From: Leucoraja erinacea
Taxonomy: Eukaryota
NCBI RefSeq assembly: GCF_028641065.1
Contig: NC_073409.1
Span: 12,276,001 to 12,340,000 of the forward strand
DNA: 64,000 nt
Reading direction: 5' to 3'
The position numbers and the translations under genes were made by a program. The notes under the pieces are model-generated. The model did no database searches and was not told the DNA's origin. It saw only the letters and a program-made list of their open reading frames with translations. The first letter of the stretch is position 1, and each line of letters begins with the position of its first letter. Positions 1 through 64,000 of the stretch are shown here, in pieces.

Positions 1-393
1 AATGTAAAATTCGGAGATATGTTCCTCGAAAGCCTCCCATATTGCAGAACAACCGGATTTAACTAAATTATACAGTAGAAACGGTTTGTCGTGCAATATA
101 TTGAACTTTCCTTCCTAGTTTAACTATATTTGGTTCGATTAACCTTAACACGACTGAATAACCAACTAAATTACAGAGAGCAACGTGTCTCCACGTCCCC
201 ACCCCTCCCCCACCCAATCTTTTAAGATGGCGACCTGGCAGAACTCGGCCTCTGACTTTCTCTCTATTATTTAAAAAAATAAAATAAAATATTATAATTG
301 TAAACAACATTAAATCTTCAGAGGTTACTCGAGTCCCTCTGACAGCTGCCTGCTCAGGCTGTGCTGCAGTTAAAACCCGATTCACACACTCAC

Positions 394-455
394 CATTGTC
401 GCAACTCCTCGGCGCCACACGCGCGGGATGGCGACCTCGGCAGGAAAAGGAAGAA
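394..455 (-). CDS. RPL4: 60S ribosomal protein L4, exon 1 (5'TOP leader + ATG only; rest of the gene lies left of the window)
   Basis: Minus strand reads TTCTTCCTTTTCCTG...GCGACA-ATG|gtgagt: an oligopyrimidine start, then ATG (394-396) directly followed by a canonical donor. This is the exon-1 layout of vertebrate RPL4, which is head-to-head with ZWILCH. Identity rests on synteny plus structure, not on protein sequence. Confidence 0.8.
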
Positions 456-937
456 CGCCACACCGTCATGCCGCTAAATGGAGACTTCCGCCAAGTTTTC
501 TTTAGCAGTAACCATCAATAGTTGTGTAACTGCAAGAAGTATGCTTCAAATTAACAGTTCAGACAAAATGTCAATTGAAATTGGCGTGACTACTCGAGCT
601 TCTCAGCAAAATGAACAAAATGTGACTCGCACTATTTCCTTTCAATGTCGGCACTATCTTTACGCGCAGGTATACATTTCCAAAATACACGACGGAATAG
701 ATAAGTTATTCATTAGTGTTTAAGTTTTGTTTTGCGGTCATTTGTTTTGTTCAGAAACATTTTTATAACTAAAACTCCGTTAAAATAGCCGTTAAAACAA
801 GACGATTCTTATGTCGGACGTGACGTTGGGCTACTGAGGAATGCGCGCGCTGATCGGCTGCGATTTGAAATTTTCTTTGGCAATCCGAACTATTATCGTC
901 CATGAAAGTACGCGTTTGAGATACATACTTGTATTGA
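456..937. promoter_or_regulatory. Bidirectional RPL4/ZWILCH promoter
   Basis: Lies between divergent first exons. ETS/GABP core ACTTCCG 484-490, ATTGG 580-584, GTGACGT 820-826, CHR-type TTTGAA 864-869 after a GC-rich stretch. YY1-type (AA)GATGGCG at 224-232 and 427-433. Confidence 0.65.
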
Positions 938-990
938 ATGGGCTCAGCTGTTCTACAGTCGGTGCGATGCTTTCACTCCTTTCTCCTTGG
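938..990 (+). CDS. ZWILCH: ZWILCH exon 1 (MGSAVLQSVRCFHSFLLG)
   Basis: ATG at 938, donor GG|gtgagt; 53 nt, phase fits exon 2. Confidence 0.8.
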
Positions 991-1594
991 GTGAGTGTTG
1001 ACGCTTGCCAGTTCCAGTGATGGGTGTTTATCATCTGAATGCGCAACTTTAACACCATCGGCAGCAGAACTCCTTGGGGGTGGGTGTGTAGCGCAGTTAC
1101 TATGGTCAGGTCTGCAATGTATTTTATGAAAGGATTGAGGGAAAGATTAAGTAGTATAATTCAAAGAAAGAAATGGATGAATATTTGAAGAGACGCGAGA
1201 TCAAATAAATAGTTGGAGTCACAAGCAGCCTGGAGATGCTGGAATCTCGAGTAAAATACTGGAAGAACTCATTTCCCGCATTCCCTCATCAATTTTCTTG
1301 GTCACCTCTTCAAAAAATATTGACATTTGGAGGCACAATTTCCCATGCACTAAGCAATGCTGACTACCCCTAAATAGTCTATGCCTTCTCAAATATGTAA
1401 CTCATAATACAGCAATGTATTTGCTGTTTTATTTGCTTCATGACATGAGTACTAGTCCAGAATTGCTCAGTGACAACAGGGTGGAATTAATGCTAATCCA
1501 TATAACAGCACCAACAACAAAATGAAAGATAAAATCTACAGATCTCTCATTGATCAACCTGTTCAGGTGCTTATCAGAATCCTGACAAGACATA

Positions 1595-2137
1595 GAAACA
1601 TAGAGAATAGGTGCAGGAGTAGGCCATTCGGCCCTTCAAGCCAGCACCGCCATTCAATATGATCATAGCTGTTCATCCAGAATCAGTACCCCGTTCCTGC
1701 TTTCCCCCCATATCTGTTGATTCCATTAGTCCTAAGAGCGATATCCAGCTTTCTCTTGAATACATCCAGTGAATTGGCCTCTGCCTTCTGTGGCAGAGAA
1801 TTTCACAGATTCACAACTCTCTGGGTGAAAAAGTTTATCCTCATCCCGGCCCAAAATGGCCTACATTATAACACTATATGTTTCTATAAGATATCCTCTC
1901 ATCCTTCTACATTCCAGTGACTATAAGCCCAGTCGATCCATTCTTACATCATATGGCAGTCCCGCCATCCCGGAATTAGCCAGGTGAACCTATGCTGCAT
2001 TCCCTAAATAGCAAGAATGTCCTTCCTCAATACTGGGAGACCAAAACTGCACACAATACTTCAGGCGCGGTCTCACCATGGCCCTGTACAACTGCAGTAG
2101 GAACTCCTTGCTCCTATACTCAAATGCTCTCGCTATG
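1595..2137 (-). mobile_element. CR1 LINE 3' fragment
   Basis: Same family as 22200-23688; flanked by the direct repeat AAGACATA (1587-1594 / 2138-2145). Confidence 0.88.
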
Positions 2138-2601
2138 AAGACATACCGTCTGTGCTACTGGTTCATTGGCAGCAAAGTTGTTTGAAGGACTAATCTTTAA
2201 GAGTAAGTTGATCAGCATGGAAAACATTTTAGGGAAGTGCTTTATATTTAACTAGTGCAATAAGCAAATTATAAGGATATTAGATAATGTTACCAGGTCA
2301 AATGTGTTGAAATACCAAGGTAATGATGTATGGTGCTCTCACCTGGGCTGTGCTTGGCTTCCATTTTTTGAAGATTCTTAATGTTAGTTACATTAAGATT
2401 TTAAGTAATTTGTTATTTTGGATACATGTTTTATTTTCTTCTGTCTCCATATTTGTTTATTCTAGAAATGTGATTTATATCTCCATTTTAGAATGGCAAG
2501 AACTTCTTCCGTAAAACAATATAAACAAAACTTAATACCCATATGTATAAACATAGCTACAGTCTGATTTTGTCTTTCAGTATAATGTTTTTCCCTCTCA
2601 G

Positions 2602-2653
2602 GCTTTGTGACCAAGAAAAGAAAGGAACACTAAAGGACCCCGTGCTGTTTGAG
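2602..2653 (+). CDS. ZWILCH: ZWILCH exon 2 (LCDQEKKGTLKDPVLFE)
   Basis: ctctcag| ... |gtaatg; 52 nt. Confidence 0.9.
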
Positions 2654-3817
2654 GTAATGTACATGAAAAGCTACTTTGCTTGTTGTTTTTCTTCCATTGA
2701 ACACCTCCCTGGAATTGCAATACCTGGTCACATTTTTTTCTGCCTGTTCTTTAATGCTTTGTATTCCCAGTCCAGCACTTTCTCTTGATGATAATTTTCA
2801 GCCGCTGCTGTTTCTCAAAGACATATTGCTGCTTGATGAATTCATGTGTGGAAATTAGTTCAGCTTCAGCATGTAATGATACTCATTTCTAACTTCACAT
2901 CCTCTCTTGGATCGTATGAGCTGTCAGACTGCTTTGGAAATGGAATGTTAACCACAAGTTAAAAAAAATCCATCCTTGACCATTTCTTCTCAAAGTGTGA
3001 GTTTAAACGTGATGAGCATTCTTGAAATTGTCAGTTCTTGAAATAAGCAGTTCATAATAGACTGAAGCCTAAAATATTTAGCAAAGGATCAGTGCTATGG
3101 ATCTTGCCATTCTGGAAAGAAGGAAGAGAAAACAGGGAACTCTCGACCATTTGTCAGAACAGCTGCTAAATGCCAACAGCAGGGTCATGTTCAGAATAGA
3201 ATTAGTGGTGTCCATGTGGATTTATGATAAACTTGTAAGTAATCTGGAGAATGTGAAAAAGTGGAGTTTCAAAAAGTATTTAATAAACAGCCAAATAAAA
3301 GTTACAAGAGACAATCCACAACTTACGGTTGAGTTACAGCCATGGAATCCATGGATAGACCAGTTTGTTCATGTTGAAGTGTTTTACTGTCAATATTATG
3401 TTCTGTAAAAAGTGGTACTGAAGTGGTTTAAAAAAAAAATGCCAGCAAGAACACCTCTAACAATATGACATTTTTCTTTATACAGAAAATCTAGTAACAC
3501 AATTAGGTAGAAAACCATAATAATAGAGCGCATTACCAATTTTCCATAAATCCTGTTATTGGCCTGCATATTGGAAAGGACATTTCTTGACTGATGAATG
3601 GATACGTAGTCAAATGAGACTGCTGGGTGTCATTTGGAGTTTTTCAGAAGATTGCAGCTTTGTGTGTAGAAATCATGTCTAAAAAATGTGATTACATTTT
3701 TCGAAAAGGTAACCAAGTGGATTTACGAGGGCAGGGTAATAGATATTGTCAACATGGACTTTAACAAGACTTTATACAACTTCTCACATGGTATGTTGGT
3801 CTGTATGGTTAGATTTG

Positions 3818-4135
3818 AGATAGTGCAACTGGCAGAGCTGTGGCCTCATAGCGACAGAAACCTAGGATCAATCATGATGATGATGTTGTGTTCTATCTAT
3901 GTGGAGTTTGCTTGTTCTTCCTGTGACCACATGTGTTTCCTCTGAGTGCTCTGGTTTCCTCTCACATTCCAAAGGCCTGCAGGTTTGTAGATTAATTGGC
4001 CTGTGTAAAATTGTCCCTAATGTATTGGATGTGGGTGAGAAACTGGGATAACAGAACTAGTGCGAATGGGGGAATTGATAGTCAGCATGGGCTTGGTGAG
4101 CCAAATATCCTGTTTCCATGCTGTATTTCTTTAAT
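3818..4135 (+). mobile_element. tRNA-derived V-SINE (HE1-like); other copies at ~53990-54150 (-), ~63830-63960 (+), ~34365-34445 (+)
   Basis: V-domain GTGGAGTTTGC.TGTTCT.CC.GTGACC...GTGCTCTGGTTTCCTC.CACA and a CR1-type tail. Confidence 0.75.
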
Positions 4136-4791
4136 AAAAAGTTGAATGGCAAAGCAAGCTCAAAGGGCCAACGTCTGCTATTTCTCATGATTTGCTGGGT
4201 AGATTTCAGTACCACGTGCTCAGTATATTGTGCTTTTATATTTTGAAAATTCTTAGGTATGCCTACAGAAATCATTTATATAAAGTACATGAATAGCATT
4301 TTTAATACTTTAATTTGCTGGGTCACAGCTAAAATTATTGATAATTAATGTCTTCAGGACGTGACATTTCCTTCAAAACACCTATAGTTTTTCTTACCAG
4401 GCTTGAGTTCACACAAGTGGGATCTGCCTGTATTAAACATTTCTCAAATTTACCTAGTGGTTCAAATGTTGTGGTTGAAATAAAGATCGCATAATTGCCG
4501 AGAATTATTCAAGCATATATCCTGTTCTCCAACTCAGTGACAAATCAAATTAGTACCAACAAGGTGTGAAATTGTACTCTTCATCTTACCCCCACTACAC
4601 CCACCAATATCATTATTATGTTTTCAATTGTTTATGTGGTAGGTTAGATCTTTATCATCTGTATTTGTGTTTTCTACTTTATAACTGTGCTTGCAGGTTT
4701 TAAGTACATCCCAAAGCACTTTATGGTCATAAAGTGCTTTGGGATGTTCAAAGATTGGCTAAAAATGTATTTATCTCTATTTGTCTCACAG

Positions 4792-4887
4792 GATGATGTC
4801 CAAGTATACATTGTAGATGAAGTGAATAAAAGTCCCTTGCGTGCATTTTGGAAGGAAAATGCATCTGTGTTCATAGCAGAAATGGCA
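4792..4887 (+). CDS. ZWILCH: ZWILCH exon 3 (DDVQVYIVDEVNKSPLRAFWKENASVFIAEMA)
   Basis: tcacag| ... |gtaagt; 96 nt. Confidence 0.9.
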
Positions 4888-5397
4888 GTAAGTATGTAAA
4901 TTATAATTCTATCTTAAATTGCTCAACCTTGCTGAAAGATGTTTCCAGTAAATATACTTTGTGGCTAATATACTTAATGATGAATTAAGTCTTAACACGA
5001 AGGCAAGACTTTATTTTGTGACTTTGTGCTTTGACTTCTTGTCACTCCAAGTAAAAGGATGGTGACTTTTCCAAATTTCCACATTTCAAAATCATAACAG
5101 CAGTAAACTGCATAATGACTCCATAACCTTTTATATTCATTTTCTGTATTTACTTTGATTTTTTTTCTGCCATTCAGACATAATGTTTTCTATTACTGAT
5201 CCTTGTCATCTTTCTGATTGAAGTGCTGGTTTATTAAAATCTGATGTTTTTGAGAACAGTGAAAGAACCTTTTGTTTTCATTATGATTCCTTCTGACTAT
5301 TCGTGGGGAGAAATCAAATCACAATATGTATTTACAAACCCTTTTTTAAAGAACTTACACATTTTAAAATCCAAGAGAGGGTAGACATAAAATACTG

Positions 5398-5522
5398 TAG
5401 TCTGAAGAAGGGTCCCGACCCGAAACGTCACCCATTCCTTCTCTCCAGAAATGCTGAGTTACTCCAGCATTTTGTGACTACCTTTGATTTAAACAAGCAT
5501 CTGCAGTTCTTTCCTACACATT
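5398..5522 (+). repeat. Penelope-type terminal repeat with an intact minimal hammerhead ribozyme core
   Basis: CTGAAGA-A-GGGTC-CC-GACCC-GAAA-CGTC at 5402-5429; family members at ~6515, 23750-23855, 24197-24590, 27495, 40590-40745, 48820 and 61065-61195. Confidence 0.7.
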
Positions 5523-5975
5523 AAAATCCACGAGATTCTTTCATTTTTATTTTCCATGCATTTAAAATTGTATTGTGTGTTGATTAGTGAATCATATCCA
5601 TTGTGTGATATAGATCCTTAGAAAATCCCTAACTTAATTATGAGCTGTGTTCAATTGTTGGGGAAAACTGGGACAGTAGGATTTGACCCAATTTTAGCTT
5701 TATTCTAGAGTTATAAAAAATATGTTAGAAGTTGTGGTAGGTGTCTGGAAACTGCATTTGAATTGGGCTAGGCTCTGATTTGTGCCCTACAGCTGATTAT
5801 CTGCAATACTTGATATTTATAATCCCACTTGATGAATTAGTTTGGAAATTTTGAGTCTTTAGATAAAGCATTGCTTCAAATGCACAATGCTTTTGTGATA
5901 CACAGACGGCAGAGCTATACGTTTTTATTTTCTTCAGTTGCTTAGGCTGACTACAGATTCCCTTTTTCCCCATAG

Positions 5976-6097
5976 TCACCTAAAGAGAATGAAGACGACT
6001 TGGAAGACACTTTTAATAATGACAATGAAACCAGGAAGGTAACATCTAGTAATTTAGAGGATGTGGGTCCATTACCTCTATCGGTCATGAAAGCAAG
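5976..6097 (+). CDS. ZWILCH: ZWILCH exon 4 (SPKENEDD...EDVGPLPLSVMKAR)
   Basis: ccccatag| ... AG|gtaaaa; 122 nt, open frame. Confidence 0.88.
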
Positions 6098-6738
6098 GTA
6101 AAAGCAAAATAATAGCAGTGTCATATATACCATACATTGAATTTTGTTCACATGCTTTGCACAGTTTGGAGAAATGCTGTTCATTTCTCAGATTCACGTT
6201 GAAAATGATATAATTCTTCAATTATATCATTTTCCGATTCCTATATCATCTTCCCAGTATTGAGTGAAATGAGAATGTGGCCAGGATAGTGTGGTCCTTG
6301 ATGATGCTAGCTGCCTTTTTGAGCACCCCTCTGATGATGGGGAGGCCATTACCTATGATGGACTGGACAGCATGCATTACTTTTTGTAAACGGCTTTGTT
6401 TCTGGAAATTCACATTGTCGAACCAGGCCATGCTGCAAAGCAATATTCTCTAGACCCTGCACCTGTCCCACACCCACCTCTCTTCCAGTATTTTCTCCCT
6501 CCCTCACAATCACAATTGGTCTGAAAAAAGATCCTGAGCCAATACTTGGCCTATCCATGTTCTCCATAGATGCTGTCTGACCTCTTGGGTTACTCTAGCA
6601 CTTTATGGTATTTTTAATAAGCCAGAGTGGAAGTTTCTTGAGGCTAGTATCTATGACAGACTTGACTTAAATCCAAGTTTACTTCTTGTATTACTTTCTC
6701 ATCTACAATATTTATCTATTTATTTTTCCTCCTCACAG

Positions 6739-6938
6739 ACAATTAGTTTCCTGGTACACCATGGCTCATAATCCGCACATGTCACAGATGACCAGCTGTA
6801 TCGTGCCTATTACATTTCCTTCGCTGTGGGTTAGATGTGATGCCTCTGACTCTGAAGGCACTGTTTGGTTTGGAGCGGAACCCAATAAAACTGGGAAAGA
6901 GATTGCGTCAATGATTTTCCACATAGTCACATGCACTG
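6739..6938 (+). CDS. ZWILCH: ZWILCH exon 5 (QLVSWYTMAHNPHM...LWVRCDASDSEGTVWFGAE...IVTCT)
   Basis: ctcacag| ... G|gtaaga; 200 nt. Confidence 0.95.
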
Positions 6939-7094
6939 GTAAGATGGCATGATAGCCCTTTTTAAAATAATTGCATTAAACGTTAGCTGAGTCAGTTTTT
7001 ACTAGGAGGTGTAATTGCAGCCTAACAAGTTAAAATCAATACGTTCCATTCAAATATGGGTTGAATACACAACATAAAAATGCAACCACTAGAA

Positions 7095-7419
7095 CAGGGG
7101 TCGGCAACCTTGTTCTGCAATGCACTGAACAGGGGCTGGGACGCATGTCTGTGAGCGGATGGTGGGCCACATCTATCACGTGTACACATGGGTCCCTCCC
7201 CGGATGACGCATCTGCAGTTCTTTCTTAAACATGTTCGCAGAAGGTGCGCGGGCGTGCCGGCAGCTTTGTGCAGGATGCGGTACAGCCAGAGCTCAGTCG
7301 CACTCGGGGCAGGTGATTGGCGGGCTGGATGAATACGGGAAACAAAATCCGCCTGCGGGCCGGATGATTTCGGGTTACTGGCCGCATTCAGCCTGGGGGC
7401 CGTAGGCTGCCGTCCCCTG
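7095..7419. mobile_element. Non-autonomous hAT (Charlie-type) MITE, 325 bp
   Basis: TIR CAGGGGTCGGCAACCT / AGGCTGCCGTCCCCTG; perfect 8-bp TSD CACTAGAA (7087-7094 / 7420-7427). Confidence 0.92.
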
Positions 7420-7446
7420 CACTAGAAGAATAGAAGAGAATAAGTG

Positions 7447-7647
7447 CAGTTGGTTTTCTGGTACACCCTGGCCCATAATCTGCACATGTCACAGCGTGTC
7501 TACTGTGGGTGAGATGTGATGGCTCTGACACTGAAGGCAGTTTGAAGAGCTGAAATTGTTAAAGCCTGGAAAGATGTTATGCCAATGATTTTTCACATTG
7601 TCACGTGCACTGGTGAGATGTCATCATAGCCCTTTTTAAAATAATTG
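7447..7647 (+). pseudogene. Decayed tandem duplicate of ZWILCH exon 5 plus its donor and the start of intron 5
   Basis: Co-linear with 6740-6973 (QLVFWYTLAHNLHMSQ...LWVRCDGSDTEG...MIFHIVTCT G|gtgagatg...atagccctttttaaaataattg). Two internal deletions shift the frame; no polypyrimidine tract upstream. Confidence 0.9.
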
Positions 7648-8416
7648 GCTGTTCAAGCCTGCCCCTCCATTCAATATGATCTTGGCTGACCAGTCCTTTG
7701 CCTAACTTTCTTATCTGTGCCAGATTCCTCAATCTTTCAAAAATGTATCAACCTGCACTAAAAAATATTTCTAATGAGTAACCTCATCAACTCTTTGGGG
7801 CAGAGAATTCCAATGAGTCACTAGTTACAGAAAATGGTTTTAAATGACTACTATCACCCTTATCTTTAAACTATGTCCCTCATTCAACAAGGAAAAAGAT
7901 CTCAACCCTTTACCCTGTCCTGCCCCTTCCGGATCTTATAAATTTCAATAAGATCACAGCTCCACGAACTCCACGGAGTACAGATCTCATCTGCTTAGCC
8001 TCTTGATATGGCAATCCTCTCAACCCAGGAATTAACTCTGCTTGAGACTCTTTTGAACTACCACAGATGCTTCAATATTCTTTCTTCCCACATCAACACA
8101 CACGCCAATTGCCTCTTAATCTTCAGTTCCCATTCACTAGATCATTACATTTGATCTTGGTGAGTAGAGTATTAGACTTGTTAAGGCAGTGAAGGAAGCC
8201 ATTTGGCCCACCATTTAATATATATAGTATATACAACTTAATGGAATAGTTTGGTGGTAAATTTAAGTATAAAAAATATAAAATATAGTTTATTTTGTTA
8301 GCAGATTAGATTGTGAAATTATCATAAATATGCTGATTCTTTTCATCTTTAAGTTTATAGTTTATAGAACGCACACAGACCATTTTGTGTTTGACTGTAA
8401 TTCCTCATTATTTTAG

Positions 8417-8496
8417 GACCAATTGTTGACAAAAACTGTTTCACAACCTTAGAAAGTTTGAAAACTACACACAAGGACAGACATCATTGTTCTGCT
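8417..8496 (+). CDS. ZWILCH: ZWILCH exon 6 (PIVDKNCFTTLESLKTTHKDRHHCSA)
   Basis: ttttag| ... GCT|gtaggt; 80 nt. Confidence 0.88.
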
Positions 8497-9219
8497 GTAG
8501 GTATTCTTGCCCCTTTTCAATTATAAATTACTTTGATAAAGCTTCAAATTTTAAAATATGTTGAAGATGTTGAGCCAGAAGGTTAAGCCTCTGGTTTTGT
8601 TGTTAAACTCTTTTCAATTTTAATCAAGATTATGTACGTGATTTCTTGGTCTGGTTGATTGGATCCACAGCTCCTACTGTAATCTTAAATTGAGGTCATT
8701 AACCTGAAACACTAACTCTTTATCCCTCCCTCACATGTAGCTGACCTCCTCAGCTTTCCAGAATTTTCTGGGTTTTTTAAATTCTTATTTCCAGAGTCTA
8801 GTATTTCACCAGTATTTATTAAATTTTGTATTGATTTTTTTTTTAGGAGTTTAGGAGTGTGCAAACATATATTTAGATGTTGTAGCGATTTATAAATTAC
8901 ATTACTGTCACAAACTCAGGATGCGCCAGAGTTTTTTATGGTCAATTAAATCATTTTTACAGTTCAGTGATAGTTGGATTAGGGAAAACTGAGCAGCTAA
9001 TATGCATGCAGAATGCTGTCTCCATCTACAATATTTCTGTGCAAAATGACTGTTGAACAGCAGAGACCCATAAGATCTCCCACCAGTCTGAAATGCCGCA
9101 AGAAACACGATCCAACTTATCCAGATTTGCTTTATGCAATCTTGCTAACGTCCAGTTCCGCTAAAACATAACATCCCAACTCTACACAAAACCCTGACCT
9201 ATGTGCCAAACTGCGAAGC

Positions 9220-9585
9220 ATGCCAAATGCTGCTGCCATTTATCTGAATTAAACTCCATCTGCCATTCTTTGGCTCAGTTAATCAGGATTAGGATCCTAT
9301 TGTAATCATAGACCACCTTCTCTGCCCACTACACTACCAATTTTACTGTCAGACATAAATTTACCAGCTATGGCAAATACATTCCCATCCAAATCATGAA
9401 TATTTATAAAGAGCAACAGTGGACTCATTACTGATCCTTGTGGCGCACCACTTGTTACAGTCTGAAAAACAATAATCTGGTACCACCCTCTACTTCCTAC
9501 CTTCACGCCATTTTTGTATCCAACTGGTTATATTGCCTTGGGTCCCATGCAATCTAATCTTCCAGATGCAGTACCTTGTCAAATA
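9220..9585 (-). mobile_element. Old CR1 RT fragment
   Basis: VTSGAPQGSVMSPLL.FINIHDLD...GKFMSDSKIG. Confidence 0.7.
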
Positions 9586-9710
9586 TCTCATTACCTATAA
9601 ATAGCTTTGTATTTTGCTGAGGTTGCGACAGATAGGATTTGACTGAAAATAATTTTTTTAGTGTACTAATATTTCAGTACCCAGAGTTATGATTTATTGT
9701 CATGATGCAG

Positions 9711-9866
9711 ATATCGACCAAAGGCTATGCACAGTATGATTTGTTTGGTGCCTCCATTTTGGAGAATACAATCATGGATTCACAGAGTAATATTGTGGTG
9801 GATTTAGCTTGGAACAACGTGGTGAAAATCCTAGAAGCTCCCCAACATTCATCGGTTGCCACCCTG
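9711..9866 (+). CDS. ZWILCH: ZWILCH exon 7 (ISTKGYAQYDLF...SSVATL)
   Basis: atgcag| ... |gtaagc; 156 nt. Confidence 0.92.
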
Positions 9867-11449
9867 GTAAGCAAATGTGTATTAGTAAAGTATTAAATTG
9901 GTACAATATGTTATGAGATAAATTAATAGGGTTATCACATGAGGATGAATGGGTGAGGGAGAGAAACCACATTTTGCATTTGGGAAGTTCTATCCCATTT
10001 TTCCGCACTTTTAATTTGCTGTGGATGCCAAATTGCTGACTCTGCCACATCTGTAGTGCAATGTATTCAGCCATTAGGGAATTGTTCATCCTGACATTGA
10101 ACTTCAATTTTGTTCTGTGTAATGCTGCGGAGCATTGGCTTTTCAGTGTAAAATGCATACACTGTTCTCTTACACTCATTTTCATTATGCCTGGCTAAAG
10201 ATTAGCTGAAGTCTATTTTGGGATAGCCAACATTTTGTCCTTGGAGAATAGCTTTCAAGTTGGATCTGAAGATTGCATCTGAAAGTTATTGCTGGGGAAA
10301 TATCCATATGCATGACGGGCAAGTGCTGGCTACGTGCACCAATGTCTGAGTGTGTGCAATTTAGTTTGGCATTCCATGCACAAATATCTGTCTTGCACTT
10401 GTACCTGCATAGAGACAGATCTCCAGATCACGTAAAGGTTCATGAGACTTTCCATAAACTGATTTTTACATAAGATAAGATAAGATATTACTTTAATACG
10501 GAAACAAACAATTTCAATGCAGGCTGATTATTATGAACATTTATTTATTGTCTTCCCGTGTCGTTACAATGATACAAAATCAGAATATCACGCATCCAGC
10601 GATGAGTTTGGATGGCCGTAAAGTATCATTGTTTGCTAAAGCATATTGCAAATGTCAATACGTAGTGAGATTACCTTGTCAATTTCCAAATCAATTTCCT
10701 TGGTGGCGTCCTGTTGTGAACCGAAGCTGAGTTCTAAAAGACAATAGTGTCTATTTAATTACAGGGGGGAACTTGTATATGAACAGATGTTTTGTTTTGA
10801 AGACTTTTGATTTTAATTTAACAAGCTGCTACCCTGTTCCATAACTCCTGAAGATGTTTGCATTGCTCTAATTAGCTTTCCTTCTTGAAAAATTCTTGAA
10901 ACATTTATGAGAGAATTTGCATAATGTCAGATTTCCATACTATGTGCTGAAATAAAATGTTGACGTGAGGTTTGTGACCTGCTTCAGCTTTAGTTCAATT
11001 CTGATGTTACTGGGCCACTGGGTTTATGTCTGGAAGGTATGTTTAACTAATTTCCTTTTTCTCCCCATCCTCCATTACTGCTGCCCCCAGACTTCCCTCG
11101 AACCCTGATCTGAATCCAATTATCCCTACCCGACTCCTGGGCTTTGGGTTTCCAGCACCACATTTCACTCCCTAATGCATACTCAGTGATCTCCATTATT
11201 TGTACTTTTGACGATTTTGTACATGAAATCCAATTTTGGACAACAGCGTGTCCTTCTTCGTGGTGGATTATCCAAAACCAGTTACTTTAGATCACACGAT
11301 CCATTGATCCAAGGTTTGAGCATCTCTGCTCTGTGATTCTTGCAAGGAGTGGGGTGGTTAGACCTGATCCTACACCTTTGTATTCTTAGGGGATAAGATG
11401 GAAAAAGTCATGATCAGAGGTTTGGCAGTTAGGATCCATCCTGAGGAAA

Positions 11450-12010
11450 ATAAGACAATAAACAATAGACAATAGGTGCAGGAGCAGGCCATTAGGCCCT
11501 TCGAGCCAGCACCGCCATTCAATGTGATCATGGCTGATCATCCACAATCAGTACCCTGTTCCTGCCTTCTCCCTATATCCCCTGTCTCCTTGATCTTTAA
11601 GAGCTCTATCTAACTCTCTTGAAAGCATCCAGAGAACCGGCCTCCACCGCCTTCTGAGGCAGAGAATTCCACAGATTCACAACCCTCTGTGTGAAAAAGT
11701 TATTCCTCATCTCCGTTCTAAATGGCTTACCCCTTATTCTGAAACTGTGGCCCCTCCTGGTTCTGGACTCCCCCAACATCAGGAACATGTTTCCTGTCTC
11801 TAGCGTGTCCAACCCCTTAATAATCTTATATGTTTCAATAAGATTCCCTCTCATTCTTCTAAATTCCTGAATATACAAGCCTAGCTGCTCCATTCTATCA
11901 ACATATGACAATCCTGCCATCCCTGAAATTAACCTGGTGAACCAACACTGCACTCCCTCAATAGCAAGAATGTCCTTCCTCAAATTTGGAGACCAAAACT
12001 GCACACAATA
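11450..12010 (-). mobile_element. CR1 LINE 3' fragment
   Basis: YCVQFWSP...FFTQRVVNLWNSLP peptide and the family 3' UTR. Confidence 0.9.
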
Positions 12011-12407
12011 TTTATAATGGTGTCTTTGGAAACATATGTAATAGTACCACATTTCACCAAGTACATTGTCCAATTGTAGGTTAGTTTAAGATGGTTGTGA
12101 TTTCCATCTGGGATCGACTTTCAAAATTTGATTTTTATTGTATTCTCGCATAATGAAATCCTATAAAATGAACATTGATTTGTGGAAGCTTCGTCCTGGA
12201 ACCTCCTTTTCCTTTACTACAAATTGTTTGGCAATGTCTTGTTGATTTTTTAATATCCGTACATAATGTCTTCTGTAAGATTGTGTTGATCAGTTTCCAA
12301 GAGCAATGAGTTATTGTATTCTCACTTTCAAAACTAACCGCCATTTAAAAAAAAAAAAAGTTTCATCAGTTACAGTTTCTCTTTCCTTGTATCTGTGATT
12401 TATTTAG

Positions 12408-12479
12408 AATATCAAAATGGAACCTGGTGACCAGAGAAGTCCCGTTTATCAAATATATAAGGAACTAGAATTTCTCCTT
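12408..12479 (+). CDS. ZWILCH: ZWILCH exon 8 ([24 protein letters not shown])
   Basis: atttag| ... |gtaagt; 72 nt. Confidence 0.92.
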
Positions 12480-13309
12480 GTAAGTATTTCAAATAGCTAT
12501 TAGAATCATTTGTGCTCTTTAATGTTCTTGTGTGATTTTTAAGAGCAGATTTGAATTGTCATGTTCTAACAAATTGTAGCCTGAATACATTTCTTGTTCT
12601 TAACAAACGTTATCAAAATGGATGATGTGCTGCATTTAACAATGTTGTACACTCTCACTTTATGAAGCAACACCTGACTATCTTGCATATTGAGGAGATT
12701 CTCCAGAAGGGTTGAGTTCGAGAGTGTGTGGATTTCGGCACAAAATCGTCTATTTTTAAAGCTACAAAAATAATGAGTGATTTAAGCTATTCATTTGGTT
12801 GAACCAAAATTTGACTTTGCTATTTTTTTTAATGTTTTTGTGAACAAAAAAGTTAGAGCAAAGTTAATTGATGGTGTATGTTAATTATAAAATTGGCAAT
12901 TTTGCATTTGTTAAATTCATTATTTCCTACCTTATCAGAAATTTGTGGTTAGCTGTATCAATAGCCCTCTTACTATCAGTGGCAGCACAATTATATAATG
13001 TGGTTGGTGATGGCATGGTGCATGGAGGGATGGAGAGTGGTTGAATAAACTACACCTGTTTCCGCCCTTAGGCTGTACCTGAAAAACTATGTACCAGCAG
13101 CATAGTTCTAGGATGTCATAGAGTGATATGGTGTGGAAACAGGCCCTTCGGCCAAACATGTCCCAGCTATACTAGTTCCACCTGCCTGCTCTTCGTCCAT
13201 ATCCCTCCAAACCTGTCCTATCCATGTACCTGTCCAACTATTTCTTAAACGATGAGATAGTCCTAGCCTCAACTACCACCTCAGGCAGCTTGTTCCATTC
13301 ACCCACAAT

Positions 13310-14134
13310 AATTACCCGTGTGGAGCTGTGGTTTGTGGAGCTTCTTGTCGTGGGCGGCGCTAACTTTAATTTTGAGGAGTCCTGGGTTTGCCATTGTTGG
13401 AGCTCCGTCTAGCTTGGCCTGTGGACTTCGGGAGCTGCGGTCTCTGGTAGCCGCTGAGAGGGTTCTTCCGTTCCGACGTTGGAGTTCCATCACCCCGGCG
13501 AGAGGTAACCTGAACATCGGACCGCCTGTAGCGGCGACAGCGAAGAGTTCAAAGGCCCCGACCCCGGGTGAACAAAGAGGAAGATGACTGAACCTTATTG
13601 CCTTCCCCCACATTGGGAACGTTGATTCCGTTGTGTGGGTATGTTTATGTTAAAGGAGCTGTCCCACTTGGGCGACCTAAACTGTGAGGTTAGAAGAGTG
13701 TCTTCGACCTTCAAACTCGCAGCATGGTCGACACGTGGTCCTTGGAGGTCCTATGAGGTCGCTGGAACTCTCCTTCATGCTCGAATGAAGTACCCGAATG
13801 CTCGTGGCCTCAGCTAGGTCGTGGAAAATTTGGTTGACATGGGTCTTTTTAACTCGTAGTGCAGTGGAATGGGGTAGATATTTACTTACAGGCGGTCGGT
13901 CGATCCAGCTCGCGGTTTCAACGCGGACAGTCAATCCAACTTGAGGCTTTCCAGGAGAGTGCCCTCGAGCTTGAAGGTGGAAGACACTCTCCTGGTTTCG
14001 TGGATGAGGTCGCTCAAGTGGGACAGTCCCATAACTCTATCGTGTATTGTGTTATTTTTATTGTATGGCTGTATGGTATCTCAAATCTAGCTGTACCAAT
14101 TGGTGCATGTGACAATAAATGTAACTTGAACTTG
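13310..14134 (+). mobile_element. Unclassified non-autonomous retroposon with GC-rich body and LINE-like 3' tail (relatives at ~21560-21789 and ~51545-52150)
   Basis: Shared segment ..(G/T)CCTTCC..CA....GA.....TGTG..GGATGT.....TAAA..GT.TT..TGTATG.CTGTA, followed by a short-repeat tail. Confidence 0.6.
13654..14031. mobile_element. PIF/Harbinger-type MITE nested in a SINE-like repeat
   Basis: ~25-bp TIR (..CTGTCCCACTTGGGCGACCT / AGGTCGCTCAAGTGGGACAG..); 3-bp TAA TSD (13651-53 / 14032-34). Confidence 0.8.
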
Positions 14135-14156
14135 TTTCTCATGTGCTTTGTTACAG

Positions 14157-14250
14157 GTTTTAGCTGAAGGACTGAAAACAGGTGAAACTGGGTGGCCAGA
14201 GGTTCTGGAAGAAAAATCTGCAGTTGAAGTTGTGAAAGAATTAATCGAAG
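14157..14250 (+). CDS. ZWILCH: ZWILCH exon 9 (VLAEGLKTGETGWPEVLEEKSAVEVVKELIE)
   Basis: ttacag| ... G|gtacag; 94 nt. Confidence 0.92.
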
Positions 14251-14921
14251 GTACAGAGTTTTCATACTTGAGCAATATCTGCTTTAATTTGGTGAAATGA
14301 TATGAATGTATAATCGAATAGATCTTAACAGAAGTATTTATGTGATTAAGCCCATGGATCATTTGTCAATTTACTCCGCCACATAGTATTAATAATACTA
14401 ATAAAAACCTCTGATTATGTTTATTCTCTGTAGCTATAATATTAATTTAAAATACTCCAGTTGAGATATTTCTATATACCTAAAAGTCTTCGTCTAGTTT
14501 GTGCCCACGATGTGTCAATCTGGTTTTCCTAATCTACTTCCAAACGCTAGCCTTCCCATTTTCTCACGTCCTACTCACATTTTTCTCGTTGTGGAAATAA
14601 ACATCTTCCCGTCGCATTCCCACCTATATTTCCAAAGTTATTAATCCTTTAAATTTAAAAAACAGCCCCAAAAACTTACCCATTTCGGAAAAAATGCACT
14701 CGCAAGGCGGGACGGGACACTCCGGGAGGGAGGGGCATTCCAGCGCTCGTGGTAAACGAGGAGTGGCGGCGCCCGACTGCCGCCCAGTATCTGGTGGAGA
14801 GGGTGGTACAGCGGGCCAAGCCCGGGGACTGGGCCTGGGTTGGAGCCGAGCCTGGTGCTGGAGCTGGCGCGCTCAAGGGACCAATTTAGGTTACTCACCT
14901 GTGGGAATTTAAGGATTTTAT

Positions 14922-15400
14922 AACCATATAACAACCTATAACAATTACAGCACGGAAACAGGCCATCTCGGCCCTACAAGTCCATGCCGAACAAATTTTT
15001 TTCCCCTTAGTCCCACCTGCCTGCACTCGTACCATAACCCTCCATTCCCTTCTCATCCATATGCCTATCCAATTTATTTTTAAATGATACCAATGAACCT
15101 GCCTCCACCACTTCCACTGGGAGCTCATTCCACACCGCCACCACTCTCTGCGTAAAGAAGTTCCCCCTCATATTACCCCTAAACTTCTGTCCCTTAATTC
15201 TGAAGTCATGTCCTCTTGTTTGAATCTTCCCTATTCTCAAAGGGAAAAGCTTGTCCACATCAACTCTGTCTATCCCTCTCATCATTTTAAAGACCTCTAT
15301 CAGGTCCCCCCTTAACCTTCTGCGCTCCAGAGAATAAAGACCTAACTTATTCAACCTATCTCTGTAACTTAGTTGTTGAAACCCAGGCAACATTCTAGTA
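14922..15400 (-). mobile_element. CR1 LINE 3' fragment, second (young) family
   Basis: Open ORF2 C-terminus (LYSLERRRLRGDLIEVFK...); near-identical to 63443-63706. Confidence 0.9.
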
Positions 15401-16400
15401 ATAATTTTCTGGGAAGCGGCTGACATGAGCGAAGCCAGCAAGCCGCAGGTGAGGGATGTTCAGTCGGGGAGCACTGCCAGAGGTGAGCGGGCCGGCAGAG
15501 GCGCTGAAGTGACAGCCGCTTCTACTGTCGGATCCCGGCGGCTGCTCTCAGCCACCCGAGCTGCTTCCTTCCCCGGAAGTGGCGGCCAGTTCTGCTCAAA
15601 GATGCTATAGGATCTTTGGTTCTGCTGTCCGTGCCCGTAGCGCTGCGGCAGCGATGAGTGAGTCTGACATGCTCTCCGACCCCCTCCTTCTCGACACTCC
15701 TGCCCTCCCCGCATCTTTAACCCCAGGCACAGACTTTCCCCATGCTGTGAAAGGAACACTCCCTCCAATTGGTCCCTTGAATTAGTGTTGTCATTCAATA
15801 ATATGACAACTGATTCAACGTCCCGGTGTGCTCCCGTTTTTCCAACCATCTCCCCACCTGCCTTCATGCTCCATCCCCGACCCATTCAGTAATTAAAAAA
15901 TGAAGGAGATTTAAAAACCTTGGGAAAATTGAATTGTTACTTATTTTTATTTTTTATGGAGAGAACAATCTGTGCATGCACGGTTTAAGGTTTTTTTTAA
16001 AAGCCGACTTACTGCCTACCTTGAGTAATTACTCACGCACGTGCCTGATATATATATATCTCAACAATGTGGTATTGATGATGAGGAAGGAAGCACTCTT
16101 CCATAGTTTTTTAAATGGTACAGTATGCTGAAGTTTCATTCCTCCAGCAAGGGCTTGAGTTTGGAAGTTGAGAATGAAAGTAGAGCTGTCCCCTTTGTAA
16201 AATGGCTTAGAAAGCTCCAAAATTATGTGCCATTTCTCCTTTTCAATAAGTACTTGAATAATTGTCAAAATCTTTCTGAAACTTTCAGCATGCCAGTGGT
16301 GTAACATGGAAACACTGCCTTCCTCCATGAATAGACATTTGTGTTGGCTTGTTTATCTTAGCATGGTATCATTCTTTTTTACATTTCATGTCTGACGCAG

Positions 16401-16456
16401 ACCTGAAGAACCAAATCACTGCTTCTCAACATCAGCCAAAGAGAATTGACACAGAG
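16401..16456 (+). CDS. ZWILCH: ZWILCH exon 10 (DLKNQITASQHQPKRIDTE)
   Basis: ctgacgcag| ... |gtatga; 56 nt; phases fit both neighbours. Confidence 0.85.
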
Positions 16457-17199
16457 GTATGATATTTGGATAAATGAAATATTTTACTGGGATTAGGCAT
16501 TGTAAATGTAACTTTGAATTTTATATTAAAAGTGCTCCGTGGAAAAGCAAAACTGATTGTGTTGTTATAGAGCAAAGTATCACTTACAGAATATCAGCTC
16601 TTAGATCAAGCAGAAGCATATTTATTTCAATCAACCTTGTAACTCAGCAGGAGTCGTCCACACACTCTCCCCAATTAATCAATGCATAACATTAATATGC
16701 ACATTTGGAGATCAGTTGCAGCATCTTTATTTATTGCACAGACATCCAGTTATTGCCAATGTGACACTCAAAAACAGATAAGTACGTGATCAGTTGCTGC
16801 TAACATAATTAATCCTACTTAATCTGCTCATCAAGAAGACCCACTTTTCTGATGGTCACTTGAACTGGCCTAGTCGTCGTTCTAATCATTCACTTGATTA
16901 CCATGGGAACATCCTTGGGGAGTTTTCTGGCAATATCTCTGTTGCTAAGGAATACACTCCAGAGCTAGCTTTAAATAAAATAACACAGACGCTGCACAGA
17001 CTCGTACCATCATTTAATGATGAAGATAGCTCTAGTAATAATAATTTGTTTTTATTTCCTTATCTGCACAGTTGCAGTTACTGTAGTGAGATAAAAATGG
17101 ACCTTCATAAGTCTTTTATGTTTTGTATAGAATATCATCCTTGAGTGACCTAGTGCTAGGTAAAACTTTATGCCTTATTGGCCATTTTGGTGGTCTCAT

Positions 17200-17830
17200 A
17201 ATTTGTGTATTCCTCTGCTGCAGACGAGGCCTCTGGATCATCATGGAAATACCTCTGCTACTGCCTCCGTATGTTTGACCACATTCCCCATGTAGCACAA
17301 TAATATCAGGCATCAAGATGCAATCATTCCAGTCATTGGAGTTATATCGTCCACAACAAAATATCATTCTGGTAGTTGGAAATCGATCATAAGACATAAT
17401 TGCAGGAGTTTCCAAGGATAATCTTCCCAAGCACAATCGTTTTCAGTTGCTTCATCAATGGCCTTCCACCATACGTTCAGAAGTGGATATGTTCACTGAC
17501 TACACAATGTTCAATTCCATTTATATCTCCTCGGTAAATAAATCGGTCCATGCCTGCATGCAACAAGACCTAGACAATATTCAGCCATGGGCTGAAAAGC
17601 AGCATTGAATAAGAGAGTCTAACCACTTCCCCATGATATCCAATGGTATTATCTTTCTTGTGTGCTTTATCAACATTTTTGATGGTCACAATGGCCTGAT
17701 ACTCAACTGGACCAGAATAGGTCCAGTTGAGAATCCTTAAGAATAGGTGAAAGGCCTTGTGGTATCATGTGGCAAATGCCTCATCTTTTGACATTCCTTA
17801 GCACTTCCCCTAACTCAAGGCACAATTCAG
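17200..17830 (+). mobile_element. Old non-LTR RT fragment (CR1/L2 group)
   Basis: Degenerate AGVSKD/FSCFINGLP/MFTD motifs at the PQG and FADD positions. Confidence 0.5.
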
Positions 17831-18528
17831 GAATGACGACCGAGCATATTTTAATATGTTAATATTAAAATCTCATCGCCTGTTAATCTCATCACCCCTA
17901 GCACCAAAAAAGACGACAATTGATTGATTGATTGATTGAGTGCGTTAATTTATTTTTGTCAATGGATATTATTTTACAATTAACATGCCTGAAGTAGCAT
18001 GCTTATGCCTTCTAAATATTTTGGTTATAAATAGCAGCAGAGTTTGCTTTTCTTTGTCTTCTGCAAAGTGAGGGGTGTTCACGCTGGGGGATATTCATAG
18101 ATGTTTTGTCATTTAAAAATAGGTGGAGATAGAATGTTAAATCTATGTTGTGTTTCTATTGTACTTGGGTTTAAAGGTGTTCATTATAAATGGGTTACAA
18201 AAGACTATTTAATTCAGTATCTAAACTTCATCCAATTCATAGATTTAAAAAAGTTTAATAGAATCATTTAAAATAAGTTTAGAAAAAAATGAGTGTAAGT
18301 CATGTAAAGTGTAAGACATTTCAACATGTTTCTGTGTACTGTAAATACTCTGGATACTTGTCAATTTGCAAATTATTTTCATATGTGTTTGGAATTTCCG
18401 TTTTGAGCTGGCAGGATTTTGTGGTAAATCTCTTGAATAACTGTTTGTAACATTTAGTATCCTAATAAGATAGCAGCACCATGGTTAGACTGGAATACAA
18501 TATACTATCATTCAAAAAATCTAAGATA

Positions 18529-18973
18529 CAGGTCCGCCACCGATTTTCCTGCCACTGGTGGTTTGACACCTTCTTAATCCGGACAAAATTGCGAGAGGGC
18601 ACTTGAAATCCCTCTGAAAATGTAGTGCTTAGGCCGGGTGAGGCAGCCAATCTCAACGTCATCGGGACTTGATCGGCAGGTCAAATTTGCCCCGTGCGAC
18701 TGGGGCTCTGGAACCGGCGCAGCTGGAGTTGGGAGATCCGTTCCCATATCCACGGCTAGTTGGCAGATCTGATTTGCCCCCTGCGACCGGGGCTATGGAA
18801 CTCCAGCCGAGGCCGACTCTGTGGGCCCGTATCTCGGCCCCTTGGCGGCCTGAATGGACTTTTCTGGTACCGTTGGACTCCTTTCAGAGGCCGTGATGTC
18901 TGTCGATCTGGCAATACGGATAATCCAGAAAAGGTCTAGAACCAAAGGTGCTGGAAAATCGGTAGTGGACATG
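18529..18973. mobile_element. Tc1/mariner (Tigger/pogo-type) MITE
   Basis: TIR CAGGTCCGCCACCGATTTTCC / GGAAAATCGGTAGTGGACATG; TA TSD; internal ~40-bp direct repeat. Confidence 0.85.
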
Positions 18974-19035
18974 TACTAGCAGTAGATTTTTGACCAGGAT
19001 TTTGTTTTAATTTATTTCTTATTGTTTTGCATCAG

Positions 19036-19144
19036 AAATTGAGAAGTGATGCAGCTGCTGTTGAATCAACCATCCATTCGTCATTTACTCCTGAACGTGG
19101 TGATCTTGATTTTGCGGAGCAGCTTTGGACTAGAATGAGGGAAA
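19036..19144 (+). CDS. ZWILCH: ZWILCH exon 11 (KLRSDAAAVES...RGDLDFAEQLWTRMRE)
   Basis: catcag| ... A|gtatgt; 109 nt. Confidence 0.92.
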
Positions 19145-19229
19145 GTATGTATTCCTGTGGGACAGATGCTTCCTGTGGATTAGATTTTCCCATTAAGAGA
19201 GCATAGTGATACAGAGATTCCACTTACTA

Positions 19230-19990
19230 ATGTTGGATAGAGTCAAGAGTATTTAATTGTCATATGCACTGGGAACGCGGAACAATGTAATTCTTACTTG
19301 CTGCAGCTTTACAGGCACATTAACATACTAACATAACAAATAAATATAAAATAATAAATAATAGAATAAATAATCAGTAATACTATGTAACCAGACCATA
19401 ATAGCGCAAACTAAAGTACATGGCGCAACCCAAACAAAATCCATAATAGTTGTTGCTGACGTACAGTGTGCAGAGCTAGATGGTTGCTGGGAAGAAGCTG
19501 TTCTTGTACTTAGAGTTAACAGTTCTCAGGCTCCTGTACCACATTTCCCAAGTTGGCAGCGAGCCTGGCCAGAATGGTTTGATGACATTTGCAGCTGCCT
19601 TGAGGAAGTGCATCCAGAGCATCATGTTTATATGTTCTAGGAGCAGAAATAGGCCATTTGGACCATCGTCTACTCCAACATCCAATCATGGCTGATTTAT
19701 CTTTCCCTCTCAACCACATTCTCCTGCCCCCTCCCCCACCCTCCCCATAACCCCTGACACCCTTATTAATCAATCTACTGACTTGCACTCCACAGCCGTC
19801 AGTGGCATCCTTTTGATGGTAGCGAGGTCAATACCTGTGATGAACATAGAAAAGTACAACAGTGTTCACCACTTTCTGCAGCCTCCTTCATTCTTGGATG
19901 TTTGACTAAACTTGCCCTGATGCAACCAATTAGTGTACTTTCCACCATACACCTACAGAAGTTTGATAGAGTATTGAAATCTATGCTCCT
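19230..19990 (-). mobile_element. Rex1-type LINE remnant interrupted by a CR1 3' end (~19630-19800)
   Basis: KNSFFPATI and NFCRCMVESTLIGCI peptides; CR1 tail aggccatttggaccatc lies between them. Confidence 0.6.
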
Positions 19991-20381
19991 AATAGATTCA
20001 CTCTCTGCTGATGTCTTGCCAAGAAAGATACATGATGAATACATGTGGTCGCCCTCAGAAGATTTGCCTACTTGGGGGCAGTATTCATGCAATAATTAGA
20101 ATCTGGTTCAATAATAGAACTGTAAACATTTTGCGAAAAGTAGAAAGTATTGAAATATATTGCAATTAATGTAGATTTAAGTGAAAAACAGAGCAGGTGA
20201 TCTTAGCTTTCTCTTGTCCTGAAACCAGAGTGTTGAATATTATACACGTCAGACAGCATCTGTGGCGAGCAAAGAGGAGGTTCCAAGGACTATGCCGTTG
20301 GAACTGCTGTGCTTTCTACTCCTCTTGTTAGCCTGGTGTTCCTTTCTTTGCGTTTTACTCTTTTTTTCTTTATTTTTTTAG

Positions 20382-20461
20382 CTGTTTCTTCATATCGAGA
20401 TGTGGTAGATTGCTTAATGCTAGTCATCCAACACTTAAAATGCAAGGATATTCAACCATGG
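20382..20461 (+). CDS. ZWILCH: ZWILCH exon 12 (VSSYRDVVDCLMLVIQHLKCKDIQPW)
   Basis: ttttttag| ... |gtatgg; 80 nt. Confidence 0.92.
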
Positions 20462-20946
20462 GTATGGAGATAACTCATATTTTAATGTTTGTTAAAATGT
20501 TAACTGAAATATATATTTTAAAAATATATTGATTTTAAGATTTGGAAGTTTTGGAAGATACTCTAATATAGGATCAGTTAAAATTTGTTTTATATTTTTA
20601 TTTCATTGTTTGGTGATTAATGCTAGGGCATGAGACTGTCTGTTTTGGTGTGACAGAGCAATTGGGTATTTGGAGGTAGTGGAGGTAGCATCTGACAGTA
20701 CTTGAAGCTAAGCGTAGAGGCCACAATACTTCCATTGGTGCCTTCTGACTGATTTCTGTACTGCGTCATTTATAATTCCTCAGAGCCAAACCATCCAAAT
20801 TGTTGTAGTTATACAGATATTCCAGAAGTACACCTGTTAAGAGAGAATCATTTCTTAAATTGTTTTAACAAATTTCGTAGCTAGGTGTAATTCTTACAAT
20901 ATGCCTACTGTTATTGAGCACTGAACAATTTCTGATCAATTTTCAG

Positions 20947-21103
20947 ATTCACCGAGGGAGCAACAGTTCTCTCAGCAAATTAATCCAACAGTCCTATCAA
21001 TCCGTCATGCCTGCTGTCCATATTAATGGACTAACTGCTATACGAATGCTTTTGGAGATAGGTCTGGATAAATTGCGGAGGGATTACATAAATTATTTTA
21101 TCG
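20947..21103 (+). CDS. ZWILCH: ZWILCH exon 13 ([17 protein letters not shown]...[19 protein letters not shown])
   Basis: tttcag| ... G|gtaggt; 157 nt. Confidence 0.95.
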
Positions 21104-21819
21104 GTAGGTGTTCCAGAGTATTTATTGATTTGTAACGAAAATATTAACAACACATTATATTTGAAACTGTCTATACACTTCTTCCATATACAAAAACATA
21201 GAAAATAGGTGCAGGAGGAGGTTGAGGTAGTGTGATGACATGAAGTGTTTGTGTAACATGGCACTGTTTAATTGTGATAGGATATATTCTCATCCTCTGT
21301 TGCTGCTGAATCAATTGAGGACAAGTAGAGTTCCAGCAAACCTTTAAAGAGTGGAGAGGAGTAAGAGTGATAAGGAAAGGTAATCTGGAAAGTCTGGTCA
21401 ATGACATGAGCATTCTTCCCCCAAGGATTTCGAACCGATTTAATATTGCATATAATGTGATGTTGGGCGGGGGGAGGGGGGGGGGGGGGATAGTAACTGC
21501 AAGCCCTGCATGTCTCATGCACACTGCAAAAATATGAATGTAATTTTTTGTTCAATGTTCAATTTGACTCTGACATCGGGAGGGGAATGGGGAGTGCAGG
21601 GGAGAGATACGTTTTTTTTTTTTTTTGCCTTCCATCACAGCGAGGAGGAGATGCGCTGTGATGGATGTCTATGTAAATTGTGTTGTGTCTTGGGTCTTTT
21701 TTTCTTGTGTGTATGACTGTAGAAACAACATTTCATTTGAGCCTCTATGAGGTTCAAGTGACAAATAAATTGTATTGTATTGTATTGTAATTAGTTATTG
21801 ACAAATTATTTTCTTCTAG

Positions 21820-21848
21820 GTCAAGAACTCACTACTTTGAATTACTTG
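21820..21848 (+). CDS. ZWILCH: ZWILCH exon 14, 29-nt micro-exon (GQELTTLNYL)
   Basis: cttctag| ... |gtaagg; needed to keep the frame between exons 13 and 15. Confidence 0.88.
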
Positions 21849-21945
21849 GTAAGGACAATGAATAATGTTTATAAATTGTGACTCGACTAAATGTTATTTG
21901 CTGCCTAATAATTATGCTTTATTGACACTTGATGCTATTCTGCAG

Positions 21946-22082
21946 GACTACTTTGTGAATTCTACTGTAAATTTAGAAGAGCAGGTGCTCCGTCTCCATA
22001 AGCTCCATCACATGCTTGAGCTGGTAGTGAGTTGCAGTGCTTTTCTCACTTTGAAACACGGAAAGCTCTTTGCGTTGACACA
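21946..22082 (+). CDS. ZWILCH: ZWILCH exon 15 ([25 protein letters not shown]...LFALTQ)
   Basis: ctgcag| ... CA|gtgagt; 137 nt. Confidence 0.93.
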
Positions 22083-22199
22083 GTGAGTATTTTGAAAAGC
22101 ACCCTTTTTAATTAAAATTTCTACGTAAATAATGGTCTTGTTACAACAAAGATTGCAGATTTGCAAAAAAACACATCTTTTGCTTGTAAAGATCTAGTC

Positions 22200-23688
22200 C
22201 TTTAGATTGGACAGTTCCTGAAGATTGGCGGGTAGCAAACGTAACCCCACTTTTTAAGAAGGGAGGGAGAGAGAAAATGGGGAATTACAGACCAGTTAGT
22301 CTAACATCGGTAGTGGGGAAACTGCTAGAGTCAGTTATTAAAGATGGGATAGCAGCACATTTGGAAAGTGGTGAAATCATTGGACAAAGTCAGCATGGAT
22401 TTACGAAAGGTAAATCATGTCTGACGAATCTTATAGAATTTTTCGAGGATGTAACTAGTAGCGTGGATAGGGGAGAACCAGTGGATGTGGTGTATCTGGA
22501 CTTCCAGAAGGCTTTCGACAAGGTCCCACATAAGTGATTAGTATACAAACTTAAAGCACAAGGCATTGGGGGTTCAGTATTGATGTGGATAGAGAACTGG
22601 CTGGCAAACAGGAAGCAAAGAGTAGGAGTAAACGGGTCCTTTTCACAATGGCAGGCAGTGACTAGTGGGGTACCCCAAGGCTCAGTACTGGGACCCCAGC
22701 TATTTACAATATATATTAATGATCTGGATGAGGGAATTGAAGGCAATATCTCCAAGTTTGCAGATGACACTAAGCTGGGGGGCAGTGTTAGCTGTGAGGA
22801 GGATGCTAGGAGACTGCAGGGTGACTTGGATAGGCTGGGTGAGTGGGCAAATGTTTGGCAGATGCAGTATAATGTGGATAAATGTGAGGTTATCCATTTT
22901 GGTGGCAAAAACAGGAAAGCAGACTATTATCTAAATGGTGGCCGATTGGGAAAGGGGGAGATGCAGCGAGACCTGGGTGTCATGGTACACCAGTCATTGA
23001 AGGTAGGCATGCAGGTGCAGCAGGCAGTAAAGAAAGCGAATGGTATGTTAGCTTTCATTGCAAAAGGATTTGAGTATAGGAGCAGAGAGGTTCTACTGCA
23101 GTTGTACAGGGTCTTGGTGAGACCACAGCTGGGAGTATTGCGTACAGTTTTGGTCTCCAAATCTGAGGAAGGACATTATTGCCATAGAGGGAGTGCAGAG
23201 ACGGTTCACCAGACTGATTCCTGGGATGTCAGGACTGTCTTATGAAGAAAGACTGGATAGACTTGGTTTATACTCTCTAGAATTTAGAAGATTGAGAGGG
23301 GATCTTATAGAAACTTACAAAATTCTTAAGGGGTTGGACAGGCTAGATGCAGGAAGATTGTTCCCGATGTTAGGGAAGTCCAGGACAAGGGGTCACAGCT
23401 TAAGGATAAAGGGGAAATCCTTAAAACCGAGATGAGAAGAACTTTTTTCACACAGAGAGTGGTGAATCTCTGGAACTCTCTGCCACAGAGGGTAGTTGAG
23501 GCCAGTTCATTGGCTATATTTAAGAGTGAGTTAGATGTGGCCCTTGTGGCTAAGGGGATCAGGGGTATGGAGAGAAGGCAGGTACGGGACACTGAGTTGG
23601 ATGATCAGCCATGATCATATTGAATGGCGGTGCAGGCTCGAAGGGCCGAATGGCCTACTCTTGCACCTAATTTCTATGTTTCTATGTT
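22200..23688 (+). mobile_element. CR1-clade LINE (HER1-like), 5'-truncated, RT domain nearly intact
   Basis: NYRPVSLTS, YLDFQKAFDKVPH, GVPQGSVLGP, SKFADDTKL; one stop at 22535-22537 and a few frameshifts; (TTTCTATG)n tail. Confidence 0.95.
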
Positions 23689-25263
23689 TAGAAGTCCCTT
23701 CAATTCTAGAATATGTTTTTAATTGAACAGTGCCCGAAAATGGAGACATGAGACTGTGGATGCTAGAATTTTGAGCTAACAACAAACTGGTCAGGCAGCA
23801 TCTGTGGAGAAAAATGGACAGACAACGTTTTGGGTTAGGATCCCTCTTCAGACTGATGGACGAGAGAGGAGATAGAAGAAACCCCATTTTTCTTCTCCAC
23901 ACCCTCCCCACCCCTTAACCTCTCCATTTCCTTCCACCCACCATCCCTCCCTCTGATTCTACAATTCACTCCCCCTTTCTTATTCGATTCCACCATTTGC
24001 ACCCTTTTGTCTCGTCCCCTTCATCTCAAGGCTTGGCTACTGCAATCAACTCCTCATCTGGATCCACTTATCACTTTTTAGTTTTACTCCATCCATCCCC
24101 CTCAACTCTTTCGACCAGCTATCTTCCCTCTTCACCATCATCCTTAATCTTTTTCCATTTGATCTTTGTTATACTAATTCTTAAAGACCACTTGGAGATG
24201 TGTAGGAAGGAACTGCAGATTCTGGTTTACACTGAAGATAGACACAAAATGCTGGAGTAACTCAGCGGGACATGCAGCATCTCTGGAGAAAAAGTATAGG
24301 TGGCATTTTGGGTCGAGACCGTTCTTGAAGAAGGGTCTCGAATTGAAATGTCACCTATTCCTTTTCATAGAAATAGAAAAATAGGTACAGGAGTAGGCCA
24401 TTTGGCCATTCGAGCCAGCACTGCCATTCAATATGATCATGGTTGATCATCTAAAATCAATATCCCGTTCCTGCTTTTTCCCCATATTCCTTGATTCCTT
24501 TAGCCCTAAAAGCTAAATCTAACATTGTGCAGACATTTTATCCCGAGATTGCCTGTCCCGTTGAATTACTACATCATTTTGTGTCTTATCTTTTTTGTTT
24601 TAGGAAGAGTTGGTTTTCCAACAAAAATATAGATTGGGGAGGTACAGACAAGATTATTTTGTTGCAATGCTGCACATCTTTGTAAAAAGTGTGAAATATA
24701 GAAAATAAATACAAATATGTTCATGATATTAAAAGTGTGCTTTTCACAATCAATACATTTTAAAGTAAATGAGAATTGGTGGGTATCTAAGGTGTCTTAT
24801 AGAGTTGGCAAGAATGGGAATTTTACATTGTGCAGAAAATTAGAGAATTATTTAAATGAATACACGTGAAATATTATTTGAAACGGCTAAAAAACAGAGT
24901 ATCTGAAAATGATTAGATTATACAGTATTCATCTCATTTTGAAAGTGATGAGGATGCATAGGGATGAAAAGGAGGAGAGGCATACGCAGTGAAGGAAGAA
25001 GAGAGAATGGGGAAGGTCATTATCCTTGGTTTCTGTTTGCTTTGATTTAAAAATTGAGATAATGAGCTGAATGAAGGGTTAATGTTTGTAATGCACTAAA
25101 ATTAGAGGGTTTTGATAGATAATGGAAATCAATAGCATACTTTGGAGTTGGAGGATTTAATATATACATTTTTATTGTACATTTATTTTCTTTGGTGATA
25201 GTATCTTTTGTCTTTACAAAAAAAAAATATTATATTACTTTCCCTTGGTTTCTCTTACAACAG

Positions 25264-25359
25264 GTCCTGTTCTAGATACTACAAGGACAATCCACTAGAT
25301 GAACAACATGTTTTCCAGTTACCAATCAATCCCAGCGCCATTAAAGCTTTCCATGAAAA
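25264..25359 (+). CDS. ZWILCH: ZWILCH exon 16 ([31 protein letters not shown])
   Basis: caacag| ... AA|gtaagg; 96 nt. Confidence 0.93.
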
Positions 25360-25384
25360 GTAAGGCAAAAATGAAACGTGTCTG

Positions 25385-26430
25385 CTGTTAGTTTAGTTTA
25401 GTTTTTTGCCACGGTACAGTGAAAAGCTTTTTTGTTGCGTGCTATCCAGTCAGCTTAAAGACTGTATATGATTACCATCAAGCCATCTCCAATGTACAGA
25501 TGCAGGATAAAGAGAACAATGTTTAGTGCGAGGTAAACTTCAGTAAAGTCTGATTAAAGATAGTCTGAGGGTCTCCAATTAGGTAGATGATACTAGGTCA
25601 GGACTGCTCTCTAGTTATGATAGGATGGTTCAGTTGCCTGATAGCAGCTGGGAAGAAACTGTCCCTGAATCTGGAGGTATGTTTTCACACCTGTACCTCA
25701 TGCCTGATGAGAGAGGGGAGAAGAGGGAATGACTGGTGTGACTAGTCCTTGATTATGCTGGTGTAGATGGAGTCAATGGAAGAAGGGAGGTTGGTTCGTG
25801 TGATGGTCTGGGCTGCGTCCACAATTCTCTGCAATTTTTTTGCAGTGTTGGATGGAGCTGTACGCAAACTATACTGTGATGCATCCCGATAAAAATACTT
25901 TATACGGCGCATCTGTAGAAGTTGGGGTTAGAGTTGTTGGGGATATGCCAAACTTCCCAGCCCCTTTGGTGATATTTACTCCTAGGAACTTGAAGCTTTC
26001 AACCATCTCTACTTTGGTGGCATCCATGTATATTGGGGTATGTGTTTACTGAAATGAATCACAATCTCCTTTGTCTTGCTGACATTAAGGGAAAGGTTAT
26101 TGTCTTGGCACCAGGTTACGAGTTTCTCAATCTCCCTCCCGTACTGTGTCTCGTCATTATTTGATATTCGGCCCACTATGGTGGTGTCATCATTGTAAAT
26201 TGAGTTGTATTTTTATTTGGCTGCACAGTCGTGGGTGTGTAAGGGAGAGAGTGAGAACGCATCCTTGAAGGGCACCAGTGTTGAGGATTATTGTAGAGGA
26301 TGACTTTTCATGTATCCTCACCGATTGTGGTCTGTTGGTCAAGAAGTCGAGGATCCAGTTCCTGAGGTGAATGCTGACTCTTAAGTTCCACGACTTTGGA
26401 GATGAGCTTGGATGGTATAATGGTATTGAA
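25385..26430 (-). mobile_element. Rex1/Babar-type LINE, internally deleted 3' part
   Basis: Minus-strand RT remnants and (AAACT)n tail; a related tail occurs on + at ~57350-57490. Confidence 0.7.
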
Positions 26431-27951
26431 TGTCAGAACAATATCTTTGATCAAAATGCCCAAATAGGTATTTGCAGTATAATTTATGTTCGAAAATGCT
26501 GTTCATTTATATATTTATTGTGTTTACTTTCTTGAAGGAGAATGGACAAAATCATAATCCTTATAGTCCTGTGTGAGGAAAAGTAAGGAGGTAGCATTCG
26601 CTGTGGCTGGCTAGCAGCAAACGGAGTAAACATTCATTGTTTTTTTGTGAAAAAGATGCAATGTGTGATATGCCACAGGGAACAGTGCTGAGGTCTTTTC
26701 TTTTAATGAGCTATATCAAAATGTTGATAGTCAGCATAGATATAGCTGGTATATTTGGTTGGGATGGGTAGGAAAATAAATTGTGAAGGGGAATAAGAAG
26801 GCTACAAATGGATATCGATAGATGAAGTGCATAAGATGTCAAAGAACGTAAACTCAAAATATTTAACATTGTCCACTTTTTAACATTGTATTCCTTTAAG
26901 ATACAATCTAATTAGACATATTTATTAAATGGCTTAAATCTGCTTGTAATTTGTATTTGTGTTTGAGAGAACTTGCATTTGCATAGTGGCTCGGCTGTGA
27001 GAAAACGTTTAACTGAAAAAATTGAATGTGGAGTAGGTGGGGATTATGGGAAATATTTAAAGATAAGGTGAATGTTTTTGTTTAACAAAAAAGAGTTAAA
27101 GGGCAGGGAGGTAGAGGGAGAATATGTAAACTCCGCTCAGGCAGTATCCATAGTCGGGATAGTACTGGGTCTCTGGTGCTTTGAGGTAGTGGCTCTACCA
27201 GCTGCTCAATTGTGCCACTCTAATGGAGTCTCTTTTTGTATAAAAAAAACAATCCAACAGCTTACAGCCCAGTGGTATGAATATTGATTTATTTCACTTC
27301 AGGTAGCCCCGGCATTCCCTCCCTCTCTCTATCTCTCCCTCACCGGTCGCACTGGCTTCTCATTTTCCATCCTACAAACAGCTACCAATGGCCAATTTCC
27401 TTTATCATCATTACTTTTTTGCATATCTTTCATTCATAGTTCTTTATCTCTCCACATCACTGCCTATGTCTCTCGTTTCCCATATCCCTAACATGTCTGA
27501 AGAAGGGTCTCGATACGAAACTTCACCTATTCCTACTCTCCAGAGATGCTGCCTGTCCCGCTGGGTTACTCCAGCTTTTTGTGTCTATCTTTGTGTTAAT
27601 CCAATATACTTTTTGCCCCTCCCCTAATTTATGGTTTAATTTAAAGTTTATTATACTGTGGACTCTCTAGTTATCTTTTGTGCCTTTCGTCATTGGTACT
27701 TTTGAGTGATTAAGAAAAATCATACTCCTAGTGCAACCAGGATATTCGGCCTTCAAACATAAGATGATTTAAGATTCAACTGATGACTCCGCCTGTAGAA
27801 ACATGCATGATGCTCAATGCTTCTGGCAAACTGATCTGGCTACTTGTCAAAGACTGAATAGAGTTGATGCTTTGGAGAAAATAGTAATAAAACACAATGT
27901 TCTTTGTATTTGTAACTGATTTCCTTATAATTCTGGCTTCTTGTATTCCAG

Positions 27952-28070
27952 TGAAAATCCCATCATGTGGAGAATTGAGATTATTAGTAGTCAAGGGCAA
28001 AAAGAATTAAAGACGATATGGCAGGTGAACACCAAGCCACCTGTGGATCATATTACATTTACTACTCCAG
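27952..28070 (+). CDS. ZWILCH: ZWILCH exon 17 (ENPIMWRIEIISSQGQKELKTIWQVNTKPPVDHITFTTP)
   Basis: ttccag| ... G|gtattt; 119 nt. Confidence 0.92.
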
Positions 28071-28289
28071 GTATTTCTTTTTATGCATTCAAACTTCATC
28101 TGCCATTTCTCTGCCCATTTCTGTAGCTGATATATATCCCCCTGTATATTTTGACAGCCTTCCTCACAGTCTGTAACTCCAGCAATTTTGGTGTCACAGT
28201 GATGAGCTTTGTGATGGTATGAGAGTCTGTGGCCTAATTGTGAGTGGGTTCATAGTGCAGGGATAGGTACGAGGAGGTGTCTGAGAGTT

Positions 28290-30830
28290 TCCAGCTCCCC
28301 TCTCCTTTACTCTCTCTACACCAACGACTGCACCTCCACAGACACCTCTGTCAAGCTTCTCAAGTTTGCTGATGACACAACCCTGATTGGACTGATCCAG
28401 GATGGGGAGCAATCTGTCTACAGACAGGAAGTGACACAGCTGGTGTCCTGGTGCCATTGCAACAACCTGGAGCTCAATGCTCTTAAGGCAGTGGAATTCA
28501 TTGTAGATTTTAGGAGAGCTCCCCCTCCTCTCCCCCCACTCACCAACTCAACAACACCACAGTCATATCTATGGAGTCATTTTAGTTCCTCGAAACCATC
28601 ATCTCCAGGGACCTAAAATTGGAGGCCACCATCGACTCCACAGTCAAAAGGCCCAACAAAGGATATATTTCCTGCGGCAGCTGAGAAAACAATCTGTCAC
28701 TGGCAATGATGGTCCAGTTGTATATTATAGCGTCTGTCCTCATCTTCTCCATCATGGTCTGGTTTGGCTCAGCCACCAAGCATGACATCTGGAGGCTGCA
28801 GCGCATCATTCGATCAGCCGAGAAGGTTGTTGGCTGCAACCTTCTCCCCCATTCGACGAACTGTACACTGCAAGAGCCAGGAAGCGAGTGGGTAAGATCA
28901 TCTCTGACCCTTCTCACCCTGCCCACAAACTCTTTGAATCACTTCCCTCTGGGAGGTGACTCCGGACTATCGAAGCTGCCACAGCCAGACATAAAAACAG
29001 CTTTTTTTCCACGAGCAGTAGCTCAACTCAACTGCCAAAAGTCTGTAGACACCTTTTGCTCGGATATTTTATTTCATTCTTTAGATGTTTAAATTATAAT
29101 GTTTTATTTTTAATTGGGTACTGTATATCGTGTTGTTATCCTTGCGAGCAAAGCACCAAGGCAAACTCCTTGTATGTACAGCGGATTGCAAAAGTTTTCA
29201 TACCCCTTGAACTTTTCCACATTTTGTCACGTTACAACCACAAACGTAAATATATTTTATTGGGATTTTATGTGATAGACCAACACAAAGTGGTGCATAA
29301 TTGTGAAGTGGAAGGAAAATGAGACATGGTTTTCAAATTTTTTTACAAATTAAAAAACTGAAAAGTGTGGTGTGCAAAAGTATTCAGCCCCCCTGAGTCA
29401 ATACTTTGTAGAACCACCTTTCGCTGCAATTACAGCTGCAAGTCTTTTGGGGTATGTCTCTACCAGCTTTGCACATCTAGAGACTAACATTTTTGCCCAT
29501 TTTTCTTTGCAAAATAGCTCAAGCTCAGTCAGATTGGATGGAGAGCGTCTGTGAACAGCAATTTTCAAGTCTTGCCAGAGATTCTCAATTGGATTTAGGT
29601 CTGGACTTTGGGCCATTCTAACACACGAATATGCTTTGATCTAAACCATTCTATTGTAGCTCTGGCTGTATGTTTAGGGTTGTTGTCCTGCTGGAAGGTG
29701 AACTTCCGCCCCAGTCTCAAGTCTTTTGCAGACTCTCAGGTTTTCTTCCAAGTTTGCCCTGTATTTGGCTCCATCCATCTTCCCATCAACTCTGACCAGC
29801 TTCCCTGCCCCTGCTGAAGAAAAGCATCCCCACAGCATGATGCTGCCACCACCATGTTTCACAGTGGGGATGGTGTGTTCAAGGTGATGTGCAGTGTTAG
29901 TTTTCCGCCACACATAGCGTTTTGCATTTAGGCCAAAACCTTCAATTTTGGTCTCATCTGACCAGAGCACCCTCCTCCACATGTTTGCTGTGTTCCCCAC
30001 ATGGCTTGTGGCAAACTGCAAACGGGACTTCTTATGGCTTTTTTTCAACAATGGCTTTCTTCTTGCCACTCTTCCATAAAGGCCCGATTTGTGGAGTGCA
30101 CGACTAATAGTTGTCCTGTGGACAGATTCTCCCATCTGAGCTGTGGATCTCTACAGCTCCTCCAGAGTTACCATGGGCCTCTTGGCTGCTTCTCTGATCA
30201 ATGCTCTCCTTGCCCGGCCTGTCAGTTTAGGTGGACGGCCATGTCTTGGTAGGTTTGCAGTTGTGCCATACTCTTTCCATTTTCGGATGATGGATTGAAT
30301 AGTGCTCCGTGAGATGTTCAAAGCTTGGGATATTTTTTTTATAACCTAACCCTGCTTTAAACTTCTCCACAACTTTATCCCTGACCTGTCTGGTGTGTTC
30401 CTTGGGCTTCATGATGCTGTTTGTTCACTAATGTTCTCTAACAAACATCTGAGGCCTTCACAGAACGGCTGTATTTATACTGAGATTAGATTACACACAA
30501 GTGGACTCTATTTACTAATTAGGTGACTTCTGAAGGCAATTGGTTGCACTGGGTTTTTTTTAGGGGTATCAGAGTAAAGGGTGCTGAATACTTTTGCACG
30601 CCACACTTTTCAGTTTTTTTATTTGTAAAAAAAAATTTGAAAACCATGTATCATTTTCCTTCCACTTCACAATTATGCACCACTTGTGTTGGTCTTTCAC
30701 ATCAAATCCCAATAAAATACATTTACGTTTGTGGTTGTAACGTGACAAAATGTGGAAAAGTTCAAGGGGTATGAAAACCTTTGCAAGCCACTGTATACAT
30801 ACTTGGCTAATAACATTTATTCAATTCAAT
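28290..30830 (+). mobile_element. Rex1/Babar-type LINE 3' fragment, split by the Tc1 element
   Basis: LYTNDCTSTD..VKLLKFADDTTLIGLI...WCHCNNLELNALK..VDFRR. The 3' UTR stops at 29178 and resumes at 30794 (TAtacatacttggctaat...ttcaattcaat). Confidence 0.85.
29179..30793 (-). mobile_element. Full-length Tc1-family DNA transposon (Passport-like, long TIRs), transposase frameshifted
   Basis: TA target duplication (29177-78 / 30794-95); ~200-bp inverted termini; transposase from ATG 30412 to stop at 29398, split over several ORFs; catalytic motifs [14 protein letters not shown] and [11 protein letters not shown] present. Confidence 0.96.
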
Positions 30831-31481
30831 CTGCAAGGTAGAGATCAGATTGCCAGACCACGGAGGCAATGTCCTTGTTTGCAGGGTTTGAAGATGAGAT
30901 TGAGATAGAAAGCATTCGGCGGGTATGAGGTTGGAGGAGACAAGGGGAAAATGTCAGTGAATCTCCAGATCATTATTTACTGGCTGCCAAGTCAGTCTGT
31001 TGGCAGGGCTGCATTGTATGGTACAGATTCAAATATAGGACCACTCAGTTAGCTGTTAATTTCCTTGAATCCTTCAGGCCTATTTGTAACCTTTTCTAAT
31101 CAAAAATATTTTCCCATCTATTAGATAAATTTGTTTTAGTTAACAATATGCTTCTATCTCACTGAGTTAATGTATAAATTGCTATGTAGTTTAGGAAACG
31201 TACAGCTGTGGCCTATGTTTTAGTCAGTTTAGATTACACTTTAAAGGGGTTCCTATTTGAGAGCTTTAAATGTTACTGTTTAAAATATGCTTTATTTTTA
31301 AAATGTATTACATGACACAAATGTTTATGGTCAATTTCTGTACTGTTGCATTATACTTTATCAAAGCACATTTGAAAATGAGTGGTCATTTAACCTTCTT
31401 ATGGCCTAAGAAAATTGATACACTGGTTTTAAATGAGTTAAAAATATACACAGCTAATTTGGTTTCCCTTTTGTTTTGAAG

Positions 31482-31576
31482 ATCTGCAAACTGATGACGC
31501 AACTCTGAGTAGCAATTGTGAGGAAGCATTTTATTACAATACAGTGATTAACTGCAGTCAAGCACATTTCAGCTAA
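31482..31576 (+). CDS. ZWILCH: ZWILCH exon 18, last coding exon (DLQTDDATLSSNCEEAFYYNTVINCSQAHFS*)
   Basis: ttttgaag|; C-terminal CSQxHF motif; TAA at 31574-31576. Confidence 0.9.
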
Positions 31577-33150
31577 AACATTGTAGGGAAAAGGTAAATC
31601 TAACAGTATAATTTTTTTCCAAACATTGTACCTTTCTATTCCGCATGGAGAGTTAATCATTCTACTACAGGCACTTGCTGCAGCTTGAACATAATCCCCT
31701 CAAGATTTTCTCCAGTACTACCTAGCAACCAGGATAATGTATGTGGCTAGAAGAGCAAAACATTAAAGATGATGCAAATCTAAAATAAAATCAAAAATGC
31801 TGGAGATACTCAGCGGGCAGCATTTTGTAGAAAATAAACAAAATTAACTGTTCAGGTCATCCTACTATTAGAACGCAGTTTACTAAATTGCCACAATTAC
31901 TGAATATGATTTCATAAAGATGAATAACTGGTACACAAATAGATAATTTCAAATGTATTATAGAGTTGCACAGCATGCAAAGAGGCCCTATGGCCCAACC
32001 CATCCATGCGGACTAGGGTGCCCCATCTAAGCTTGTTCTAGTTGCCTGTGTTTAGCCCATATCTCTCTAAACCTCTTATTCATTTACCTGTCCAAATGTT
32101 TTGATATCGTATGTGTCTTAACTACTTAATTAGGTCGCATATACCATATGTGTTGCACCCTCTTTGTGGAAAGAGTTGCTCCTCGGGTTCCTATTATATC
32201 TTTAACCAATGCCCTCTAGTTTGGGATTATGAGTGACAAAACTTAATATGAACTCCTGAACCTGACTGAGCTTTTAATTTTGTGTAGTAGAATTAAAAAT
32301 ACCGTAGAATTGGTTTTGATGCCCATTTTACAAGTTTAGAATAATAGCTTTAAGATTCCATCTTTCAGTGGAAATTTTATTTGGACAAACCCTTTGACAA
32401 CTGTTATGTTTTGTCAGCAATACTTTACAAAAGATCAATTAATAATATTTGTTTACAGAGATAATATACCATTGAGTATATGTTATATGGACAGGGGAAA
32501 TTGTGTGTCAATGGTTAGTGATTCACGTGTAAAAATTATATGGTCAATTTACCTTTTGACTCATTTTTTTAAACTATATTTTAATCTAGACCAAGTTGTT
32601 ATGGTCTTCATTATGACATACTGAAGAACTGGCTGATTTATTCAACGTGGCACTTTTCATTAGCACACAGTAATATTGTTTTCACTATACTTTATTGAAC
32701 ATTGCATCTTGCAACTTTTAAAGTTGGTTGCCAAAGTCAAAATTGTTCTTCTGCAGGAACTGGTACTGAATCTTTAAGAAGAGACATAGGTTGTAGTATT
32801 TATTATCTTTTATCTGTACTGAATCATTAATATGGGTTTGCATAGCACACAGTGCCCAGTAGGGAAGGAACAATTGGAAGAAAAATCCAGTTATCCTGTT
32901 GTTACCTCAGTCATGGAATATTAATTGCAGGTTTGGATGATGGTTTTGTTTCAAAAACAGTTTTACTATCCCAAGATTTACTATCTCATTCACTGGCAAT
33001 AAAACAAGTAGTATCTTTGGACTTGATACTAATGAAGTATCAAATCATTTTTTGTTAACTTTTTTCTATTTGAACAAACTTGCTGGAGAAGTAGAAGTTG
33101 GTTAGCCATCCATGTTTGTTCTTGTATACCGCAACAACAATCTTCGTTTC

Positions 33151-33263
33151 TCATTTTCTCCGAAGTAGGAACATCAGTAAAATAGCACTCAGGAGTATAC
33201 ATAGGGTGCACACGGTTGGAACTACAATCTCAGTCACCATCTCCATATGATTGATGAGAGGAT
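33151..33263 (-). CDS. LCTL: LCTL exon 13, last coding exon (DPLINHMEMVTEIVVPTVCTLCILLSAILLMFLLRRK*), TM anchor
   Basis: tttgacttag|; TGA at 33151-33153; minus-strand AATAAA candidates at 32799-32804, 32691-32696 and 32637-32642. Confidence 0.94.
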
Positions 33264-34924
33264 CTAAGTCAAAACAAAAAGACATGATGCAAATAATCCT
33301 TTAATTATTTGAGAAATAATTTGTTTGCACTATATCAAGTGAATTTATTTAATATGTGATAAAATTATTTTATCATGTGCCCATTCTTTAAATTTAAATA
33401 AAAACTAAAACATCTGTTACTGAGAATATTGACTGCAGTGTTATTGCTCAGCTAGTTTTTATGCAAGATCTCATAACTGAAGCATTAAATTCCTTTGAAG
33501 CACAAACTACAGATAGAGATACAACCTTGATAGGTTTACAGATTAGAAGTTTGAGCTTTTCCAGTAGTAATGTCATAGGAATATAGAAATTATATCTTGA
33601 AACCACTCAAAAGTATCTTTGATTATTTTCCTTTTAATGTATTTGGATTGTGCGTGTAAATTTCAGCAGAACATGAGAGGTACTGAGCTAATAACCTATT
33701 TGAATTAAAGCATCCTAAGCATGTTCCTTGCCATTTCTAATTCTCTGACTCGGGTCCATGTAACCAAATATCTTTGAGTCAATCATTTAAAGAGGTCAGC
33801 TACTCTCACATGTCTTCATTGCCTATTTTCTGGTTTTTTTCCTTGTCTAATCCTTGTTCCCCTTTTCAAGACCCGTACATGCTTTCTCAATTGCTCCCCA
33901 CTGAGCTTATTTATATCTTGCTGCCATGGGCGCCTGGACCCAGTTTATAGCCACCATCTGTTCTTTCTTTAAAAAAAAGCGACTCCCAGATTACGGCTCT
34001 GTTGCTTCATCAAGAACAACAAACCCAAGTCTTTCTATCATGGACATTTTAATCTTCTAATGGCACCCTCCTTGTCAGTCTTGTGGGTTTACTTTTCTCC
34101 TCTCCTGCATCTCCAACCAGGGTCTATACAACCTCATGTAATTCTCTGCCCATCATATTTATTCATTTTGTATGTGTTTATTGAAGTTTTTAGGGCTTGG
34201 AAGTAAATCTGGTCGGCTTCACTGTTTGTACAATATATAGCCCTTTCTGAAAACTTTATTCTAGCTGTATTTTTGGCACCTGTAGATTTGCTTTTCCGAC
34301 TCTACCCAGCAAGTTTTTCAGCTTTTTTCACTTTGCAGGTGGTGCTTTTGTGGTACTGAATCTGGTGTTGTCTGTATGGAGTTTACATGTACATCCCAAA
34401 GACATACCAGTAGGTTAATTGGCTCCTTTAAATTTCTCTTGTGTAGATTTAAGAGAAACAGAGGGAATTAGGGGGAGGGGAAGGGCGGATGATAATGGAC
34501 CTGTGAGAGAAAATATGAAGCAGGGAAATAAGTTTTTTGGGGAAGAATGGGTTTGCTTTGAGATGTGGCACAGATAAAATGTGCCAACTGGCTCCTGCTG
34601 TTATAATCCAGCAACCCAAGAATTTGAAAGTTGTCTGATATTGTGATTTTATAAACCAAACAACTCAACTAGCAGAAAACAAATCATTTTAGTTTAAAAC
34701 AATATAATATTTTAAATGGGAAAGCATTAAAATCAAAATGCCCAACTTTTCAAAATAATTACTCAACGTGATTATTTTAGAGAAATTGTAAATACGAAAG
34801 GACAAAGTAATCTCAACCTATTTTAGCCATGATTTGTAACCTAAAAGGCTAATGTGCACATCTTTCTTTGTTGCTTTCAAGACTTGATCTTGGCACTAAA
34901 AAAATGACATCAAGCCCTTTATAC

Positions 34925-34998
34925 CTAAACTTCATCATGCACTGGCCAAACTGTTGGCAAATGTGCCTGCTTCTCATTTGTTCCGTCTGTTCTTCCAG
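34925..34998 (-). CDS. LCTL: Candidate LCTL alternative cassette exon 12b (AGRTDGTNEKQAHLPTVWPVHDEV*), soluble isoform
   Basis: Two CTAAT branch-like motifs, polypyrimidine tract ttcttttctgtttgcgcttttcag|, phase matches exon 12, 24 open codons, then TAG|gtataa. Confidence 0.72.
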
Positions 34999-36606
34999 CT
35001 GAAAAGCGCAAACAGAAAAGAACCCATTAGCCCATTAGTGGACCTCCTATACCTTCCTGCAATTTTAAATATAGTAATGTCAGTGTCACTTTAAAAGTAC
35101 TATAGAAAATGGTGCATAGGTCAACCGAGTGTTTGTGGAAATTAGTAAATGTATGGAGAATATAACCTTGAGTGGTGCAACATGTTCTGTGGTGTGTGTG
35201 TTTAATAGTGTTAGGATTAGTAGAATTTATTTTTCAAAATATTAATTATTGATGTATGTATTGTCATGTTTATTTCAAGTAAAGTGTAATGGAATCAGAA
35301 GAATGCAGTTGTAAAACATAAGCCAGTATATTATTATGGAATCATTGGAATTTCAAAACATGAGTTTTTTTTAACAAAAATGCTTTTATGTAGGGGGAAA
35401 ATTTATTTTGAACCCCAGAAATCTTTATCTTAAAATTAACGTTCTTAAAAGCAGGTAGAGGTTGCTGCCTATTGTGATGTGTGCATTAGATTTTATGGTC
35501 CCTTTAAGGAGAAAAAAAAAACAATGGCCTTTCCTGTCCTAATGTGAACTGATTATAAAGTAACTGAAAACCAAAATGAAAAAGGCTACAGACAGCTGGG
35601 AAGTGAGTAACTTAAATAGTTCCATTTCTAATTGGTTGATGATGTCCGTTGTAACAAATTTCATTTATTCTCTGAATTTTTAATGAAATGGGATATGTTC
35701 CTTTTGTGAATGGGGTATCTTCATTTTGCAAATAGAGGAATGGTCTGATGTAGCTGCAAATTAAATCTTTCCATCTAGATAGTGGCATTGTTTCAATATT
35801 ATAGTTTGGTTTATGCTTTATTTGGAATTTGGAGTCAAAGCAATAGTTAATTCACTGCTGATAATTTGTAGAGAACTATGAAACATTTTGTTGACTGGAA
35901 TAGAGAAAGTGGTGACAATTTCTTAATACAGTCAATTTGTGAAGGTACGGAAACGTCTACTTGACCAAGGTAGCCATTTTGCTCATTCATAGTTACCCAA
36001 CTTTTCTGTTGCCTAGTACAAACCTTATTTTTGATCATTCAAGTCAGCTGATGTAGTCATTCATAACCTGTGAGTAAATCAAGCTTTGCCATGCTTCTGT
36101 TTCCCTGTCCACGTAATCTATATTTCAGGGTTATTCTGCAGATAATAACTTTTGTGTTACTTTTGCAATATTTTATAATTGGGAGGTTTTGCACTGAATT
36201 AATTGCTGTGTTTTCCCCCCCATTCTAACAAAAAATCTCAGACCTGAATCATTTACTATTTCTCTTCACACAGATGATGCTTGACTGTGTGTGTATTTCC
36301 AAGTATTTTCAGCTTTTAACTTGTAAAATTGTCCTTTAGTTTAGCTTAATGTGACCTTTTATGGGATGGTTAGAAAACACCGTATGTGATGCTGTGGATG
36401 GGATTGTACTGGAGAGAGTGCAGAGGAGATTCACCACAATGTTGCCCGATTATAGGATTCTAGCTATGGGGAGAGATTGGATAGGCTGGGCCCATTTTCC
36501 CTGGAGCACAGGAGGCTGTGGGTCAACTCGAAATAAATATATAAAAATAGAAGAAGCGTAGCAGGGTAGGTAGTGCAAAACTGTTTTTCCTATGGTAGGT
36601 GTATCA

Positions 36607-37090
36607 TAGAAACATAGAAATAAGGTGCAGGAGTAGGCCATATGGCCCATCGAGCCAGCACTGCCATTCATTGTGATCATCCAAAATCGGTACCCCGTAC
36701 CTGCTTTCTCCCCATATACCTTGATTCCATTAGCCCAAAGCGCTATATCAAACTCTCTTGAAAACATTCAGTGAATTGGCCCCCACTGCCTTCTGTGGCA
36801 GAGAATTCTACAGATTGACAACTCTCTGGCTGAAAGTTCTTCCTCATCTCAGTCCTAAATGGCCTACCCCTTATTCTTAAACAAAGACCCCTGGTTCTGG
36901 ACATCCCCAACATCAGGAACATTTTTGCTGCATCTGGCATGTCCAATCCCTTAAGAATTGTATTTGTTTCTATAACATTCCCTCTCATCCTTCTAAATTC
37001 CAGTGAATACAAGCCCAGTCGATCCATTCTTTCATCATATGTTAGTCCTGCCATCCCGGGAATTAACCTGATGAACCTACGCTGCACTTC
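36607..37090 (-). mobile_element. CR1 3' fragment nested inside an older + strand CR1 (~36365-37310)
   Basis: Direct repeat GTATCA at 36601-36606 and 37091-37096; the host element continues after the insert. Confidence 0.88.
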
Positions 37091-37726
37091 GTATCAAAAA
37101 CAAGGGCATAGGTTTCAGTTAAGAGGTAAGAGATTTAAAGAGGACCGTAGTGGATTTTTTTATTCCACAGAGTGACTGATATATGGAACGCCCTGCCAGA
37201 GGAGGGCGGTGTAATCAGATACATTCACTTTAAGAGGCATTTAGACAGACAGTTAAAAAGGCATGGCATGGAAGGTGTGGCCTTAATGCTGGAGATGTGG
37301 TCAGATGACCCCATTTCTGTGCTGTTTGACTCATACTCTGGCTAATGCATATTCCAAGGTATTTACAGCAGGCAATAATAGTGAGCTGCCACTGTCTGAT
37401 GCTAATCAAATAGAATGGATGGGCATTGTTACTGAATAACACTCCTTCCCATATTTTGATAAACACACACAACTGTTCTTTGTCGAACGGGGAGTGGGAG
37501 GGTGATTACTTGAGTTATATAAATAATTACATCACTTCTTTGTGTTCTGCAAAGAAGCAGAGGGACCTTTGTGTCCCATAAGGTGAAATATCATCAGCTA
37601 GGCAGCCCAGAAAAAAGACAATGGTATAATTACTACATTTGTGCTCTGGCTAGAGCAGACATTGATGGGCTTTGTTGCCTTGCTCCTAAATGTGCTTCTA
37701 ACGCCTTTGTGACGATGTTCACCTAC

Positions 37727-37790
37727 CTGCAGCAAGCAGTGCATTGGTGGTTGAGCACGTCTCAGCGGCCTTACGCAGCCAGTTTTCAAT
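37727..37790 (-). CDS. LCTL: LCTL exon 12 (IENWLRKAAETCSTTNALLAA)
   Basis: gggtag| ... G|gtaggt; 64 nt. Confidence 0.92.
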
Positions 37791-37904
37791 CTACCCAAAG
37801 AAAAGTGGAAAGTTTGTTTAATCACCATCATTTGGATAAAAACCAACATTCTGCTGCCGTGGGGAGGAAAAACAATGTTATGGTAAACAAAACATGGGAG
37901 GTGG

Positions 37905-38100
37905 CCAGTGGGGGAGGTCGGGAGGGAGAGTGGGGGTGTGGGATAGGGGGGAGGTGAGGAGTGGGGTACGGAGGGGAGAGAAGTTATGGAGGGAGGGAGT
38001 GAAGGTAGGGGAAAGGAGAGGGAGGGAGAGGTGAGGGATGAGGGGGAATGGAGGAGGATAGGTGTAGAAAGAGGGATGGGAGGTGAAGTTGGGGGAGGGT
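37905..38100 (+). repeat. G/A-rich low-complexity tract (G-quadruplex-prone)
   Basis: More than 15 runs of GGG or longer. Confidence 0.8.
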
Positions 38101-38262
38101 TGCCATGACTCGCGTCACAACGGGGATCCCTGGCGTCACAATGGGAATGGGTGAGTGGTGGAATATTGCGTTGGTGGAACGGGGCTCGACCGGTCTCACT
38201 TGGCCGAGTAATCACGGAAAGTGAGTATTATTGTTGTTAATTAAATAAACTGTGGTACTCAC

Positions 38263-38462
38263 TTCTCTCTGGTTGGGAAATCCATTGGAGCTGATCATCT
38301 TCCTGTAATATTGAACTGAAGCCTTGGGATACCTTCTCTTGTGTTTGGTTTTAAAATCAATGTAGTAAAGGCCAAATCTTTCTGAATACCCTTCATCCCA
38401 TTCAAAATTATCCAGCAGTGACCAGGATGTGTAACCCTTCACTTGAGCACCATCTTTCACAG
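38263..38462 (-). CDS. LCTL: LCTL exon 11 (AVKDGAQVKGYTSWSLLDNFEW...GFPNQRE)
   Basis: ttgcag| ... |gtgagt; 200 nt. Confidence 0.95.
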
Positions 38463-39683
38463 CTGCAATGTTTCAAAACCACATGTGATTATAAACACAA
38501 CGATTTGATATAGCATCAGGAAATGCTGGAAACTCATCATCATCTCATGAGTATTTGCATGAAGAAAAATTCAGATAATACATACATAGCAATGTTTCAG
38601 TCAGAAAAAAAGGTTTAGGTCCCAACCACTGTGAATTTTGTTTACTTTGGTTGAATGATACTAAAATAACTACAAATCATGTTTTTCTCAAAAAGGCTAT
38701 CAGGATTGATTGTTCTCAATTGCAGCATCTAAAAATATGAGCAGATGTTTATTTATTGATAAGAGATAAAGTAGCCATTTCTCCTATCTTTGTATCATCT
38801 CTCTCTGCCTATCGTAATCAAATCAGTTCTCTCCCCTGCTTTCTCTCCCTGACTGTCTTCTCCATCTTCACTCTTATGTTCCTTTTTCTCTCGCTGCCTT
38901 CCGTCATGCTCACCCTCGTTCTCTTTCTCTGTCTCATCGTTTTTTACTCTAGCTGCTGCATGGTGGATTTTGTTTGATTTTGTTGAACGATGTAGAGCAA
39001 ACACTGCTACCACCTGCCTCTCCACTGTCATGGCAAATTTGCCGTAAGAATAGAGCTTTAGTGGTCTGGGTCTGTATTGTCACGCAAGAATGAGAGGTGA
39101 TCTCATTGAAGTTTTGATAAAATACCTGTCAGCCTTGACAGCTGTATGCAGGTTAGTTCCACTTGCTGAGGAGTTTAATCGATTTCTGGATACAAAGGGA
39201 GTTGAGGGATAAGGAGATAGTGCAGGAAAACTATGCTGAGGGAGATCAGCTAAGATTATGAAAGGTTGAATGGACTACTACTCCTAATTCTTATGTTCCT
39301 CAACTTATTTAGAATCTGTATAATTTAAACAATTTTTTGCAACAAAATGTTCATAACAACATCCAAATATGCAAGATATATGGAGGCACTAGTACCAAAA
39401 TGTTAGATGATTTCTGTAATTAACACACTTTGAGGCTGCAGGAATATGCAATCGCCATGCGAACAGTACCCGAGATCAGGATTGGATCCAGGCTACTGAA
39501 GGTGTGATGTACTAATTGCTGCAACAACGTCCCTACTAACCTTCAGCAGACTAGAAAATTTCATTTAAAAACAAATTCACGTCTTCTAATTTTTGTTCAC
39601 TCCCATGGGGGAATAACAACCGCAATTAATTCATATTAATGTATTATCATGGAAAATGCCTTATTTAGATAATGAAGACCTAC

Positions 39684-39810
39684 CTTTAAGAATCTCATTA
39701 ACATAATTATTCATGTACTGTATTCGCCACTTATCACACAACTCAGTACACTGCCATTTCTCCGACACTCCATTTTCTGTCACATAGATCCTAGGGTTAC
39801 CATATCGACT
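39684..39810 (-). CDS. LCTL: LCTL exon 10 (SRYGNPRIYVTENGVSE...YVNEILK)
   Basis: tttcag| ... G|gtaggt; 127 nt; nucleophile Glu codon at 39775-39777. Confidence 0.95.
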
Positions 39811-41894
39811 CTGAAACAAATCAGAAAACAAAAGTGTTGCAAATCAAATATTTCATTCCCAAATTTCAAATTTATTGTTAGTCGAACTCATCCAGACTGA
39901 CTTTTTTATTTTAAAGCCAGGCTTGACAGAAAGCCGAACATGTCTTGCATTGTTGACCAATTGTAAATAAGCCAATTCTGCTGGAGTGAACTATTACATT
40001 GTGTATTGTTTTAAATGCGTGTGGTGATTTTTTTTTTGTACAAAGAGCTAGAGATTTCTGAACAAATGAAGTTGCTGTGTGCAAATTCCCACAACTATGT
40101 ATGGTATTTATGACTGGAAAGCAATTTGTTTGTTCAGCACCTTTGGATCGTAATTAGTGAGGAATCACAAAAAGTCGTTTTTCCAAATAATATGCAATTT
40201 ATGAGACCAACCTTTTTTTTTTTTTTTTCCAGATGCACTTATCGCAGGAGCTTACACATGCCCTTCACCTCAAATCTATGATAGCACAATTAAATGTCTG
40301 AAATGTCTCCCTGGAATTTTCTGTTATTTTTGCTGTTTATGTATTTCATGTTGTTCTGCTTCTTTTATTAAAAACATATTTTCTAAACTTCTATGTGATT
40401 TAAAAATGATGCTGGATATGGTGTTCATTTTCCAAAGCTTCAGTTAGAAGCCTGATTCTGAGTCTGTGTTATAGTCCCGGTACAAGTGTGGATAGATTGT
40501 CCACGGTTGTCACAGTGGCAGATGGATGAAGCTTCTTCAGCACCACGTCCCAATCTTGTGATCTTGACAACCCAAAAGATCTTGGAACAAAAGTGGCAAT
40601 GCTGGAAGAATTCAGCCAGTTAAGAAGCATCTGTGAAGTGAGAAATCAGTTAATGTTTTGGTTATGAAGGGTCTTCAACCTGAAGTATTAACTGGTTACT
40701 CTTTCCATAGATGCAGCTTGATTGGTTGAGTTCAACACCATTTCTGTTTTAAAATCAAACACTTCCGTCTGGTGGATGGAATCTAACTTTCCCTCCATCT
40801 TGAACCTGTTGCTATTCTTTTATTATCTTTGAGAATGTTAAAATGAAGGAACTGCCGCCTACCTAAAGTACTGAGGGAATACCTCCACCACTAGGACTAG
40901 AGTGGCACAGAGATAGATGACCACCATCTTCCTGGGCAACGGGATGACGTAAATTCTGGGTGAGGTGGTGAAACTTATTTTTTAAGAAGATTTTCAAAAC
41001 TAATGGTGCATTTGTTCTCGTACTTCCATAATGCAGCATGAACCCAACTGTAATAATAAGGGAATAAAATAGTTCAGGAATTGTGCTTTTTTGTTTGCCA
41101 TTCATATATACAGCTCACTAATTCCTTATCCACCTCTTCCTATTCCACCTCTTTTCTCTAACCTTGCAAATTATTCCTTACCATAAATATGCAGTACCGA
41201 AGACGATATAGACCTGCCTTGACCACATCTACAGATAATGCATTACAGATTCCAACCACGTTATGTACAAAAAAAAAATCCTCTTGTGCCTTCTATCTTA
41301 TTTTATGCCCATAACCTCTATTTCCCGGGGCCCTTCAACAGTGATACATCCTCCCACTATCAACTCTGTCCTGACCCTTCATCATTTTATATACTTTAAT
41401 CTTTTCAACTGGAAAGGGACAGTTGCAATTTCTCCAATCTTTCCTTGAATTCATAGAGCCTCACTCCTTGAAATATTCTCATCGATCTTTTCATGGTTCT
41501 TTTTAATGTCTTCACACCTTTCCTCCCAGGATAGGAATCTGAGATAGAGCTTGTTATAATCTTTCATTGTTAGATTTGTTTTATCGTTGTGCCCGGTGAA
41601 GGGAAGTATTTACTGGTGTTGCACTTTGCAGGAAGTTTCCATCCTATCTGAGCTCCTAACATTTAATGAGCCTTTCTCTGAAGGTGGTCTAATGCACCAT
41701 GGATCGACAATGCAAACTGGAGGCTGCAAAGCGTAGTTAGCAAACTGGTGCCAAGGAACAGATCGGAGTTAATAACATCTTTGGTGAGTGCTCACGCTGG
41801 CTTAGCAGGGCAGCAGTATTAATTCAGAGTAAAGTTATACAGTGCTGAACATATAATGGCCTACTGAATGTAGGTGTAAGGATATGAGCGTTTA

Positions 41895-42600
41895 TAAAGA
41901 AAGAACACATTTATGTAGCATATTTAATAACTCAAATACAGCTAATTAAATGTTTTCTGCCATGATGCAGAAAACAGTCCATTTGTGTGTTCTATGATCC
42001 CACTACCAGCAATCTGAGGAGGAGTTAAATTGGTTGAGAGATAAATATAGACCTGAAAACTGAGAGAACACTATTTTTGAAGTATTGCAATGGGGTTTCT
42101 TGTTTCTTCCTGGAGATGGGCTCTTGTGTCTCAACCAAATACCAGATCTGTTCTGATGTCACACCGCCTCAGAACCACACTGGTCGATTATGTTTTCAGG
42201 TTTTTGATGTTACACTTGGCCCACATAGAACACTGCCTAGTGGGTGAAGGTTGAATACTTGTGGCTTGAGGTTAACACTGCAAAACATTTTCGGACTTGT
42301 CTTTGGATCAGTCGACTGATTGTACATTCAACTCCCACTATAGAGTTTGAAGACCATTCAAGTAGAGTAGTGAGATGAGACATTAAACCAAGATGCCATC
42401 TGATTCTCTTGGGCAGAAGGTGTTCTCTCCGAGTCCTGGCCAAATGTTAACCCTCAGTAAAAGAGTAGATGGTGTAGTTATCATCAGATTGCTGTTTGTT
42501 GGACTTTCTGTGCACAAACTGATGGCAGGTTTGAGAAAGGAGGACTTTGGCCTATAGTATGTTTACAAGTCATGGGATCATTAAATAAATAAACGTAAAT
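41895..42600. mobile_element. Head-to-head pair of Deu-domain SINEs (SacSINE1/AmnSINE1-like); further copies at ~60660-60900 (-) and ~45360-45620 (+)
   Basis: GATGAGAC.TTAAACC, GTTCTC.CC..GTCCTGGCCAA, ATTGCTGTTTGT.GGA...CTGTGCACAAA on + (42240-42600), with the reverse complement at 41895-42230. Confidence 0.65.
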
Positions 42601-42660
42601 CATTTGTCATTACTTCAAAATGAGAAATTGAATTACACGTCACCGATTTGTAGTAAATAC

Positions 42661-42935
42661 CTTAATAAAATTCAGGATCCTTCTGAAACCCCAGGGTACT
42701 GAGTAAAGCCATTCAGATCCTGGGTCTGGCCACTGTGGGTCGACGAGTTCCACTAAATCACGATCAGTGTGATAATTTGGTCCCTTGCTGTAATGGTAAT
42801 TCTTGTGAGTGATGTAACGGGTCGTGAAGTGACCCAGTCCAAAAAAGTCTGCCGTGCCTTTGATGAAGTGTTTCTCCTGTGGAGTGAAGGCAGGCAGTCT
42901 TGAGTTGCCCAGGCCTTGCTGTGAACTTTTTCTCC
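42661..42935 (-). CDS. LCTL: LCTL exon 9 (GRKSSQQGLGNSRLP...WLYSVPWGFRRILNFIK)
   Basis: caacag| ... |gtattt; 275 nt. Confidence 0.95.
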
Positions 42936-43849
42936 CTGTTGATTGAGTAAACACCATGGTTATTTAGAATTAGTTCAAAGATTAGATATTCTGAACACTA
43001 CCATTGGCTCCAATGCTAAATTTTCCCAAGTCTTGAACTGGCCCCATTTTGTCCTGGATTTTATCTGTCATGTCATTGAATTGCGTTGTCTTCATAAAAA
43101 TAGTTTTACATTGCTCGGATTCAATAAAAATCTTTCACATTTTATTAAATGGAAAGAGTAGGAATGAATGCAATATAGGTTGCTGGAAATAATTCTGACC
43201 AGCAGAGTAGATAGTGGACAAGAAGAAAAACTGTTCTGTTGGCACCCTGTTGAATATATAACATGAAAATAATGTATACATGCATTTCTGATGTCATATA
43301 GGACAATGTATCTTTCCCAGGCAATGCGTCTGTGAATCCCTTCTATTTACCACTTTTGGATTTTTTCGCTTCCTGTTTAAAATTCTTTAACTGATGCTGT
43401 CCCAGGTGCTGTGACATCATGAGTTGCCATCCACTGTTCATGCATGTCGTTATGATATAATGAATCTCTGCCTTTGCCTGCCTAATATAAATCCAGGCTT
43501 AAATTGGATGGCATTTACATCCATACTGCGGTACTTCTGGGGTCACATTTTCCCACCTGGCCTACTGAAAGCAGCAGTGAAGAAGGGAAATTAAAGAACT
43601 GCAAAATTGGTGCCATTTTAAATTATATTAAGAAAACAAAATACATTCTGTAACATTTGCCTGGTTGCATTTTAGGCTGCTAAATAATCCATTGGAAAAT
43701 CAGGATTATATGCGTCTAAACAGATTCATTTGCTCTCTGTTTTTAGTTTTTGTTGTGTCGGGTTAAGTTGCTATATAGGCTTTGTGTGTGTATGCATCTG
43801 TGTGTGGAGTGTGCACTCACTTTATTCCATCCTATTATTTTATACTTAC

Positions 43850-44011
43850 CAATACAGTCTTTCATAACTTGAGGGTAGTCGCCATTGAAAATAGGGTTGG
43901 CAAACCAGCCAAGATTAAATTGGATGTATCGCTCAGCAGCCTCAATATCCTTCTGGCTTGTAATGTCAACTGGATCTCCCCACTCACTTGTGATGGAAAT
44001 ACCCACCATGC
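43850..44011 (-). CDS. LCTL: LCTL exon 8 (GMVGISITSEWGDPVD...GWFANPIFNGDYPQVMKDCI)
   Basis: attaaag| (weak acceptor) ... G|gtaagt; 162 nt. Confidence 0.92.
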
Positions 44012-45131
44012 CTTTAATATTAAAATAATGTTTAATAGGTACCACATGAATAGTCTTTTAAATTAGAATATATATGTTTCAGTTGTGATTTTTGAAAATC
44101 AAAATGGTTCCTGAGTTGAAGATCATCCACTATATTTGTTCTCTTTCTCCACTGGTCAAGATCTCTTGGCTTTGATATTTGCTATGTTTTGGACTAAACC
44201 ATGTACTATGTAGTCTCCTGGTCTGTCAACTTCTTGATTCACAGTATGCTCTTCAAGAATATGACACAGGTCACCGTTGAGGAAAAGATAGTAGATGTCT
44301 GAATTGATTTTGGTAAGCCATTTGATAAAGTCCCTCGTGTTAGGCCTCCAGATGTTTTAGGCTCAGTGATCCTGGCATTCATTCAGCATTGTTGCCATCC
44401 TTCAACCACAAGAGCCCTATGTTCTTAAGGACCTTCCCTGACTCTCTTTGCCTTTTATCTCATCTTTTGGACACTGCTTAAAACTGACTGAATTTAGCTA
44501 TTTTGAATATGAAACATTATAATGTGGTAATGTGCATTAAAAGACATAGCTTAGTTCTATTCACAACTTCTTTCTCCATAATCTAGCAAATAGTTTAATT
44601 ATCTGTAATTTCTCCATGTGTATGGTATTATTCTGCTTTTGCAACATTTCCAGGCAGTGTATAAATAACATGCATAAAATATCATACTATTATTTCTTAA
44701 GTACTTTTGCCAATTACCTTAAATCTGTGCTCTCTGGTTTCTGTTTCTTGTCCATGGGACGGTTGTTTTTTTAATTTAATCTATCAAACCCTTTCATCAA
44801 TATGAACCTCTTTAAAACCTCTCAACCACCAATTTAAAGGAGGTTAATCCCAATTTTGCATAACTCCACAGAACTGCTCAGTCATTAATACTCACTGAAA
44901 TATAACAAATTGTGCTGAATTTAGGCCTTTCTAATGACTAATGAGATTATTTGAATGGAGCTTGTCTCATAAATTCTACTTGAAACAGATGATACATCAC
45001 CCTATCACATCTATATAGCAGAAAGTAGTCAAATCATGCAGTATACTTTACGCTAGACATTCCAGTTCACTCCTGTGCTACTTATTTGTTATATGTTTGA
45101 GACTTGTTCCTTATTTTTGAGAACTCGATAC

Positions 45132-45186
45132 CTTTTTGGCGACTGCGCCAGAGTCTATCGTACGTGTGCCAAGTTGTCGCGTGGGC
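45132..45186 (-). CDS. LCTL: LCTL exon 7 (AHATTWHTYDRLWRSRQK)
   Basis: ttcacag| ... G|gtatcg; 55 nt. Confidence 0.92.
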
Positions 45187-45731
45187 CTGTGAAAGAGAAG
45201 TCAACACCAAGAGTGTTACTGAAATCATGGCTTCTACACATTTTCCTCCCCCACAACCTTAATTAAAATTTTCAGCTGTCTCGCCCACCAAAAGGACCAG
45301 AAAAAGAACCTTCCACCAAAACCGGACATCAGAATGTGGTGAGTAAGGCTTCTCCCATTGGTGACCCTCGACCTTGGTCATGGATTGAAGCCACATTGTG
45401 GGAACCCGCTTGACTGATGCCTTGGTGCACTACTGAGGCAGTGCTCCACTGCCAGATGTCCTGTACGTTATATGGCAGATACTATGAGGCTGAGCATGCA
45501 TGTGCTGCTCATGTCCTGGTATCAACCACTGGCAAAACTGATTAATTCCTCATGTCTAATGCATTTTGTTTTATGCAAATTGATTGGAGAATGCTACATG
45601 AGGACCTCGTCAGATCAGGAAAGATGCTGTCTGCAAGCAAGTAGAGCAAAACTGATGATCCACTATCTGTTTTCTCAGAAATCCTCATAGATTGGAATCC
45701 AGCTCACTTGGTTCTGTTGACTGTGCTCCTA

Positions 45732-45905
45732 TTTAACTCACTGGCCCCAATCCTACATTCCCACTGAACTCACCAGGGCCCCATTGTCCCATTCCCTTTA
45801 ATCTCATGAAGACGCTGTTCCCATACTGCCTTTAATCTCATGAGGACCCCATTCTTATACTTCTTTTAAACTCACCAGAGCTGCATTCCCACATCCCTCT
45901 AAACA
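45732..45905. repeat. Degenerate minisatellite, ~5 units of 33-34 bp
   Basis: tttaatctcatgaagacgctgttcccatactgcc / tttaatctcatgaggaccccattcttatacttct / tttaaactcaccagagctgcattcccacatccc. Confidence 0.7.
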
Positions 45906-46076
45906 CCTGACTCACTGGAAAGTTTATCATAAAGTGAATTAAAAGTTAGTTGGTATTTCAAAAGGAATAATAACATCTGCCAGTCTGGCACCACCAAAGT
46001 ACCAAGTGTGCTAGATTATCAGAATTTAGTGTTCTTTTATTTCATTGTTAAACAATTTTTTGATATAGAAACTTAC

Positions 46077-46172
46077 CCTAATAATGTTATGTGCTGCCCT
46101 GTAACCTCCTATTCCATTAAGCTTTAACCCTGGGGCATGCAGTCCAACCTCGTATCCTTCGACAGCTATGGA
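46077..46172 (-). CDS. LCTL: LCTL exon 6 (SIAVEGYEVGLHAPGLKLNGIGGYRAAHNIIR)
   Basis: ttgcag| ... |gtaagt; 96 nt. Confidence 0.95.
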
Positions 46173-46467
46173 CTGCAATATATAATACATAAGCATCAAT
46201 GATGGTAGTCTAAACATATCCCACTTATTCCACTGTGATCTAAAGCTCCTGAATTGTACTTAAATTTCCCACGATGGAGCTGCAACCATGTAGGCCAGCA
46301 CCAGGCCTTTTCCCAAACAGGATCTATCCATCTTCCTTGCTTGCAGTCATTCGAAATGAGTGGCAAAGAAATAAGCATTTGTACCAGTTATTAGCCTGGC
46401 GAGGGATATTTGTCAGGTTTAAAAGAAAAGTGTTGACAGCAGGATATCTTCAAAAAAATGATTGTGT

Positions 46468-46890
46468 CTGAGCTATAGGGAGAGGTTGAGTAGGCTGGGA
46501 TTCTATTCCTTGGGGAGCAGGAAGTTGAGGAGTGATCTTATAGAGGTATATAATCATGAGAGGAATAGATTGGGTAGATGCACAGTCTCTTACCCAGAAT
46601 AGGCGAATCAAGGACTGGAAGACATAGGATTAAGGTGAAAGGGAAGAGATTTAATCGGAAGCTGAGGGGCAACTTTCACATAAAGGGTGGTGGGTATATG
46701 GAACAAGCTGCCAGAGGAGGGAGTTGAGGCAGGGACTATCCCAACGTTTAAGAAGCAGTTAGGTACATGGATGGGACAGATTTGGAGCGATATGGACCAA
46801 ACATGGGCAGGTGGGACTAGTGTAGCTGGGACAGGTTGGGCAAGTTGGGCCAAAGGGCTTATTTCCACGTTGTATCACTCTATGACTCTG
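46468..46890 (+). mobile_element. CR1 LINE 3' fragment (third family; related fragments at ~13115-13305 and ~31960-32220 on -)
   Basis: VVGIWNKLPEE peptide; tail gtatcactctatgactc. Confidence 0.82.
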
Positions 46891-48034
46891 GGTTATAGAA
46901 TTCTCATGTGAGATTGAGAGGGAGATCAATAATGGTGGAGCTTGATTGGTGGGACGAATGGGTTAAACAAGAAATTGCCCAGGATAATCCTTCATATATT
47001 TGCCATCCAACACATGGGATCAATTGGTAATTAACCAATTACAGGCCACTGCCTGCGACGAGGACATTGCAATACAGATCATAAACAGTTTGTTGAATTG
47101 ACGAGAATTTTGCTTAATTCATTCTCAAAAAAATAATATTTGAGAACTAATTAATTTTAGATCCTATGGTTCAATTTTTATATTTTTAATTTTATTCTTA
47201 CTTATGCTTTCAATTAATAAATGAAACAGAATGGAAACACGGTGGAGAATAGTGTAAGACGGGCTTCAGCTGAATAATATAGAAAAGTAAAGTTGGAAAA
47301 AAATGGTCTCAAGTCATCATAATTAATATTTATTTTGAAACCATTTTCAATAATTTTAGTTGTTACTTTCAAATAGAATTCTGAACACATGGCAGCGCTC
47401 AGCATTTTGAATATGAAAGGTAGTTGCCATGTTTCCAAAACAAAGTATGTCACTGCACCTCAGCTGGGTGAAAAGGTACGATGTAAAAGCAAGTCTTCTC
47501 CCTGTTCCTTCTGGGAACAGTGTGGCCATTTTTGCAATGGGCTATCATGCTACCAAAGCATAGAGAACCAAGTCTTTAACATTAGATTGAAACTAGATAC
47601 AATAAGAATGGAGAAAAATGTTTAATCATACTAATGTGAGCTTTTTTTAAATGGGGAGAGTTCAGAGCCTATTTGCTTATAAACAAACAACTGAGAGCAT
47701 ATATACAATTGTGCAATGTGAAAGAGTTACATTGTTACAAATAAAATAACTCTAATCGTGTACATAGAACAGTACAGTTTGGCCCACAGTGTCAATGTTG
47801 TACATGATGATAAATTATACTAATCTGCTCTGCCTGTATATGTGATCCATATCCTTCCATTTGTGCATAGCCACATACTTATAGAAACGGCTTTACTTGC
47901 ACACCTTTTTAAGGAATGCTGGAGTCGAAATGTATCAGTGCTGAATAATTGGTGACTGATACCTCTCATCTCCAGCGTTACGTTCCACAAGTTAATGTTC
48001 AATTAATCAAACTCCATTATGACATAAAACGTAC

Positions 48035-48163
48035 CCAAGGATTGTTGAAAGTAATCCAATGTTTCACTCGGTCACCAAACTTCTCAAAACACAGGTTGGC
48101 ATAATCATTGAAGAAGTTAATCATACTACTGTTCTGCCAGCCACCATATTTATTTTGGAGGAC
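48035..48163 (-). CDS. LCTL: LCTL exon 5 ([11 protein letters not shown]...[15 protein letters not shown])
   Basis: tttttag| ... |gtacgt; 129 nt. Confidence 0.95.
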
Positions 48164-48363
48164 CTAAAAATAATAGAGATAAATATGAAATGAGAATCAA
48201 ATGCCATTTAATGCATTATAACTTCTCTTTCTAACACGCTGTAGTGCATACCAATTTCTAGTGGGCTAACATGACCTTAGATGAACAAACAAAACAAGCC
48301 AGTCATCAGACGTAAACAGATCAATTGGCGAAGGTATCTGCAGGAAGAGCATGGCTAACTGTA

Positions 48364-48800
48364 CAGTAAATCTTCGTTTTAACGGACCTCCTTAAAACGG
48401 ATTTTGGTTATAGCGGCGGACCCATCGACGGTTTCTAACATCACCACCGGCTTCACCGCCTCCAAGGCTGGGCTGCTTTCAGGTGCGTTGCCGACGCCAC
48501 CACCAGCCACTTCCAGGTCGGCCCACACAGTTTCCCTTGCCACTTCCAGGCTGGGCTGCCGACACCATCTACCTGGCCGCTTTTAGGCTGAGATGCCGAC
48601 ACCACCCCTGGCCCACACCGCCCTGCCCGGCAGCTTCCAGGCCAGATCTACTGCTGCCTCTGCCGGCCCACACAGCTCTCTAGACCCCTTTCAGGTCGTG
48701 CCTGCCGCCACCTACCCTTACCTGCACTCCAGCCGCCTGCAGGCCGGTACCAACGACTCCACCAATCTTCGCCTCTCCTTGGGCCAGCAGGCCCAGGCCA
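48364..48800. mobile_element. Tigger-like element left end with a GC-rich, internally repetitive body
   Basis: TA|CAGTAAATCTTCGTTTTAACGGAC terminus; no matching right TIR found. Confidence 0.5.
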
Positions 48801-50659
48801 TCAACTCACCTGGAACTGAGAGTCTGAAAAAGGGTCTCGACCCAAAACGTCACCTATCCATGTTCTCCAGAGATGCTGTCTGACCTGCTGAGTTACTCCA
48901 GCACTTGCAGTTGTTTGTTTCTGTCCAATATAATGATGGTTTATGGTACTTACATTAACAGGGCCAGGTGGCTGTACAGTAAAGGGAATCCACAGAAATT
49001 GGAAAAAATATTTTAATAACCCAGTATGCCCTAAGAGAACCATAAATGTACAGGCTGTGAAAAGAGATGGAGAGAGACGCCTTTGTTAAGATGAACACAG
49101 CTCTTTTCTGAACTCCTTTCCCAAGACAATGAAATTCTTGACAGTAATAAAAAGGACTCCAAGAAGGCTGGTTTCATTGCCAACTTCTTTGTAAATATGA
49201 AATAGTCAAAGGTATTGAGTCAAAATAAATATTGTTAGAGCATTTCAACAGAATTCATATCCGAACAGAGTGATTATAATCTCAATTCCTCTGTGTCTCG
49301 TGGGACCGTTTGTTCAAGTTACATATCAGTTCCAATAAACACCTGACGTAAAGGCAGTGCATTCAAAAGGAGAGAGCAGGTGGCGGGAATAGATTACATT
49401 TTGTATTTTTCAATCTTAAAATTAATTGTGACTATATGTTAAAGCTGAGTGTAGCCACGAGAATGTAATTCAAAATGTGGCATTGATGCAGTTTTAAATC
49501 AGGCAGCAAAGTTAGTCTGGTCTGAAATCCTGTTTGTTTACACTAAGGATGAGTTTAATGTGAAATTTAGTGTAATGTTAAAGGAGGAGTAACAATTAAA
49601 TCAGTTAATAACGGGCAGGGTTTTACCTTAAAAGACATTGCAGCCAGGGAAGGGTGACCTGATCAGTCATCAAACGTTATAGATCATTAGATTATCTGCA
49701 TGTTGACCCCAAATTGATAATGAGGACATGCTCCACTGATAGCACATAAGGATAGGGAGGGAGTTCATTATGTCAGCTGTTACATTGTTGCCACTGTCAA
49801 CCTCAGAGATGTTAAATCCTATATCACCGCAGAACTAGGAATCCTGATCTATTGTCATTATTAAATCTCTTAATAACACTTCTGCACAACCAAAGTAATC
49901 AAACCCCACTCAGATAGGTGGAGACACTAGTCCGACAGTAATCCAGGAACCTGTGTGTAACACAGCTGTACTAGAGCTAGAACGTCTTGTCCCTGGTCGT
50001 TCAGTCTGTGGTGGGAAGGGTAGTAGCAGAGTTGTTAAAGTTGGTCACAAGTACCCAAATCTGAAAAGGTAAAATAAAGCCAGACTTTTCACATACAGGG
50101 GGAAGTGCAGAAATTCAGATTTCCCATCTTGTGGAGAGGCGCATATATGCATTCTGATGTAAATGGACAAATGTATGCTCACAATCATATTGAATTTTTA
50201 AATGATTATTGAGATGGTCGTTTCTCCACTTTCCATTCCCTCCACCCCACCCTTGCAGATGTCCCTGCTGAGAAAGATTGTAATCATTTTGGGTTGCAAT
50301 GACAGAATTCAGTAGATTAAGACAGGATTGTAACATCACAGTATTCAGAGTGACACGACCACTTTCTCTAAAAGTATGGTCCTTAGGATGAACACAACAG
50401 TGCCCTCCTGCACAGGTTAGAATTAACCATGTGGGTGAAGCCTATGCTCTTTTATTTGTATTTATCTGTGGGATGTGGCTACTGTGTATAATTGTTGCCT
50501 TTTTGTGACTGTTATTCAGCTGAAGAGTCAGTGCTCATTTATTTGTTTGTTCTCACACTATAGACAAGGTTGGCTTTATTGTATCCTTGAAACTCTGCAG
50601 TCCCTTGACTGACACTGTACCAGTATATCCTAAATCACATTCAAACATTTGGTACAGAC

Positions 50660-50769
50660 CTGTGGAAGATCCCAGTGGTACAGGGTCACTATGGGCAGAA
50701 TTTGGCTCTCCTGGAGGGTGTTTATCAGTTCATTATAATAGTCGATTCCTTTGCCATTCACTTGCTCGG
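50660..50769 (-). CDS. LCTL: LCTL exon 4 ([16 protein letters not shown]...TLYHWDLPQ)
   Basis: ctccag| ... CAG|gtctgt; 110 nt. Confidence 0.93.
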
Positions 50770-50935
50770 CTGGAGAATTTTGAAAGATAAGAAATAGATT
50801 ATCTATAATGTACAAATTATTTGTAAATACAATCTTTGTTATACTCTACTGTAACTTTCCTACAGTGAGGACCTCCTCCCACAGTTATATCAAGACTCTT
50901 ATGTAGTGTGATAATACAGGTACTGCTAGGCTACT

Positions 50936-51152
50936 GAGAATCTGTGGAATTCTCCGCCACAGAAGGTAGTTGAGGCCAGTTCATTGGCTATATTTAAGAG
51001 GGAGTTAGATGTGGCTAAAGGGATCAGGGGGTATGGAGAGAAGGCAGGGAAGGGATACTGAGTTGGATGATCAGCCATGATCATATTGAATGGCGGTGCA
51101 GGCTCGAAGGGCCGAATGGCCTACTCCTGCACCTATTTTCTATGTTTCTATG
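50936..51152 (+). mobile_element. CR1 3' end (related short pieces at ~24366-24522 on - and ~57978-58162 on +)
   Basis: Matches 23465-23688 closely; TTTCTATG tail. Confidence 0.88.
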
Positions 51153-52784
51153 TACGTGGCAGTGCCGGAGATCAGATTTGGGAGTTGATGTGATGGGGAG
51201 GAAAGGTTGGGAGATGTCATTGCTCAGCAGGGAATTTTTAATACTGAGCTGGTATCCGAGTATCAGCAAGTTTGGCAATCATGGAGGTATACAGCTATTA
51301 ACTGACCTCACCCAGGATGATAGATTTATCCTCATAACTCAAAGCACAGAAACAGAGAGAGAAAACAACCTTAGTATAATCCTTAGTTACACTTCAGTAC
51401 CCATAAATTTGTACAAGGTTTGCCGAGAGTGGAAGGGTGTCAGCCAAGGTTAAAGTGGTGGGCATAACAGGCATTTTTTCCTAATAATAAAAAATAATTA
51501 TAGGAATAGTGGTTTTCAGTTCTGTCCGCCCCATTGCAGGAAGGATGTGTAGTGGGCGGGGGAGTCGGGGGAAACGTTTTCAATCTCTTACCTTGCCAGA
51601 GATGCGATTGTTTTCTGGATCGTATCTCCGGTCGCTCTGCAACCTAACATCGTGGAGCTGGAGGCCTTGCTCGGGACTGACTTTGAGCCCCTTGCCTGGG
51701 CTCGATGCTCCAACTGCGGCCTGCGGCCTTTAACATCAAGGAGCTTGCAGTCTCGGGTTGAGACCGACATCGGGAAGCTCCAAAAGCCGCAAGACGTTCG
51801 ACTAGCCCCAACCCATGGTAGATCACCCGGCGCGGGGGAGCTGAGATCCCCCCCCCCCGATGCATGAGCTTGATCGCCCCGACGAGGAGGCCAGCCGCCG
51901 GCTACAGGAGAAAGATCATCCCGTCAACGGAAGGCCCCCGACCCGTGGAGGACAAAGAAGTGAGAGATTGAACTTTTTTATCCTTCCATCAGTGAGGAAT
52001 GTGGAGGAGTCACTGTGGTGGATGTTCGTGTTAAAATGTATTTTGAGTGTTCTGTTGCTTTTTATTGGTATGACTGTATATTGCATGTATGTTGCACTGT
52101 AATTCCTCATATATGGTGCAAAACATACTTGGCTTATAAAGTATGATTATGATGCCATCCTGGTTCTTCAAGCCTGGTCTGTCACAGCTGTGGGGCAAAT
52201 GCACAGCTTCTTTCCCTTCCCTTACAGGGTGACTGAGGCCAAGTGTTTACTGAACAGCAAATGTTTAAAGGGGATTCCAAACCAAAAAGTGTGAATAGAG
52301 AGACGTCATATGTACTCATAGCTCAGGACTATGCCCTTTGGCCCATAAACTTTATGCCGAACATGACACCAATGTAAACCTCACATCTACCTACACATGG
52401 TTTATATCCCTCAGTTCCCTGTTCATGTCTCTATATGCCTTTTAATCATTGCTATTATATCTGATTTCCAAAATCTACACATCCTGCCTATAATGTGGCG
52501 ACCAGAAATGCAAACCAAAACTTTGATTTGTATTACAAAGTAAAAATACTTAATACCTGCTTAGTCCCAGAACTTGTACCCGGCCTGACACCTTTCCACT
52601 CTCTGTGCCAATCATGTGCAAATCTGTGGATGCTGAAGTGCAGCAAAAGATTATGCTAAAATTCATTTTCTCCCTGTGAACAAGGAGGGAATCTGCTCAC
52701 TTCTGACAGCATTAACATTAGCTTACTAGCATTCAGAGAAGGCCGACTCCCTACCTAGCAAGACAGTAAAGTGAGAGATGTTAC

Positions 52785-52872
52785 CTTTTATCCCCGTTGG
52801 TATGATTCGAGGCCAGGATATAGAAAAGCGATAATGATTGACTTTTAACTCCTTCAACAAGGCAATGTCCTC
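52785..52872 (-). CDS. LCTL: LCTL exon 3 (EDIALLKELKVNHYRFSISWPRIIPTGIK)
   Basis: ttacag| ... G|gtaaca; 88 nt. Confidence 0.95.
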
Positions 52873-53021
52873 CTGTAATAAAATCAGGTGTTAACCAGGC
52901 TTTGCATGCATGAGGAAAATTATGAAGTTACTGGGTCTAGAAGGTTTGCTGGACAGGCTGGGAATTATTTACCTGGAATATAGGAGCCAGAAGGATTATG
53001 TTATGGAGGTTTATAATATCA

Positions 53022-53165
53022 CTAGACCAAGTGGGACACGTTGGGTCCTTGTCACACTGGAGGGCTGGTCCCCGATCGCAATATTCCACCACTCACCCAT
53101 AGCCCCCAACTGTGCAGCCGCGGCTGACGGGTTGGCGTTGTGACGCCAAAGGTTTGGGATAAGGG
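53022..53165 (-). mobile_element. Helitron-like non-autonomous 3' end; related copy at ~38100-38209 (+)
   Basis: Minus strand: GGACCC-AAC-GTGTCC hairpin then CACTTGGT-CTAG|T; shares TGGGTGAGTGGTGGAATATTGCG with 38148-38170. Confidence 0.55.
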
Positions 53166-53417
53166 CCAGGTGCAGGCAGTTAGGTAATCCAAACAATGTA
53201 TTTTCACCAGAAATACTTGGCGACGGAGGATAGTTACATATAGAATTGCAAATCGAGTCACTTAGAAAAGTGGTCAATAGACCTGATTGACAGTGGGTGA
53301 TCCAATCACACCCATTCTGTCAGGAATTTCACCATATTCCACCTTAAACATTTCATTGCCTGCAAAATACCTTGGGATGTGAAAAACTCTAACACAACCC
53401 ATATTCTATGTTCTTAC

Positions 53418-53578
53418 CTTGAATTTATAATAGCTTTCACAGGATGAGTCCCCTGTTTCATTCAGGAATACTTTTCCTTTCTTATGCGTGAAAACATCCC
53501 AGATACTGAGACCTTTCCCATCTTGATTCCAGGCTCCTTCTGTCTGGTAGGCCGAACTGCCCACACCCCAGGAGAAAC
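53418..53578 (-). CDS. LCTL: LCTL exon 2 ([15 protein letters not shown]...SCESYYKFK)
   Basis: ttttag| ... |gtaaga; 161 nt; GH1 N-terminal signature. Confidence 0.95.
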
Positions 53579-55849
53579 CTAAAATCAGTAGAGTACTTAA
53601 ACACTGTGTTTCACGACAATATATTTGTGCATTGATTGGTACTTGGAAATATTCCAAATTGTTTCAAACTAAGATTAATTAAAGTTCGGTATTTTTCACA
53701 TTTCCATACAATGCAGGAGGCCATTCATCTGAATGAGCTTATGCTGGCTGTTAGTAAAATCCCATTATCCCACTTATTTCCCTTGTAATTATTATTTCTC
53801 ATACATTGCAGGACGTCTCTGTTCCGAGTCTATATGCCTGTGATGCTGCTGCAAGCAAGATTTTCATTGTACCTGGATCTCACCACACTTGTGCATGTGA
53901 CAATAAACGTGACTCGCCTTGAGATCTACCCTAATTCACCAGCCACCCACCTACACTTGGGACAACCTAGTATGACCAATAAACCCAACAACTCTTATGA
54001 GTTTCGGACATGGGAGAAAACTCAAGAGTACCCAGAGAAAAGCCACATTGTCACAGAGAGAACATGGAAATCGGAGCTAAGATCAGGATCAAACCCAGGT
54101 CACTGGAGATGTGAAGCAGCAGAACTGCCTGCTAAACCACTGTGTTGCTCATATATGCTGCAGCACAGAACGTTTAAAGATGGTACTGCATGACTTTCAG
54201 CTCTAAATACAAACTCTGAAGTGATTTTAGAAAATTGGTGTGGAGCTGATTGTGTCTGGTCCAGTACGAGACGAGAAACAGAACAACCATGCTGTCACAA
54301 GATCTGTAGCTGCACGGGACTGTTCATTAATTCGTATAGTCTGCCATGAACATAGTAAAACATCCAAGGCGTGTCACAAAAGGAGATGGCAAAGAGAGAA
54401 CCAAAAGTCAACCAACGAGTTGTGCTTTAAGGAGCATGAAAGGAGGAGAGGGAGGCAGAGAAGTTAGGGTTGGTGTCCAAGTAACTGACAGAGAGATTAA
54501 AATCGACATTGACTGGAAGGCTGTGAGAGTTGGGGGAACACAGAGATCATAGAGAGTTGTAGCACCAGAGTTTACAGGGATGGATTTCCACTCAGGGTGA
54601 GCAGGGGCAAAATCTTGGAGGAATTTGAAAGCAAAGTTGGAATTTTTAATATCAAGACCTTTATTTAACGTGAAGCCTACATAACTCCCACAGCACCGGA
54701 GGTGGAAGGAATGCAAATTAGACATATTTCTTAAAGAAAATAACATTTTGAGATTCTGCATGAATAATCTGAAAGGATGTACAGTGGAAAGCAAATGTCT
54801 TTGGACTTAATGTTTCCCAAGGGCTATGCTCACTCACACATAGGAGCACACAAGAACAAGAGAGGTTTCATAAAAAATCTTGGGAGGGTTAGACAGAAGG
54901 ACATGTCCATTGGTTGTGAAATCCACAATTAGAAATCATGCATTCATGCTATAATGTCATCTATTTGGGAGAGAGCCGAGTAGAGATTTATTTTGAATTC
55001 TCTGCAGCACCATATATGTGGTGCTTCGTCATTTGCATGTTTGAGGCTTAGATTAGGTAGTTTCTGAGGTTGTAATGAATTAATGGATATTGGAAAGTTA
55101 TTGTAAAGTTGAATTATTTTATGGAAGGGCGGGGAGACCATTCGTTTCAGTTCCTAAAGCTACGTATCATGGGGGCTTTATTCATTTCTAGCCTGGATTT
55201 GTTGTGGACTGATTAATAAATCGTCTGTGTATCAATTGATCATTGGGATAGTGGAAGATGAAGCAGTAGATCCTAGTCCTTGGTGCTGTAACAATTCCAA
55301 TATCCTAAAGTCTTTTCAGAATACTTGTTAGATTCAACCAATCAAGATTTTGAATATTTGTCTCTTTTTTTCACCTGGATCTTGATTTGTAAACTGAGAC
55401 GGTAAATGCACATACTGTTTCTTATGGGGACTGCCAATAATCTGTCACTACAGGGGCAACAGTCCTTCGTCATTGAAAACTCAATATGATGCATATAATC
55501 CAGCTTCTGGTAACAAACATTGGCCTGCTCTAAACTGGTAAGAATTCTGAAGCTATTGGACACAGAGAACATATCAATAGATCAGTTTATTCTTATATTG
55601 CGTAAAGTTAAGAAACTGTCCACAAATCTGGTATAATGAGAAGATTCCAGAACTGAGAAGGACCAATATTATTTTTCTTGATTATTCTTAAACTTTTAGA
55701 TCAGTGACCAGAAATGGACATTCTGTAACAATAGATTTGTTCTGACCATAAAAATCATGCCTTCACCATACAGCATCTTAAAAGTATTAACAGTAAATGA
55801 ATACATCGCTCTAGTTCCTAGCTCTACTTGGGCCCTTCAATGTACTTAC

Positions 55850-55970
55850 CAGCAGGGAAAGTCCCATAGTAGAAGGATCCGCCATGGTCTTTTGTCCAGT
55901 CAAAGTCCAGAGTCAGGCACAGAGGCAGCGCCAGCAGCAGCCCTCCATGCAGAACCAGGGGCTGCATCAT
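55850..55970 (-). CDS. LCTL: LCTL exon 1 (MMQPLVLHGGLLLALPLCLTLDFDWTKDHGGSFYYGTFPA)
   Basis: ATG with an in-frame upstream TGA; hydrophobic signal peptide; G|gtaagt; 121 nt. Confidence 0.92.
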
Positions 55971-58900
55971 CCTTCAGCCTTTATCAGTCCAGTGTCGTTA
56001 CCTAGCACCCGATGGCAGCTTCTCCCCACAATCTGTCCACACACAGAGTACAACACAATCATGCAGAAGAGTGCCGCAGAAAAACTAACCACACGGGCAA
56101 GAGCACATTGTAAAGTGAAAGCTGAGGGATGACCCGACAGGTCTTTCAAATTCTGAACTAATTTGATTGATAAATGAAGAGAAAACGTGTCCCCATCTTA
56201 ATGAATTCACAGTGCAAATGTGAAACTTCTTCCCAAAGGAATAAACGTACAAAGGAGGATGTTATAGAACGAGATGATGGGGGGATCGGATGAATGGGGA
56301 GAATGTGATGCCGTGAGTGAGCACTTGATCTGAATGATCTCTTTCTATGTTGTGCTTTCCATACAAAATAAACCTGGTTATTAACCATCATAGCTTCTAC
56401 CGCAGGCACAAGTATCAAAGATATGCACTACCATGTATTTTTTGTCTTGCATTATATTAATTGGCATCCTTGTCATCCAAGTAATTAAAATAGCATTTAC
56501 TGAATTTGTGTTCAGATTGGATCCTCCATTCAGAAAGCCACAATACTGCTTTTGGGTCTTTCCAAGTTCCTGATGTTGAACATTTGCACCAGATAGCTAA
56601 AGGTATCACCTTGATATCACATTGTTGATTTCCAGACAATATTGTAGAAAAAATGAATTCCTAATGTAATGCTCATTTGTGTTATATACACATCCAGTCA
56701 AGTTTGGCAAATGAGATTAATGAAAGACTGACTGCCACAAATCATCATCTTACCTGTTAACCTTTCTTCATTTATCTGGATGAGAAGATGACACCAATAC
56801 TAGGCACTCAGAATAAATCCACCCTGCAGCCGTACACAGTCCAAAAATAAAGTAAAAATTTGGAGAACAATCTAGCAAACTATTCATTGGTTCCAGAGAG
56901 AGAATGTCATTTGGAATTCAATGATGCGTTAGCAAATTTAGCTGAACTTGACAAATCTCTTTGTAAAGGCCGAGTTTCCCTTGTAAGCAAACTTTTCTAA
57001 GCTGTATTTGAACCAGCCTCTCTTGTGTGTGTTTTTGATGACAATACTTCAGTGTGAGGATGAGCTCTGTGTCCATTTTCATAGGAATAGTTCCAAATGT
57101 AAGCATATAAAGGATCACAATGTTGTGCCAGGTTGGAAACAGCTGCTCAGTGGCAACCACTGACAAAGCAAGTTCAACCTCTTTCCCTCTGCCTAGATAC
57201 TGCAATGGGGTGAATGCCTCAGAATTAGAATGGCTCACCCCTCTGAAAAGTATTGCACGTTTTCCAAAAAAAGATCTTTTGCAACAAATCCAAACTTCTG
57301 ATAAAATTCCAATGGGGATATTACATTCTTCCAAAGACATGTTGCACTAAACGTTATTCCCTTATCATGTAGCTGTACACTGTGAATGGCTCGATTGTAA
57401 TTATGTATTGTCTTTCCGCTGGCCGATTAGCACACAACAAAGGTTTTGCACTGTACCTCGGTGCACGTGACAATAAACTAAACTGAACTGGACGAGGGAG
57501 TTCATTGTTGTAATTATCTTTTACAGTGAGTTTTAACCTTTCAGTAGGCTTGAGGTAGTTGTTGAAATGTTCAATGATAGGTCATAGTATCTGTATAGTG
57601 ACGTTGCCATGTGTGTTTGACCTGATCTTACCCCAGAGTCACAGGACAAGAGTCAGTATGTGCATCAAGGTCCTCGAAGCAGAAGATAGACAATTTTCTT
57701 GCAAGTGAGTGATAGTATGGATGCAAATGGATCTCCCTTGGCATATTCACACTTCTACTCAAAATGTTAGCCTAACTGCTCCCCTAAACCGTCATGTTCT
57801 TGTTTCACATATGAATGTTTAGCTTTCAGAGTAATTTGAAAATGTATTAAATGGGCCCTTCAATGGTGCTACTAATCATAGAATGAAACATCTATAATGT
57901 TGCATTGGGAGTCCAAATTAGCTTGGATTATCTCATGCATGCATCAGTCTCACTGAAATAAGATTCATAAAATACAGATTGTGGAATTCTCTGCCACAGA
58001 AGGCAGTGAAGGCCAATTCACTGGAGAGTTTACAAGAGAGTTAGATATAGCTCTTGGGGCTAACAGAATCAAGGGATATGGGGAGAACTGATTTAGCATG
58101 ATCAGCCATGATCACAGTGAATGTCGGTGCTGGCTCGGTGCCAAATTGCCTACTCCTGCACTTATTGAAGGAGAATGGGATAGGATCAATAACACACTTC
58201 TATTTAATCCCAGTTCAAATGATATTGGTCCATCTCCAGGCCACTTCAGAACATTCAGTCATCTGACTGCGACAGCTTCAGAATCTTATTATCTTTTAAA
58301 GGCAGCCTAATCTGTCTAGCACCTGCCACAAAGTTTCATGATCAATGAGCCAAAGTGTTTCCTCAAAACAGCAAAAAAAACACCAACTAATTTTGTTTAC
58401 AATACCTCCCTGGATAAGCCCTTTTTGGTACACACCCTCCTGTTAGTTTAGACTAGTTTAAAACCTCCCGAGTAGTCCAGAAAACCTGTCCACCAGGATA
58501 TTGTTCCTCTTACATTCAGTAGCAGCTTCTGTGTCTAATACAGGTAACCTCTGCTCCTAATAGGTCGCAATGGTCCAAATGCCTTCACCTGTTCCAGCAC
58601 ATGATGCCCTTTCCTCCTATTCCTGCTGTCATTAGCACTTGAGAGGCAACAATGTTGGCATTCTCAGACTTCTGGGATCTTCTCATTGCACTAGATTTGA
58701 AAAACAATTCATGAAGTGCCTGCGTCTTCATTCTGTTGTATTCAGCTTATGTGCTGTTTGGTTCTGAGTCTCATCTGACATGCACTGAGAGTTGGCTTAA
58801 AATGATATTTAATTGTAATGATGGTTTACCTGTCAATGATTAGCTTCAAGTCTATACGGGATAATCCTACAATCATTATGACTAATTTGAATTTAGAAGT

Positions 58901-60195
58901 AAAAAGATGTGATGTTAAGATTTATATTCAGAAAAAAAAAATGTCATATAGATTGTTACAATCTCCCATCACTAACATATAAACTAAACCATTTTGCACC
59001 CTGCATCTTGACACACATTCTCCCTTTAAAATATAAGAAAAATAAACTTTCCCAACTCTCAAATTCTGAATCTCATTTCATATCTCAAATGCTTCTGCCA
59101 AATATCCTGCAAATTCAAATAAAATGAGCTCAGGCACAGTACAACAGTACAATAAGGACACCCAATCAAAAATAGCACCCTTCTGTCTTTCTCCGCAGCT
59201 TACATTAACTAAGAACAGTGGTTGTTTGCCCCAGCATTAAGGCTGGCAAAGAGCTTTGTACGCCCTGCTCAGGTGGAGGGTCAACAACATTGTTTTCAGC
59301 AATCAGCCTTCACTAAAATTGTCTCAGGGTACATTCCCGAAAACAATTTAAAGGAAATCTTTTTATCGTGGTTTAATAAATACATGGGGTTATGTGCACT
59401 TTATGCTGGTACGGGTAATCAATTACATTGCTACAAACATAGCCAATGCAATACTGTGAACTGTTAAGATATGTAATGACACCAAGAAGCTGTCACCAAC
59501 TCAGCTGTAGATGAGTTATATGGATGCCACACCAGACATTCCCGTCTCCCTGTAATTTCTGCCGACATTCGGTAGACATTCCTCTCTCCTTGTTAGACTA
59601 CCCAAGCTTGTTACCATAAACATGGACACTTACTATTGTAATGGTACTTTCAGGAGTTTCTGCACAGGCTTTTTTTATTAACAAAACTAATACTGCAATA
59701 GTGATTAGTCACTATTGGAGATCCTCAGGGGATGCACAGAAGTAATAAAATAATAAAAGATCCCGTGACCAAGCACAGAGACTGCAGCATGTGAATATCA
59801 TTCATACATCCAGCTAACTTTGTTGTCTATTGTTCCAAAACCTCAGCACCCATGTTCCAAGAAAGTTCAAAATTGCGAAAATTTGCACACCCGCAGAGAT
59901 GCGTTTCTGATTTTGTCTTCCTAATTCTCAGGGACTTGTCAGTTTGTGCCGATAACACATCTTTATTCAGCACAAAGGTTGCACCGCTGCAACTGTCGTC
60001 CACTGCAGCTGCCCTTCTCATTTCTGTCAAGGAGGTGAAGCAATGAAGACAACACTTTCAAAGTAATGTTTCAGAAGTTATGGTCTGCAGTTCTCAAAGG
60101 CTGTTGTGTTCATACATCCAACTTGCTGTACATTGAAAAAAAATCTGAAGACATCTTTTGTGCTATTAATTTAAAGTCTTGACACAAAGCATGAT

Positions 60196-60333
60196 TTAGT
60201 TATATTCTTCATCCTCTTCTTCTTCCACTTCCTCCTCCTCCTCATCATGTCTTATATGAGTAACAAACTGGGATGTGTTTAACTGTAGCTGGGTTTGATT
60301 GATGGTATTTTCATTGTCTACCTGCATCAAAGA
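60196..60333 (-). CDS. SNAPC5: SNAPC5 last coding exon (SLMQVDNENTINQTQLQL...EEEEDEEYN*)
   Basis: ccttctacag|; TAA at 60196-60198; AATAAA candidate (minus) at 59962-59967. Confidence 0.92.
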   Translation of the reverse strand, partial: SLMQVDNENTINQTQLQLNTSQFVTHIRHDEEEEEVEEEEDEEYN

Positions 60334-61791
60334 CTGTAGAAGGAAATGATTAGCAATAAAAATAAGGTATTCAATAGACACATTAGGTTAAAGCTATAAT
60401 GAATCTTACATAACTTTCACTCCTTAAATTTAAGATTAGAATTACTATTCTATTAAATTACTATTAAATTATTCTAGAATGACTATAATATTAAATGTTT
60501 TGCTCCTTTTTTCTAGTTCAAAACCCATTTTGAGGGGAATTAGTCTGTTGGGTCCCTACATATGAGAACCTTGGAGGGGACAGGGATATGGATTACGTAG
60601 GCTTGAGGAAGATAACTTTCGATTCTCGGGAAAATTTCACAACCTTATAACATCTCAAATCAATTTACAGTTGTGTTGGGAGTGTAAAGCTGCCAATTTG
60701 TGCACAGCAAGCATCTGCAAATAGCAATGGGAAATTGATCAGGTATCTTTCAGTACTGAGGAATAAATTTCAGGCAGGGAGATCAGGAAGAGCTCCTCAA
60801 AAGTAATGTTCTGGGATCATTCTCACCGGGATAGGCTTCTCCATTTAATGTGTCATCGAAAATACACAACTTCACCACTGAGAATCTGGACCAAACACAG
60901 GGTACCCCAGATTAATGGGGATTTGTATACCCAGAAAATGGCGTGTATTCTAATTTTCTTTAACGCAAAGTCATGTTATCTGTGCATAAATACAAATTGG
61001 AAAAGAAATTGTGTTTATTCATGTAAATTCTGAGAGCGTGAATCAAATGGGCTTTTATCCTGTGTTGAAGAAGGAACTGCAGATGCTGGAAGATCGAAGG
61101 TACACACAAATGCTGTAGAAACTCAGCGGGTGCAGCAGCATCTATGGAGCGAAGGAAATGGGTTACGTTTCGGGCCGAAATCCTTCTTCAGACTGACTTT
61201 TACCCTGGATGGCTTTTAGTTTCTGAATGTAGTCTGAACTGTGCTTATCCAGGTAAGTGAATAGTACACTGTCATGTTCTGTATTTGTACTTTGCACATT
61301 TAAAGACTTGAGTGTCATGAGATGATTCACTTTCAGCAGAATTCCCAAGCTTTGACTTGCTCACAATCACAGGATACAGCATTCAAATTGACAAAAAGAG
61401 TACTGGTGACAAGCTGACCAAAGGAGTTAGTGTAGGACAGAACCCAAGAGAAAAAAATAAAAGGCAGGTACACAAATGAGCAAACTACAGGGAAGCAGAG
61501 TAGAAATGCAAGGAAGAAGGTAAACAATGAGTTATTTACAAAGTAATCTATTCAACCTTATTATCTTGTTCTAAATTCCTGCAATATTTTCTCCAAGTAA
61601 TGGAAAATAGAACAAAGAAATGAGGTCCAAGTATGAATGAAGAAAAGTACATACAAATACTAAAGCATACCAGAATTAAGACAGCACATAACCAAAACAA
61701 AATTACAAGCAGTCACTGTGCCTGGCTAATCTGTCATCTTGGAAATTTTACTAAACATTACAGTATTTACAGCACAAAACACATTTCTCAC

Positions 61792-61887
61792 CTCCATGGA
61801 TTCAGGTGTTTGGCCACACTTGTCAGTGCCAACAGTGTGGCCTTCATCTTTGGTCATGATCATGGATCGCAAGGCCAACTCTTCTAC
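61792..61887 (-). CDS. SNAPC5: SNAPC5 second coding exon (VEELALRSMIMTKDEGHTVGTDKCGQTPESME)
   Basis: ttgcag| ... GAG|gtgaga; 96 nt. Confidence 0.92.
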
Positions 61888-62670
61888 CTGCAATCATAGC
61901 AAACTCACATTAACATGGACACATTCCTAAAGCTGTAGATAGCCACATTAACAATAACTTGCATTCATAATGCATTTTGAAAAATAGTGACATTGCTGGT
62001 CACATAAAGGTTAAATAAATCAAACATGTATAGAACACAGAAACTGAAAAGCTATTTAGCCCCTCAGGCCTCTATCAAAATTCAGTGTGGCCTGATGTTT
62101 TAAGACCAAATGCTGGAAGGTGTTTGGATTATTATTTTATGACTGACACAAATACTGGCTGAATGACTCATTCAATATTGTAAATTATTAAATATATTTA
62201 AATATAATCAAGCATTTTGGGGCTAAGAGAAGTCAATGGTTAGGCAGGGAGGTTAAGTTGAGGCCACAACCTGATAAATTATGATCTTAGTGAACCTGTA
62301 GGGCCTAATTGTATTATTAAATTTTCAGCTGCATTCTGACAAGACTCAGTACTTTGACTGGATCATGACCAATCTATTTAAGTGCCATTTTCCAGAAATA
62401 TCTCCACATCCCCAACTCCATCTTGGTTCTGAACAAATTCATGACAGAGTGTGCACTATGTAACAGGATAGGCCAGTAGAAACATCTTTCCTATGTACTT
62501 TTCTGCTATTTCTGGCTGGATTAATACATGAAGACATGGTAATTGTTTCTGTGCCATTTGCTTATACCATACCTAACCTGGAAATATTTGATTGAAAGGG
62601 ATTCCATCTCCTGGCATGGCACAGCACAAGAGGACAATCCACTAAACACAAACTTTCTTTGTGGATTTAC

Positions 62671-62760
62671 CTTGAGTCGGTTTAATTGATCTTGTAAAGT
62701 GCTTTTGATCTTCAGTAGAGCTTCCTCTTCTTTTTTCAGCTCTTGTAGCCGACTCAACAT
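62671..62760 (-). CDS. SNAPC5: SNAPC5 first coding exon (exon probably begins at 62789, after an acceptor)
   Basis: ATG 62758-62760; AAG|gtaaat; 90 nt. Confidence 0.95.
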
Positions 62761-63442
62761 TCTAAGCCTCACTGTGGTTTTCAGCTCACCTGCAAGATGT
62801 TTAATTCACTTGCTCTCAATCATACATTGCAGTCCTACCAGGAGCAGCTATCTATGTGTGAAGACCAGGACAGATATGCAGGAGCAGCTTCAGAAATGTA
62901 GACTGCTAATTAAAGACAAAATAGCAGTATGTCATGAAATAAAGGTCTTTTCACGAGTCAATACCTGAAAGAGAAAAATTGTTCAGTACTTGGAGGAATC
63001 ACATTCACAATATTAGTTAACATTCACCGACATGAAAATCCCAGGTCATTCACAGCTTAAAATGGAGAAAGAGCATTTATGATGGCTCCAAGTACTTCAA
63101 ATACTTTTGTCAGAAGCCTGGTACAAATGGCAGGAGTGAATTAGCATCCAAACTGTCCACCCATTCACTCCACCTGTGGAAAAATTTTCAGATCTCATAT
63201 CGACCATTGACCTTAGGCATCCAGCAAAGGAAAATTAAGTCTGTACATTATTTCTACACTGCTCTGTGTACTACTAAAAAAAACGGAAGCTCTCTCCATC
63301 CGCTACCCACTTTAGCTTAAATTTCCAATCTGAGTAAACCTCGACTTTAGATTCTAATGGAAATGTTCAAATTGATTTGACATGGTAGAAATTTAAGTAA
63401 AGGACTGAGAACCAAGTCATTCATCTTTGAAATTAGAAGCAA

Positions 63443-63706
63443 TATAACCATATAACAATTACAGCACGGAAACAGGCCTTCTCGGCCCTACAAGTCCTTG
63501 CCGAACAACTTTTTTTCCCTTAGTCCCACCTGCCTGCACTTATACCATAACCCTCCATTCCCTTCTCATCCATATGCCTATCCAATTTATTTTTAAATGA
63601 TACCAATGAACCTGCCTCCACCACTTCCACTGGAAGCTCATTCCACATCACTACCACTCTCTGAGTAAAGAAGTTCCCCCTCATATTACCCCTAAACTTC
63701 TGTCCC
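63443..63706 (-). mobile_element. CR1 LINE 3' fragment, same young family as 14922-15400
   Basis: Base-by-base match with only scattered substitutions. Confidence 0.9.
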
Positions 63707-64000
63707 TTTTCTAAACAAAGGATGGTGGAAATCTTAGAAGGTATTTCCCCAAAAAACGAGTTTGTGGATGATGAAGGCACTTATCTGGCGCTGGGGGGGC
63801 TGGGGGGATGGGGAGTTGGTTAACTGAGTTGCAATAGAGACGAGGTATGACGTAACTGACCCTGCTGTCAGTGTGGAGTTTACATGTTCTCCATGTGACT
63901 AAGTGGATTTACTGTAAATTGCCCATCGTGTGCCAGCGAGTAGATTCGGGAGAGAGTGAGAAGGAGCGCGTTAATAAGAATGTTGGAAGAATAAAATAAG

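Follow-up and report, generated by a model that had tools for sequence, protein, structure and literature searches.

A stop-containing cassette exon in the last intron of skate LCTL and the conserved HDEV tail it encodes

Closest described systems

Of the Klothos, LCTL (KLPH, gamma-Klotho) is the one understood least, and it is generally regarded as a membrane protein. In the accessible parts of the respective papers, mouse KLPH/LCTL is described as a type I membrane glycoprotein required for lens sutures (PMC13168428), gamma-Klotho as transmembrane (PMC11928720), and zebrafish Lctla and Lctlb as detected in the lens (PMC12232379). The mouse protein is the same membrane protein as the one which, in the gene studied here, results from skipping of a late cassette exon, and the accessible text of PMC13168428 contains no match to “isoform”, “soluble”, “secreted” or “splic”. 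Predicted isoforms with the same exon and tail as the included form analysed below are present in RefSeq among fishes and frogs, i.e. in Amblyraja (XP_032906538.1, X2), Scyliorhinus canicula (XP_038668855.1, X2), Siniperca (XP_044049898.1, X3), Danio (XP_073762540.1, X6), Latimeria (XP_064422022.1) and Ascaphus (XP_075431493.1, X4). The initial annotation of this DNA had called the exon hidden, which is contradicted by these models of close relatives; they are, however, automatic models, silent on function, localisation and conservation. The open literature yielded no account of the isoform, of its conservation or of its absence from amniotes, nor any match to the tail strings. While annotated by databases, the isoform is apparently unstudied.

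The two LCTL forms had also been likened to soluble and membrane-bound alpha-Klotho. This analogy turns out to be a loose one. In both cases a Klotho-family ectodomain comes off its anchor, but LCTL makes use of a late cassette exon which is positioned to escape nonsense-mediated mRNA decay (NMD) and adds a conserved tail, whereas an alternative alpha-Klotho mRNA is reportedly called an NMD target in the title of a paper. Soluble alpha-Klotho arises mostly by shedding (see PMC4608225). Soluble receptor forms made by splicing are common as a kind.

Junction-dependent NMD, on which poison exons rely, acts on stop codons located more than 50 to 55 nt upstream of the last exon junction. With such NMD-coupled cassette exons the LCTL cassette shares a stop codon within an alternative exon as well as conservation at the nucleotide level. 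Its TAG, however, directly adjoins the last junction (0 nt), and by contig depth in one sample the included form is not depleted but about as abundant as the skipped one. A classical poison exon is therefore rejected, and the escape from junction-dependent NMD which the initial annotation had put forward is borne out as far as this sample goes.

Gene model, transcripts and predicted products

The window, by which we mean the whole stretch of 64,000 nucleotides of Leucoraja erinacea DNA analysed here, harbours LCTL on its minus strand (Table 1). A gene model of 13 exons, all of whose introns carry AG/GT ends, yields 566 amino acids without the cassette and 553 amino acids with it, reproducing the isoform lengths given previously. 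Over its full length the skipped form shows 0 differences from Leucoraja erinacea XP_055517325.1, which identifies the gene as the LCTL orthologue, while the included form differs from Amblyraja radiata XP_032906538.1 at 2 positions. Re-reading of the sequence recovers the motifs, the in-phase exon and the stop with its adjoining donor just as they had been described. On the minus strand the CTAAT motifs start at 35038 and 35030, the CAG ends at 34999, and 86% of the 22-nt tract from 35022 to 35001 consists of pyrimidines. A stretch of 141 bases has a single match in the species' own genome, and RNA folding of 34890-35050 reveals no unusual structure (z -0.46).

Table 1. Positions of LCTL features in the window, with strand and supporting evidence or remarks
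Feature	Position	Strand	Evidence or remark
LCTL (KLPH, gamma-Klotho) coding span	33151..55970	-	13 constitutive exons plus cassette
Exon 12, constitutive, 5' of the cassette	37727..37790	-	Phase-1 donor common to both forms; RNA joints at both ends
Two CTAAT motifs, branch-point-like (candidate)	35026..35038	-	Some 29 and 37 nt 5' of the acceptor; sequence only
Polypyrimidine tract and CAG acceptor, weak score	34999..35022	-	RNA joint 37727>34998
Cassette exon of 74 nt: 24 codons with WPVHDEV at the end, then TAG	34925..34998	-	Sequence, RNA joints, conservation
TGCATG hexamer overlapping the V-H-D codons	34936..34941	-	Sole occurrence in the 4.46-kb last intron
TAG stop followed by GTATAA donor, weak score	34919..34927	-	RNA joint 34925>33263
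Last exon, coding part: TM helix and short basic tail	33151..33263	-	Turns into 3' UTR on cassette inclusion

Scored by a matrix derived from the splice sites of the gene itself, the cassette acceptor ranks 22nd among the 283 AGs and the donor 25th among the 190 GTs of the last intron, and both score under all 12 constitutive sites, the scores of which are inflated by this self-training. By themselves the splice signals are within chance and no proof of an exon. What raises the cassette above chance are the RNA joints and its conservation, and on these grounds the cassette exon is real.

Four of 24 listed sequencing runs, none of them catalogued as RNA, were compared with positions 31500-40000. 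Runs X1 and X2, which derive from one sample of a related species (tissue unspecified; one mismatch in 200 bases of exon 11 and about 5% divergence in the 3' UTR) and which we take as RNA because of their spliced joints, contain contigs with the two inclusion joints predicted by the initial annotation, 37727>34998 and 34925>33263, at the exact bases and at depths of 17.3 and 14.5. The skipping joint 37727>33263 is present in the contigs of the same runs at depths of 18.3 and 15.8. All three joints carry canonical ends (CT..AC on the plus strand) and are accompanied by two constitutive upstream joints. From contig depth, which is a poor gauge of level, the fraction of inclusion in this single sample amounts to roughly 0.48. 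Run X3, probably DNA, shows no cassette joint, and X12, a run of raw reads from another species, contains 1 skipping read and 0 inclusion reads at an exon depth below 1. One contig is unbroken from 33265 to 31500, and down to 31500 no joint occurs within the last exon.

In X1 and X2 the intron 3' of the cassette (33264-34924) is covered at a depth of about 6-9, compared to 0-2 over the intron on its 5' side, and AATAAA is found within the former at 34260, 34182, 34163 and 33349. This weak signal, which stems from reads of another species, may reflect intron retention or usage of the cassette as last exon; the encoded protein would be the same either way.

As had been proposed, inclusion of the cassette leads to the loss of the transmembrane helix: beyond residue 30 the best 19-residue hydropathy value is 2.63 in the skipped form but 0.51 in the included one. 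The hydrophobic N-terminus is kept in the latter (1.88 at residues 5-23) and, by hydropathy only, resembles a signal peptide. Both TFNNP at 198 and VTENG at 409 belong to a single GH1 barrel, in accordance with PF00232 on homologues. The acid/base glutamate is absent, being replaced by the N in TFNNP, while the nucleophile motif is intact, a combination typical of LCTL. Since the acid/base glutamate is missing, a role as hydrolase is, from what is known of the family, unlikely. An AlphaFold2 model of the Amblyraja isoform displays a mean pLDDT of 88.9 for the barrel and values below 50 for residues 537-553, so that the tail is predicted to be a free, flexible, linear C-terminus. In the two supplementary files covered of the zebrafish lens proteome (PMC12232379), lctla and lctlb are listed as protein groups and HDEV has 0 matches.

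Taken together, we give an even chance to LCTL being switched between a membrane and a soluble state, with the stop-containing cassette giving rise to a secreted or weakly held gamma-Klotho beside the anchored form. Skipping of the cassette would result in type I membrane LCTL, while inclusion would exchange the product of the transmembrane exon for a flexible tail of 24 residues. Because its stop adjoins the last junction the mRNA should survive, being presumably stable and translated, and the product, which would retain its signal peptide together with the complete GH1 barrel, would enter the secretory pathway. Beside the anchored form the free ectodomain may act as a decoy or as a ligand, probably in the lens.

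Conservation of the tail and of its nucleotides

Of the 502 proteins fetched, which include about 150 distant relatives from GH1, a terminal W..HDEV is found in 29, exclusively in the form of WPVHDEV or WPLHDEV; the initial annotation had named an ending like the former for teleosts, and teleost models do contain it. Looked for in LCTL of jawed vertebrates, as had been proposed, the tail turns up in protein models of sharks, teleosts, coelacanth and frogs, but in none of the amniote models covered. The tail is present in 7 of the 31 chondrichthyan models (skate, stingrays, manta, catsharks and smooth-hound), in 18 teleost-type models representing both paralogues, lctla and lctlb, in one of two coelacanth models and in 4/15 amphibian models (Ascaphus, Rhinophrynus), one of which is a read-through model. 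It is found in 0/2 lungfish models and in 0/115 amniote models. The latter are protein models from clusters of 40, 46, 365, 141 and 78 with only 15 listed members, and suggest a loss of the cassette in amniotes. The coelacanth tail as sole query matched only itself (one of two candidates; too few shared words), and no invertebrate relative ending in HDEV is present among the 150 listed in a library at 50% identity. This apparent absence from amniotes and the constraint on nucleotides described below extend beyond what had been noted before.

All 18 distinct tails share W, P, H, D, E and V, 17 of them have A at -13 and 14 have P at -10, while the 5' half of the exon drifts. The exon comprises 65, 74 or 77 nt, all differences being multiples of three, although this conservation of frame is partly built in as the tails were chosen by their ending. 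Coelacanth and frogs carry a V-to-L change (WPLHDEV) which is compatible with retention of the TGCATG hexamer.

TGCATG is an RBFOX-type motif. Its expected frequency is 0.013 per 74 nt, and it is observed once in the cassette. In mis-framed database translations, which follow the +1 frame of the cassette, the middle base of a codon corresponds to the true wobble base; the reads were picked by means of a wobble-free pattern. Three of four teleost reads, Etheostoma and Takifugu among them, equal the skate at 7/7 wobble bases of the last codons and have TGCATG intact, while the fourth, teleost-type read (P0120) differs at two sites and disrupts both TGCATG and H-D. By the same measure exon 12 shows 67/142 wobble matches in 11 reads. 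Within one contig, 7/7 matches in the cassette stand against 7/13 in exon 12 (one-sided Fisher p 0.044), the reads being few and non-independent. As far as these translated sequences tell, the 3' end of the exon looks fixed at the RNA level. Our best reading is that of a regulated splice switch which is at least 450 million years old.

Such constraint on nucleotides is what would be expected if the cassette served as an RNA-level rheostat, a conserved element diverting about half of the transcripts, with the peptide as a by-product and the protein degraded or inert. Besides the wobble matches, the hexamer's position across V-H-D and its possible retention in WPLHDEV agree with this, as does the likeness of the intron tract and of the exon 5' end among the shifted-frame reads. 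Yet, unlike that of a poison exon, the stop is outside the reach of junction-dependent NMD, exon lengths differ by multiples of three (with the selection bias mentioned), and the conservation includes A at -13 and P at -10. In addition, the donor of the Ascaphus model P0479 lies 4 nt further upstream, so that its last valine would be encoded by GTG, with the base changed and the residue kept. All in all, we consider an exon acting mainly through its RNA unlikely. Under the membrane-versus-soluble switch the last eight codons may be dual-coded, specifying a peptide as well as a splicing element, with TGCATG near a weak donor tuning the ratio of the two forms by tissue.

P0479, the Ascaphus truei isoform X1 model, with its donor 4 nt above the stop, reads past HDEV and then runs, in another frame, across the spacer and transmembrane exons, which settles the order of the exons: HDEV, spacer, TM. 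The spacer is a second alternative exon that adds 15 residues in frame before the transmembrane helix in teleosts, paddlefish, bowfin, frogs and turtles (homologues P0021, P0044, P0179, P0410 and P0474), and occurs in 6/115 amniote, 3/15 amphibian and 0/31 chondrichthyan models. A possible decayed relic of it is located at the corresponding place in the skate, at 33451-33410 on the minus strand, following an AG and interrupted by a stop as well as a frame shift; its score is attained by 10 of 500 shuffles.

The terminal HDEV

The included form was suggested by the initial annotation to be either secreted or retrieved to the ER by the KDEL receptor. With KDEL/HDEL signals the LCTL tail shares H-D-E at -4 to -2 and its position at the free, extreme C-terminus of a protein which bears a signal peptide and lacks a transmembrane helix. 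It differs in its last residue, which is V in 29/29 tails instead of L, F, M or I. A tuned signal of this kind could render the soluble form a resident of the ER lumen, lectin- or chaperone-like, which would be freed upon receptor saturation or ER stress. The invariance of H-D-E, as in HDEL, and the disordered free terminus are compatible with this, one distant GH1 relative ends in KTEL (P0209), and membrane KLPH is said to have been placed in the ER by Ito in 2002. In the accessible part of PMC8248988, HDEL is reported to bind 10-fold better than KDEL by virtue of its His at -4, for which reason some retrieval by HDEV may remain. A review, in the passage available, ranks in vitro KDEL > HDEL > DDEL > HDEV (PMC12328878), which counts HDEV among the binders, if weak ones; HDEV has 0 matches in the available main text of PMC2140024, a source cited by that review.

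The last residue argues against ER residency. In a scan of the full set of KDEX reporters the last position prefers L and F, M less so, and I still gives more than 20% ER localisation, while V is not named among these residues in the accessible text (PMC2140024). HDEA is retained less well than HDEL (PMC7617889, accessible part), and His at -4 hence does not fully compensate for a poor last residue. Moreover, L, F and I, which make better signals, are one base change away from GTT, yet none of them occurs among the 29 tails. W at -7 and P at -6 are conserved as well, and for -6 the receptor structures, in the portion of PMC8248988 available, show no contact. Since the terminal V fails the tested last-residue rule, a canonical HDEL signal is rejected and retrieval by the KDEL receptor is doubtful. 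We do not assign HDEV as a KDEL-type signal, although weak, tuned retrieval is possible; residence of the soluble form in the ER by means of a working signal we judge to be unlikely. For the membrane-versus-soluble switch this would mean that HDEV is at most a poor ligand of the KDEL receptor, and therefore most of the protein should exit the ER.

Instead of the KDEL receptor, the tail could address another partner such as a PDZ-type or other C-terminus-binding domain which requires the terminal V. The invariant W-P upstream and the disorder of the tail would suit such a binder, and the class III PDZ consensus, a terminal V with D two residues before it, fits the LCTL tail. Yet the tail is predicted not to be exposed to the cytosol: with a signal peptide and no transmembrane helix it should be lumenal or extracellular, away from most PDZ proteins, which makes this explanation very unlikely. 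Functionless splicing noise or an exonised repeat, to which the weak splice-site scores might point, is hardly credible in view of the near-equal depths of the joints, the conservation from shark to frog and in both teleost paralogues, and the single genomic copy, and we reject artefact and exonised repeat on the RNA joints, the conservation and that single copy.

A bolder version, which we regard as unlikely, would combine these elements. Jawed vertebrates would ancestrally have possessed a soluble gamma-Klotho, tuned by RBFOX, whose WPxHDEV would be a deliberately weak KDEL-receptor ligand or a new C-terminal sorting motif mediating conditional secretion. Aquatic lineages would have maintained it over at least 450 million years, in both teleost copies too, and amniotes would have lost it. 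If true, a natural valine-ended signal would join the ER-retrieval code, and a lost secreted factor of the Klotho family would be tied to the aquatic lens. Should about half of the fish and frog transcripts encode a form which lacks the anchor and ends in the invariant tail, studies of zebrafish and frog lctl concern two proteins, of which the free one could be removed separately through deletion of one exon. The tail furthermore lends itself as a natural test of whether ER retrieval works with a terminal valine, and at the presumably dual-coded end of the exon constraint on the protein could be weighed against that on the RNA. These considerations have a limited reach since mechanisms of this kind are common, databases already contain the isoform and it was not seen in mammals.

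In Lctl records of Mus and Peromyscus (P0498, P0499, P0500 and P0502) the transmembrane helix is lost by another route, as they continue beyond the donor of exon 12 and end in an unrelated tail; anchor-less Lctl may thus exist in rodents as well. Upstream of LCTL, on the same strand, an exon at 62521-62805 (minus strand) presumably belongs to a gene resembling SNAPC5, and two teleost models (P0055 and P0062) fuse PF15497 to LCTL, which fits a shared SNAPC5-LCTL gene order. Just below the LCTL 3' UTR, 29674-30424 on the minus strand comprises what we take to be Tc1/mariner-like transposase fragments, and the 3' UTR contig of the related species extends about 1.9 kb past 31500, to approximately these fragments.
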